The notes under the pieces were generated by a model. It saw only the letters and a program-made list of their open reading frames with translations. It did not search any database and was not told the DNA's origin. From assembly GCA_964540015.1 (NCBI GenBank), contig CAZIKW010000004.1, positions 629 to 38,157 on the forward strand: DNA of 37,529 nucleotides. The letters are read 5' to 3'. This stretch comes from an uncultured Methanosarcinales archaeon. GTDB taxonomy: Archaea; Nanobdellota; Nanobdellia; Woesearchaeales; UBA525. The position numbers and the translations under genes are program-made. Of the stretch, positions 1-37,529 are shown in pieces; within the stretch, counting starts at the first letter, position 1; each line of letters begins with the position of its first letter.

Positions 1-312
1 ATTCTGGACACACGTCGTGCCGAGGCAGACCTTTGGAGGAGTGCCTGCGGACGCGGTGCGGTACATCTCAAAGAACTGCGGTTGGTAATCGCCCGGTTTA
101 TTGCAGACCTTTACCGTGATGCTGTTTGCGCCCTCTGCGCACACGATGACGCGACAGCCACCGCTCAGCGCGTCAGAGGATATCGTGCCGCCCGTGCATG
201 TTGCCGGGATGGTTTTGCTAGTGGTGTAGCACGCGTCCGCCCACACACCGCCGACGAGAGCGAGTGCGAGGACGAACACGGCAAACGAGAAGAAAACGGT
301 GGTTTTAGTCAT
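1..312 (-). CDS. Secreted cysteine-rich protein, N-terminal fragment (continues off the window edge)
   Basis: A reverse-strand ATG (cat at 310-312) opens MTKTTVFFSFAVFVLALALVGGVWADACYTTSKTIPATCTGG..., which stays open to position 1. It has a hydrophobic signal-peptide-like N-terminus followed by a Cys-rich mature part. It is absent from the ORF track because no stop lies in the window. Confidence 0.5.
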   Translation of the reverse strand, partial: MTKTTVFFSFAVFVLALALVGGVWADACYTTSKTIPATCTGGTISSDALSGGCRVIVCAEGANSITVKVCNKPGDYQPQFFEMYRTASAGTPPKVCLGTTCVQN

Positions 313-394
313 ATGCAGTTGCGCAACGGGGCGCGATTGAAATATGTTGCTACGTAGGGCTTAGAAATGAAAAAAGGAGTGTTATTTCAGCGGG

Positions 395-649
395 TCAGTC
401 CCGGTAGGTCGGGTCGCAAGATGAGCAGTCCCCGCAACCACAACCCGATGTTCTGCTCTTGCTTCGCTGGTAGCTATTCCATAACTCCACACGGTCAGAG
501 AGATCCTCAGCGGAGTAGAAGTCATCGGGGATCCCACCGCTGCTTTGGAACCCTTCTTGACGCATTCCCCACGTGACCCGTTCAGGAGGTACTTCCGTTG
601 ACGTCGGGTTTTGCACCTTGTTCTCTAAATCTTCTTTCATAGTGGTCAT
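395..649 (-). CDS. Small hypothetical protein (84 aa) with a C-terminal CxCxxCxxC cluster
   Basis: This is the C-terminal part of the 395-1189 ORF: MTTMKEDLENK...SGCGCGDCSSCDPTYRD. A perfect GGAGGTGA Shine-Dalgarno sequence (reverse complement of 655-662) sits 5 nt upstream of the ATG at 649. It is the third gene of a tightly packed minus-strand trio. Confidence 0.45.
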   Translation of the reverse strand: MTTMKEDLENKVQNPTSTEVPPERVTWGMRQEGFQSSGGIPDDFYSAEDLSDRVELWNSYQRSKSRTSGCGCGDCSSCDPTYRD

Positions 650-654
650 ACGAT

Positions 655-777
655 TCACCTCCGTCCGTTGGGCAGTTGTCCCAGTCCTTGCAGCGCCATC
701 CAGCGCAGCTTGTCGCCGCTCCAGTGCGGGTATTGCGCACGCAGTCGGCTCTCTATCTCCAGAAGCTGTTCTTTCAT
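655..777 (-). CDS. Very small hypothetical protein (40 aa)
   Basis: I read this from the reverse strand: MKEQLLEIESRLRAQYPHWSGDKLRWMALQGLGQLPNGRR. Its ATG overlaps the stop of the upstream gene as ATGA (774-777). Its TGA lies inside the SD of the downstream gene. It is too short to appear in the ORF track. Confidence 0.35.
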   Translation of the reverse strand: MKEQLLEIESRLRAQYPHWSGDKLRWMALQGLGQLPNGRR

Positions 778-1253
778 AGTTCCCCCTCCAGTGCGACCTC
801 GTAGGCGAGGTCATCCGCAGTGATTTCCCGTCGGGCGACGTAGGTGCGACCGTTCCCCGCTGTCGCGAGGATGGTGTCGTCCTCTTGGATTTCCGCCCAG
901 AGCCGGTAGCCGTCGTAGTTCCCCGCACCAAGCCGCTTGTCGAGCCGTTCGCGCGCAGGCGCGTCGTAGTCAGGTTTCGCCGTGTCGACCACCGTTCTGC
1001 CTCGTGCGAGCCGTCCTTGGTCCGTGACCAGGAGCAGTCCGTCGCAGAAGGTGAGCGCGTAGTCGAGGTCGGTCGTGAAGCAGACCCCGCAGCCGACAGA
1101 AAGGTCCCCGTCGCGTGGTGTTTGCGTGTTCGCCCGTCGGTACTCGTCGAGCGCCTGGCGCGCCACTCCGCGGTAGAGCGGCCGGTCAAGCGTCGCCGCC
1201 AGAGCGGTCACGGTCGCCGGCAGGTCTTGCCGTCGTACCGAGAGCCGTCTCAT
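774..1253 (-). CDS. Hypothetical protein (159 aa)
   Basis: This uses the internal ATG of the 774-1331 ORF (MRRLSVRRQDLPATV...), 28-30 nt downstream of the TATA-like ATAAATA at 1283-1289. I recognised no domain. Confidence 0.55.
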   Translation of the reverse strand: MRRLSVRRQDLPATVTALAATLDRPLYRGVARQALDEYRRANTQTPRDGDLSVGCGVCFTTDLDYALTFCDGLLLVTDQGRLARGRTVVDTAKPDYDAPARERLDKRLGAGNYDGYRLWAEIQEDDTILATAGNGRTYVARREITADDLAYEVALEGEL

Positions 1254-1281
1254 GGTACGGCCTGAGAGGCCCTGCCAAAGA

Positions 1282-1290
1282 CATAAATAC
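1282..1290. promoter_or_regulatory. Single central TATA-like box (CATAAATAC) shared by divergent genes starting at 1253 (-) and 1315 (+)
   Basis: It is the only AT-rich element in the 61-nt divergent gap. It lies about 28 nt from the minus-strand ATG and about 25 nt from the plus-strand ATG. Confidence 0.4.
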
Positions 1291-1291
1291 T

Positions 1292-1313
1292 TGTTGTAGA
1301 AGAATCTACAACA
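1292..1313 (+). promoter_or_regulatory. Perfect 9-bp inverted repeat TGTTGTAGA-AGAA-TCTACAACA between the TATA box and the ATG of the TrmB-family gene (candidate auto-operator)
   Basis: Read directly: 1292-1300 is the exact reverse complement of 1305-1313. The repeat ends 1 nt before the ATG at 1315. Confidence 0.45.
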
Positions 1314-1314
1314 T

Positions 1315-2052
1315 ATGAAAGACCCGGTCAAAACGCTCTTCTCCTTGGGCTTCAGCCCAAACGAGATCGCAGTCTACCTCGCGCTCAACCGTGCGGGATC
1401 GCGCAAGGCAGGGGATGTCGCGAAGCTCGCGAAGATCGATCGTAGCAGTTGTTACAACACGCTGCGATCCCTTGCGCAAAAAGGCCTCGTGAGCTATGTG
1501 ACCATCGGACAAGTGAAATGGTTCCAGTCGACGGGACCGCGGCTCCTACGCGACTATGTGAAAGCGCAGCTCGACGATGTTGAAGAGATTATTCCTGAGC
1601 TCCACGCACAGCATAAAGCAGGAAAGCTCGAAGGGCAAGTGCGGCTGTTTAAGGGCCCGAAAGGAGTCCGGTCGCTGTTTTTGGATATCATCCGCGCGGG
1701 GCAGGACAATATGGTGTTCGGGTCAGAAGGGCAACTCTCCGACCGTATGCCGGAATTCGCTGCGCAGTTCCAACGCATGCGCGTCGAACGGGGGATCCGC
1801 ACGCGACTCGTGTGCCGCGCGGGACGGGAGGAAAAGGACTCGCCGCATAGCGTGCATCGATATCTCGACGTGGAGGCGAGCCCGGCAGTCACGAACATCT
1901 ATGGCGACAAGATCGCGATCGTCATCTGGACCGAAGAACCGGAAGCGGTCCTCATCGAGAACGCTGCGGCAGCGAAAGCGTATCGCAGCTATTTCGAGGT
2001 ATTGTGGCGCACCGCAAAGGCGAGTCCCACGGCCAAGCGGAGGCGAGCATGA
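1315..2052 (+). CDS. TrmB-family winged-helix transcriptional regulator
   Basis: The N-terminus LFSLGFSPNEIAVYLALNRAGSRKAGDVAKLAKIDRSSCYNTLRSLAQKGLV is the typical TrmB wHTH. Length is 245 aa. It is a paralog of the 11692-12462 gene. Confidence 0.8.
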   Translation: MKDPVKTLFSLGFSPNEIAVYLALNRAGSRKAGDVAKLAKIDRSSCYNTLRSLAQKGLVSYVTIGQVKWFQSTGPRLLRDYVKAQLDDVEEIIPELHAQHKAGKLEGQVRLFKGPKGVRSLFLDIIRAGQDNMVFGSEGQLSDRMPEFAAQFQRMRVERGIRTRLVCRAGREEKDSPHSVHRYLDVEASPAVTNIYGDKIAIVIWTEEPEAVLIENAAAAKAYRSYFEVLWRTAKASPTAKRRRA

Positions 2053-3191
2053 ATCGCGATAGCGGATCACAGCTCAAAGCGGCGCTGCGTATGTTCCGAC
2101 GGGCATCGCATGTGCGCACACATGGTTTTCGCAAATACGCGGGAACGCCTGAACAGATCTGTCGTGCGATATTGGAAGACGCGTATGATGAACGCACCGG
2201 GCACTATCGTGTGAGTGACGGGCACTTCCAGGATTTCTACGTACGGGACTTCGCACTTATCGCAGAAGACCTCGTTCGTCTCGGGTATGCGAAACGCGTG
2301 CGCTCAACGCTCGCGTATGCGCTCGCGCAGTTTGCCGCTGCCGGCCGCGTCACGACATCCATAGCACCCGGCGGGCGTGCATTCGATTTCCCGCGCTACG
2401 GACCGGATTCGCTCGCATTACTCTTGCGGACAGTACGCGTGACGAAAAATAACGAACTCGCGCGCAAGCATCATGCATTCCTTCAAAAAGAGATCGAACG
2501 ATTCGCATCCCTTGTCGTCGATCCAAAAACGCTCCTGCCACGCAAGGACCGGAAATTCTCAAGCATCCGCGATCATACGGCACGCTCCGCGTCCTGCTAT
2601 GACGCATCGATGGTCGCACTCGTCGCGCTCGAAGCGCCGAAACTCGGCCTGAAATTCCCCTACGCGTTCAAGAAAATTCAAAAAGCGCTCATAGAGACGT
2701 ACTGGAACGGCACGTACTTCTTCAGCGACACGGCGAAACAGCCAATCGTCGTCGGTGACGCGAATGTCTTTCCGTTCTGGACCGGCGTCGTGACAGCCAA
2801 GCGCATCCTGACGCAAGCGTTCGACAGCATCCGCGCGGCAGGGCTCGATGACCCGTTCCCGCTCCGGTATGTGAGTACCCTCGACACCGCACGTGAAAAG
2901 GCCGGATGGCATATCGCAGCATGGCTCGCGCCAGGATACGAGACGGACGCGCTCTGGATACATCTCGGATGTGCGTATCTGCATGTGCTAATCAAGCACG
3001 ATCCCGCGTTAACGAAGAAGCACCTCGCCTCCTACGAGCGGTTAATCAAGGAGCACACCACATTCCTCGAACTGTACGCGCCCGATGGGCAACCATATCG
3101 GACACCGTTGTACGTCACCGATGAAGCCATGAGCTGGTGTGCGATGTGGCTCGGGCTCCAGAAGCGCTTCACAACGAGAAAAGAACGTTGA
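2049..3191 (+). CDS. Putative (alpha/alpha)6-barrel glycoside hydrolase-like protein (GDE_C/GH15/GH63-like)
   Basis: The start was chosen at MNRDSGSQ..., whose ATG overlaps the TrmB stop as ATGA (2049-2052). The FYVRDFALIAEDLVRLGY segment and the overall helical repeat pattern resemble six-hairpin glycosidases. The family assignment is tentative. Confidence 0.45.
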   Translation: MNRDSGSQLKAALRMFRRASHVRTHGFRKYAGTPEQICRAILEDAYDERTGHYRVSDGHFQDFYVRDFALIAEDLVRLGYAKRVRSTLAYALAQFAAAGRVTTSIAPGGRAFDFPRYGPDSLALLLRTVRVTKNNELARKHHAFLQKEIERFASLVVDPKTLLPRKDRKFSSIRDHTARSASCYDASMVALVALEAPKLGLKFPYAFKKIQKALIETYWNGTYFFSDTAKQPIVVGDANVFPFWTGVVTAKRILTQAFDSIRAAGLDDPFPLRYVSTLDTAREKAGWHIAAWLAPGYETDALWIHLGCAYLHVLIKHDPALTKKHLASYERLIKEHTTFLELYAPDGQPYRTPLYVTDEAMSWCAMWLGLQKRFTTRKER

Positions 3192-3198
3192 GCGCAAT

Positions 3199-4005
3199 CT
3201 ACTTCCTTCTTCTCAACACATTCGCTTTCGTCGCCAAGATACGCGTCGCGCTCTTGGCGCTGTCGAGCATCTGTCGACGGAACTGGCGCTCTTCGCCGAT
3301 CACCGCGACGCGTTTCGCCTTCACATCCTCGAGAAAATCCTCCCAGCTCTCTGACGTCGAGACCGTGAACGCGCTACCGACCGCGTGGATCGTGTGGCCG
3401 TCGGAGCCGCCCGTAATCGCTTTATTGTATTGCATCGCCCATCCAGCCGCGGCAAGATTCTGGCGGTGGAGCATCGCCTGATTGATGACCTCAAACGTGT
3501 CGATGTGACGCAGCAATGGCTTGTTCGCCGGTTCACGGAAGTAGGTATAGCTGCGTCGTGGATGCATCGCGAACGGGTGCGGGAGCGCGATGACGCAATT
3601 CACGCGCTTGAGCTCGTCGAGGAGCTCCGCCATGCTGATGCCAGTCGCACCGCTCCTGATGCTGCTCTTGCGCTTGATATACCGCTCCATCCTCGTCTCG
3701 AAGAACTCCAAGAGCTCCTTGTGGCTATAGAAGTACGCGATGATATCCTTCCCTTCTTTCGTCGTTATTTCGACTGCAGGCATGATCGTGTCGTGCGCGT
3801 GGGCTTTGAGTGCGGCAGCAGTTCCCGCAACGCTGTTATGATCCGTCAATGCAACGCAGAACCCCGCGCCACGCGCTTTCGCGATGATGAGCTGCAGCGG
3901 AGTGCGGCAATCATGGCTGTGCTCGCTGTGCGCGTGCATGTCGACGAGGAAATGCCCGTCTTTGCGCAATTTCGGGATGTCTGGTTTCGTGAAGTAGACG
4001 CGCAT
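3199..4005 (-). CDS. PHP-domain metal-dependent phosphoesterase
   Basis: Motifs VDMHAHSEHSHD and ALTDHNSV are typical of PHP proteins. It lies 7 nt downstream of gatE on the same strand. Confidence 0.8.
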   Translation of the reverse strand: MRVYFTKPDIPKLRKDGHFLVDMHAHSEHSHDCRTPLQLIIAKARGAGFCVALTDHNSVAGTAAALKAHAHDTIMPAVEITTKEGKDIIAYFYSHKELLEFFETRMERYIKRKSSIRSGATGISMAELLDELKRVNCVIALPHPFAMHPRRSYTYFREPANKPLLRHIDTFEVINQAMLHRQNLAAAGWAMQYNKAITGGSDGHTIHAVGSAFTVSTSESWEDFLEDVKAKRVAVIGEERQFRRQMLDSAKSATRILATKANVLRRRK

Positions 4006-4012
4006 GAAATCC

Positions 4013-5875
4013 TCACAACGATGATGCTATCTCTTCACGCAAGATGCGCTCAATGACCTTGCCGTCCGCCTTTCCACGCAAATCCTTCATCGCGATACCC
4101 ATCATAGCGCCCATGGTGACGCCCGGGTGCTTGGCGACGATCGCACGGATGTTCTTTCGCACGTCTTCATCCGGCATCTGCTCGTAGCGCTTATGTCCCT
4201 CGCGATAGAACGCTTCGAGATCCTTCGCAGGCGTTTTTTTCGTGATGGCTTCTTCCATGAGCGATTTCACGGCTGCTTCACCTAAGGAACCAGATTGCAC
4301 CATCGGGAGGAGCGCTTGCGCATATACATCGAAGCGTTCGTTTTCCGTTGACGAGAATTTCGAAAGAAGTTCACGCGGCCACGTAACCAGCGCAGCACCC
4401 AGAAATTGGTAGGAGAGTTTCGGGTATGAACGATGATATTCGTGGATATCGATATCGTCGGCAATCAAGGACTTCGTGATATCCGTCGACAATCCTGTTT
4501 CTCTCGCAAGGGACGCAATCTGATCAGAGAGGAGCGTGATAGGCGGGATATTGGACAGGTCAATCTCAACGACGGGGATATCTGTTTCCGGATACATGCG
4601 CGCGCCACCAGACATGGGACGCAAGAAGGAGCTCGTGGCGTCCGGGTTCGCTTTGCGCACTTCTTTTGGGACACCGTTCGAGAGCATGGCGATACGTGAT
4701 GCGATACCGCCGTGGAATGTTGATTGAATGCGGTGCGGGTCGCCGATGAGCACCATGAACGCATCGTGTTGCGCGCAACCGAACGCGTGGCGCAGCGCAT
4801 CTTTGTCAGCACCATACTTGGCCATATCCTCGTCGCTGTGAATCAGCCCGCCGAACCCTTGCGAACGCGCGATATCCGCGAGCTCTGAACCGACACGATG
4901 ATTGGGCATGAGTTCGATGCCGAGGATGCCATTGAGGTGCTCGACGCGCACACCGACCGCTTTCGCGCCACCTGCAATCGCTTTTTTGACGAACCCTGCA
5001 GTGCTGTCTTTGAAGACGGCGGTGACGTCGACAGTTTCGTGTACCGTGGGAGAGTGCGGTATCTTCGCTTTAAGCGCGAGCAATGCCTGCTGCCGTCTTA
5101 TCTCGTTCTCGACAATCTGCGGGATCTGGCGCAGGTCTTGGCAGCCCTTAATCTCGACGCGTGCACCGCCTTTGATACTGACGTTGAGATCCTGGCGAAT
5201 GGTTCCGAGTCCTCGTTTCACCCGACGTGTGGAGCGGAGAATCATACCGATCTGCGCGGCCGTCTCCTTCGCCTGCTCGGGCGTCGTGATGTCGGGCTCT
5301 GTCGCGAGCTCGATGAGTGGGATGCCGAGGCGACTCAGGTCGTAGGTGTCTTCTTCCGAAGTTCTACTGATGATCTTCGCCGCATCTTCCTCAAGCGCGA
5401 TCGTCTGGATACGTACTTTCGTGCCAGGCACGACACCGCCGAGCGCAACGAGTCCTGTGCGCTGGAAGCCGGAGACATTACTGCCATCCACGATCGTCTT
5501 GCGCATGAACTGCACTCTTGGTAAGATGTGTGTCCCGCAGGCTTTCGCGACCATCAACACGGTTTCGAGCGCTTCGGTATCGCACGGGTGCGGCGGCTCC
5601 TCATCTAATTCGACAAGGCAGGTATACTCACGATGCGCACCGTACGCGAACCGTTTCGCTTTGGACTGCTCAGCTGCTGCCGCGACATCGACCTCACCGG
5701 TCTCGCCTGCGGCTGCGCGCAGTTGCCTTCGCACGACCACGTCAGGTTTTCGGTCGACGATCTCTCCAGGACACTGGCAAAACAGCTTACGGCTCCCTTG
5801 GCGGCCGAGTTGCTGATGGATCTCAAGACCAACTTTCAAGCCGACTATCGGGTCAGGAATCATCGTCGATTGCAC
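4013..5875 (-). CDS. gatE: Glutamyl-tRNA(Gln) amidotransferase subunit E
   Basis: The protein is 620 aa. It has the GLKVGLEIHQQL N-terminus, a GatB/E core and the archaeal-specific insertion. Confidence 0.93.
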   Translation of the reverse strand: MQSTMIPDPIVGLKVGLEIHQQLGRQGSRKLFCQCPGEIVDRKPDVVVRRQLRAAAGETGEVDVAAAAEQSKAKRFAYGAHREYTCLVELDEEPPHPCDTEALETVLMVAKACGTHILPRVQFMRKTIVDGSNVSGFQRTGLVALGGVVPGTKVRIQTIALEEDAAKIISRTSEEDTYDLSRLGIPLIELATEPDITTPEQAKETAAQIGMILRSTRRVKRGLGTIRQDLNVSIKGGARVEIKGCQDLRQIPQIVENEIRRQQALLALKAKIPHSPTVHETVDVTAVFKDSTAGFVKKAIAGGAKAVGVRVEHLNGILGIELMPNHRVGSELADIARSQGFGGLIHSDEDMAKYGADKDALRHAFGCAQHDAFMVLIGDPHRIQSTFHGGIASRIAMLSNGVPKEVRKANPDATSSFLRPMSGGARMYPETDIPVVEIDLSNIPPITLLSDQIASLARETGLSTDITKSLIADDIDIHEYHRSYPKLSYQFLGAALVTWPRELLSKFSSTENERFDVYAQALLPMVQSGSLGEAAVKSLMEEAITKKTPAKDLEAFYREGHKRYEQMPDEDVRKNIRAIVAKHPGVTMGAMMGIAMKDLRGKADGKVIERILREEIASSL

Positions 5876-5925
5876 GTCCTACGGATTGCTTTTAAACCTT
5901 TGCGGGTCGTACTCGCCGACGGGAA

Positions 5926-6411
5926 TCAGAACTTGAACGCTTGCTCCCATAGCGACAGGAGCGTGTTCGTTTCCCTGCCGCCGCCGACATCCCCCAGCCA
6001 GAAGACCGGAAAGAGGCCAATAAGAAAAAGCAGCACCGCAAGACCGAGAATCATCCACCACACCGTTTGGGAGTTGATAGACCTCTTGCGTAACAGCCAG
6101 ACGACGAAGCAGGCGAACGCGTAGAGGAAGAGGAAATGAACCAACAGTATCCCGAAGACAAAGGCGAAACCCGTGAAGCCAAACATGTTCCATTCAGTGA
6201 TGCTAGACGCAATCCAGAGAATCGATGTCGGGATGAGGGCAGTCGTCCCAACCACGAGGATGTACAACGCGAACGGCGCTGGGAACATGGCGCCAAGGAC
6301 AAGCCACGTCACGACCCGGTGCGCGTCCGGTCGCAAGAATCTCCAGAACCTGCCTTCCTCCCTAGAATCAGTTAAGGGAACGGGAGTGGTTGAATTCTTG
6401 GGACTAGGCAT
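5926..6411 (-). CDS. Integral membrane protein, hypothetical
   Basis: Several hydrophobic helices are present (WLVLGAMFPAPFALYILVV, GFAFVFGILLVHFLFLYAFACFVVWLL, VWWMILGLAVLLFLIGLFPVFWL). The ATG at 6411 is preferred over the TTG at 6426 because it fits a TATA-like AATTTAAG about 25 nt upstream. Confidence 0.6.
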   Translation of the reverse strand: MPSPKNSTTPVPLTDSREEGRFWRFLRPDAHRVVTWLVLGAMFPAPFALYILVVGTTALIPTSILWIASSITEWNMFGFTGFAFVFGILLVHFLFLYAFACFVVWLLRKRSINSQTVWWMILGLAVLLFLIGLFPVFWLGDVGGGRETNTLLSLWEQAFKF

Positions 6412-6564
6412 CAAGGCCAATTTCAAATGGACTGATTCTTAAATTCAATGTATCCTCAAACGGTTTATCAGTTCATTTTGGAAATGGGCGGCGGGAGCTG
6501 TTCTGTACGACGGAACGGACAGAAACTGCTTTTTATAGTTTCGGGATTGGACGAAGGGTGAACG

Positions 6565-6572
6565 TATTTAAG
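6565..6572 (+). promoter_or_regulatory. TATA box TATTTAAG (within TATTTAAGCGA) upstream of the 6595 gene
   Basis: It lies 22 nt upstream of the GTG at 6595. The same 11-mer is found upstream of cdc48. Confidence 0.45.
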
Positions 6573-6594
6573 CGAGAGACGACATAACACACAC

Positions 6595-7701
6595 GTGAGC
6601 TCAGAGAGAACGTGGTTGGTCCTCGCGGTAGCGGTCGCTCTGGCGGGTTGCATCATCACCGGGATGCTCCTACACCAGGCGTATCGCACCGTCTCCGATC
6701 GTGAAGCAACCATTGCCGACTTGCAACAGCGCGTCGTGCAGTTGGAAACAGAACGCATCTCCCAAGATATCGCGTACAGTGAACTCGACCAACGATTCCA
6801 AAATCTCACCTCTGCACACGAAGATCTCGCTACCACGAACACCCGACTTTCACACGACGTCACTACAGCAACAACGTTGATTGACGAGTACCGAACGACT
6901 CTGAAATCGAATCTCGAGTGGTTCAAGGAGAACGCGGTGCTCAACGACACGAGCTTCCCCGAGTACGACCCGCGAGCCCCTGACCGGATAAGGGCGACCC
7001 TGATGAACAGGTGCACGAACCTCGAAGATTCCAAAGCATCAAGCTGCACGATCAAGATCCCTTGCATCGTCTACACGAATTCCCAATCGCTGTTTCTGGA
7101 CTACAAGACGGACGTGAGCGTGACCGGAGAAGAAGATGCGCTCCTCCCTTTGAGAGAAATCGTCGACAACGGCGGCGGGGATTGCGAGGACTACTCGTTA
7201 TTGTTCAAGGCGCAAATCAATCTCCTGAAATCCGCGTGCGGAGAGGAGTTCAATCTGGAGACCATGGAGTACACGGGTGAGAACCGCTACTTTCCTTATT
7301 ACGACGCGGAAGGGAAAGAAAACCGCGACTGGTTCGTGCAAGGATATGCTGCACGGACGCTTCCTGCACACTATACGCACCCCGTCATCGTCTGCGGTAC
7401 GGTGGTAGAACCAGACTCGCGTTTTGGCCATTGCCTCATCGCATTCACGCAATCGCCCATCCGCACCGTGCAGGATCTTATGACGCAACTCCCGGGAGCT
7501 CCGTTGATTGAACCGCAAAACGGCATGTATGAAGCAGACTTGAGCAGTACGCTGAAGGGGACAATGTTCCAAAGCGGCGGAATACTCCTGAGCCTCGATA
7601 CCGTCATCACCGACGAAGACCTCTTCCTCCTCTCAAAGACCCGCGGCACGTGGTTGAGCAACAGGGGATTCCTCGCAGAACTCGACGCAACGCAGGGATA
7701 G
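6595..7701 (+). CDS. Membrane-anchored coiled-coil protein with a transglutaminase-like cysteine peptidase core
   Basis: It uses a GTG start. The N-terminal TM segment is [19 protein letters not shown]. The [16 protein letters not shown] (Cys) and RFGHCLIAF (His) segments fit the transglutaminase-core Cys-His arrangement. Confidence 0.55.
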
Positions 7702-7751
7702 CCATTCCTTTCCCGCACTCCACCAACCGTCTTTTGGGAAAAAAATATTCC

Positions 7752-7759
7752 TATTTAAG
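7752..7759 (+). promoter_or_regulatory. TATA box TATTTAAG (within TATTTAAGCGA) upstream of cdc48
   Basis: It lies 24 nt upstream of the ATG at 7784. Confidence 0.45.
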
Positions 7760-7783
7760 CGACGGATTCTTCACCCAACAGAT

Positions 7784-10078
7784 ATGGCCCGAAACGACCT
7801 CCAGCTCAAAGTCGCGGAAGCGATCCAAGACGATGTCAACAAGGGTATCGTGCGATTCGATACGCCGCTCATGAAAGAGATCGATGTACGCCCCGGCGAC
7901 ATCGTCGAGCTGCAGGGCGAGCGCACCACCGTCGCTATCGTCGACCGCGCATTGCCTGCCGATATCGGCCAGCTCATCTTGCGCATGGACGGTCTCACCC
8001 GCCGCAACGCGAAGACGACGATCGGCGAGAACGTACGCATCCGCAAGGCAGATGTCGTTGAATGCAAGAAGATCACGATCGCTCCTGCACGAAAGGGCAT
8101 CATGATCCGCGCGTCACCGCAGATATTCAAGCGCGGGCTTCTGGGTCGCGCGGTCATCAAGGGCGACATCGTCTCGCTTGGCGGAACGCGCCGCCGCCGT
8201 ACGATGATGAACGAGAACCCGTTCTTCGACGATATGTTCAGCATGCTCGGTGACGACAATCTCATGTCGTTTGGCCTGGGCGACCTGAAATTCATCGTGG
8301 TCGAATCGCAACCGGCGAAGAAACCGGTATTGATCACCGAGAATACGCGCGTCGTCTTCAATCCTGAGGCGGTCGAGGTCAAAGACGAGCAACGCATCGA
8401 TGTCACGTATGAGGATATCGGCGGGCTTGATGAGGAACTCAAGAAGATCCGCGAGATGGTCGAGTTGCCATTGAAGCATCCGGAGATCTTCGAGCGCTTA
8501 GGCATCGAGCCGCCGAAGGGAGTATTGCTCCACGGCCCGCCGGGGACAGGAAAGACGCTCTTGGCGAAAGCGGTCGCAAACGAGACGAACTCGAACTTCA
8601 TCCTCATCAACGGCCCGGAGATCATGTCCAAATACTATGGGCAATCGGAAGAGAACCTCCGCAAGAAATTCGAGGACGCGGAAAAGAACGCGCCGAGCAT
8701 CATCTTCATCGACGAGATCGATGCGATCGCGTCCAAGCGAGAAGAATCAAAGGGTGAAGTCGAGCGACGTGTCGTCGCGCAGATGCTCGCGATGATGGAT
8801 GGCCTGCATGCGCGCGGGAAAGTCGTTGTCATCGCTGCGACGAACATCCCCAATCAGCTCGATCCCGCATTACGTCGACCAGGACGCTTCGACCGAGAGA
8901 TCGAGATCGGCGTACCGCAAACGCCAGGGCGCTTGAATGTGCTTAAGATCCACACCCGCTCGATGCCGCTTGCGGATAAGGGCAAGGAGAAAGTCGATCT
9001 CGATAAGATCGCCGCGATCACCCACGGTTTCGTCGGTGCTGATCTCTCGTCGCTCGCGAAGGAAGCGGCGATGATCGTCTTGCGTCGCGTGCTGCCCGAT
9101 GTAAGCGTACAAGACGAGGAGGAGCTTCCGCAGGAATTGCTCGATAAGCTCATCATCACACACGATGATTTCATGGAGGCGCTCAAAGTCGTGCGCCCGA
9201 GCGCGTTGCGCGAAGTTCTCATCGAGACACCCAATATCACGTACAACGATATCGGCGGCCTTACCGGCGTGAAGCAGGAGCTCGTCGAGGCGGTCGAGTG
9301 GCCACTCAAGCACAAGGAAGCGTTCGCGCGTATCGGCATCAGGGCTCCGAAGGGCATCTTGCTCTATGGCCCGCCAGGAACAGGAAAAACCTTGCTCGCC
9401 AAGGCTGTCGCGAAGGAATCGGAAGCGAACTTCATTAGCGTCAAGGGACCTGAGCTCCTGAGCAAATGGGTCGGCGAGAGCGAGAAGGCTGTGCGCAAGG
9501 TGTTCGAGAAAGCGCGCCAAGCGTCGCCGTGCGTCATCTTCTTTGACGAGCTTGATTCGCTTGCCCCCCACCGCAACAGCAACTCCGACTCGAACGTCAG
9601 TGAACGCGTCGTGAACCAGCTTCTGACCGAGCTCGATGGGATGCAGGAGCTTAACGACGTGGTCGTGATCGCGGCGACGAATCGCCCGGATATCATCGAC
9701 AGCGCGCTCCTGCGTCCTGGGCGGTTCGATCGCATCCTCCTCGTGCCGGTGCCCGACAAGGTCTCGCGCAAGCAGATCTTCGAGGTGCACTTAGGGGCGA
9801 TGAAGACGGGGAAGGACGTCGATGTGACAGAGCTTGTTGAGAAAACAGAAGGTTACGTGGGTGCGGATATCGCCGCGATTGTGCGCGAAGCGGGTATGCT
9901 CGCGTTGCGCGAGAACATGAAGGCGAAAGAGGTCGATAAGGAGCACTTCCTCGCGGCGTTGCAGAAGGTCCGCCCGTCCGTGAACAAGCAGATCGAAGCT
10001 GCGTACAAGGAGTTCGAGGACGGCTTCCGCCAAGCGCGCGGCAAGGAAATGGCCGACAAGCCCGTGTACTACGGATAA
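7784..10078 (+). CDS. cdc48: CDC48/VCP-like AAA+ ATPase (two AAA domains)
   Basis: Two Walker A motifs [15 protein letters not shown] are present, with DEID/DELD Walker B motifs and a CDC48 N-domain. Length is 764 aa. Confidence 0.95.
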
Positions 10079-10091
10079 CCAGGCGTCCACA

Positions 10092-10110
10092 TTCTTTTTT
10101 TCCTTTCTCT
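10092..10110 (+). terminator. Oligo-T tract downstream of cdc48
   Basis: The sequence TTCTTTTTTTCCTTTCTCT begins 14 nt after the stop. Archaeal terminators are T-runs. Confidence 0.4.
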
Positions 10111-10183
10111 CGTCGAAAACACAAACCTTTTTGTAGTTCTTGATCCTAAGGCATGTATCTTTCGACCACGTGGAGGTGGACGT

Positions 10184-10801
10184 ATGCGTAGAACACTTCA
10201 GAATCTCCTGGCTTCGGCGTTGCTTGTTGGTGGTTTGGCCGCGTGCGGCGAGCATAGTTCGCCAACCGCACCACCCGTGCCGACGATTGAGCGCGGCTAC
10301 CAACGGACCGCGGTGCAACAAGGTCCTGCCGCTTTAATCGTGAACTATGATAGCACATGGAGCGAACAGGGCGCACGAGACGTCGCGAGTCAAGGCCTCT
10401 CGGATGCGATGAACCTCATCAATATGCAGACTGGCACGCGCGGTCTCGTGAATATCGTCGCGAGCGTATACCTGCAAGGGCCGATCCCGGGTATCGAATT
10501 CGACACGAACGCCCCCGCAGGTCTCTACCGATCGGGCGACGGCAAGATCTTCTGCACGACCGCGCCAGGCGCGCTCAAAGCGAATGAGTGCATCGAGCAC
10601 CAATTGCAGCACGTGTATGCGCAAGAGCACAACTGCAGCAGATGGCAAAACGTCTTGCACGAAGACTCGCGCATCAATACCCTCAACACACCCGGCTTCG
10701 TCGCAGATGCACTCATGGTGAACTGTGAAGTGACGCACGACCCCGCAATCATGGCGTACGAAATCGATCGCTTCCATTGCGACACGGACGGGAAGGAATA
10801 A
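10184..10801 (+). CDS. Putative lipoprotein / secreted protein, hypothetical
   Basis: The signal with a lipobox-like LAAC (MRRTLQNLLASALLVGGLAACGEHSS) is preceded by a GGAGGTG SD at about 10171-10177. Confidence 0.6.
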   Translation: MRRTLQNLLASALLVGGLAACGEHSSPTAPPVPTIERGYQRTAVQQGPAALIVNYDSTWSEQGARDVASQGLSDAMNLINMQTGTRGLVNIVASVYLQGPIPGIEFDTNAPAGLYRSGDGKIFCTTAPGALKANECIEHQLQHVYAQEHNCSRWQNVLHEDSRINTLNTPGFVADALMVNCEVTHDPAIMAYEIDRFHCDTDGKE

Positions 10802-10827
10802 GAACCCCCGGACAACGTCGTTAAACT

Positions 10828-11223
10828 ATGAGTGTACCTCGCGTCGGTATCGCAGTCATCATCATACGTGATGGCAAGATGCTCATCGGCAAGCGCAAAA
10901 GCTCGCTGGGCTTGGGTTCTTGGGCGCCTCCTGGCGGTCACCTCGAATTCGGCGAGACGCCTGAAGCGTGCGCTGCTCGCGAGACGATGGAAGAAGCGGG
11001 ACTCGTGCTACGTGATATCCGCCATGCGGCGTTCACGAGCGACGTGATCGATGGAACAAAGCATTACGTGACGTTGTTTCTCACTGCGCACGCAACAGGA
11101 GAACCGCGAGTGTGTGAACCGGACAAGTGCGAACGCTGGGAATGGCACACGTGGGATGACTTGCCACAACCACTGTTCCCGTCATTGCAGACGCTCAAAG
11201 AGACGGGATTCCGTCCTACGTGA
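10828..11223 (+). CDS. NUDIX hydrolase
   Basis: The complete Nudix box is present: GHLEFGETPEACAARETMEEAGL (Gx5Ex7REUxEExGU). Confidence 0.85.
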   Translation: MSVPRVGIAVIIIRDGKMLIGKRKSSLGLGSWAPPGGHLEFGETPEACAARETMEEAGLVLRDIRHAAFTSDVIDGTKHYVTLFLTAHATGEPRVCEPDKCERWEWHTWDDLPQPLFPSLQTLKETGFRPT

Positions 11224-11254
11224 TCGCATACAGCGGAATCAACCGAACCACCCC

Positions 11255-11626
11255 TTACGAAGCACAAGGCTTGAATGGATTGAGCAAACGATCGCGTGCG
11301 CAGCGATAGTCGCTCAATGCAGCCTCGTAGTCCCGACGAGCGAAATCCGGGAACGCCAGGTACTCGTGCACAAGTTGAGGGTACGAACGAAGAGTCGTAA
11401 CGGCATTGAGATCTCTCTCTTCATGACGCGATGCAGCATCAGCATGACGCGCCACATCCTGTAAAACACGGAGTTCATTACGAGTTTCCTCAACAGCCGC
11501 AATCATACGATCCTGTGCATCACGCATCTGCATATGATGATATCCTCCGTACAAAATAGCAATAGCACAGAGACCTGTGGAGGCCATGGTTTTCATCTGT
11601 CGCGAACATACATTCATAGGGTTCAC
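11255..11626 (-). CDS. Hypothetical protein with N-terminal hydrophobic anchor
   Basis: This is a 123-aa ORF with no recognised domain. Which in-frame Met is the true start is uncertain. Confidence 0.45.
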   Translation of the reverse strand: MNPMNVCSRQMKTMASTGLCAIAILYGGYHHMQMRDAQDRMIAAVEETRNELRVLQDVARHADAASRHEERDLNAVTTLRSYPQLVHEYLAFPDFARRDYEAALSDYRCARDRLLNPFKPCAS

Positions 11627-11665
11627 CTCTGGATGTGTTGGGAGAGGGAAACCGCAACATATTAA

Positions 11666-11689
11666 TTACTCCTCCCCTAAAGGGAGTAA
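11666..11689 (+). promoter_or_regulatory. Inverted repeat TTACTCC-N10-GGAGTAA between a TATA-like ATATTAATTA and the ATG of the second TrmB-family gene
   Basis: Read directly: 11666-11672 is the reverse complement of 11683-11689. The repeat ends 2 nt before the ATG at 11692. Confidence 0.4.
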
Positions 11690-11691
11690 CG

Positions 11692-12462
11692 ATGAATGAA
11701 AAAGACCTCCAAAATACCGGCCTGGGTTTGAACGAAGGGAAGGCCTATCTGGCATTGTTACGCCTGGGGACCACTACGACGACCGCTATCCTCCGAGAAA
11801 CAGCCATGCCCACCTCAAAAGTATACGAGAGCCTCACGCGCCTCCAACGCAAGGGTCTCGCAGCCTACAGCACCATTCGAGGTGTGAAGCATTGGCGTGC
11901 CGAAAATCCAGTGCGCATTCTCGATCTGCTCGACCAGGAGAATAGACAACTAGCACTTCGCCGCACAGTAGTCGAACACCTCGTCACCCAGCTACAGAGC
12001 ATACAACCCCACACCTCCAACTCAGAACGATTCACCGTGTATGAAGGCATCGCAGGCATCAAGACCGCAAGAGAGCAAGCCCTTCTACGACTAAAGCGTG
12101 GAGAGGAGATGCTTATCATTCTGAGCACCATGCCAGCCATCACCCACATGGAAGGCTTTTGGAGCGATTTTCAACGTCGACGGGCACGCAAAGGCATCCG
12201 CGCACGCTATCTCGTCCATCCGGAGTTCTCAGCGATAACCAAGACACGCATCAAACTCCCACTCACCGCTGTTCGCACACTCCCAACCTCCGCGCTCAGT
12301 CCAACATGGACAGAAATATATCCAGATCTGGTCGGAATAGGGGTCCTTGGTCCGAATCCATCACTGCTCATCATCGCAGACAACGACGTGGTGGCTGGGC
12401 ATCAACAGTACTTCGAGCAACTCTGGGGTTCTGCGAAAGCGAAGCGACGCAAGCGCACATAG
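11692..12462 (+). CDS. TrmB-family winged-helix transcriptional regulator (paralog 2)
   Basis: The start at MNEKDLQNTGLGLNEGKAYLALLRLGTTT matches the N-terminal spacing of the first TrmB paralog. It has a basic C-terminal tail. Confidence 0.75.
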   Translation: MNEKDLQNTGLGLNEGKAYLALLRLGTTTTTAILRETAMPTSKVYESLTRLQRKGLAAYSTIRGVKHWRAENPVRILDLLDQENRQLALRRTVVEHLVTQLQSIQPHTSNSERFTVYEGIAGIKTAREQALLRLKRGEEMLIILSTMPAITHMEGFWSDFQRRRARKGIRARYLVHPEFSAITKTRIKLPLTAVRTLPTSALSPTWTEIYPDLVGIGVLGPNPSLLIIADNDVVAGHQQYFEQLWGSAKAKRRKRT

Positions 12463-12900
12463 CTATCCCTGTAGGTAATCACTCGTCCTCTCTTTCCATT
12501 TTCCTCTATACGCTTTCGGCAACGCATAGTATGGTTTGAGGACCTTACGACATTCTTTTCGACCACACAGACATTTCATATCCCAGTTCGGCATGCTGTC
12601 CGTGAAGGAATAATCGATCGTGATCTCCTCGCCTTCCTTGATCGGGCGCAGCGCAGTGATGGCATTACGTCCTTTCACCGAGCAGTTCGGGTCGCACGAG
12701 TGATTGAGAAATCCGGGCAGTCCGTTTGGCGCTGGGCGGATGAATTCGTTCTTGCCCACTTGTAAAGATCGGTGGTTGCAGTGCTGCCAATCGACGGTCT
12801 TGCCGACGAAATGGAATGCGACGTCCCCCTTCTTGAGATCCTTTGTCGCGAAGATGCCTTTGCCTTCGAGACGCGAGCCTTGGACGGCAACGTTGGACAT
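12463..12900 (-). CDS. SET-domain protein lysine methyltransferase
   Basis: Motifs NHSCDPNC and EEITIDYS are present, with a post-SET-like CLCGRKEC. The start at MSNVAVQG lies 21 nt downstream of the TATA-like ATTTATAAG (12922-12930). Confidence 0.8.
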   Translation of the reverse strand: MSNVAVQGSRLEGKGIFATKDLKKGDVAFHFVGKTVDWQHCNHRSLQVGKNEFIRPAPNGLPGFLNHSCDPNCSVKGRNAITALRPIKEGEEITIDYSFTDSMPNWDMKCLCGRKECRKVLKPYYALPKAYRGKWKERTSDYLQG

Positions 12901-12978
12901 GCGACGACACCCGAACCGTCGATTTATAAGTTCAACGGTCCACAACCTTTAAGTACCATTCCGACGGCACAACCACTC

Positions 12979-14277
12979 ATGGATCTCCCCGGCAATGCGC
13001 ATGTCGAATTCTCGTACGCAGGCCAGCACCTCTCAGGCACAGTCGTGCAGGTGCGTGATGGGAACGTCACTATCAAGCTCGTGACCGGCTACAACGTCAT
13101 CCTGCCCGTCACCGAGCTTAAAGACTTGAAGACCACGCCAAAAGAGCGCCCCGAGCATCACGCGCACGCGCCGCACCAGGACGCGACCCTCCCCGCAGTC
13201 ACCATCATCCACACGGGCGGCACGATCGCAAGCAGAGTAGATTACTCAACCGGCGCGGTCGTCGCACAGTTCGACCCGGCAGAGCTCCTCGCGATGTTCC
13301 CGGACGTGACGAAGATCGCGCACGTGACGAGCCATTTGCTGCGCAACATGCAGTCAGACGATATGCGCTTTGCGCACCACAATCTGATCGCGAAAGCGGT
13401 GCTCGAAGAGATCACGCGTGACGCGCGCGGCGTCATCGTCACGCAGGGGACGGATACGCTCCACTACACCGCTGCTGCACTCGCATTCATCCTCGAAGGC
13501 GTGAACATCCCCGTCGTTGTCGTCGGTAGCCAACGCTCTTCAGACCGCGGTTCCTCTGACGCAAACGCGAATCTCATGGGCGCGCTGCGCTTCATCACGC
13601 AAGCGAATATCCCCGGCGTCTTCGTCGCGATGCATCACGGTTCAGGCGACAGCGACATCGCGATCATCGAAGGCGTGCGCGCGCGAAAGAACCACACGTC
13701 GCGCCGCGATGCATTCAGCAGCGTCAATGCGCCGATTATCGCGAAAGTCACTGACGGTCACACGGAGATCGTGAGCGAAGCGCGTGTCGCAGAGTTGCGC
13801 GCGAATGCATCGCAGCACCCACGCGTCCTACCCCTCGATGAGACGCTCAAAATCGGCATCTGGTACGTGCATCCTCAGTCATACGCGGATGAGCTCCTCG
13901 TCTATGACCACTATGATGGGTTACTCATTGCAGGCACCGGTTTAGGTCACGCGCCGATCACAGTGATCGACGATGAAACATCAGAACACGAACGCATCCG
14001 CACACACCTCGCGCGATTGGCGAAGAGAATCCCCGTCGTCATGGCGCCGCAGACAATCTGGGGACGCGTGAACATGGATGTCTACTCGCCCGGCCGCACC
14101 TTGCAAGAGATGGGTGTCTTAGGTCAAGGCTGCGACACACACATAGAAACCGCATTCATGAAGCTCGCGTGGCTCCTGTCGCAGCACAAGGAAGACGCCA
14201 AGAAACTCTACAACACCGATCTTCGAGGAGAAATCTCTAAACGCAGTCCGCTAGAAGACTCGCACAAAGGCGGCTAA
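12979..14277 (+). CDS. gatD: Glutamyl-tRNA(Gln) amidotransferase subunit D
   Basis: The asparaginase-type motif IIHTGGTIAS is present, and the length of about 432 aa is typical of GatD. The start at MDLPGNAHV lies 23 nt downstream of the TATA-like CTTTAAGTA (12947-12955). Confidence 0.9.
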   Translation: MDLPGNAHVEFSYAGQHLSGTVVQVRDGNVTIKLVTGYNVILPVTELKDLKTTPKERPEHHAHAPHQDATLPAVTIIHTGGTIASRVDYSTGAVVAQFDPAELLAMFPDVTKIAHVTSHLLRNMQSDDMRFAHHNLIAKAVLEEITRDARGVIVTQGTDTLHYTAAALAFILEGVNIPVVVVGSQRSSDRGSSDANANLMGALRFITQANIPGVFVAMHHGSGDSDIAIIEGVRARKNHTSRRDAFSSVNAPIIAKVTDGHTEIVSEARVAELRANASQHPRVLPLDETLKIGIWYVHPQSYADELLVYDHYDGLLIAGTGLGHAPITVIDDETSEHERIRTHLARLAKRIPVVMAPQTIWGRVNMDVYSPGRTLQEMGVLGQGCDTHIETAFMKLAWLLSQHKEDAKKLYNTDLRGEISKRSPLEDSHKGG

Positions 14278-14280
14278 GCA

Positions 14281-14562
14281 ATGACAAGACGCCCGCAATG
14301 GATTATCGACGAGACAAAGGATCTCGAGATGATCGCACGCATCGCGTACAAGCCCAAGCACACCGTGAAATTCTACGAAGACGATCTCGATGAGCACGAA
14401 ATGGGCGCGCTCGAGCGGCTTGAGGAGTACGGATTAGTGAACGCAAAGATGGGCGTGCGCGACGAGCGCGTCATCTTGACCTATCGACTCACACGCAAAG
14501 GCAAGCGCGCATACAATGATATCCTCGATGGATTCGAGAAGAGCTTACCAGACCATACGTGA
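14281..14562 (+). CDS. Small hypothetical protein (93 aa), possibly winged-helix
   Basis: It begins 3 nt after the gatD stop. The LERLEEYGLV...LTYRLTRKGKRAY segment is wHTH-like. The assignment is weak. Confidence 0.45.
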   Translation: MTRRPQWIIDETKDLEMIARIAYKPKHTVKFYEDDLDEHEMGALERLEEYGLVNAKMGVRDERVILTYRLTRKGKRAYNDILDGFEKSLPDHT

Positions 14563-14589
14563 GAGAATAAAAAATCAGGAAAAATAAAT

Positions 14590-15057
14590 TCATTTCTTCT
14601 TTTTCGCATCGACCTTCGTGGTCGTGACCGATTCCTTGGGAGCGGTCTTGCCCGTTTGCTGGAAGTTGACCTTCGGCAGCGGAACGGGGCTTGGCAAGCC
14701 AAGGTCACGCGCGATGAGGAGCGCCTGGATGTTGCAGCGGTCGAGGAGAGCGCTCATGGCGACCTGCGCGAGCTGCTGATCGAGCTTCTTCGATTTCGCC
14801 CAGTCATCGATGACGGACTTCGTCTTTGACGCATCCGCGAGGAGGACGATATCGCCTTCGAGAGCGAGGGACGCGAAATCCGCGCCGTACTTGCTCGAGA
14901 ACAAGAAGCTGACGCGGATAGCGCCACGGTCGCCGACGCCGATCTTGGCCTCAGTGATGTCCTTGATGGAGACGTTGTTGTTGATATTGATCTGTCCGAC
15001 TGCCGTTCGCTTGCGCTCGGCGCTGATCTTCGTGAAGTGGAAACCGACGATGTTCAT
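14590..15057 (-). CDS. Hypothetical protein with SecB-like sequence pattern and a lysine-rich tail
   Basis: FHFTKISAERK near the N-terminus and LLDRCNIQALLIARDLGLPSPVPLPKVNF near the C-terminus parallel E. coli SecB (IQRIYTKDISFE ... YCPNILFPYARECI...FPQLNLAPVNF). This comparison is from memory only. Confidence 0.55.
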   Translation of the reverse strand: MNIVGFHFTKISAERKRTAVGQININNNVSIKDITEAKIGVGDRGAIRVSFLFSSKYGADFASLALEGDIVLLADASKTKSVIDDWAKSKKLDQQLAQVAMSALLDRCNIQALLIARDLGLPSPVPLPKVNFQQTGKTAPKESVTTTKVDAKKKK

Positions 15058-15115
15058 AGTATCACCAACCAGGGAAGACGGACCTGGGGTTTATAAAAAT
15101 TATGTTCAGCCCTTC

Positions 15116-15370
15116 TTAAGCGGCCTTTCGCGTCTGCTCGTACGCCTCTTCAGGGGAGATGCGCTTCGTATGCGCTTCCCGACGGACGCTGAAACGGACT
15201 GATTCCGGCTCCTTGCGCCACTGCACCCAATTCTCAAGACGGTATTTCTCTTCTGTCGGGATACGGTGCGCGGCCGCCTCTTTGAGCACTTTCGTCGCTA
15301 TCTCATCATTATGGTAAAGCGTGAAGAAGACGTCCTCGACCGATGATTTCGTAGCGGCGCGTTTCACCAT
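15116..15370 (-). CDS. Hypothetical protein (84 aa)
   Basis: This uses the internal Met (MVKRAATKSS...) of the 15116-15550 ORF. The longer version would overlap the TATA box and the start of the divergent HAD gene. Confidence 0.4.
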   Translation of the reverse strand: MVKRAATKSSVEDVFFTLYHNDEIATKVLKEAAAHRIPTEEKYRLENWVQWRKEPESVRFSVRREAHTKRISPEEAYEQTRKAA

Positions 15371-15394
15371 TATATCACCGATAAGGACAGTAGG

Positions 15395-15403
15395 CATATA
15401 AGG
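15395..15403. promoter_or_regulatory. Single central TATA-like box CATATAAGG shared by divergent starts at 15370 (-) and 15425 (+)
   Basis: It sits in the centre of the 54-nt gap, 24 nt and 21 nt from the two start codons. Confidence 0.4.
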
Positions 15404-15424
15404 ATTGCGACCGCACAGGACCGT

Positions 15425-16084
15425 ATGATCCGACTCGTCTGCCTCGATATGGACGGCGTGCTCACGAAAACACGCAATTTCTGGATAGCGCTGCACGAAG
15501 CGTACGGAACGCTTGAGGAAGGGAAGACGCTTACCGAGAAGCACCTCCACACCGATTACGAGACGCTGGTGTCAGAAGTCATCGGACGCTTATGGAAGGG
15601 GAAAGACGAAGGCACGTTCACGAAACTGATTTCAGATATCGAGCTCCAAGACGGCATCGTGGAGTTTTTCGCAGCCCTTGACGAGGTGCGCATGGAGAAC
15701 GGGGATCCGGTGCCGCGTGCCATCATCACGTCAGGGCCGTTCGAGCTCGCAGACCGCATCGCCAAACAGTTTAAGGTCGAGTATGTCTTCGCGAACCAAC
15801 TCGTATTTCGCGACGGGAAGATCACGGGCGAATTCCGCTGGCCTGTCGGCGCTGGAACGCACGAGAAAGAACGCATCATCGAAACGTTATGCGATGATTT
15901 CTCCTTGCTTCCGACGCAGGTGCTCTATATCGGCGATTCGATGTCAGATATTGATGCGTTCAAGGTCGTCGGCGTGAGCATCGCGTTTAACAGCGCGCCA
16001 GAAGAGCTCAAAGCGATTGCTACGCATGCAATAGAAACCTCTGATCTACGCGATGTGGTGCCAATACTCAGGACGCTACGGTAA
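15425..16084 (+). CDS. HAD-superfamily hydrolase, phosphoserine-phosphatase-like
   Basis: Motif I is VCLDMDGVLT. A C-terminal GDSMSD motif is also present. Confidence 0.8.
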   Translation: MIRLVCLDMDGVLTKTRNFWIALHEAYGTLEEGKTLTEKHLHTDYETLVSEVIGRLWKGKDEGTFTKLISDIELQDGIVEFFAALDEVRMENGDPVPRAIITSGPFELADRIAKQFKVEYVFANQLVFRDGKITGEFRWPVGAGTHEKERIIETLCDDFSLLPTQVLYIGDSMSDIDAFKVVGVSIAFNSAPEELKAIATHAIETSDLRDVVPILRTLR

Positions 16085-16115
16085 GAAGAGAAAAAAAAGG
16101 AAAAGTCACCACATC

Positions 16116-17171
16116 TTAGATGCATGCTCCGTTGAAGCACACCGATGTCGTGTTCGTCACGCAACTCGTGTTCGTGAGCGTTGGTGTCACGCCGCTGCAG
16201 AAACGCTCCGTGAGCGTCGTGTTGCTCACGCACGTGTCCAAGTACGTGAACGGCGTGCCGCTCGCCGAACCCGTCACGTTGCCGAAGACCGTGAAGACGA
16301 TACCGCCATCAGAGTCACTGCACGAGTTCGTGTAGCAGCCGCTGGGGTCGAAAACGGAGCAAGTCCTGCTACAACCAAGCGTTCCACCGCTGTATCCCTG
16401 CGAAGAGCAGGTCTCGCCTTCAAGATCGGATCCATCGCAGACTTCCGTTCCTTCCGTCACGTTATTGCCGCAGGTCTGGTTGGTGCACAACGCAGTCTCG
16501 TAGCCGCTGCAGTCATTCTTGCAGCTGAGCGTCCCTCCGCTGTAGCCAAACGAGCCGCACGTCAGGTTGTTGAGGCTCGTGCCATCACAAACCTCGCTAC
16601 CTTCAGTCACATTATTGCCGCACACCGCCAGAGGTACGTAGTCGACGACCGCGTACACCTGCGCGACACGACCGCCGCCGTTCGGGTTCAGGCCGTACAT
16701 GCCCGCTTCCAGCGCATCGACCGTAGTGACCGTCCACGCGCTACTCGTCGCAGGGTTCGTCGTGTAGAGATGGCTGACCGCCGTCCAGTTCGCGGTTCCG
16801 CACATCTGCGTACCCGTCTGGTAATCTATGCCGCCAGAGCGTGTCATCGCGCCGATGCATGCGTTCGACGCGCTATTGTGTTGCATCAAGTAGTAGTAGA
16901 TGCGCACGGAGTTGATGGATTCAGTTGACAAACCAGTGTTGTCAAACGTGAACGTCTCCTTCCCCGTGCCGGTCGCGAAGAGATAGTCCGACGTATTGAC
17001 TGGAGTCTCCTCAACACAACTCCAGTGATTTCCCGCGCCGGAACACCCTTGCTGCGACCATGCGGTCCGGGCGCCGCTCGCATCAGGATGTATAGTCAGC
17101 GTTGCTGCCAGCGCTGTTGGTATCGCAAGCGCCAACATGAATAAGAGAACTAGTGCGTTCATAAGTCGCAT
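16116..17171 (-). CDS. Secreted surface protein with tandem CGNNVTEG-x-EVCDG cysteine-rich repeats
   Basis: The start at MRLMNALVLLFMLALAIPTALA (signal peptide) has a GAGGTG SD upstream. Two repeats of about 50 aa resemble the CGNG..E.GE.CD cysteine-rich repeat class. Many NxS/T sequons are present. Confidence 0.65.
   Translation of the reverse strand: MRLMNALVLLFMLALAIPTALAATLTIHPDASGARTAWSQQGCSGAGNHWSCVEETPVNTSDYLFATGTGKETFTFDNTGLSTESINSVRIYYYLMQHNSASNACIGAMTRSGGIDYQTGTQMCGTANWTAVSHLYTTNPATSSAWTVTTVDALEAGMYGLNPNGGGRVAQVYAVVDYVPLAVCGNNVTEGSEVCDGTSLNNLTCGSFGYSGGTLSCKNDCSGYETALCTNQTCGNNVTEGTEVCDGSDLEGETCSSQGYSGGTLGCSRTCSVFDPSGCYTNSCSDSDGGIVFTVFGNVTGSASGTPFTYLDTCVSNTTLTERFCSGVTPTLTNTSCVTNTTSVCFNGACI
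16335..16622 (-). repeat. Two tandem ~150-nt coding repeats (Cys-rich module)
   Basis: Residues 202-247 and 252-297 of the ORF are near-duplicates (CGNNVTEGSEVCDGTSLNNLTCGSFGYSGGTLSC versus CGNNVTEGTEVCDGSDLEGETCSSQGYSGGTLGC). Confidence 0.7.
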
Positions 17172-17260
17172 TCTTACACCTCTTGGAGAACTACCATCCC
17201 CAGTACGACCACAGGGGAACGACATTTTAAAAAAGTATGGTGCCCGTGTCCAGTGCTCCG

Positions 17261-18280
17261 TTATCGCGCAGCAGTGGAAACTCGTTCATATTCTCGAGCA
17301 TATATCTGCGCCAATGCCGCATCCTGAATGACCAATAAGTTCTCATCATTACGCGTGTTCGCGTTCGCCGTCGGGTTGAAGCTGCCCGTCACGACCGTCT
17401 TCCCATCGATAATGAACACCTTGTGATGCATCGTGCCAGAGTTACCATCCTTGAAAACAGGAATACCAACCGCTTTCAAAGAATCATATTCGGACCATTG
17501 ATCAGACTGCCTGCGCTCAACGACACCTTCCACAACGACACCTCGATCATACGCGCGCACGAGCGCATCGCCCACCGCATCGGACGTGAACGAGAACGTC
17601 ATGAACCGAATAGAGGCATTCGCCCCATCCAACGCGGCTATCAGAACCGTCTCGCATCCTTCCGCAGGGGCGAAGCAGACATCGACAGGAATACCGGAGA
17701 GCTCTACGAGCGGCGCATCGACACGCGCCTTCTTTGCGCCGCCGCCGTGTCCGCGCGCATCAAGGATATCCCACTCGCGTGCGTATGCTGCCGCGAGCGT
17801 ATGCGAGCGGAACACCACCAAGTGCTCATCATTCTTTGTTTGCGCGTTCACGGTCGGGTTCATCGAACCCGTCATCACGATCTCGCCATCGAGCACACAG
17901 AACTTATGATGCATCAGGCCAGCGGAATCGACCGTCGAGAATCCATGACCCATCGATTCCTCGGCATTCTCTTCGAACACCAATACATCGGCGTCTTTCG
18001 CATCGAGCGCTGCGATGGTCCGCGGGAGATCGAGCTCATAGTACGCGCAGCGGATGTCCGTCGCATTCGCGAACAAGGACAACATCGTCGCTTCGCAATC
18101 TGCCGTTCGACAGAAGACCGCATCGACAGAACCCTGTTCCTTCACTACGCCATACGTCGGCGCATCGAGCAAAAAGACGCGGATCGCCGCGAACAGCGCT
18201 CCAAGCACGATGAGCATCAGGATGATGATAGAGATGATGACGATCGGTTTGGGGCCATCGCTCTCAAAGCGTTGTTTCAT
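17261..18280 (-). CDS. Phospholipase D superfamily protein (two HKD motifs), N-terminal membrane anchor
   Basis: HHKFCVLDGEIVMTGSMNPT and HHKVFIIDGKTVVTGSFNPT both fit HxKx4Dx6GSxN. The TM helix is IVIISIIILMLIVLGALFAAI. A TATA-like CTTTAAGT (18302-18309) lies 22 nt upstream of the start. Confidence 0.8.
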   Translation of the reverse strand: MKQRFESDGPKPIVIISIIILMLIVLGALFAAIRVFLLDAPTYGVVKEQGSVDAVFCRTADCEATMLSLFANATDIRCAYYELDLPRTIAALDAKDADVLVFEENAEESMGHGFSTVDSAGLMHHKFCVLDGEIVMTGSMNPTVNAQTKNDEHLVVFRSHTLAAAYAREWDILDARGHGGGAKKARVDAPLVELSGIPVDVCFAPAEGCETVLIAALDGANASIRFMTFSFTSDAVGDALVRAYDRGVVVEGVVERRQSDQWSEYDSLKAVGIPVFKDGNSGTMHHKVFIIDGKTVVTGSFNPTANANTRNDENLLVIQDAALAQIYAREYERVSTAAR

Positions 18281-18336
18281 CGCTATGACGAGAACGCTGG
18301 CGCTTTAAGTGCGTTGCCCAGAGGAAACCGAAACCA

Positions 18337-20067
18337 TCACTCACCGCCTTGCGCCAAACGCACGAGCGTCTGCAGGCTATTGTGTTGCGCGAGCGAGCAA
18401 TCGCCTTTCGCCGATTGCGCTTGCAATGAGCGGAACCACGTGCCATCATTTATCGTCGACATGCGATCGGAAAGCGCGCAGATGGTAGGCGCATCGCCAG
18501 CCTCATAGCGCCCTTCGCTACGCGAAAGCGCGATACGCGCGTAATCATAATCCTCAGGCAACAGCGTTGGCGACGGTGGGATCGGAGAGATCGTGCCGCG
18601 ATCGTACGTGGTGACGGGTGTCCGCTCGAACCTACCATCCGTGAACACGCGCTGGGCAACGCCGATCGGCACGAACACATTGGTGCCCTCGGGAATCCTA
18701 GCGCCGGTCGGGATATGCGGATTGCGAGCGCGGAAACCATCCGCATCGCCGATGAGCCGCTCGAAATCGAGACCGGTGATTGGACGATGACCCGAAGCGT
18801 AATGCACGACGAAGCGTTCCGCCTGGAACGTCGGGTACTTGTACACCTCTCGTTCACGGAATGCAGGCACCAAATCACTACAGGTTCGCGCATCGCCCGT
18901 GTACGGTCCACGCGGAGCGCATCTGCCGGTATCCGTACGCACCGCCTTCGTTCCTGCGGCTTCTCGCACCGTCGTGTAGAGCGCATCACGGTCGATAGCG
19001 TTACGCAATCCCATGAAGCGCGGGACGTAGCGCGCGCTCTCTTTTTTGAATGTCGTACGGTTCGTCGGCATCTGCCAGCCCTCGGTAACGATCCATGAGA
19101 ACGCATCGGCCGCTTCTGTGCCGGGCGTATTCTCGTCGGCGTCAGGCATCACCAGATATTCCAGCGCCGCAAGCTGCTGCGCCTGCCAATCATCAAGCGC
19201 AGTCACGCGAGAGGGGGCTTTCCAATCCGCATGCGCTATCTGTTTCGAACGCATCTGCGCGAGATTCCCAGGGCCCGTATGATACGCGCTCATGCCGGTG
19301 AGGAAGCCGCCCGTGTGATAGACGTACGAACGCAAAAGGCCAAATGCAGCTTCTGCCGCGAGAATCGGATGTAAGCTCTCGTTCACATTCGTCCTGTTGT
19401 TCCCTCGACCTTTGGGCAAGATGAGACCCGCATTGCGCGCATTATCGCGATTGAGTTGAAACGGCCCTTCACAAGCGGCGGAACTGACGACGGAAGGGGT
19501 GAACAGGGATTCCTGAATAGCGATCAACCACGTATCGCGATCAAGCCCGTAGCGTAACCCGATCGATTCGAGATACGGAATGAATGGCGATGCTCGATCG
19601 AGCGCTTTGGGGATCTGATCCGCGCTTCCGATACGCCACGAGAGATCGCGCACCGACCTGAGCGCTGGCGGCAAGAACTGCCGATACGCTTTCGTCGCGA
19701 CCGTATCCAAATACTGGAGACCTTTAGTTCGCGCGCGCTGCCACCGCGCATATTCCACATCACTCATCTCGATCGCACTCACCGGACGTAAACGATCGTC
19801 GGGGAAAATAACGACCTTCCCGCGCGGCACCGCAGTCCACAAGTATCGCTCCAAACGGACTTCATCCGCCGCTTTAAGCGTCTCCGTGATGGGTGTGAGA
19901 AAGAGCTCGTGCTTGAGCGTCAGATCGATACGGGATGTTCCGTTCAATCGCGCGTCAGAGGTTTTATCGGGCGCGGGAGGTCGTACGGGACTCGCGGCGT
20001 CAGACGGCCGCGCAGCAGCAAGCGAGAGAGCGCATAAGCCCGCGGCGATCATCCCACGCAACCGCAT
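18337..20067 (-). CDS. Secreted protein with an SLT/GH23 lytic transglycosylase domain
   Basis: The signal peptide is MRLRGMIAAGLCALSLAAARPSDA. IAIQESLFTPSVVSSAACEGPFQL matches the ES...S.AGA.GLMQL motif, and AYHTGPGN matches AYNAGPG. A TATA-like sequence at 20091-20098 lies 23 nt upstream of the start. Confidence 0.75.
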   Translation of the reverse strand: MRLRGMIAAGLCALSLAAARPSDAASPVRPPAPDKTSDARLNGTSRIDLTLKHELFLTPITETLKAADEVRLERYLWTAVPRGKVVIFPDDRLRPVSAIEMSDVEYARWQRARTKGLQYLDTVATKAYRQFLPPALRSVRDLSWRIGSADQIPKALDRASPFIPYLESIGLRYGLDRDTWLIAIQESLFTPSVVSSAACEGPFQLNRDNARNAGLILPKGRGNNRTNVNESLHPILAAEAAFGLLRSYVYHTGGFLTGMSAYHTGPGNLAQMRSKQIAHADWKAPSRVTALDDWQAQQLAALEYLVMPDADENTPGTEAADAFSWIVTEGWQMPTNRTTFKKESARYVPRFMGLRNAIDRDALYTTVREAAGTKAVRTDTGRCAPRGPYTGDARTCSDLVPAFREREVYKYPTFQAERFVVHYASGHRPITGLDFERLIGDADGFRARNPHIPTGARIPEGTNVFVPIGVAQRVFTDGRFERTPVTTYDRGTISPIPPSPTLLPEDYDYARIALSRSEGRYEAGDAPTICALSDRMSTINDGTWFRSLQAQSAKGDCSLAQHNSLQTLVRLAQGGE

Positions 20068-20256
20068 ATCCTACTGCCCCCCGTTCGCATACTTAAAGCG
20101 TTCCGCCCGGTATCTGTCGCATACACCGACGGATGACTACGTGCGGACAGATCATCTTCGTCAAAGAGGAGTGACGATTTTTTACATACCTGTAACCATT
20201 TGAAAATGGTGTCAGAATCAGAACACATAAATATCAGTTTTCGAACGCACACGTAT

Positions 20257-20353
20257 CGTGGTCGAAAAAACGGCCGCGATCTAACTCACCTCTTTTCCCG
20301 GGAGGGACCCGTCAGGCGCAAGTCGGGCGGGACCTTCCAGGGCCTCTTTTTCT
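20257..20353 (+). ncRNA. Candidate structured small RNA (unclassified)
   Basis: A TATA-like CATAAATAT at 20225-20233 lies 24 nt upstream. Hairpin CGUGGUCG-A6-CGGCCGCG spans 20257-20278. Helix 20297-20306 pairs with 20333-20342, enclosing a CCCG/CGGG stem. A CCUCUUUUUCUC tract follows. The G-U pairs form only on the plus strand. Confidence 0.25.
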
Positions 20354-20363
20354 CAAAGCAGCT

Positions 20364-22148
20364 TCAACGCTTCCGTCGAACAACCTTCACAGCCCGAACC
20401 GTCGGCCACAACAGCAATGCGAGACCAAGAGCGAATGCTGCGCCGTAACAGAAGAAAATGATAGGCGCAGCCGCATCGATAGGCAATCGCCACGACACAT
20501 CATTCTCGGGAAAGTACATGTCAAGCGTAGCTAGTTCAAGCGCTTCTTCAGCGAACGTGAGCGCACTGTACGGCGCATCATCGCGCAACCAATCCGCATA
20601 GCGCCAATAGCTGTATGCGAGGATCGGGAATGAACCGCCCGCCTGGCGCGAGGCGAGGACACGCTCACCTGCATCGATCTTCTCCGTGACGAGAGCATCG
20701 ACACGGCTCGGATCAACGGCGATAGCGCTCGCTATCAGATTCGCATGCGCCGTCGCTTTCGCCGCATGCAGAATGCACAGCACGGGTTCGCTGTCACTGC
20801 GGTACGCGAGCGAGAGCTCTTCTTCAGCACTCTCCACAGCCGCAGGAGCGTACAACCGCACATAACTCAAGCGCTCATCAGCCTCGGCGATCTTCGCGAG
20901 GCATGCACGACGGAGTTGGTCGTCATCGACACGTAAGGGCGCTCCCGGCATACCAAATAACGCACTCCAGCTTCCCGCGCTCCTGATGCGCTCGTCTGCG
21001 TACGCGATATCTGCGCTACTATTCTTCTCATCCACATCGACATCTTTCATCGTCTCGCGCGCCTCGCTGATACGCTCACGCACGATGGCGCTCACCTCGA
21101 GGTCGCCGACTGTGAGAATCGGCGTCTGTTCCGTCGTATTCTCGACTTCGATGATATGCGCACGCACCTCACGCGCGAGCGCGCGTCGCTCTTGCAAGGA
21201 CATATCTTTCACAATCAACGCATTCAATTCGATGTCTTGGCTAAAGCACAGCGATGCACGCGGATATCCCGCATCAAGGGGTGTCGCTTCGATGCGGCGG
21301 GTGAAATTATTGGGGTCGTCGTACATCAGATCCCGTCGCCCCACTTCTGCACGCAAGAACGCGTTACGGGCGCAGATCTCTGCGCTGATGTCACGCATGC
21401 GGTTCGCGTATTCGGGTGGTGCGACCGGTTCCGCAAGCGCAGGCGATTGCTCGCGATGCGTGAAGAGCGCGAGCGCCTCATCGAGCGTACCGACCGCGAT
21501 GACCGTGACCTCTTTACTCGATAACGCGGCGACAGGTCCACGCTCGAGCGGTCCGATACCTGGCTGCGGAACGCTCGCTAGCGGCGCAGTCCCATTGACG
21601 ACCGTCTCATTCTCCGGTCCGCTCAAAAGCGGCACGAGCACCGTCGTGATACCAGCGCGTCGTGCGCCATCGATCTTCGCACGCACGCCAGAGATCGGGC
21701 CGATGACACCGCCGCTATTGATTGTGCCGGTCATCGCGATGTTCTCATCGAGCGTTCGGCGGTCGAGGACGGCTGCGGTGAGTACAGCGATCGCTCCGCC
21801 CGCGCTCGGTCCACCCACTACTGCGGTGTTCGCGCGGATCGTATAGCGGAAATCGTACTTTGAGCAATCGATATCCAAGTGATCGCATGCGACCTGATTG
21901 GCGTACCGCGTGCTCGCTTGCGTGTCCAGACGCGTGAGCGGGAAGCTATCGATGAAGATCGCGCCTGTCCCCGGCACGACATCAAGACGCACGGTCGCCG
22001 TACCACCGCGTTCCATCCCGTCACCAGTCTCAGACACCGTGAGTAGCGTGAGCTCTCCTGAGCGCGTGCTCTCCGTCATGAACTGAACGCCGACAGCGAT
22101 AAACAGAAGCACAATACCTGCGATGAGAAGTATGCGTCGGCGATCCAT
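20364..22148 (-). CDS. Membrane-anchored archaeal S16 (Lon-type) serine protease with a long C-terminal helical extension and C-terminal TM
   Basis: VGGPSAGGAIAVLTAAVL (catalytic Ser) and GVRAKIDGARRAGITTVLVP (Lys) match the Lon proteolytic domain. TM helices are present at the N- and C-termini. The ATG directly abuts the bud32 stop. Confidence 0.8.
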   Translation of the reverse strand: MDRRRILLIAGIVLLFIAVGVQFMTESTRSGELTLLTVSETGDGMERGGTATVRLDVVPGTGAIFIDSFPLTRLDTQASTRYANQVACDHLDIDCSKYDFRYTIRANTAVVGGPSAGGAIAVLTAAVLDRRTLDENIAMTGTINSGGVIGPISGVRAKIDGARRAGITTVLVPLLSGPENETVVNGTAPLASVPQPGIGPLERGPVAALSSKEVTVIAVGTLDEALALFTHREQSPALAEPVAPPEYANRMRDISAEICARNAFLRAEVGRRDLMYDDPNNFTRRIEATPLDAGYPRASLCFSQDIELNALIVKDMSLQERRALAREVRAHIIEVENTTEQTPILTVGDLEVSAIVRERISEARETMKDVDVDEKNSSADIAYADERIRSAGSWSALFGMPGAPLRVDDDQLRRACLAKIAEADERLSYVRLYAPAAVESAEEELSLAYRSDSEPVLCILHAAKATAHANLIASAIAVDPSRVDALVTEKIDAGERVLASRQAGGSFPILAYSYWRYADWLRDDAPYSALTFAEEALELATLDMYFPENDVSWRLPIDAAAPIIFFCYGAAFALGLALLLWPTVRAVKVVRRKR

Positions 22149-22745
22149 TCAGGTCACCTTGTTGCGGCCGCGGCGCTCGACTGCGCGCAGACGTTCGAGT
22201 ACGGCCGTTGCATCTTTGTTCTTTTGGCGGTAACCGGCGGTGAATGAGCGGAACGCTTGCGTCGCGACCTTGTGGTGCTTACTCGCGAGCGCTTGCTTGA
22301 GCACATGGATATCGACCGCGCGGTCCTCCAAGCGGACGCTATGAAACGAGAGGCCGAAATCGATGACGGTGATGGCACCGCTCTTGACGTCGTGCATGAT
22401 GTTGCTTGTCGTCAGATCACCGTGGATGATACCGGCACCGTGGAGTTTCGCGATCATCTTGCCGACTTCCGCAAGAAGCTTCGGATCTTTGTCAAGTGTT
22501 TCTTTGAGGGGCACACCAGAAGCGAGCGCGAGTTCGAGCGTGGAATCATCGATCGTCTTGACATCGGGGACCGCAACACCAGCCCGCTTCGCTTTCTCGA
22601 GATTGCGAGCTTCCGCTCGCGTGCGTTGCGTACGCAGGAGCTTGTCGAGCTCAGGATGACGATACGTTTTCGCGGGGCGGGATTTACGAACGCCAGTCTT
22701 GGTCCGCTCCACGATCGCTTCCGCTCCTTGCGCGAGAATAGACAT
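22149..22745 (-). CDS. bud32: KEOPS complex kinase/ATPase Bud32
   Basis: It begins LAQGAEAIVER, contains GIIHGDLTTSNIM, and has the typical length of 198 aa. A TATA-like GCTTTAAAAGG lies about 25 nt upstream. Confidence 0.85.
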   Translation of the reverse strand: MSILAQGAEAIVERTKTGVRKSRPAKTYRHPELDKLLRTQRTRAEARNLEKAKRAGVAVPDVKTIDDSTLELALASGVPLKETLDKDPKLLAEVGKMIAKLHGAGIIHGDLTTSNIMHDVKSGAITVIDFGLSFHSVRLEDRAVDIHVLKQALASKHHKVATQAFRSFTAGYRQKNKDATAVLERLRAVERRGRNKVT

Positions 22746-22931
22746 GTACGTTTGAGCCCGAGGCCGCTTTAAAAGGGTGTCGGCAACCGGAAACCTTCCG
22801 CTTTCTGGACGGCAACGTTTTTAAAGCAATATATGCACTCCAGGAGCAAACCCTGCGTCTTAAGCCGCCAGAGCCCGCAATGGTGCGGTCAATGATCGGT
22901 CCGGCGAGTACCGCAGGGCCTTTCGATCCTT

Positions 22932-23135
22932 ATGGCGATTCGCAACGTAACCCCAGGAGCGCACGGTCCGCGCATGAGCATCATCGGTTTCATCGCGGGC
23001 ACGATCTTTCTGATTGTCGGCGGCTGGTTGATTTACTCGGACTGGCAAACACTCTTGAAATTCCTCAAGCTCTTCGCCGGCTTCTTCCTCGTGCTATTCG
23101 GCCTCGGTGTCGTCGGCGCGAGCATGCGAAGATAG
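22932..23135 (+). CDS. Small two-TM membrane protein (67 aa)
   Basis: The two hydrophobic helices are IIGFIAGTIFLIVGGWLIY and FAGFFLVLFGLGVVG. Confidence 0.5.
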   Translation: MAIRNVTPGAHGPRMSIIGFIAGTIFLIVGGWLIYSDWQTLLKFLKLFAGFFLVLFGLGVVGASMRR

Positions 23136-23137
23136 AA

Positions 23138-23434
23138 TTATTTCTTTCGCAATCTCGTCATATGCCCGCACGTCAAGCACGCATACACGGTGTGCGTCGG
23201 TCGAACCCGAACACGCAATGTCTTCGTCGTGAACCACGCGTAGCATTTGCGGCAATGCAGGCGGTTGTACGCACCTAAAGAGATACGCTTGCGAGAGGCC
23301 AGTTTGTGCGCCAATGTCGCGTAGCGCTGCGCACGGTCCGGGTGAGCCACAGCAGCATCGGCAGCCAAGCGCATCAGCTTCTCGACTTCCGAGCGCGTCT
23401 CAGAGGCAGCTTGGCGTTTGGAGCGAGGGGCCAT
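23138..23434 (-). CDS. rnp4: RNase P protein component 4 (Rpr2/RPP21 family)
   Basis: This is the last 98 aa of the 474-aa ORF: MAPRSKRQAASE...HCRKCYAWF...YACLTCGHMTRLRKK. It has the CxxC...CxxC zinc ribbon typical of Rpr2. Confidence 0.8.
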   Translation of the reverse strand: MAPRSKRQAASETRSEVEKLMRLAADAAVAHPDRAQRYATLAHKLASRKRISLGAYNRLHCRKCYAWFTTKTLRVRVRPTHTVYACLTCGHMTRLRKK

Positions 23435-23512
23435 TATCGACGGGACGAGGATATGAGATTCATAATCCTTCCCACACAACCAATATAAATGGGCAGGGCG
23501 CTCGAATCTAGC

Positions 23513-24928
23513 ATGGGACTCATCGACCGCTTCAATGAGCGCGTACGCGACATCGGCAAGTTCGGCGCGACCGTACGAAAATCGCTCGAGCCGACCACAC
23601 CGGTGCTCACGCTGGGCGAGGACCGCTCCTCGTGGGCGCAGAGCGCGGTATCGCACCTGAAGCTCGACTGGGAATTCGCGGAGTTCAGCGATCGCGTCGC
23701 CCAACACGTGCAGGATGCGGGCAGGGCGCTTGAGCACTTGACAAGCGAAAAGCGCATCCAGGAACTGCCGGAGCGCGCGCGGACCGTGAATCAGATCCAC
23801 GGTCAAGAATATGCGCAAAAAGCGCGCAAGGTCCTGATCGCGACGAAGTTCGACGATCTGTACCGCTACGACGAGGATCACCAGCGGTTCATGCAAGCGA
23901 TGCAGGAGTTCCGCGACGGCTCCAATCGCAACGCGACGGCGCTGCGTGAACATATGGGCACGGAGCTCGATGCGGTACAGACCGCCCTGCAGAAACTCGA
24001 GGATGAGACTATCCGTTTCGCGCAGTTGCTTGAGACCAAGCATTTCGTGCATGTGAAACAGCTCAAAGAAGCGCACGACGCGCTCGTCACCCTCAACGAA
24101 CGCCAAGCGAAAGAGGAAGAGCTCGCCGCATCGCTGCGCACCGATAAGGAGAAAGCCGTTGAGCGCATCGGAACGCTCGAAGGTCACATCAAGGAGCAAG
24201 AAGACAAGATCCGTAACGATGACGCGCGTGAGGCGCTCACTCAGCTCACGCGGATCGAAGAGCAGCTGGAGAAACTGATCGCGCCTGTGCAGACCGCTGC
24301 ACGTGACGCACGCAAGTACTACAAACGATTCTCCGATATCGCCGCACCGAAGGGGACGATGCAATTGCTTGAATCGCTCGAACGGGATGCGTCGCGCGAA
24401 CTGATGGAGAACCAGTCGAACGTCGCGGATACGTTCACGGCGATTTCCTCGCAGATTGCCGAAGAGAATCGCGCAAACACGAAACCGCTTTCCGCGAAAC
24501 TCGAGCGTGTGGCTTCCGAGATCGAATCGACCGCATCGAAAGTAGCAGCGCTCGTCCCACAACAGCGAGAGTTACGCCGCGGCATCATGCGCGATGTGGC
24601 AGCGCTCGCCGCGTACGACCATCGCCAGTTCCTGTTCACAGCCAAACGCGATGCGAGCGCTATCGACGCGAAACTCACGTTCCTTGAGGCTGAACTCGAT
24701 CCCGCGAAGCGCATCACGCACGAGCGCGCGCTCAAGGATGCGGCGATCAACCTCGGCGCGGTCATCGAAGGAGAACCAGTACCGACGCCTCACGATGCGT
24801 CCTCGAACGTTCCGCAGACAACCGCGGAAGCGGACGAAGAGATTGAACACGCCGAAGCATCGCTCAAAAAAGCGAACGAGATGCTCGGCGGGAATGCGAA
24901 GCCCAAGCGCAAGAAGGGCAAACGATGA
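23513..24928 (+). CDS. Long coiled-coil protein with a basic tail, hypothetical
   Basis: The start at MGLIDRF lies 22 nt downstream of the TATA AATATAAAT (23482-23490). The track start at 23489 lies inside that TATA box. The composition is heptad-rich in E/K/L/A. Confidence 0.65.
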   Translation: MGLIDRFNERVRDIGKFGATVRKSLEPTTPVLTLGEDRSSWAQSAVSHLKLDWEFAEFSDRVAQHVQDAGRALEHLTSEKRIQELPERARTVNQIHGQEYAQKARKVLIATKFDDLYRYDEDHQRFMQAMQEFRDGSNRNATALREHMGTELDAVQTALQKLEDETIRFAQLLETKHFVHVKQLKEAHDALVTLNERQAKEEELAASLRTDKEKAVERIGTLEGHIKEQEDKIRNDDAREALTQLTRIEEQLEKLIAPVQTAARDARKYYKRFSDIAAPKGTMQLLESLERDASRELMENQSNVADTFTAISSQIAEENRANTKPLSAKLERVASEIESTASKVAALVPQQRELRRGIMRDVAALAAYDHRQFLFTAKRDASAIDAKLTFLEAELDPAKRITHERALKDAAINLGAVIEGEPVPTPHDASSNVPQTTAEADEEIEHAEASLKKANEMLGGNAKPKRKKGKR

Positions 24929-25416
24929 AGAAGCCCGTTCGCGTGAAGCCGCCGCAACCCCGCACGTTCGCGGAATTCTGCAAGCTGTTCGCTGATACGC
25001 CTATCGCGCACGCGGTGCGCATCGGCCCGCGTTGGTTCTACGATCCGGAAGGTTTGATCGCGTCTGCTCGCGCGAAAGGTTGGGAGCCGTTCTCTGGAGG
25101 CGTGTACTTAGGCGAGGAGCGCGGCCACTTCCGCCCGACAAGCGCGCTCATCACGATGCTGGCCAGCCAAGGAGGCCCGCGCGTAGAAGTCGATGATCGC
25201 GCAGCATGGCTCTATCTGTGCGGTCGCGATATCCTGATGGAAGGCGCGACGAACGGGACGGAGTATCCGGCCGGGAAGCTCGTGTTCATCGTCGATTTCA
25301 AGGCGCGTGTGCTCGGCTACGGCATGATCTTCAATGCGCACGACAGCAAGCGCAAGTCGAGCGTCTTCGTCAAGCACCTGTTGGACCTGGGCGAATACCT
25401 CCGTCGGGAACGATAG
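24925..25416 (+). CDS. nip7: Nip7-like (UPF0113) PUA-domain ribosome biogenesis protein
   Basis: The C-terminus VFVKHLLDLGEYLRRER parallels the archaeal Nip7 ending IKNLKDVGEFLRR (from memory). Length is 163 aa. The ATG overlaps the upstream stop as ATGA. Confidence 0.65.
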   Translation: MKKPVRVKPPQPRTFAEFCKLFADTPIAHAVRIGPRWFYDPEGLIASARAKGWEPFSGGVYLGEERGHFRPTSALITMLASQGGPRVEVDDRAAWLYLCGRDILMEGATNGTEYPAGKLVFIVDFKARVLGYGMIFNAHDSKRKSSVFVKHLLDLGEYLRRER

Positions 25417-25471
25417 GATCGATAAACGCACGTCGTGGAACTTAAATATCCGTACCGGTTCTCTCCGAGAT

Positions 25472-26155
25472 ATGCGCATCGGCATCATGTTCAGCGGTGG
25501 AAAGGATTCCGTGAATACCCTGTGGTACTACTGTGAGCAAGCATGGGATGTCGCTTGCCTGCTGTCGTTGCTTCCTAAAAACCCTGACTCCTTCATGTTC
25601 CAATCCCCGAACGAACGCCTCCTCCACGCGCAAGCTGACGCGTTAGGGGTACCGCTCCTCACGCAAGCGACGCCAGGGAAAGAAGAAGCGGAGCTTGGCG
25701 ATTTACGTACATTGCTTACGCGAGCGAAAGAAGAACAGCTCATCACAGGCGTCGCCGTCGGTGCACTCGCATCCGACTATCAGCACGAACGCGTCACGCG
25801 CATCTGTGAGGAACTCGATCTCAAGACGTTCGCGCCGTTGTGGCATAAGGACCAAGAGCAATTGTTGCGCGAAATGATCGATGCCGGATTCGACATCCGC
25901 ATGACACGCATCGCCGCCGATGGCCTCGACGCTCACTGGCTCGGGAAGCGCTTGACCGCGCGCGACGTCGACACATTAGTTGCGCTCAACAAGAAGATCG
26001 GACTGCACGTCGGCGGTGAAGGCGGAGAGTACGAGACGATCGTGCTCGACGGACCCCTCTTCTCACACCCAGTCAAGATCAAGTATGATATCGACGAGGA
26101 AGGCGCGCATCGAGCGGAACTCGTCATCGTCGAGGTGGGAGACTATGAAGACTGA
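25472..26155 (+). CDS. dph6: Diphthine-ammonia ligase (Dph6 / MJ0570-type PP-loop ATPase)
   Basis: The sequence MRIGIMFSGGKDSV contains the SGGKDS PP-loop. A TATA TTAAATAT (25442-25449) lies 22 nt upstream. Confidence 0.8.
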   Translation: MRIGIMFSGGKDSVNTLWYYCEQAWDVACLLSLLPKNPDSFMFQSPNERLLHAQADALGVPLLTQATPGKEEAELGDLRTLLTRAKEEQLITGVAVGALASDYQHERVTRICEELDLKTFAPLWHKDQEQLLREMIDAGFDIRMTRIAADGLDAHWLGKRLTARDVDTLVALNKKIGLHVGGEGGEYETIVLDGPLFSHPVKIKYDIDEEGAHRAELVIVEVGDYED

Positions 26156-26405
26156 CAAACCAAGATGTCAGAGCTGCGGAATGCCGATGCAGACCGGTTG
26201 GTATGGGAAGGAGAAAGACGGCACGGCCAACTCAGACTACTGCGTGTATTGCTACAAAGACGGCGCATTCACCGAACCGGATCTCACGCTCGAAGGCATG
26301 GTGGAAAAAAGCATCATGTACATGACCGGACACATGAAATTCCCGCTCGCGCAAGCGGAGAAGCTCTCAAACGACGTCATCCCGAAACTCAAGCGCTGGA
26401 ATTGA
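26145..26405 (+). CDS. Putative zinc-ribbon domain protein
   Basis: The sequence begins MKTDKPRCQSCGMPM...DYCVYCYKDGAF, giving a CxxC...CxxC pattern. It overlaps the dph6 end by 11 nt. Confidence 0.6.
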   Translation: MKTDKPRCQSCGMPMQTGWYGKEKDGTANSDYCVYCYKDGAFTEPDLTLEGMVEKSIMYMTGHMKFPLAQAEKLSNDVIPKLKRWN

Positions 26406-27519
26406 CCTTCTCGCGGATGCGCTCGAGTAACTTCACCTTCGGATAGGTCGACGTGAGAAGACTCGAGTGGCGCAATAAGTGCGTCATCGCCGCGAAGAAC
26501 TCCGGGCTCTCGCTGCGTGACTTGAGCTCGAGGAGCGCGAAGGAATGCTTGTCATCGACCTCGATCGTGTCGAGCGCAACGCGGATCTCGTCATCATAGC
26601 GTACCGTGCGCACGAAATCTATCTCGGTCTCCGTGGGACGGTTAAGCGATTGGACTGACGAGGGGCTTACGTCGCCGATGTGGATGTACCCCTTTTCTTT
26701 CTCAACGTAAAACAGGTTGTACTCGCTGCGCTCATGCGAACGGCGCTTGAGGAACGTGTAGGTCAATTCCACATCCGTGTAGGATTTATGCTCAGGCGTC
26801 AAACCGTGCACATCACGGTAGCGCACGAGGCCAAGGCGATTACCGAACGCGGGGAAGCGGTGCTTATGATACCTGTCGTGGTAGAGTCCTGTCTTCTCGT
26901 TGCCGAGATCGAACTTTTCGCACACGCTCTTGAACGCCTCGCTCGCGTCTTGGTCCGCAAGCACCAAAAACCGCGACTCGAAATACCGCTCCCACTTGAA
27001 GCCCGTGCGTTGCGAGAGACGTTTGAGGCCGCGATGTGCGACCTCGCCTGTTGCTGCCTGCAGCGCGGACGCGACAGGGATCGCCGCGAGGAACCCAAGA
27101 CCACCTGCGATCGCCGGCGCATGTCCCTGTTGGAGCAGCGCATACGTCATCGCTATTTGCGCAGGGTCGTGGTAGAGCGCGTCCGTGAGGACATTGCTGC
27201 CGAGGCCTTTGACGCCTTCAGAGAATCGCTGTCCCCATGTGCGATCGTTTGAGCGCATCGCTTTGCCTGCTTCCCAAAAAAGGAAGCCGATCTTCTCGGC
27301 AACAGGACCCGCAGCACCGAGCACGACAGGGTCAACCGTAGCGAGCGCCATTCCTGCGGTGGAGGCGGCGTTGAACGCTCCCGACGCGAGCTGTGCAGGG
27401 CCGAATTCCCTGAAGCTCTTGACGAACGGGTTCGTCGGGGCCTCAACCCACGTCGATCGCTCGAGGTCTTCTTGGAGGATCTCTTCGAGTTTCGCCGTGG
27501 TGACCAGATTGGTTGCCAT
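26389..27519 (-). CDS. Hypothetical protein: Gly/Ala-rich hydrophobic N-terminal half plus a CYTH-like C-terminal half
   Basis: The C-terminal segments LVRYRDV (RxR) and RTVRYDDEIRVALDTIEVDDKHSFALLELK resemble CYTH barrel strands, but the N-terminal ExExK is not intact. The domain call is tentative. Confidence 0.6.
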   Translation of the reverse strand: MATNLVTTAKLEEILQEDLERSTWVEAPTNPFVKSFREFGPAQLASGAFNAASTAGMALATVDPVVLGAAGPVAEKIGFLFWEAGKAMRSNDRTWGQRFSEGVKGLGSNVLTDALYHDPAQIAMTYALLQQGHAPAIAGGLGFLAAIPVASALQAATGEVAHRGLKRLSQRTGFKWERYFESRFLVLADQDASEAFKSVCEKFDLGNEKTGLYHDRYHKHRFPAFGNRLGLVRYRDVHGLTPEHKSYTDVELTYTFLKRRSHERSEYNLFYVEKEKGYIHIGDVSPSSVQSLNRPTETEIDFVRTVRYDDEIRVALDTIEVDDKHSFALLELKSRSESPEFFAAMTHLLRHSSLLTSTYPKVKLLERIREKVNSSA

Positions 27520-27540
27520 CGACGGTATGGACGCGCGGGA

Positions 27541-27586
27541 GTATTTAAATGTATCTTTATTTAACTACTGTAAAGGAGTTACTAAA
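27541..27586 (-). promoter_or_regulatory. Promoter/operator module (TATA ATTTAAATAC plus imperfect palindrome ACTCCTTTACAGTAGT, read on the minus strand) upstream of the 27519 gene
   Basis: It is nearly identical to 37276-37320 when read in the orientation of the downstream gene. The TATA box ends 21 nt from the ATG. Confidence 0.5.
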
Positions 27587-27645
27587 TACCCTCCCCGGCA
27601 TCGCTAAAGACCTCGCCGCGAGCGTGCACGAGAGGATACCGAACC

Positions 27646-27653
27646 TTTAAATA
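27646..27653 (+). promoter_or_regulatory. TATA-like TTTAAATA upstream of the phosphoketolase gene, followed by a GAGGTGA SD (27676-27682)
   Basis: It lies 35 nt upstream of the GTG at 27689. Unlike most genes here, this one has a short leader with an SD. Confidence 0.4.
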
Positions 27654-27688
27654 CCGTTTCTTCGCGTTATCGACGAGAGGTGACTTGA

Positions 27689-30055
27689 GTGGTGACAAGA
27701 TTATCGACTGATGAACGTTCCTGGGCGCAGGAGCACTGGACAGCTGCGAACTATCTTGCAGCATCGATGATCTATCTCAAGGATAACGAGCTTCTTGAGA
27801 AACCGCTCAAAGGAGAGCATATCAAAGATGCACTCCTGGGCCACTGGGGCACGTGCCCGGGTCTGAACATCCTGCAGACACATCTCTCCCTTCTCGCAAA
27901 GAAGCGGTCGCAATCCACGCTGCTTATCACCGGGCCAGGCCACGGATTCGCATCCTTCCTCGCGAATTCGTTCATCGACGGATCGCTTGAACCCTACTAT
28001 CCTGAACTCACAGCTGACAACGCAGGCACGCGCAATCTCATCAAAGCATTCTGCTGGCCTGGCGGTTTCCCAAGCCATCTCAATCCTGGCGTTCCCGGTT
28101 GTATCCACGAAGGCGGCGAACTCGGCTACGCGCTCGGCGTCGCATTCGGCGCAGCATTCGACAACCCAGATCTCATGGTCGCATGCATCGTCGGTGACGG
28201 TGAAGCGGAAACGGGACCGACCGCTGCAGCGTGGCACAGCACCAAATGGCTCGACCCGAAAAAAGACGGTGCAGTGCTCCCCATCATCCATCTCAATCGC
28301 TACAAGATCAGCAATCCCACGATCTACTCAACGATGAGCAGACCGGAACTCACCGCACTCTTCACGGGGTACGGCTACGCGCCGAAGTTCGTCGGACCTG
28401 ATCACGACAAGCTCCACGCGGCGATCTTCTGGGCGCATGACCGCATCCGCGCGATCCAGCGTGCAGCACGCAGCGGCAAACCGAACGCGCGACCCCGCTG
28501 GCCAGTCATCATCTTCGAGAGCCCGAAAGGAATGACGGGTATCTCGAAACTCGGCAAGGATACGATCACCGGCACCTGGCGCAGCCATCAAGTCCCGGCG
28601 AAAGACGCGAAAGCGAATCCCGAGAGCCTCGCAGCGCTCGAGCATTGGCTGCGTTCGTACAAGCCCGAACATATTTTCACTGCTGGTTGGGTCACTCGCC
28701 TCCGACGACATCTGCCTGAAGGGCCGCTGCGCATCGCAAGCAACCCGCACGCTATCGGCGGCAACCTGCGTACAGCGCTCGAATTACCGGCACCGGAAGA
28801 GTTCCAAGTCGCCATCCATCATCGCGGACACGACCGCGCCGGCAGCACGCCGGTGTTCGGGCAATTCCTCACGTGGACCGTCCGCATGAACAAGAATAAT
28901 TTCCGCATCTACAGCCCGGATGAACTCGCAAGCAACAAGCTCGATGCAGTGCTCGCAGCCACAAGTCGCGCGTACACGTGGCCCCATGAGAAGACCGACA
29001 ACACCCTGGCACCTGGCGGCCAAGTGATGGAGATCCTCAGCGAGCACACGCTCCAAGCATGGATGCAAGGCTATCTCCTCACCGGAAGGCACGGATTGTT
29101 CCCGAGTTACGAAGCGTTCCTCCCAATCGTCGACAGCATGGTGAGCCAATACCTCAAATTCATCGAGATGAGCAGAGCGTACCCATGGCGCACGCCGGTG
29201 TCGAGCATGAACTATCTCTTGACCTCCGTCTGCTGGCGGCAAGACCACAATGGATTCTCGCATCAGAACCCAGGGTTCATCAACACCCTCCTGAACAAAG
29301 CGAAAGAGGAACAGCTCGTGCGCATCTACTTGCCCGCGGACGCGAACATGACACTCACGGTCGCGGATCACTGCTTGCGCAGCGTGAATCGCGTGAACGT
29401 GATCGTCGCGGACAAGCAACCCAACCGCCAATGGCTTTCCTACCAAGAAGCGCGCGACCAAGCGCGCACCGGTGCGGGCATCTGGCCGTTCGCGAGCGTC
29501 GACGACCCTGATGTGATCTTGTGCGGCATCGGCGACTACCAAGTGCAAGAATGCCTCGCGGCGATCATGCTCTTACGCCACATCGCACCAGAAGTCAAGG
29601 TGCGCTTCGTGAACGTGAGTGAGCTGAATGTCTTAGGTCCAGCACCGTTCTATCCCAACGGCATGGATGAAGGCGCGTTCCAGCAGCTCTTCCCCGTCGA
29701 CCGCACGACACTTATCAGCTTCCACGGCTACCCAGGCGCGGTCAAGCAACTCCTGTTCGATCGCCCCGCCAATAGCCGCTTCCACGTGTACGGCTATATC
29801 GAGAAAGGGACGACGACGACACCGTTCGATATGCTCGTGCGTAACAATGTCTCACGTTACGACCTCGCTCGTCGATGCATCGAACATGCCGCGCGCCGCA
29901 ACCATGAACTGGCGCCGCACGCGCACCTGCTCATCGCAAGGATCGAGAAGGATCTCCTTGAGCACCAGGCGTACATCCTCGAGCACGGACGCGATCCACC
30001 CGAGATCGCGGAATGGACCTGGCACGACATCGCGCACGAGAAAACCACGCGGTGA
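27689..30055 (+). CDS. xfp: Xylulose-5-phosphate/fructose-6-phosphate phosphoketolase
   Basis: Motifs GHWGTCPGLN, EGGELGY and GDGEAETGP (TPP binding) are present. Length is 788 aa. It uses a GTG start preceded by an in-frame TGA. Confidence 0.93.
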   Translation: MVTRLSTDERSWAQEHWTAANYLAASMIYLKDNELLEKPLKGEHIKDALLGHWGTCPGLNILQTHLSLLAKKRSQSTLLITGPGHGFASFLANSFIDGSLEPYYPELTADNAGTRNLIKAFCWPGGFPSHLNPGVPGCIHEGGELGYALGVAFGAAFDNPDLMVACIVGDGEAETGPTAAAWHSTKWLDPKKDGAVLPIIHLNRYKISNPTIYSTMSRPELTALFTGYGYAPKFVGPDHDKLHAAIFWAHDRIRAIQRAARSGKPNARPRWPVIIFESPKGMTGISKLGKDTITGTWRSHQVPAKDAKANPESLAALEHWLRSYKPEHIFTAGWVTRLRRHLPEGPLRIASNPHAIGGNLRTALELPAPEEFQVAIHHRGHDRAGSTPVFGQFLTWTVRMNKNNFRIYSPDELASNKLDAVLAATSRAYTWPHEKTDNTLAPGGQVMEILSEHTLQAWMQGYLLTGRHGLFPSYEAFLPIVDSMVSQYLKFIEMSRAYPWRTPVSSMNYLLTSVCWRQDHNGFSHQNPGFINTLLNKAKEEQLVRIYLPADANMTLTVADHCLRSVNRVNVIVADKQPNRQWLSYQEARDQARTGAGIWPFASVDDPDVILCGIGDYQVQECLAAIMLLRHIAPEVKVRFVNVSELNVLGPAPFYPNGMDEGAFQQLFPVDRTTLISFHGYPGAVKQLLFDRPANSRFHVYGYIEKGTTTTPFDMLVRNNVSRYDLARRCIEHAARRNHELAPHAHLLIARIEKDLLEHQAYILEHGRDPPEIAEWTWHDIAHEKTTR

Positions 30056-30059
30056 ATCG

Positions 30060-31199
30060 ATGGATCTTTTGCTCATCGACGCGGGCAGCTCCAGCGTCAA
30101 GTTCCGCCTCTTTGAGAAGGATCGTATCTTGCTTGACGGCCAAGTAGACCGTGTCGGGCCGCAAGCGCGCATGCGCGTGCACGGCGAGGAATATCCGCTC
30201 GATGCTCGCGATCCACCGGCCGCGCTCGCGCGCATCATGGAACTCACCGCAGCAGCGCTGCAAGGACGAGCCCCCGGCGCGGTAGCGCACCGCATCGTGC
30301 ATGGCGGCGACCGTGACCGTGCCGCAATCATCGACACGAAGGCACTCGCTGACCTTTCAGGATATAGCGAGCTCGCGCCATTACACCAAGGCGTGCAACT
30401 CGCGCTCGTGCGCGATACGATGCGGGCCTACCCGGATGCGCTACAGATTGGTTGCTTCGATACTGCGTTTCACGCACATATGCCGGCTGTCGCGCGCGAA
30501 TATGCCATACCGCGCGCGCTCTCGAAGGAATTCCGCATCAAGCGCTATGGCTACCACGGGCTCGCGCACGAGGCGATGCTCATCGAAGCGGCCGCGCTCA
30601 TGGGCCGGCGGCCTTATGACTTGCGCATCATCACGCTGCAATTAGGAAATGGCGTGAGCGCGTGCGCGATAGCTGACCGCCATTCGCTGGACACCACGAT
30701 GGGCTTCACGCCGCTTGAGGGCTTCCCGATGGGAACGCGCTCCGGCTCCATCGATCCCGCGATCATCCCCTACCTGTGCGAGCGGCTCCACGCGACGCCG
30801 CAGGAGGTCTTGCGTATCCTCGAGCACGATAGCGGCATGCTCGGCGTCGGCGGTTCGCATGATGTGCGCGACCTCCTCGCGCTCGAGCACAAGGACCAGA
30901 ACGCGAAGCTCGCGCTCGACCTTCTCGCGTACCAATTGCGAAAGGCGATCGGCGCAGCGTGGGCGGTGCTCGGGCGCGTGGACGCGGTCGTGATGGCGGG
31001 CGGTATTTCGCAAAGTCCTGTGATGCGACGCAAGATCCTGCAGGGACTAGAAGGGTTCGGCATCGCGCTTGATACGCATGCGGGGACCCATGCCGCACCA
31101 CTGCAGATCTCCACAGGCGACGTACCGGTGTTCGTGGTGGACGGGGACGAGCTGGAAGTCATGCGCCGGGAAGCCCATCGTCTGCTTGCGACCAGGTAG
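30060..31199 (+). CDS. ackA: Acetate kinase
   Basis: Motifs IDAGSSSVKF, HRIVHGG, FDTAFH, RYGYHGL, QLGNGVS and DTTMGFTPLEGFPMGTRSGSIDP are present. It begins 4 nt after the xfp stop. Confidence 0.9.
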   Translation: MDLLLIDAGSSSVKFRLFEKDRILLDGQVDRVGPQARMRVHGEEYPLDARDPPAALARIMELTAAALQGRAPGAVAHRIVHGGDRDRAAIIDTKALADLSGYSELAPLHQGVQLALVRDTMRAYPDALQIGCFDTAFHAHMPAVAREYAIPRALSKEFRIKRYGYHGLAHEAMLIEAAALMGRRPYDLRIITLQLGNGVSACAIADRHSLDTTMGFTPLEGFPMGTRSGSIDPAIIPYLCERLHATPQEVLRILEHDSGMLGVGGSHDVRDLLALEHKDQNAKLALDLLAYQLRKAIGAAWAVLGRVDAVVMAGGISQSPVMRRKILQGLEGFGIALDTHAGTHAAPLQISTGDVPVFVVDGDELEVMRREAHRLLATR

Positions 31200-31230
31200 T
31201 TTTTTATAGGATCTACGACGGAAGCAATCT

Positions 31231-31995
31231 ATGTCTGAATCGTTTTGGAAACAGCGATATCCTCTTGTCCTCATCAGCATTTACCTCATCGTCTGGATTT
31301 GGGCGGCGATTAACCCCCTCGACCGCGCCGACTGGCTCCTTGAGAACTATCTCATCTTCGCGGCCATTCCCGTCATCGCGTGGTCATGGATGCGATTCCG
31401 ATTGTCGAATCTCTCGTACACGCTCATCACGATCTTCCTCGCCCTGCACACGATCGGCAGCCACACATCGTATGCGAACGCCCCTATCGGGTTTTGGATT
31501 CAGGAGCTCTTCCATCTCTCGCGCAACCATTACGACCGCGTCGTGCATTTCAGCTTCGGACTCCTGCTCGCGTATCCTGTACGGGAAATATTCTTACGCC
31601 TCGCCAACGCGCGCGGGGTGTGGGGATTGTGGTTCCCCGTTGAATTGACGCTCGCTGCGAGCGCGCTCTATGAAGTTCTTGAGTGGCTTGTCGCCGTGAA
31701 TGTCGATCCTGCCGCTGGTATCGCATTCCTCGGTTCGCAAGGCGATGTGTGGGACGCGCAAAAAGATATGGCACTTGCGGGCCTTGGTGCGTTGATCGCG
31801 ATGGGAGTGACCGCCATCGTACGTTCGGAGAAAGACAGCGAGTACCGAGCGGAACTCGTATCGAGCGTCAGACCGCGTGGTCGACCGTTGGGCGAACAGG
31901 AGCTGGAACGACTCGAGAAGAAATCAACGAGAATCGTAACGAAACCATTGCCTGCTCGACGAGAAGCATCGAAACGGAAAATCGAGCGCAACTAA
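31231..31995 (+). CDS. YjdF/DUF2238-like integral membrane protein
   Basis: This is a multi-TM protein. LALHTIGSHTSYANAPIGFW and NHYDRVVHFSFGLLLAYP resemble the DUF2238 pattern. A TATA TTTTATAG lies 21 nt upstream. Confidence 0.6.
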   Translation: MSESFWKQRYPLVLISIYLIVWIWAAINPLDRADWLLENYLIFAAIPVIAWSWMRFRLSNLSYTLITIFLALHTIGSHTSYANAPIGFWIQELFHLSRNHYDRVVHFSFGLLLAYPVREIFLRLANARGVWGLWFPVELTLAASALYEVLEWLVAVNVDPAAGIAFLGSQGDVWDAQKDMALAGLGALIAMGVTAIVRSEKDSEYRAELVSSVRPRGRPLGEQELERLEKKSTRIVTKPLPARREASKRKIERN

Positions 31996-32465
31996 GGATG
32001 TTGATGGCGCCGGCTTGCGAACTCGGCGTACGGGACGAGTTTCGGTCGCTCACCCGTGAAGGCCATCCGCTCCTTTTCGATACGCTCATCGAGCGTCATT
32101 CTCGCGACCCGCGCACGTACGAGAAGGAGTTCTTGCGTTTCTATTTGTCTCCGGTACTGCTCAAGCTCCTGTAAGATCTTCTTTGGCGAGAAGAGGTCGC
32201 GCAGGAACGCGAAACGGAATGTCGGTTGCTTGCTCTCAACCTCGGTACGCTCCTTATACAATCGTTCTAACGAAGCCTCATGCTCCACCACCGAAATGTC
32301 CCACTCGTTGCGATTGCGCTCGAGTCCCGCGGCATACGCCTGGAAGCCTGCGCCATCACCTTGTGCGCGATAACGAAGCGCTTGCAGCTCATCAGTCATG
32401 ACCTTTGGGAGCGCACGGCGATTTAAGAGTGTGTCGGCAGGTAACACCGTCAACGGCATCTTCAT
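31992..32465 (-). CDS. Hypothetical protein (157 aa)
   Basis: This uses the internal Met MKMPLTVLP of the 31992-32597 ORF, which avoids overlap with the divergent gene at 32490. I recognised no domain. Confidence 0.45.
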   Translation of the reverse strand: MKMPLTVLPADTLLNRRALPKVMTDELQALRYRAQGDGAGFQAYAAGLERNRNEWDISVVEHEASLERLYKERTEVESKQPTFRFAFLRDLFSPKKILQELEQYRRQIETQELLLVRARVARMTLDERIEKERMAFTGERPKLVPYAEFASRRHQHP

Positions 32466-32489
32466 AAATCGGCGACACGCACCACCGTC

Positions 32490-32825
32490 ATGAAACGGCT
32501 CTTCGTTCCTTTGACCACGCTCGCGTTCGAGGATTTCCGCGATAACGGAAAAGAGGTTGAGGTGCGGCGTTGCGATCGGCAGTACACACAGAAGCATATC
32601 GTTCCCGGTCGTGAGGTCGAATTGCGCAAGGGATATTCAGGTGATTCCTTGTGGGGAACGATCGTCGACTCCCATGTTGGGACGCTTGAAGAGGCGATTG
32701 GCGCTTATGCATTGCGTATCGTGGAACCGTGCCTTGCGAATATCGAAGAGGCGATTCGTGATAATCGTAAACTTCTCGGAAACGCAGATTCCTACATTGC
32801 GTTTCGTATAGCGCTCAAGAAATAA
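32490..32825 (+). CDS. ASCH/PUA-like small protein (tentative)
   Basis: The FEDFRDNGKEVEVRRCDRQYTQKHIVPGREVEL segment resembles the ASCH pattern (G.K..E.R.....I..GD.I.L). Confidence 0.45.
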   Translation: MKRLFVPLTTLAFEDFRDNGKEVEVRRCDRQYTQKHIVPGREVELRKGYSGDSLWGTIVDSHVGTLEEAIGAYALRIVEPCLANIEEAIRDNRKLLGNADSYIAFRIALKK

Positions 32826-32828
32826 ATT

Positions 32829-33662
32829 CTATTCCACATCGACAAAGAAACGCGTCACGACGAGTTTTCCATCGTGCTTGACTTGGGGGTAGATGACGTA
32901 GTGCCCAGGCGGGAGATAGGGGGTGACCGAGAACATGCCGCTGCCGAAATCCGAGTGCTCATGGTACGCTGCAGAGAGGTCCGTGCGCACGATCGCGAGA
33001 TGCGCGTACGCGCCCAGGTACTGCTCCGGCTCCAGGAGTTCACCGTGGAAGCGCGCGGAGAATCGGATGGCTCCGTCGGGGTTACGGAAGAGATCTATTG
33101 CATAGTCATCATCGCAATCCGCTTTGAGGTCGGAGAGAGAAATGAAACCAGGCAACGTATCGTTGGGACTGAGCGGTGTTCCGCGCACGCACGTGATATT
33201 CTCGATCGAGGTTTCCTGCACATCACCCGTGACGGTCACATGAGGACGAGCAGCGATCGCACCGTCTTTGTCCATACCATCGAGAAGGAGGATATACTCT
33301 CCTGCGGCAGGAAAGGCCAGTGGTACTTGGAAATGCTGCGCGCTCTGCAAGGTACCGAAATCCTCAGGGTGCAGGTGCGCAAACGCGTCGAACGCATTTC
33401 CTACCGCAACGATATGCAGCACACGTTCATGATGCGTAAGGAGCGGAGAGGAGGACAGGATGTGGAGCGTCGCTTCTTCTCCGACGTGTGGCACTGCAGG
33501 CTCGATGATAGCATCGATCGTGGCATTCGACGGGTTTCCCGTGTGACTTGCGTGTTCGTCCTCAACAACCGTGTGATTGTCATCCGGCGCGTGTGGATGC
33601 GGTACGCAAGCGGAAAGAAAGAGGCACATGATGAGCAATAATGAAACGAACGCGCGATTCAT
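32829..33662 (-). CDS. His-rich lipoprotein with an internal domain duplication
   Basis: The lipobox is LFLSAC. Two related halves are present (HIVAVGNAFDAFAHLHPEDFG...AAGEYILL versus HLAIVRTDLSAAYHEHSDFG...PPGHYVIY). The ATG overlaps the smc stop as ATGA. Confidence 0.6.
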   Translation of the reverse strand: MNRAFVSLLLIMCLFLSACVPHPHAPDDNHTVVEDEHASHTGNPSNATIDAIIEPAVPHVGEEATLHILSSSPLLTHHERVLHIVAVGNAFDAFAHLHPEDFGTLQSAQHFQVPLAFPAAGEYILLLDGMDKDGAIAARPHVTVTGDVQETSIENITCVRGTPLSPNDTLPGFISLSDLKADCDDDYAIDLFRNPDGAIRFSARFHGELLEPEQYLGAYAHLAIVRTDLSAAYHEHSDFGSGMFSVTPYLPPGHYVIYPQVKHDGKLVVTRFFVDVE

Positions 33663-36600
33663 ACTTTCAGGCTCGTCACTTTCGTGACGCCGTGCTCGTT
33701 CATCGAGACGCCGTAGAGAGTATCTGCTTCGCTGATGACCGCATCATTGTGCGAGATGACGACGTACTGCGCGTTCTTGCAGTATGCGCGCACGAGTTTG
33801 GCGAGCTTCTCGCTATTGTGCTTATCGAGGGCCGCATCGACCTCATCGAGCACGTAGAAGTGCGCAGGTTCGTGCTCCTGGACCGCGAAGAGGAATGCGA
33901 GCGCAGTCATCGTCTTCTCGCCGCCCGAGAGCGAACGGATATCCATGAACTTCTTACCTGACAATCGCACCTTGATCGCGACGCCCGTCTCAAAGAGGTT
34001 CTGCTCGTCTTCAAGCTCCAACGACGCCTCACCTTTCGCGGAAAGCGACGTGAAGATGCGGATGAAGTTCTGGTTGAGGACATCGAATGTCGCCATGAAG
34101 ATCTCCTTCTTGCGGCTATCGATCTCGTTGATCATAAGCAGCACATCCTGGCGCTCAAGCGCGAGACGCTCCTTCTTCTGCACGAGATCGGCGTATTCGC
34201 GCTCGACCGTCTCGTACATCTCAAGCGCACGCATGTTGACTGCGCCGATGTCGGCGAGCAGGCGTTCGAACTGGCGGATCTCGACGAGGCAGTCCTCCTC
34301 TTTCTTGTCCGTGAACGCTTCGACGTCGCCAAGCTGCCGGCTCTCCTCTTCGTAGCCCGCGAACTCCGCCCGGATACGAGCGAGTTCCATGCCGGCGCCT
34401 GCGTTCTTGCCCTCAAGCTCGCGCACGCGTAACGATGCGACACCGATGCGCTTCTCGAGGTCATCTGCGTGGCGGGCAGCAGTTTCGCGCTTCTTGAAGA
34501 GATCCTTGAACTGCGCGAGGAACTTCTTCTCCTGCTCTTCTTTGACCGCGAGCTCGCGCTCGACGGCCGTGATCTTGCCCATCGCATCCTGGCGCTCTTT
34601 CGTGAAGTCGTTGATTTCCTTCTCCTGGCCCTTGAGGATCTGCTTCGTGCGCTCGGCTTCGGGACCGAGCACGCTCTGCACCTGCGCGGCGTTCGCCTTG
34701 CGCGTCGCCTCGAGCTCCGTGATATGCGCAACGGAGCTCGTGCGTTTCTCCTCGAAACTGGCGAGCTGCGCCAATACTGCCGGGCTACGCAGGTGCGTGA
34801 TCTCGTCGCGCAATTGCTGTTTTCGAGTCTTGAGCATCGCAAGCTCGCGGTTCGCGTCGCTTGAGCGCGAGATGATATCGTCGAGCTTCTGCTCAAGCTC
34901 GCGTGATTCCTCCTGCATGCGTTTCTTCTCGCCCTTGTTCATATCCGTGTCATCGCCGTCGAGGTGCAGGGTTTTCTCGAGCGCCGCGATCTCGCCTTCG
35001 AGCTCCGCCTTACGCGCGCGCAGGCGCTCGATAGCCCCTTCCGTATCGCGACGTTTTTGCTCGACGCGGCTCAAGACCGATTCCTGGTCCGCGAGCTCGC
35101 TTTCGAGCTTGCTGATACGCTCTGTCACTTCCTTCTGCTGGAAGCCGCCAGAGCGGCGTTTTTCGCGGAAACCACCCTGCATCGCACCAGATCCTTCGAC
35201 GAGGTCTCCTGAGAGCGTGACCATGCGCGCGGTGCCGATACCGAGCTTTCGTGCGACCTCAAGCGATTCAACGATGAGCGTGTTGCCCAAAACGAAACGG
35301 AACGCAGTCTCGTAGCGTGCGTCGTACTCGACGAGCTCGACCGCGAGGCCGACGACGCCGGGCTTGCCGACGAGCGCTTTGACTTTCTGATCAGGCTCTG
35401 GCGCCTTGAGTCGGTTGAGCGGCAAGAAGGTCGCGACGCCGTGCTGGCCCGCGCGCAGGAACTCGATGCATTCAGATGCGGTCTTATCATCCTCGACGAC
35501 GATGCCCGTGATGCGACCGCCTGCCGCTATCTCGACTGCGAGCTGGTGCTCCTGCTTGACGCTGCCGAGTTCAGCGACGGTGCCGATGATGCCGCGCAGG
35601 CGCTTCTTTTCGGCAAGGACTTTCGTGATCGCCGCGCCGCCCGCTGCGCCTTCCTTCAAGGCCGCGTTCTGCGCTTGGAGCTTCGCGAGCTGTTCGCTGA
35701 TGCGGCTCACGTTCTGTCGTGCGTTTTGGATCTGGCCTGCGAACGTCGCATCTTCGCTGAGCGCTGATGCGAGCTCCTTCGTCGCTTGTTTGAAGGAATC
35801 GCGCTTCTTCGCAAGGTCATCGAGTTGTGCTTTGCTCTCTTTTTGCGCTTCAAGCACTTTCGCCATTTTCTCGTCGGCCTGCTCGATGCGGATATCCAGG
35901 CGGTCCTTCTCGCGTAAGAGTTCCTGACGTTGACCGACAATGGCGTTGAGTTCGATCTGGAGCTTCTCCGCTTTCTGGTCTATCTCCGCCATCTGATCGT
36001 CGAGGCGGTTCGCGTCCGTCATGGAATGCTTCTTCTTGAACTCGGCGATCCTGGCATCGAGGATTTTCAGCTCCTCGTTCGCGGCCTCGATATCCTTGCG
36101 AACGCGGACGTTATCCTCCTCGATGTATTTGATCTTATTGAAGAGCTCCTCGTTGTCTTTGAGGAGCTGCGATCGTCGTTGCGTGACCTTCTCGATCTCG
36201 GCCGCGAGGAATTCGACGCGGCCTTGCTTCACCGCACGCTCGACTTTGAGGGCTTCGACTTCCTTGTGCAGCTGCACCTGTTCTTTCTCTCCCTTGCGCT
36301 CGATCTCGTCGTTGACGGATTTGATCTCCGCTTTCGCGAGCCTGATGCCTTCCTGATGCTCTTCGACTTCTCCCGTGAGTTTTGCAATCTCCTCTTGGTT
36401 CTTTCCGGCCGCCGTTTCGAACTTCTCGCGCTCTTTCGCGTTGCGCGCCATCTTGTTTTGCAAGACAGTTTTCTTGTTTCTTTTGAGATTGGTCTGGAGA
36501 TCGCGGAACTTCATCGCTTGATCGCGTTCGGATTTGAGTTCCTTGAGGTACGTTTCCCGCTCCGTGAGGATGATCTGGGTCTCGTTCAGTTTTTGGTCGA

Positions 36601-37165
36601 CGCGTTCGAGCTCTCGAAGGGCTTTCTCCTTCTTCTCCTCGTACACGCCGATGCCCGCGATCTCTTCGATGAGCTGGCGTCGCTCGATACCGGACATCTC
36701 GATTAAGTGAATGATATCGCCCTGCAGGATGATATTGTGGCCGTCAGGATTGATACGGGCTTTCTCTAAGGTGTCGACGACTTCTTGGCGAGTCTTCTTC
36801 TTGCCGCCGATGAGGTAATCGCTTGATGCGCCTTCTTTCGTCTCCTTGATGACGCGCGTGATGACGAGTTCAGGGCCGATTTCCTCGCCGAACTCCTTGT
36901 TGGTGTTATCGAAGACGATGCTCACTTCCGCCTCTTTCGCGGGCTGTTTGGTTTTTCCACCGTTGTAGATGAGGTTGGCTGTTTTTTCCGCGCGCAAACC
37001 TTTTGCACCCGACTTGCCTAAGACGAAGACTAAGGCGTCGAGGACGTTGGACTTGCCGGAACCGTTTGGGCCGAGAATCGTGTTATATTTCTCCCCGAAG
37101 AGGATCTCCGTCTTATTCGCGAAGGACTTGAAGCCCTTCATCTCCATGCGTAAGATACGTGTCAA
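33659..37165 (-). CDS. smc: Chromosome segregation protein SMC
   Basis: Present are the Walker A motif GPNGSGKSN, long coiled coils, a hinge, the LSGGEKT signature and the YVLDEVDAALD Walker B motif. Length is 1168 aa. Confidence 0.95.
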   Translation of the reverse strand: MTRILRMEMKGFKSFANKTEILFGEKYNTILGPNGSGKSNVLDALVFVLGKSGAKGLRAEKTANLIYNGGKTKQPAKEAEVSIVFDNTNKEFGEEIGPELVITRVIKETKEGASSDYLIGGKKKTRQEVVDTLEKARINPDGHNIILQGDIIHLIEMSGIERRQLIEEIAGIGVYEEKKEKALRELERVDQKLNETQIILTERETYLKELKSERDQAMKFRDLQTNLKRNKKTVLQNKMARNAKEREKFETAAGKNQEEIAKLTGEVEEHQEGIRLAKAEIKSVNDEIERKGEKEQVQLHKEVEALKVERAVKQGRVEFLAAEIEKVTQRRSQLLKDNEELFNKIKYIEEDNVRVRKDIEAANEELKILDARIAEFKKKHSMTDANRLDDQMAEIDQKAEKLQIELNAIVGQRQELLREKDRLDIRIEQADEKMAKVLEAQKESKAQLDDLAKKRDSFKQATKELASALSEDATFAGQIQNARQNVSRISEQLAKLQAQNAALKEGAAGGAAITKVLAEKKRLRGIIGTVAELGSVKQEHQLAVEIAAGGRITGIVVEDDKTASECIEFLRAGQHGVATFLPLNRLKAPEPDQKVKALVGKPGVVGLAVELVEYDARYETAFRFVLGNTLIVESLEVARKLGIGTARMVTLSGDLVEGSGAMQGGFREKRRSGGFQQKEVTERISKLESELADQESVLSRVEQKRRDTEGAIERLRARKAELEGEIAALEKTLHLDGDDTDMNKGEKKRMQEESRELEQKLDDIISRSSDANRELAMLKTRKQQLRDEITHLRSPAVLAQLASFEEKRTSSVAHITELEATRKANAAQVQSVLGPEAERTKQILKGQEKEINDFTKERQDAMGKITAVERELAVKEEQEKKFLAQFKDLFKKRETAARHADDLEKRIGVASLRVRELEGKNAGAGMELARIRAEFAGYEEESRQLGDVEAFTDKKEEDCLVEIRQFERLLADIGAVNMRALEMYETVEREYADLVQKKERLALERQDVLLMINEIDSRKKEIFMATFDVLNQNFIRIFTSLSAKGEASLELEDEQNLFETGVAIKVRLSGKKFMDIRSLSGGEKTMTALAFLFAVQEHEPAHFYVLDEVDAALDKHNSEKLAKLVRAYCKNAQYVVISHNDAVISEADTLYGVSMNEHGVTKVTSLKV

Positions 37166-37275
37166 ACCGAGGCCACCACGAGGATACTATCAAGTACGCC
37201 GGCACCGAGACGCTATTTAAAGCTTACGGGGAGGCTCCGACGGGGTGTAGACGGAAAGGGCTTGGAAATGAGTTT

Positions 37276-37320
37276 ATTAACTCCTTTAAAGTAGTAAATA
37301 ATACGAAGGTATTTAAATAC
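37276..37320 (+). promoter_or_regulatory. Promoter/operator module (imperfect palindrome ACTCCTTTAAAGTAGT plus TATA ATTTAAATAC) upstream of the 37339 ORF
   Basis: This is the second copy of the module seen at 27541-27586. The TATA box ends 18 nt from the ATG. Confidence 0.5.
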
Positions 37321-37338
37321 GATTGTCTCCACACACCA

Positions 37339-37529
37339 ATGCTTGAGCGGCTCATCCAGCCTTCGCGTTCACAAGACACCCGTACGTCTGAAGCGACCCG
37401 TGTGGCGTCGAGTATCGCACCCGAAACCGCGACTGGCAAGACGTACACCGTCGATGAATTCCGTCACCTCTTAGGTAAAATCGACGCTCGTCGCGCGTAT
37501 CGTGAACAACTGGAGACCAAGGAGATACC
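37339..37529 (+). CDS. Hypothetical protein, N-terminal fragment (runs off the window)
   Basis: The ATG at 37339 opens MLERLIQPSRSQDTRTSEATRVASSIAPETATGKTYTVDEFRHLLGKIDARRAY..., which stays open to the window end. It sits at leaderless distance from the TATA box. Confidence 0.35.
   Translation, partial: MLERLIQPSRSQDTRTSEATRVASSIAPETATGKTYTVDEFRHLLGKIDARRAYREQLETKEI

Follow-up and report, generated by a model that had tools for sequence, protein, structure and literature searches.

The window, the whole 37.5-kb stretch of DNA analysed here, carries a series of genes for predicted surface or secreted proteins, together with a candidate small RNA gene. An ORF check of the window found five minus-strand open reading frames, which are listed below with the elements between them.

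22149-22745, minus strand: bud32 (KEOPS kinase/ATPase; TIGR03724 match), heading a two-gene operon with the S16 protease gene
20364-22148, minus strand: Lon-type S16 serine protease (Lon_C match) with a transmembrane (TM) helix at each end
20250-20355, plus strand: candidate small RNA gene (covariance model, folding and covariation)
20158-20210, minus strand: palindromes and a relic micro-ORF (DNA conservation between relatives)
18337-20067, minus strand: predicted secreted protein of 576 aa with an SLT/GH23 lytic transglycosylase domain (PF01464)
17261-18280, minus strand: predicted membrane-anchored two-HKD enzyme of the phospholipase D (PLD) superfamily (two PLDc_2 domains)
16116-17171 (16116-17225 from the first ATG), minus strand: predicted secreted Cys-rich repeat protein (signal peptide and repeats) without a family match

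The four genes from the protease to the Cys-rich protein, described in an earlier sequence-only reading as consecutive, are co-oriented but not strictly consecutive, as the plus-strand RNA candidate (about 20250-20355) lies between the Lon and SLT genes. The Lon ATG follows the bud32 stop codon without a gap, in agreement with an operon of these two genes, and a TATA-like TTTTAAA lies at 22774-22768 ahead of bud32. A TATA box at leaderless distance had been assigned to each of the other three genes. This holds for the SLT gene (TTTAAGTA at 20097-20090) and the PLD gene (CTTAAAG at 18309-18303), whose A/T boxes lie about 28-30 nt before the ATG, but not for the Cys-rich gene, whose box (17234-17226) directly adjoins the first ATG, 55-63 nt ahead of the start at 17171 chosen in that reading. 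Since GGTG precedes the latter start, the gene probably has a leader. As judged from these promoter-like boxes, one ahead of each of the SLT, PLD and Cys-rich genes, the five genes are not a single operon.

Almost all named homologs belong to Woesearchaeota, Nanoarchaeota or DPANN archaea, and the organism carrying these genes is a small, probably symbiotic archaeon of the DPANN type (Woesearchaeota/Nanoarchaeota-like). The record of the nearest genome is labelled 'uncultured Methanosarcinales archaeon', which is at odds with this assignment.

The first gene encodes an archaeal Bud32 (197 bits against an NCBIfam cutoff of 125). The protease encoded next to it was correctly recognized as Lon-type (Lon_C, 43.8 bits against a Pfam cutoff of 21.1), and its GPS115AG motif and K158 are invariant among 26 homologs. 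Its predicted exported part comprises a Lon protease domain (about residues 30-230) and an all-alpha domain (about 245-545). In an AF2 model (pLDDT 86.8) the N-terminal domain aligns structurally with proteolytic domains of Lon (TM scores 0.74-0.78), and neither Pfam nor fold searches detected an AAA+ module. The protein is thus predicted to be an ATP-independent, doubly membrane-anchored S16 enzyme. It shares the Lon proteolytic domain, the Ser-Lys dyad, the lack of AAA+, the membrane anchor and a predicted outside location of the catalytic domain with extracytoplasmic Lon-like proteases of the SepM/YlbL type, and matches SepM weakly (NCBIfam, 7.8e-6). Unlike these, it lacks a PDZ domain, has a second, C-terminal TM helix and carries the all-alpha domain of about 300 aa, which has no PDB counterpart among the fold-search matches listed; it forms its own family, mainly confined to DPANN-named archaea. 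One family member is labelled 'predicted S18 family serine protease' by JGI. In 18 of 51 non-redundant loci Bud32 lies immediately upstream of Lon_C, and a fused Bud32+Lon_C protein of 855 aa exists (P0162).

The two PLDc_2 domains (Pfam, E 4.6e-39) confirm the product of 17261-18280 as a two-HKD enzyme, and both HxKx4Dx6GSxN motifs are readable in its translation. Lipids, too, can be substrates of PLD-family enzymes in this size range. The top NCBIfam matches are NucT and DrmC, and the top PDB matches are Nuc (1byr, 4e-19), Zucchini/MitoPLD and NucT, which place the enzyme closest to the Nuc/NucT/Zucchini nuclease branch of the superfamily. Nuc (Salmonella pKM101 endonuclease, PDB 1byr) and NucT (Helicobacter pylori, PDB 6ehi) are the best sequence match to both of its halves and share with it a short HKD module, export and action on nucleic acid, the last two being predicted here. 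Both are single-HKD, dimerizing proteins, whereas the window enzyme joins two modules in a single chain, preceded by a membrane anchor at the N-terminus, and scores well under the NucT equivalog cutoff (58.5 against 297 bits). NucT of H. pylori is involved in purine salvage and transformation (PMC5714352).

Two other lineages bear on the activity of this enzyme: the PLD slot holds an N-terminally anchored Exo_endo_phos (EEP) protein in related locus L012, and in L011 a protein with an HNH motif (EVDHIVSLELGGSNDIKNLYPE) and the N-terminal anchor of the PLD protein, the HNH match being under the Pfam cutoff (18.1 against 21.4 bits). Replacement by a different nuclease-type fold in two lineages, together with the Nuc/NucT/Zucchini kinship, favours a nuclease over a phospholipase. 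The enzyme could instead be a lipid enzyme, either of the cardiolipin/phosphatidyl-transferase type or a phospholipase, that remodels host-derived lipids, a reading that builds on the general inability of DPANN archaea to make their own lipids. It would fit the combination of two HKD motifs with a membrane anchor, the weak matches to cardiolipin synthase models (2e-5 and 8e-4), the JGI name 'phosphatidylserine/cardiolipin synthase-like' given to relatives and the convergent HAD phosphatase neighbour conserved across the wider clade. However, similarity to Nuc, NucT, DrmC and Zucchini is much stronger than to any lipid enzyme, each half is a short Nuc-type module of roughly 150 aa, and the slot is filled elsewhere by the EEP and HNH-type proteins; a lipid enzyme is therefore unlikely. 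The protein most likely acts as an extracellular nuclease. Of the two substrates originally considered, nucleic acid is thus retained, while the grouping argues against a membrane-attacking phospholipase.

The assignment of 18337-20067 as an SLT lytic transglycosylase is well founded (PF01464, 36.2 bits against a cutoff of 21.3). The domain occupies about residues 181-283 of the 576, flanked by N- and C-terminal regions that have no domain assignment, and includes E186-S187, GPFQL and AYHTGPGN; E186 is invariant in 14 family members that are 22-49% identical to the window protein. A word-indexed search returned four homologs and a profile search 39 at E<1e-10, one of which is from a Rhodothermales bacterium; another family member lies on a 5.8-Mb contig. 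Because the distant family includes at least one bacterial member, the gene looks like a bacterial acquisition. Among the related loci this SLT is confined to the narrow clade of the window, and it evolves fast (47% identity where CDC48 has 91%).

That SLT enzymes of DPANN archaea may breach bacterial walls has already been published (PMC8204110, PMC9723730, PMC10936187). Castelle et al. 2021 (PMC8204110) described extracellular murein-like lytic transglycosylase proteins of Woesearchaeota/Pacearchaeota (fam00969), and Vigneron et al. 2022 (PMC9723730) reported GH23 genes in 'vampiristic' Woesearchaeota, proposing SLT-bearing predation. The window protein shares with these the SLT/GH23 domain, predicted export, a DPANN-type archaeon without its own murein and the proposed use against bacterial walls. 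The published proteins are very large, up to 3000 aa, whereas the window protein belongs to a separate family of about 520-660 aa with a conserved C-terminal NPHIP...IPEG...VFLP and the distant bacterial member or members. An SLT gene fixed between Lon-type protease and PLD genes is not described in PMC8204110 or PMC9723730, and the gene order as a whole was not found in the literature, in keeping with the earlier remark that this combination was undescribed as a unit.

The last gene was read as encoding a Cys-rich repeat surface or adhesin-like protein. Its product has 23 Cys residues and consists of a signal peptide, a beta-rich region, two Cys repeats of about 45 aa (CGNNVTEG..C) and a C-terminal CxDSDGG module; 16116-17225 has no Pfam or NCBIfam match. 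The Cys repeats and predicted signal peptide agree with an exported Cys-rich repeat protein, but the gene does not belong to a conserved unit: it is missing from L001, L002 and L004, even though the SLT of L004 is 86% identical to that of the window. Its sole relative among the loci (L068, 13377-15173, E 8e-75) has nine repeats matching DUF4215 (28.3 bits). The gene appears to be a strain-specific insertion between the PLD gene and the convergent HAD gene.

Export and topology were called by hydrophobicity and the positive-inside rule only, and by these rules all four products carry the export signals or anchors ascribed to them: a cleavable-looking signal (...ALA|AT) in the Cys-rich protein, an N-in signal anchor in the PLD enzyme, a weak Sec-type N-terminus in the SLT protein, and TM helices with K/R on the cytoplasmic sides at both ends of the protease. 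The catalytic domains are accordingly predicted to face outward rather than the cytoplasm. Six Cys invariant across 26 homologs of the protease, and the paired Cys that open each half of the PLD enzyme, likewise in L068, were counted toward this topology.

The check suggested in the sequence-only reading, a comparison of gene neighbourhoods, bore out part of its proposal. In every relative bearing this SLT (L001, L002, L005, L089, the partial contigs L004, L009 and L091, and the P0137 contig), bud32, Lon_C, SLT and PLD are co-oriented in this order; L089 and the P0137 contig keep it at about 48% Lon identity and with different flanking genes. The adjacency of the four genes is non-chance insofar as part of it recurs in relatives, but the four do not recur together, the Cys-rich gene being the one that is missing from close relatives. 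In the close clade about 20 kb is collinear with L001 (CDC48 91% and GatD 81% identical), so conservation alone does not show functional linkage. Farther afield, Lon_C is followed by a co-oriented PLD gene within 2.5 kb in 28 of 45 non-redundant related loci, at Lon identities of 33-50% and GC contents of 25-63%.

The sequence-only reading had proposed a dedicated host- or prey-attack locus, in which an adhesin docks, the SLT opens murein, the PLD enzyme hits the membrane and envelope proteins are broken down by the S16 protease, all four working as one unit. The predicted export of all four products, the gene order kept in all SLT-bearing relatives, the fast evolution of the SLT, as expected of an interface protein, and the predatory Woesearchaeota proposed in print (PMC9723730) are consistent with it. 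However, the Lon-PLD pair long predates the SLT and is widespread in lineages without any, so the pair is not an SLT-centred attack kit. Furthermore, the adhesin-like gene is missing in close relatives, the PLD enzyme is nuclease-like, the promoters are separate, an opposite-strand RNA gene splits the cluster, and the window has no pore-forming toxin, secretion system or contact apparatus. A dedicated attack unit is thus quite improbable.

Alternatively, the genes may be neighbours by descent only: unrelated housekeeping envelope genes, such as a protease for membrane quality control or maturation and an enzyme acting on lipid head groups, held together by slow gene-order decay in small genomes, with an SLT landed among them by chance. 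The Lon-PLD pairing could indeed be inherited gene order without functional coupling, as the collinear 20 kb consists of housekeeping genes (GatD, CDC48, NUDIX, SET, UPF0113), every gene is preceded by a promoter of its own, 17 of the 45 loci do not have the pair intact, and distant PLD homologs in L007 and L008, which also lack the pair, have other neighbours. Against this, the pair persists over the wide range of Lon identity and GC content given above, PLD genes in rearranged loci (L050, L068, L082) keep the RNA gene, and where the PLD gene has been replaced, its slot holds other exported proteins of nuclease type, not random genes. Descent alone is somewhat unlikely.

With moderate confidence, we favour a block of syntenic but separately transcribed genes, encoding hydrolases that are secreted or exposed on the surface, with Lon-PLD as its core and a role in scavenging. 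The core would be the doubly anchored protease followed by the anchored PLD enzyme, with bud32 upstream in many lineages and, between the two, a short Zn-ribbon ORF and a small RNA gene in antisense orientation. In the window clade, an SLT gene of about 580 aa from a family with bacterial members may have been inserted downstream of the promoter that formerly served the small ORF, and a DUF4215-like Cys-rich surface protein would have been added after PLD in this strain alone. The exported enzymes may digest external polymers that the reduced archaeon cannot make; family resemblance suggests that the PLD enzyme targets nucleic acid, that the S16 protease degrades protein or processes surface proteins, and that the SLT acts on bacterial murein. 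These polymers could come from living partner cells or from necromass. Extracellular digestion for scavenging is the most likely role, although scavenging and attack look alike at the sequence level.

The most novel item of the locus is the candidate for a previously undescribed small RNA gene, which points toward the protease gene and away from the SLT gene. It is preceded by a BRE/TATA-like AGAACAC-ATAAATAT (about 20220-20235) and comprises a 5' hairpin, a single-stranded, anti-Shine-Dalgarno-like CUAACUCACCUCUUUUCC, a hairpin rich in G.U pairs and capped by a GCAA loop, and a CUCUUUUUCUC tail. A covariance model matches 20280-20342 on the plus strand (27.4 bits, E 2e-4), the minimum folding energy is -45.9 kcal/mol (z -3.7), and 10 of 12 pairs covary. 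The plus strand is indicated because 72 of 75 versions fold better there and G.U pairs number 147 against 8. Of 66 related locus clusters, 59 have the motif together with the covarying hairpin. The candidate resembles the general class of small regulatory RNAs whose anti-Shine-Dalgarno seeds are rich in C and U: it is short, has a promoter of its own, carries an unpaired CACCUC(U)n with complementarity to ribosome-binding sites, and ends in a hairpin followed by a U-tract. It differs in matching no Rfam family and in being confined, as sampled, to the Lon_C/PLD locus of Woesearchaeota-like archaea; its ends are predicted.

Between the RNA and SLT genes lie two conserved palindromes, ACCATTTTCAAATGGT (20210-20195) and TCGTCAC-N6-TTGACGA (20177-20158), which do not vary between loci even where the SLT proteins share no more than 47% identity. 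A relic micro-ORF (MVTGM*, from the ATG at 20201) overlaps the palindromes, and in L012 and L035 this ATG opens a 174-177-aa ORF (MVTNQKC...). The micro-ORF thus appears to be the old start of a small TtuA_LIM_N-like gene, present at this position in other lineages; the body of the small gene is absent from the window and lies after the SLT gene in L089.

The ORF listing and the Pfam and NCBIfam profile searches bore out the five co-oriented minus-strand genes and the domains that the sequence-only reading had assigned to them. The GC content is ~57% across the window and shows no compositional break at the cluster.

Genes of the minus-strand cluster (window positions)
16116-17225, likely start 17171, minus strand: Cys-rich gene from the ORF listing, 23 Cys, no family match
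17261-18280, minus strand: phospholipase-D-family (PLD) gene, two PLDc_2 modules, E 4.6e-39
18337-20067, minus strand: lytic-transglycosylase-domain (SLT) gene, PF01464 at residues 181-283, 36.2 bits (cutoff 21.3)
20364-22148, minus strand: Lon gene, Lon_C alone (43.8 bits), without an AAA+ module
22149-22745, minus strand: bud32, archaeal Bud32 TIGR03724, 197.1 bits (cutoff 125)

Topology was assigned from Kyte-Doolittle hydrophobicity and the positive-inside rule, which is a rule of thumb and not the output of a predictor. By this measure, the Cys-rich protein has a signal of the cleavable type, PLD has an N-in signal anchor with a single transmembrane (TM) helix, SLT has a weak, Sec-type N-terminus, and both ends of the Lon protein are TM helices with their K/R-rich sides inside. 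Thus, the bulk of all four proteins should be outside the cell, and the catalytic domains are predicted to be extracytoplasmic. This supports the export signals or anchors previously proposed for the four genes, whose products are probably exported.

The Lon protein contains an S16 proteolytic domain with a Ser-Lys dyad (S115, K158); its GPS115AG motif, K158 and six cysteines are invariant across 26 homologs. The AlphaFold2 (AF2) model built from these homologs is confident (pLDDT 86.8) and consists of a TM helix, the P-domain, an alpha domain, a second TM helix and nothing further. Residues ~30-230 superpose on Lon proteolytic domains, including the E. coli Lon P-domain (target-normalised TM 0.74-0.78); the all-alpha domain at residues ~245-545 has no counterpart among the fold-search matches listed. 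The proteolytic domain and dyad are common to LonA and LonB, but the AAA+ ATPase module of these proteases is missing, none being detected by Pfam or NCBIfam. SepM/YlbL-type extracytoplasmic S16 proteases carry a PDZ domain beside Lon_C, whereas Pfam finds none in the Lon protein, and the NCBIfam SepM model scores it at 25.1 bits against a cutoff of 200. More than 250 homologs were found, the named ones nearly all from Woesearchaeota, Nanoarchaeota or DPANN. The bud32 stop codon lies directly beside the Lon ATG, which bears out the proposed bud32-protease operon and is the sole operon-like junction of the cluster. A homologous protein of 855 aa (P0162, on a Logan contig of 5276 nt) combines Bud32-type kinase domains and Lon_C in one predicted product. 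This product may reflect a gene fusion or the loss of the stop codon at the junction; the fused Bud32-Lon_C protein speaks for a link between bud32 and the Lon gene.

The PLD enzyme had been read as acting on either phospholipid or nucleic acid. Its translation contains both HxKx4Dx6GSxN (HKD) motifs (HHKFCVLDGEIVMTGSMN and HHKVFIIDGKTVVTGSFN). In NCBIfam, NucT (6e-16) and DrmC rank highest, with cardiolipin synthase at just 2e-5. At 58.5 bits against a cutoff of 297, the NucT/Nuc equivalog is its nearest branch and not its equivalog; the score against cardiolipin synthase is 23.6 bits (cutoff 290). Cardiolipin synthases have two N-terminal TM helices and long domains, whereas PLD has one TM helix and short modules of ~150 aa. 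Among PDB entries, PLD comes closest to the Nuc endonuclease (1byr, 4e-19), Zucchini/MitoPLD and NucT. Homologs number more than 1,280, and those with names are again nearly all from Woesearchaeota, Nanoarchaeota or DPANN. In two related loci, the position of PLD downstream of Lon_C is occupied by other nuclease folds: an N-terminally membrane-anchored Exo_endo_phos protein in L012 (12443-13381; E 4.7e-10), and in L011 (12669-13235) a 188-aa protein that has an N-terminal anchor like that of PLD and carries an HNH signature (EVDHIVSLELGGSNDIKNLYPE; Pfam HNH 18.1 bits, below cutoff). One exported nuclease appears to have been replaced here by another, non-orthologous one, and this is the strongest argument that the slot encodes an exported nuclease. 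PLD is probably a nuclease rather than a lipid enzyme. In Helicobacter pylori, NucT functions in purine salvage (PMC5714352), and it is widely inferred that DPANN archaea rely on scavenged nucleotides (PMC8204110).

A metagenome scan with the Lon alignment yielded 80 loci (33-79% Lon identity, GC 25-63%), whose six-frame ORFs were searched with the window proteins and which form 66 clusters at >=90% Lon identity. A co-oriented PLD gene lies at most 2.5 kb downstream of Lon_C in 28 of 45 informative clusters, and Bud32 adjoins Lon_C upstream in 18 of 51. By profile search, SLT is absent from 78 of the 80 loci, the exceptions being L009 and L010, both of the window clade. None of the three contigs that extend past PLD (L001, L002 and L004) has the Cys-rich gene, and this includes L004 although its SLT is 86% identical. 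The neighbourhood check thus argues against the proposed adhesin-PLD-SLT-S16 unit of four genes, while the Lon_C-PLD pair within it proved to be widespread. The pairing is not universal for PLD: two loci with PLD homologs at 46-47% identity (L007 and L008) have neither Lon nor SLT among their neighbours, and a further distant PLD homolog keeps only the convergent HAD gene. Identity between the window and L001 is 91% for CDC48, 81% for GatD, 71% for PLD, 64% for Lon and 47% for SLT. Because the whole ~20 kb is collinear with L001, conservation within the SLT clade cannot by itself prove functional linkage. The HAD-family hydrolase gene (15425-16084, plus strand) is convergent with PLD and overlaps it in L001, L002 and L004; it lies beside PLD across a wider clade, including the P0012 and P0137 contigs, and is absent from the more distant Lon_C loci.

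The SLT protein has the catalytic motifs Q185-E186-S187, G201-P-F-Q204 (GPFQL) and A261-Y-H-T-G265 (AYHTGPGN), of which E186, Q204 and G265 are invariant in 14 family members at 22-49% identity. Its domain score and motifs identify it as a predicted SLT/GH23 family-1 lytic transglycosylase, an enzyme type that would cleave murein with formation of 1,6-anhydroMurNAc. The AF2 model of SLT, built on 5 sequences, was of too low a quality (pLDDT 44.6) to be compared with known folds, and an SLT profile search against PDB sequences gave zero matches. A C-terminal LysM, suspected from an NPHIP...IPEG...VFVP pattern, was dropped as Pfam gave no match at E 0.1. A word-indexed search found four homologs (95, 86, 47 and 47% identity), and all four contigs have the order bud32-Lon_C-SLT-PLD followed by the convergent HAD hydrolase. 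The full profile search found 39 family proteins at E<1e-10. Two of these, P0247 and P0246, share their contigs with Lon homologs at ~45-48% identity. Gene order is bud32, Lon, SLT-like, 150-aa ORF and PLD in L089; bud32, Lon and SLT-like in L091; and Lon, two inserted genes, SLT, 151-aa ORF, PLD and HAD in a third contig. Distant members include a Rhodothermales bacterium protein and another on a 5.8-Mb contig. Judging from these matches, the archaeal SLT is a clade-specific member of a family that also contains bacterial members, which is consistent with its horizontal acquisition.

The DNA upstream of SLT suggests where this gene was inserted. In other lineages, the RNA gene candidate of the Lon-SLT spacer is followed by a small ORF (150-210 aa) with a weak TtuA_LIM_N zinc-ribbon match. 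Its product starts with MVT, and its ATG lies inside the palindrome ACCATT-N4-AATGGT. In the SLT clade, this start persists as a micro-ORF of 5-12 codons (in the window, ATG at 20201, encoding MVTGM before a stop codon); the body of the small gene comes after SLT in L089 and is lost from the window. The surviving start and the displaced body in L089 indicate that SLT was inserted just behind the old promoter and start.

Relic upstream of SLT
20158-20210, minus strand: two conserved palindromes and the 5-codon micro-ORF MVTGM-stop, relic start of a TtuA_LIM_N-like gene

Since this stretch is more conserved than the SLT protein, it may still serve SLT or the RNA gene as an operator or leader. 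The micro-ORF has 9-12 codons in L001, L002, L011, L089 and L091 (for example, MVTDIVTAF before the stop). The Lon-PLD gap does not receive a varied set of secreted enzymes, an idea that was rejected because the gap ORFs are mostly the one small TtuA_LIM_N-like Zn-ribbon protein.

The first three genes (Cys-rich, PLD and SLT) had each been credited with a TATA box of its own at leaderless distance.

Promoter-like elements
20097-20090, minus strand: TATA-like box of SLT, 28-30 nt before the ATG
18309-18303, minus strand: TATA-like box of PLD, 28-30 nt before the ATG
22774-22768, minus strand: TATA-like box of bud32, 28-30 nt before the ATG
17234-17226, minus strand: A/T box of the Cys-rich gene, adjoining the first ATG and 55-63 nt before start 17171

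This holds for SLT and PLD (28-30 nt) but not for the Cys-rich gene: start 17171, more plausible than the first ATG, has a GGTG 5 nt upstream and is 55-63 nt from the box, so that this gene is probably leadered rather than leaderless. The Lon-SLT spacer of 296 nt holds the RNA gene candidate on the opposite strand, and a convergent transcription unit on the plus strand thus separates the Lon gene from SLT. At the sequence level, the internal TATA-like boxes and the opposing gene indicate separate transcription units and not a single co-transcribed cluster.

The Cys-rich gene was inserted between PLD and the convergent HAD gene in this strain only. Among 91 loci, its product has a single relative, a 598-aa protein of L068 (phmmer 8e-75, via the repeats), encoded at 13377-15173 (minus strand), ~1.2 kb from the L068 PLD gene and on the opposite strand to it. 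This secreted protein has nine copies of the Cys repeat found in the window protein, a Somatomedin-B-like module and a C-terminal CxDSDGG module, the last also present in the window protein. It matches DUF4215, a Myxococcus-type Cys-rich repeat, at 28.3 bits (cutoff 27), whereas the window protein has no Pfam match to DUF4215 even at E 10; the relationship to DUF4215 is therefore indirect. A surface or adhesin role, as proposed for the Cys-rich protein, is plausible.

The Lon-SLT spacer is more conserved as DNA than SLT is as protein. A hairpin followed by a core of GG-A(4-7)-GAGGTGA was found in 73 of the 80 Lon loci, with few exceptions on the same strand as Lon and no more than 700 nt from its stop codon. 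In L050, L068 and L082, in which Lon and PLD lie apart or in inverted order, the element remains beside PLD. An RNA on the Lon strand (3' UTR, riboswitch or Shine-Dalgarno (SD)-led micro-ORF) was rejected, as no conserved ORF follows the SD-like GAGGUGA and the other strand folds far better. The hairpin is more stable opposite the Lon strand in 72 of 75 unique versions (mean -22.8 vs -15.8 kcal/mol), with 147 G.U pairs on that strand vs 8. Both biases indicate an RNA encoded opposite Lon and PLD, on the plus strand of the window.

On this strand, a BRE/TATA-like box (CGAAAnnTTTAAATA or TTTATATA) is present in 57 of 62 unique upstream regions, at a median of 75 nt before the motif. All lineages have the same order of elements: the box, a lineage-specific 5' hairpin, single-stranded (A)UCUAUCACCUCUUUUUCC, a hairpin frequently capped by a UUCG or GNRA loop, and GGGUUU(U)A. 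A first MAFFT alignment misaligned the variable stem and gave no RNAalifold structure, which an end-anchored alignment on the correct strand solved: RNAalifold then found 12 pairs, 10 of them with compensatory double changes. The resulting covariance model matched 72 of 82 sources, once each and always opposite Lon (E 6e-15 to 4e-3), and it matches the window at 20280-20342 on the plus strand (27.4 bits, E 2e-4). In the alignment, which was fitted to the model, 94.3% of the cells are paired; shuffling lowers this share to 73.7%, and sliding the 3' partner lowers it to at most 62%. The window copy (20250-20355, plus strand) has two hairpins on either side of CUAACUCACCUCUUUUCC (MFE -45.9 kcal/mol, z -3.7). 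Compensatory changes and strand-specific G.U pairs make this RNA a structured element, and the candidate is present in 59 of the 66 non-redundant Lon_C locus clusters, over a GC range of 25-63%. In five loci (L026, L049, L067, L072 and L073), its 3' module (UCACCUCUUUUUCC and hairpin) is tandemly duplicated downstream of Lon_C.

Rfam 15 gave zero matches over the whole window at gathering score; at E<=10, window positions 19950-20500 gave only chance-level matches to eukaryotic miRNAs and snoRNAs. SRP RNA, RNase P RNA, 5S, C/D, H/ACA, preQ1 and known ribozymes were set aside, having no Rfam support and unfitting motifs. The single-stranded stretch is anti-Shine-Dalgarno-like (UCACCUCUUUU(U)CC), and the covarying, G.U-rich hairpin and a U-tract come after it. 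Since UCACCUC is the anti-Shine-Dalgarno sequence, pairing of the RNA with ribosome-binding sites is a reasonable guess. The Lon start, tried as a target, has an SD-like sequence in 18 of 80 loci, and many Lon genes look leaderless. We know of no regulatory RNA from this Woesearchaeota-like DPANN group, and a literature search found no description of a DPANN RNA motif or RNA gene of this kind, of the Lon_C-PLD pairing or of this compact SLT family in archaea.

The earlier observation was largely right, and its interpretation as an envelope-attack locus is partly supported. The locus has the genes and catalytic motifs, a conserved Lon_C-PLD core, a clade-specific SLT and a strain-specific Cys-rich gene. 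The attack reading is weakened because the 'adhesin' stands outside any conserved unit, the core long predates SLT, and PLD looks like a nuclease; the exported enzymes would have a role in scavenging. The use of GH23/SLT enzymes by Woesearchaeota against bacteria has already been published (PMC8204110; PMC9723730; PMC10936187), and the attack idea is neither new nor established by this locus. Exported lytic enzymes of DPANN archaea are a known theme, of which the cluster is a variant; the RNA candidate is an unexpected by-product.

It is conceivable, if rather improbable, that the S16 protease, the small RNA and the exported nuclease form a conserved Woesearchaeota-like 'surface feeding' module, with its output governed by an undescribed anti-Shine-Dalgarno sRNA, that was upgraded with a bacterial SLT in the window clade and a Cys-rich adhesin in this strain. 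If so, these upgrades would enable the archaeon to breach living bacteria and feed on them, and a single locus would reveal a predatory or parasitic way of life that crosses domains. The locus bears on how DPANN archaea are supplied with nucleotides, amino acids and lipids, and on whether some of them prey on bacteria rather than archaea, matters for which there are almost no experimentally tractable handles. The exported protease and its nuclease-type partner have been conserved broadly enough to serve as a lineage marker of surface digestion. The compact SLT of 576 aa would lend itself to expression and murein assays, the giant SLT proteins known from earlier reports being much harder to handle, and the anti-Shine-Dalgarno sequence of the conserved small RNA candidate suggests translational control.

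The closest genome (L006/L001; CAYNGK010000003.1, GCA_964396935.1; CDC48 91%), the one match in the genome collection, is titled 'uncultured Methanosarcinales archaeon'. The named Lon and PLD homologs, in contrast, are nearly all from Woesearchaeota, Nanoarchaeota or DPANN and suggest a DPANN-type organism; either the record label or this assignment is wrong. Between a SET-domain gene and GatD, the window encodes a 275-aa TrmB-family regulator (11635-12462, plus strand) that L001 and L004 lack at this position. As with the Cys-rich gene, the TrmB-family gene seems to have been inserted in this strain alone, the surroundings being otherwise collinear. At 27689-31199 (plus strand), a phosphoketolase gene (XFP_N, XFP and XFP_C; E down to 1e-129) is followed by an acetate kinase gene; together they form an acetyl-phosphate pathway pair of bacterial type, uncommon among archaea.

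Follow-up and report, generated by a model that had tools for sequence, protein, structure and literature searches.

An MltD-Like SLT-Domain Protein of Bacterial Ancestry, Predicted to Be Exported, in a Probable DPANN Archaeon

Gene Order, Upstream Elements, and Archaeal Setting

The stretch of DNA analyzed here, which we call the window, is 37,529 nucleotides long. Within it, a gene for an SLT-domain protein lies between the genes for a Lon-type protease domain (Lon_C) and a PLD-family nuclease (Table 1). The best match of the nuclease in the PDB is Salmonella Nuc (1byr, E = 4e-19). The stop codon of the SLT gene is separated from the nuclease gene by a spacer of 56 nucleotides that contains neither a terminator nor an AT-rich box; overlap of the SLT stop with the next gene is seen at other loci.

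On the other side of the SLT gene, a TATA-like box is followed by two palindromic elements. The first of these, ACCATTTTCAAATGGT, occurs once in the window (0.03 occurrences are expected by chance) and lies 5' of the SLT gene in each of the nine other SLT-bearing loci. It is also present in three SLT-free loci (L029, L033, and L038), where it lies between Lon_C and the small-ORF/PLD genes. We regard it as a candidate operator at the transcription start. A conserved block of 65 nucleotides after Lon_C has no Rfam match and folds no better than shuffled sequence; on these two grounds, the idea of an RNA in this block, structured or of a known family, was rejected.

Table 1. Positions of genes, protein segments, and upstream elements at the SLT locus, counted from the first nucleotide of the window
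Feature	Position	Strand	Description
Bud32/RIO-type kinase	22149..22745	(-)	In the older conserved order Bud32 - Lon_C - (small ORF) - PLD (as in locus L033)
Lon-type S16 protease domain, upstream	20364..22148	(-)	ATPase-less; N- and C-terminal TM segments; S115/K158 dyad
TATA-like box TATTTAT	20227..20233	(-)	Invariant in four loci (alignment A5)
Perfect palindrome ACCATTTTCAAATGGT	20195..20210	(-)	Center 27.5 nt downstream of the TATA center
Inverted repeat TCGTCA-N8-TGACGA	20158..20177	(-)	Within the predicted 5' leader; L001, L002, L005, L008, L011, L014 have it at the same relative position
SLT-domain (MltD-like) protein, CDS, 576 aa	18337..20067	(-)	ATG start; stop codon within coordinates; ORF list, Pfam SLT
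Signal-peptide-like N-terminus, residues 1-24	19996..20067	(-)	MRLRG, hydrophobic core, RPSDAAS; predicted from sequence
N-terminal alpha/beta domain, residues 25-131	19675..19995	(-)	Role unassigned; pLDDT ~90; conserved in the family (W109)
SLT catalytic domain, residues 151-300	19168..19617	(-)	Pfam part 19219-19527; Pfam, AF2, Foldseek
E186 codon (GAA), predicted catalytic acid/base	19510..19512	(-)	Aligns to the catalytic Glu of MltC; codon checked
Helical extension and long beta-hairpin, residues 301-412	18832..19167	(-)	Invariant S344, Y347; conserved C383/C396
Small beta-alpha-alpha-beta module, residues 413-470	18658..18831	(-)	F-x3-NPH-I-P ... IPEG-x-V-F-V-P-x-G; well conserved
C-terminal domain, residues 471-576	18340..18657	(-)	Two short strands, then helical bundle; conserved C530/C557, D506/Y509
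Tandem Nuc-type PLD-family nuclease, downstream	17261..18280	(-)	Membrane-anchored; Pfam PLDc_2, two stretches; HKD motifs at H124, H285; TM segment

The original prediction described the informational genes of the window as archaeal, and this is confirmed. GatE and SMC_prok_A score above the NCBIfam equivalog cut-offs and CDC48 above the subfamily cut-off, and there are further archaeal-type genes for GatD, Nip7-PUA, Dph6, the Bud32/RIO kinase, and TrmB; the Rpr2 domain, at 24.4 bits, falls below the Pfam cut-off of 29.3. All named neighbors of the GatE protein (42-52% identity) come from Woesearchaeota/Nanoarchaeota MAGs, and by this single marker the host appears to be a Woesearchaeota-like DPANN archaeon. 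A Methanosarcinales identity, which is the label of one related MAG, was set aside in view of the GatE neighbors and of the Lon_C/PLD synteny shared with low-GC contigs.

Active Site, Fold, and N-Terminus of the Protein

An HMM search bears out the presence of an SLT/GH23-domain protein in this archaeal genome: the Pfam SLT model (PF01464) scores 36.2 bits over residues 181-283 (E = 5e-9), above its gathering score of 21.3, and 12 of 30 relatives match the same model. The motif block quoted in the original prediction can be read out as IAIQ-E186-S187-LF, SSAACEGPFQL, and AYHTGPGN, with motifs II and III in variant form (S195...EGPF-Q204-L; A-Y262-H-T-G265-P-G-N268). E186-S187 aligns with the IESSFNP of MltC and, in a phage SLT domain, with the ES motif, so that the putative catalytic glutamate does fall on the Glu of solved lytic transglycosylases. 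At least 90% of the 30 relatives retain this residue; for the Q, Y, G, and N positions of motifs II and III, conservation is at least 85%. Throughout the clade E186, S195, Q204, Y262, and AYHTGPGN are kept, and the catalytic domain is the best-conserved part of the protein. Sequence and model together support a genuine SLT/GH23-fold protein whose catalytic Glu is intact.

The AF2 model built from an alignment of 30 sequences has a pLDDT of 88.7 and a pTM of 0.87 (a 5-sequence alignment gave a pLDDT of 44.6 and was discarded). Its best PDB match in Foldseek is MltD of Pseudomonas aeruginosa (E = 1.5e-6, TMt 0.61), followed by MltE, MltF, MltC, and Slt; the phi6 lysin and g-type lysozyme rank lower (E > 0.05), and the BFVD matches are phage SLT/LT_GEWL proteins. 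With lytic transglycosylases as the top matches, the model agrees with the lysozyme-like alpha-helical fold that had been anticipated. The flanking regions, by contrast, had been said to match nothing, and this does not hold: they are conserved across the family, bacterial homologues included, and are confidently folded in the model. For residues 413-470 the pLDDT is 70-86 with a shallow alignment and above 90 with a deeper one. This module may be called "LysM-like" as a label for the topology seen in the model. Neither the protein nor any of the 30 relatives has a LysM match in Pfam, and a profile of residues 410-474 matches no LysM structure in the PDB; with both searches empty, a LysM identity by sequence was dropped. 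Nor did Pfam or the region profile against the PDB find a recognized peptidoglycan-binding domain in the protein.

At the N-terminus, the Sec-type features that had been taken for a signal peptide are present and are conserved in relatives: the hydrophobic core spans 14 residues and its pattern is kept (alignment A1). A hydrophobic stretch of 19 residues, the length of a membrane anchor, is absent here, as is a lipobox ([LVI][ASTVI][GAS]C) closing the core, and C12 is not conserved in the relative P0004. Together with two conserved Cys pairs (C383/C396 and C530/C557), the signal-peptide-like N-terminus suggests that the protein is exported and may be extracellular.

Insertion, Ancestry, and Possible Function

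Nine further loci carry an SLT gene at the same site, with protein identities down to about 27%. In SLT-free relatives, Bud32, Lon_C, the small ORF, and the PLD nuclease follow one another in order, with no space for an SLT gene, and Lon_C adjoins PLD in 19 of 80 SLT-free loci. Because the SLT-free relatives have this order, the SLT gene is best described as inserted once, between Lon_C and the small-ORF/PLD genes, 3' of a promoter and palindrome that are conserved and predate it. The case for a single acquisition draws mainly on the common insertion site, since archaeal monophyly is unsupported in the sequence tree (29% bootstrap). In the subgroup to which the window belongs, the small ORF is missing and the SLT gene is retained. 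The SLT gene evolves fastest within its neighborhood.

Where did the gene come from? The full-length relatives of the protein number four close and about ten distant ones and range from 517 to 660 amino acids; an alignment search of the named database returned nothing beyond the four close relatives. The closest non-archaeal relatives are a sister family of uncharacterized full-length homologues in Rhodothermales/Bacteroidota, encoded in a Bacteroidota-type gene context, whereas the remoter ones, which serve as the outgroup, are canonical SLT+LysM proteins of the MltD type with 2-6 Pfam LysM repeats. The sequence tree answers the question in part: it joins the archaeal and Rhodothermales/Bacteroidota families with 94% bootstrap but leaves the archaeal sequences as a group with the low value given above. 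A bacterial ancestry of the archaeal gene is supported. The original prediction had thought of a recent acquisition, from a bacterium or a phage. Against recency, the GC content of the gene equals that of its neighbors, dN/dS is 0.058-0.081, and the insertion site is shared down to the most divergent proteins; the gene has been under purifying selection since its entry. A phage origin was rejected, since the PHROG matches are marginal (E about 1e-4), these and the BFVD matches are weak and restricted to the domain, and the cellular homologues in bacteria align along their entire length. What stands of the earlier interpretation is thus the SLT fold, the secretion features, the archaeal genome, and the bacterial ancestry; the recent date, the phage, and the unmatched flanks have to be given up.

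We think it probable, though far from assured, that the gene encodes a secreted and competent family-1 lytic transglycosylase, nearest in fold to MltD and of bacterial descent, that entered a DPANN ancestor once and was then held by purifying selection. A bacterial gene would have been taken up once by the ancestor of a Woesearchaeota-like DPANN lineage with high GC and would have landed between the gene for the Lon-type protease and those for the small ORF and the PLD nuclease, 3' of a promoter that already carried the palindrome. Once the protein is exported from the cell, E186 would protonate the beta-1,4 MurNAc-GlcNAc bond of bacterial peptidoglycan and would next activate the C6-OH, leaving 1,6-anhydro-MurNAc ends. 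Bacterial walls might be opened or digested in this way, whether those of a bacterial host, of prey, or of cell-wall debris taken as food. We know of no archaeon that makes murein. Bacterial peptidoglycan is the most plausible substrate, and its extracellular cleavage the likeliest function; secretion, substrate, and ecological use are in each case what we infer. GH23 also includes chitinases and goose-type lysozymes, and so the sequence fixes neither the substrate nor whether the chemistry is lytic or hydrolytic.

It is possible, if unlikely, that the same fold and chemistry serve another GlcNAc glycan, such as chitin, chito-oligosaccharides, or a glycan on the surface of the archaeon or of an archaeal host. 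The presence of chitinases within GH23 would fit, as would the chito-oligosaccharides bound in crystals of MltD and MltE (according to the entry titles) and the failure of Pfam and of the region profile against the PDB to detect a murein-specific binding domain. LysM-type modules can bind chitin, a caution raised in the PLoS Biol 2025 survey (PMC12352652), and according to two articles (PMC8204110, PMC11537232) the hosts of cultivated DPANN are archaea and not bacteria. However, the non-archaeal homologues, close and distant, are all bacterial cell-wall-type proteins, and the protein keeps the motifs that mark the active site of murein lytic transglycosylases. The 1,6-anhydro reaction depends on a C6-OH; pseudomurein, whose talosaminuronic acid has no such group, cannot be attacked by this mechanism. 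If the substrate is in truth not murein, the family warns against reading predation into the presence of GH23 in an archaeon.

It is tempting to go further and to see in the SLT protein, the Nuc-type nuclease, and the Lon-type protease a regulated module that opens bacteria and supplies a nucleotide-dependent DPANN cell with their DNA and protein. The SLT gene would then be the first of an operator-controlled unit with the nuclease, beside the protease, forming a switchable kit for opening walls and digesting contents, by which a Woesearchaeota-like DPANN archaeon could live as a parasite or predator of bacteria; we consider this doubtful. The catalytic motifs of all three proteins are intact and each protein is predicted to lie outside the cytoplasm, the promoter and palindromes that precede the SLT gene are conserved, the short gap before the nuclease gene is free of promoter and terminator, the SLT stop runs into the next gene elsewhere, and a "vampiristic" model has already been proposed for Woesearchaeota (PMC9723730). 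But Lon_C, the small ORF, and PLD adjoined one another before the SLT gene arrived, and still do in many SLT-free relatives, so that the linkage can be a by-product of the insertion site; for the same reason, the SLT-PLD adjacency was down-weighted as a sign of a purpose-built operon. Nor does the small ORF accompany the SLT gene in the window's subgroup. To our knowledge, a cross-domain relationship with a bacterial host has so far been demonstrated for no DPANN archaeon.

It is improbable that the protein, inactive or with its activity unused by the archaeon, binds glycans as an adhesin or is a structural part of the surface: the large non-catalytic domains at both ends are conserved and the gene is locally the fastest evolving, as surface proteins often are, but the active-site residues are kept clade-wide in the best-conserved part of the protein and dN/dS is low. 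That the contig is chimeric or mis-binned, or that the gene was inserted very recently from a bacterium or phage, is hardly credible: the SLT domain otherwise belongs to bacteria and phages and the Methanosarcinales label of one related MAG is doubtful given the GatE neighbors, but the same gene lies between the same archaeal genes in independent NCBI, ENA, JGI, and Logan assemblies, with uniform GC, strong purifying selection, and only marginal PHROG matches.

Comparison with Known Systems

To return to the lytic transglycosylase reading, the proposal that such archaea attach to, prey on, or compete with bacteria has already been made for Woesearchaeota (PMC8204110, PMC9723730), and our ecological reading is therefore not new. 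The published idea of attacking or feeding on bacteria fits the SLT finding, which is therefore a useful test candidate and no surprise. The evidence for such behavior in DPANN has so far consisted of annotations of very large SLT proteins that are hard to express. The family described here offers a better experimental handle, with 576 amino acids, a single identifiable catalytic residue (E186), and a confident structural model; since its insertion site and its conserved promoter and palindromes are known, its expression can be tracked. Large extracellular SLT/GH23 proteins of Woesearchaeota and Pacearchaeota are described in Castelle 2021 (fam00969; PMC8204110) and Vigneron 2022 (PMC9723730), where Rinke 2013 and Castelle 2015 are cited as earlier sources. 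The window protein has the SLT domain in common with the fam00969 type and probably also the superphylum; like that type, it is predicted to be extracellular and proposed to bind or degrade bacterial walls. The two are set apart by described size (up to about 3000 amino acids for the former), and no giant proteins are found among the best 150 profile matches of our family.

The best structural match, MltD (family 1D; P. aeruginosa 8RHE/8RHF/8RHI), extends over about 330 aligned columns. Both proteins have an SLT catalytic domain, an aligned catalytic Glu, and extra modules past the catalytic core. The window protein differs in having neither a lipobox nor Pfam-detectable LysM repeats, in its low identity (about 14%), and in motif III (AYHTGPGN, compared with AYNAGxG in MltD); it is archaeal-encoded and has an additional N-terminal alpha/beta domain and C-terminal helical bundle. 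The proteins of about 550-660 amino acids from Rhodothermales/Bacteroidota MAGs (for example GAB5518245.1, NNE47664.1, MEM6335056.1) are homologous over the full length at 19-25% identity, and share with the archaeal proteins invariant residues in each domain (E186, S344, Y347, H451, and D506) and the AYHTGPG motif. Their motif I is V-E-T-F in place of Q-E-S-L-F, a long insertion interrupts their beta-alpha-alpha-beta module, and many have N-terminal tails and a TM anchor. Their genes lie in a bacterial context, with no Lon_C or PLD neighbors.

Archaeal modular peptidoglycan hydrolases have been shown to kill bacteria (PLoS Biol 2025, PMC12352652). Like them, the SLT protein is archaeal and horizontally acquired, and it is predicted to be secreted and probably aimed at bacterial peptidoglycan. 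The definition of a "modular PGH" in that survey calls for a catalytic and a recognized wall-binding domain; the window protein has the catalytic part only, and would therefore be missed. The examples tested there are M23 peptidases with PG_binding_1, and the surveyed hydrolases are patchy in distribution and enriched on plasmids. The SLT gene, on the other hand, lies on the chromosome and keeps its synteny across the clade, within which it is inherited vertically: a bacterial gene of the wall-degrading type has become a stable part of an archaeal chromosome.

The SLT-domain protein

The original prediction described a secreted lytic-transglycosylase (SLT/GH23) protein in an archaeal genome, and its reading frame (Table) and quoted motifs are present in the translated sequence. 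Pfam SLT (PF01464) matches residues 181–283 (E = 5e-9) with 36.2 bits against a curated cut-off of 21.3 bits; NCBIfam has no model for the protein. The motifs are Q-E186-S-L-F, S195-SAACEGPF-Q204-L and A-Y262-H-T-G-P-G-N268. A direct sequence search of the PDB gave only a weak match, lytic transglycosylase C (E = 0.12), in which E186, the predicted catalytic residue, falls on the catalytic Glu of IESSFNP; in a family profile alignment, E186 also pairs with the ES motif of an SLT domain from a phage.

AlphaFold failed with 5 sequences (mean pLDDT 44.6) and gave a confident model with 30 family members (pLDDT 88.7, pTM 0.87), in which a signal helix precedes the domains. The best Foldseek matches in the PDB are lytic transglycosylases, led by P. 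aeruginosa MltD (E = 1.5e-6, TMt 0.61, about 330 columns) and followed by MltE, MltF, MltC and Slt. Phi6 lysin and g-type lysozyme rank lower; viral matches are phage SLT/LT_GEWL proteins with weaker scores. Neither Pfam nor a region profile against the PDB finds LysM in the modelled beta-alpha-alpha-beta module, which we therefore call LysM-like in topology only.

At the N-terminus, MRLRG precedes a 14-residue hydrophobic core and RPSDAAS; this stretch resembles a signal peptide, is kept in the relatives and has a core too short for a membrane anchor. We infer that the protein is exported, a reading strengthened by two conserved cysteine pairs (C383/C396 and C530/C557).

Features of the SLT gene, its product and the surrounding window
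Feature	Position	Strand	Remark
SLT-domain CDS	18337..20067	-	ATG start, 576 aa
N-terminal alpha/beta domain	residues 25-131		AlphaFold model
Helical SLT domain + helical extension	about 151-300 (SLT)		AlphaFold model
Long beta-hairpin	residues 364-409		AlphaFold model
Small beta-alpha-alpha-beta module	residues 413-470		AlphaFold model
C-terminal domain	residues 471-576		AlphaFold model; two short strands, then helical bundle
TATA-like box TATTTAT	20227-20233	-	invariant block upstream of SLT gene
Perfect palindrome ACCATTTTCAAATGGT	20195-20210	-	invariant block upstream of SLT gene
Inverted repeat TCGTCA-N8-TGACGA	20158-20177	-	invariant block upstream of SLT gene
PLD-type nuclease	17261-18280	-	
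Lon-type protease (Lon_C)	20364-22148	-	
GC-rich 65-nt block	20280-20344	-	immediately 3' of Lon_C stop codon
Cys-rich repeat protein	16116-17225	-	369 aa
Phosphoketolase (XFP) + acetate kinase	27689-31199	+	adjacent
ORF with Rpr2 domain	23138-24562	-	mostly spurious
Conserved gene	23489-24928	+	50% identical to L001 counterpart
Region of SET-domain gene and GatD	12463-14277		GatD listed start 12772

Insertion site, age and source of the gene

Close relatives are few: four among 5.8 billion clustered proteins (95, 86, 47 and 47% identity), while 1.84 billion representatives, searched exhaustively with a profile, gave 451 matches at E <= 1e-3, nine of them at E <= 1e-30. In every relative with a readable contig, to about 27% identity, the gene occupies one common site in the order Bud32/RIO - Lon_C - [SLT] - (small ORF, about 150 aa) - PLD - HAD. 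Its product is far less conserved than those of the adjoining genes. Between the window and the related locus L001, identity is 91% for Cdc48, 71% for PLD, 64–67% for Lon_C and 47% for SLT; in deeper loci it is 54–59% for Bud32 and 27–29% for SLT. Nevertheless, the SLT gene is under strong purifying selection, with dN/dS of 0.081 against the 95% relative and 0.058 against the 86% relative, both within the range of the neighbouring genes.

For comparison, scanning metagenome contigs with PLD as the guide gave 80 loci. Lon_C adjoins PLD in 19 of them (one, L033, has Nip7, Bud32, Lon_C and PLD in that order), and an SLT-family gene is absent from all except a locus on the same contig as L012. The gap between Lon_C and PLD is often just 230–800 nt and often contains a small zinc-ribbon ORF, which hmmsearch (E = 4e-14 and 2e-7) and hhalign (probability 94%) show to be a homologue of the small ORF in loci with SLT. 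The order in SLT-free loci and this homology therefore make Bud32 - Lon_C - small ORF - PLD the ancestral arrangement. The SLT gene was inserted behind Lon_C in one sublineage, and the small ORF disappeared later from the window's subgroup. GC is high in all SLT-bearing loci (0.50–0.64) and 0.26–0.51 in SLT-free loci with Lon_C and PLD.

The small ORF encodes a cytoplasmic protein with the motif TIPE...QPQTyfsL.RS and often an N-terminal CxxC...CxxC zinc ribbon. Most relatives have it next to PLD, on the side of Lon_C or SLT (L005 11809-12240, L006 4836-5288, L008 3138-3596, L013 2015-2491, L014 3486-3953, L054 5031-5711, L063 5498-5944, and others), and it is gone from the window's subgroup.

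The original prediction recognised no match for the regions flanking the SLT domain. They do have bacterial homologues: the nearest non-archaeal relatives (about 550–660 aa) are homologous along the whole length, each domain has invariant positions common to them and the archaeal proteins, and the unusual motif AYHTGPG is shared as well. Those with names come from Rhodothermales and Bacteroidota MAGs and are annotated as "hypothetical proteins", and one relative lies in a Bacteroidota-type context (SusC-like TonB receptor, T9SS tail, YbeY, RsgA). More distant relatives are classic SLT proteins of the MltD type with 2–6 LysM repeats. In bootstrapped neighbor-joining, the bacterial family is monophyletic (100%) and is united with the archaeal family against other SLT proteins (94%). 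Archaeal monophyly, seen in a BLOSUM-distance neighbor-joining tree, gets only 29% in the bootstrapped analysis. Because of this value, a single acquisition is argued mainly from the common insertion site. The bacterial outgroups suggest transfer from bacteria to archaea, as does the lack of murein in any archaeon known to us.

A phage source is without support, since PHROG matches are marginal (E about 1e-4). Nor was the acquisition recent, as had been suggested: GC is even along the ORF (0.58–0.59 versus 0.57 for the window), selection is purifying, and the site is common down to about 27% identity.

Promoter elements and adjoining genes

Within the 296 nt 5' of the SLT gene, some blocks do not vary between loci that have 47% identity in the SLT protein (Table). 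The centre of the palindrome is 27.5 nt downstream of that of TATTTAT, and the usual archaeal TATA-to-start spacing puts the expected transcription start roughly at the palindrome. It occurs once in the window (0.03 expected by chance), upstream of the SLT gene in 9/9 other SLT loci, and between Lon_C and small-ORF/PLD in three SLT-free loci (L029, L033, L038). Given this recurrence, a transcription factor probably controls the SLT unit, and the inserted gene sits behind a promoter that is older than the insertion and probably regulated. In the window PLD starts 56 nt after the SLT stop, with no obvious terminator or AT-rich box in the spacer, and in deeper loci the start of the small ORF and the stop of SLT overlap; co-transcription with the downstream gene seems likely. 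The block 3' of Lon_C hardly differs among the window, L011 and L001, although flanking proteins are only about 65% identical. Its core recurs in L002, where Lon_C as called extends over it. The block occurs once in the window, matches no Rfam family and folds no better than shuffled sequence.

PLD encodes a tandem nuclease of the Nuc type, anchored in the membrane and with both HKD motifs intact; Salmonella Nuc leads its PDB matches (E = 4e-19), ahead of Zucchini/PLD6 and NucT. Lon_C is an S16 protease domain without ATPase, with an intact Ser-Lys dyad and flanked by N- and C-terminal transmembrane segments. With at least 499 relatives on metagenome contigs, the nuclease is widely distributed, and it often adjoins the doubly anchored protease and Bud32 (loci L015-L094), in what looks like a conserved gene cluster of presumably DPANN contigs. 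With three predicted extracytoplasmic hydrolases in a row, it is tempting to propose that they jointly lyse and digest, in agreement with the published "vampiristic" model (PMC9723730). However, the protease and nuclease genes adjoined each other long before the SLT gene arrived, and we therefore keep functional coupling as a rival and not as our main conclusion.

The secreted Cys-rich protein (repeats like CGNNVTEGxEVCDG...GYSGGTL.C) lies between HAD and PLD in the window only; HAD abuts PLD in L001, L002 and L012. It has no Pfam or NCBIfam match and only weak PHROG matches.

Host, substrate and known systems

The gene content of the window is uniformly archaeal, in line with the original prediction. 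GatE and SMC_prok_A exceed NCBIfam equivalog cut-offs and CDC48 a subfamily cut-off; GatD, Nip7-PUA, diphthamide synthase, Bud32/RIO kinase, two TrmB regulators and one SET-domain protein are also encoded, and an Rpr2 match lies under the Pfam cut-off. Across the 37.5 kb, neither tRNA genes (ARAGORN) nor Rfam families (gathering thresholds) were detected. The only titled genome record with a relative (GCA_964396935.1, contig CAYNGK010000003.1, L001/L004) is labelled "uncultured Methanosarcinales archaeon" and shares gene order with the window, with Cdc48 91% identical. The named neighbours of the window's GatE (42–52% identity) are Candidatus Woesearchaeota, Nanoarchaeota and Nanoarchaeia MAGs and the unclassified "archaeon D22", with no Methanosarcinales among them, and the gene order round the SLT gene is common to many low-GC contigs of the same kind. 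For these reasons that label is probably wrong, and this single marker suggests a Woesearchaeota-like window.

Some gene calls deserve comment. The Rpr2 domain occupies only the C-terminal part of its ORF. XFP and acetate kinase are a fermentative pair of bacterial type within archaeal surroundings; the listed kinase ORF overlaps the xfp end and its Pfam domain begins at residue 134, so its true start is probably later. Listed GatD shares about 170 nt with the SET-domain gene; its Asparaginase domain begins at residue 143 and relatives have about 431 aa, so the true start is probably near 12980.

The most likely role of the SLT protein is to cut glycan strands in the peptidoglycan of bacteria, outside the archaeal cell. 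This reading draws on its homology, its conserved catalytic machinery, the predicted export and the purifying selection. Lytic (1,6-anhydro) cleavage needs a hydroxyl at C6, and pseudomurein has N-acetyl-talosaminuronic acid, which does not carry one; the wall of an archaeon itself is therefore an unlikely target. Chitin-type substrates are possible. The bacterial target may be either a living host or prey, or cell-wall debris.

The idea that DPANN SLT/GH23 proteins act on bacteria is already published and not new. Such proteins have been described repeatedly (PMC8204110, PMC9723730), by Castelle et al. (2021) among others, and read just as the original prediction did; those of Woesearchaeota and Pacearchaeota are described as large extracellular proteins of up to about 3000 aa, with a proposed role in binding or degrading bacterial cell walls. 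Vigneron et al. (2022) found GH23 in five Woesearchaeota MAGs and inferred predation (PMC9723730). The interpretation in the original prediction is partly supported: the acquisition is neither recent nor phage-derived. In the defining features tested, the protein agrees with family-1 lytic transglycosylases. It differs from MltD proper in having neither LysM nor lipobox, and its 576 aa set it apart from the giant DPANN SLT proteins. Archaeal peptidoglycan hydrolases of another class kill bacteria (PMC12352652); unlike the surveyed archaeal peptidoglycan hydrolases, the SLT gene is chromosomal, syntenic and vertically inherited, and its compact product is a tractable candidate for a first biochemical test of the DPANN-versus-bacteria hypothesis.
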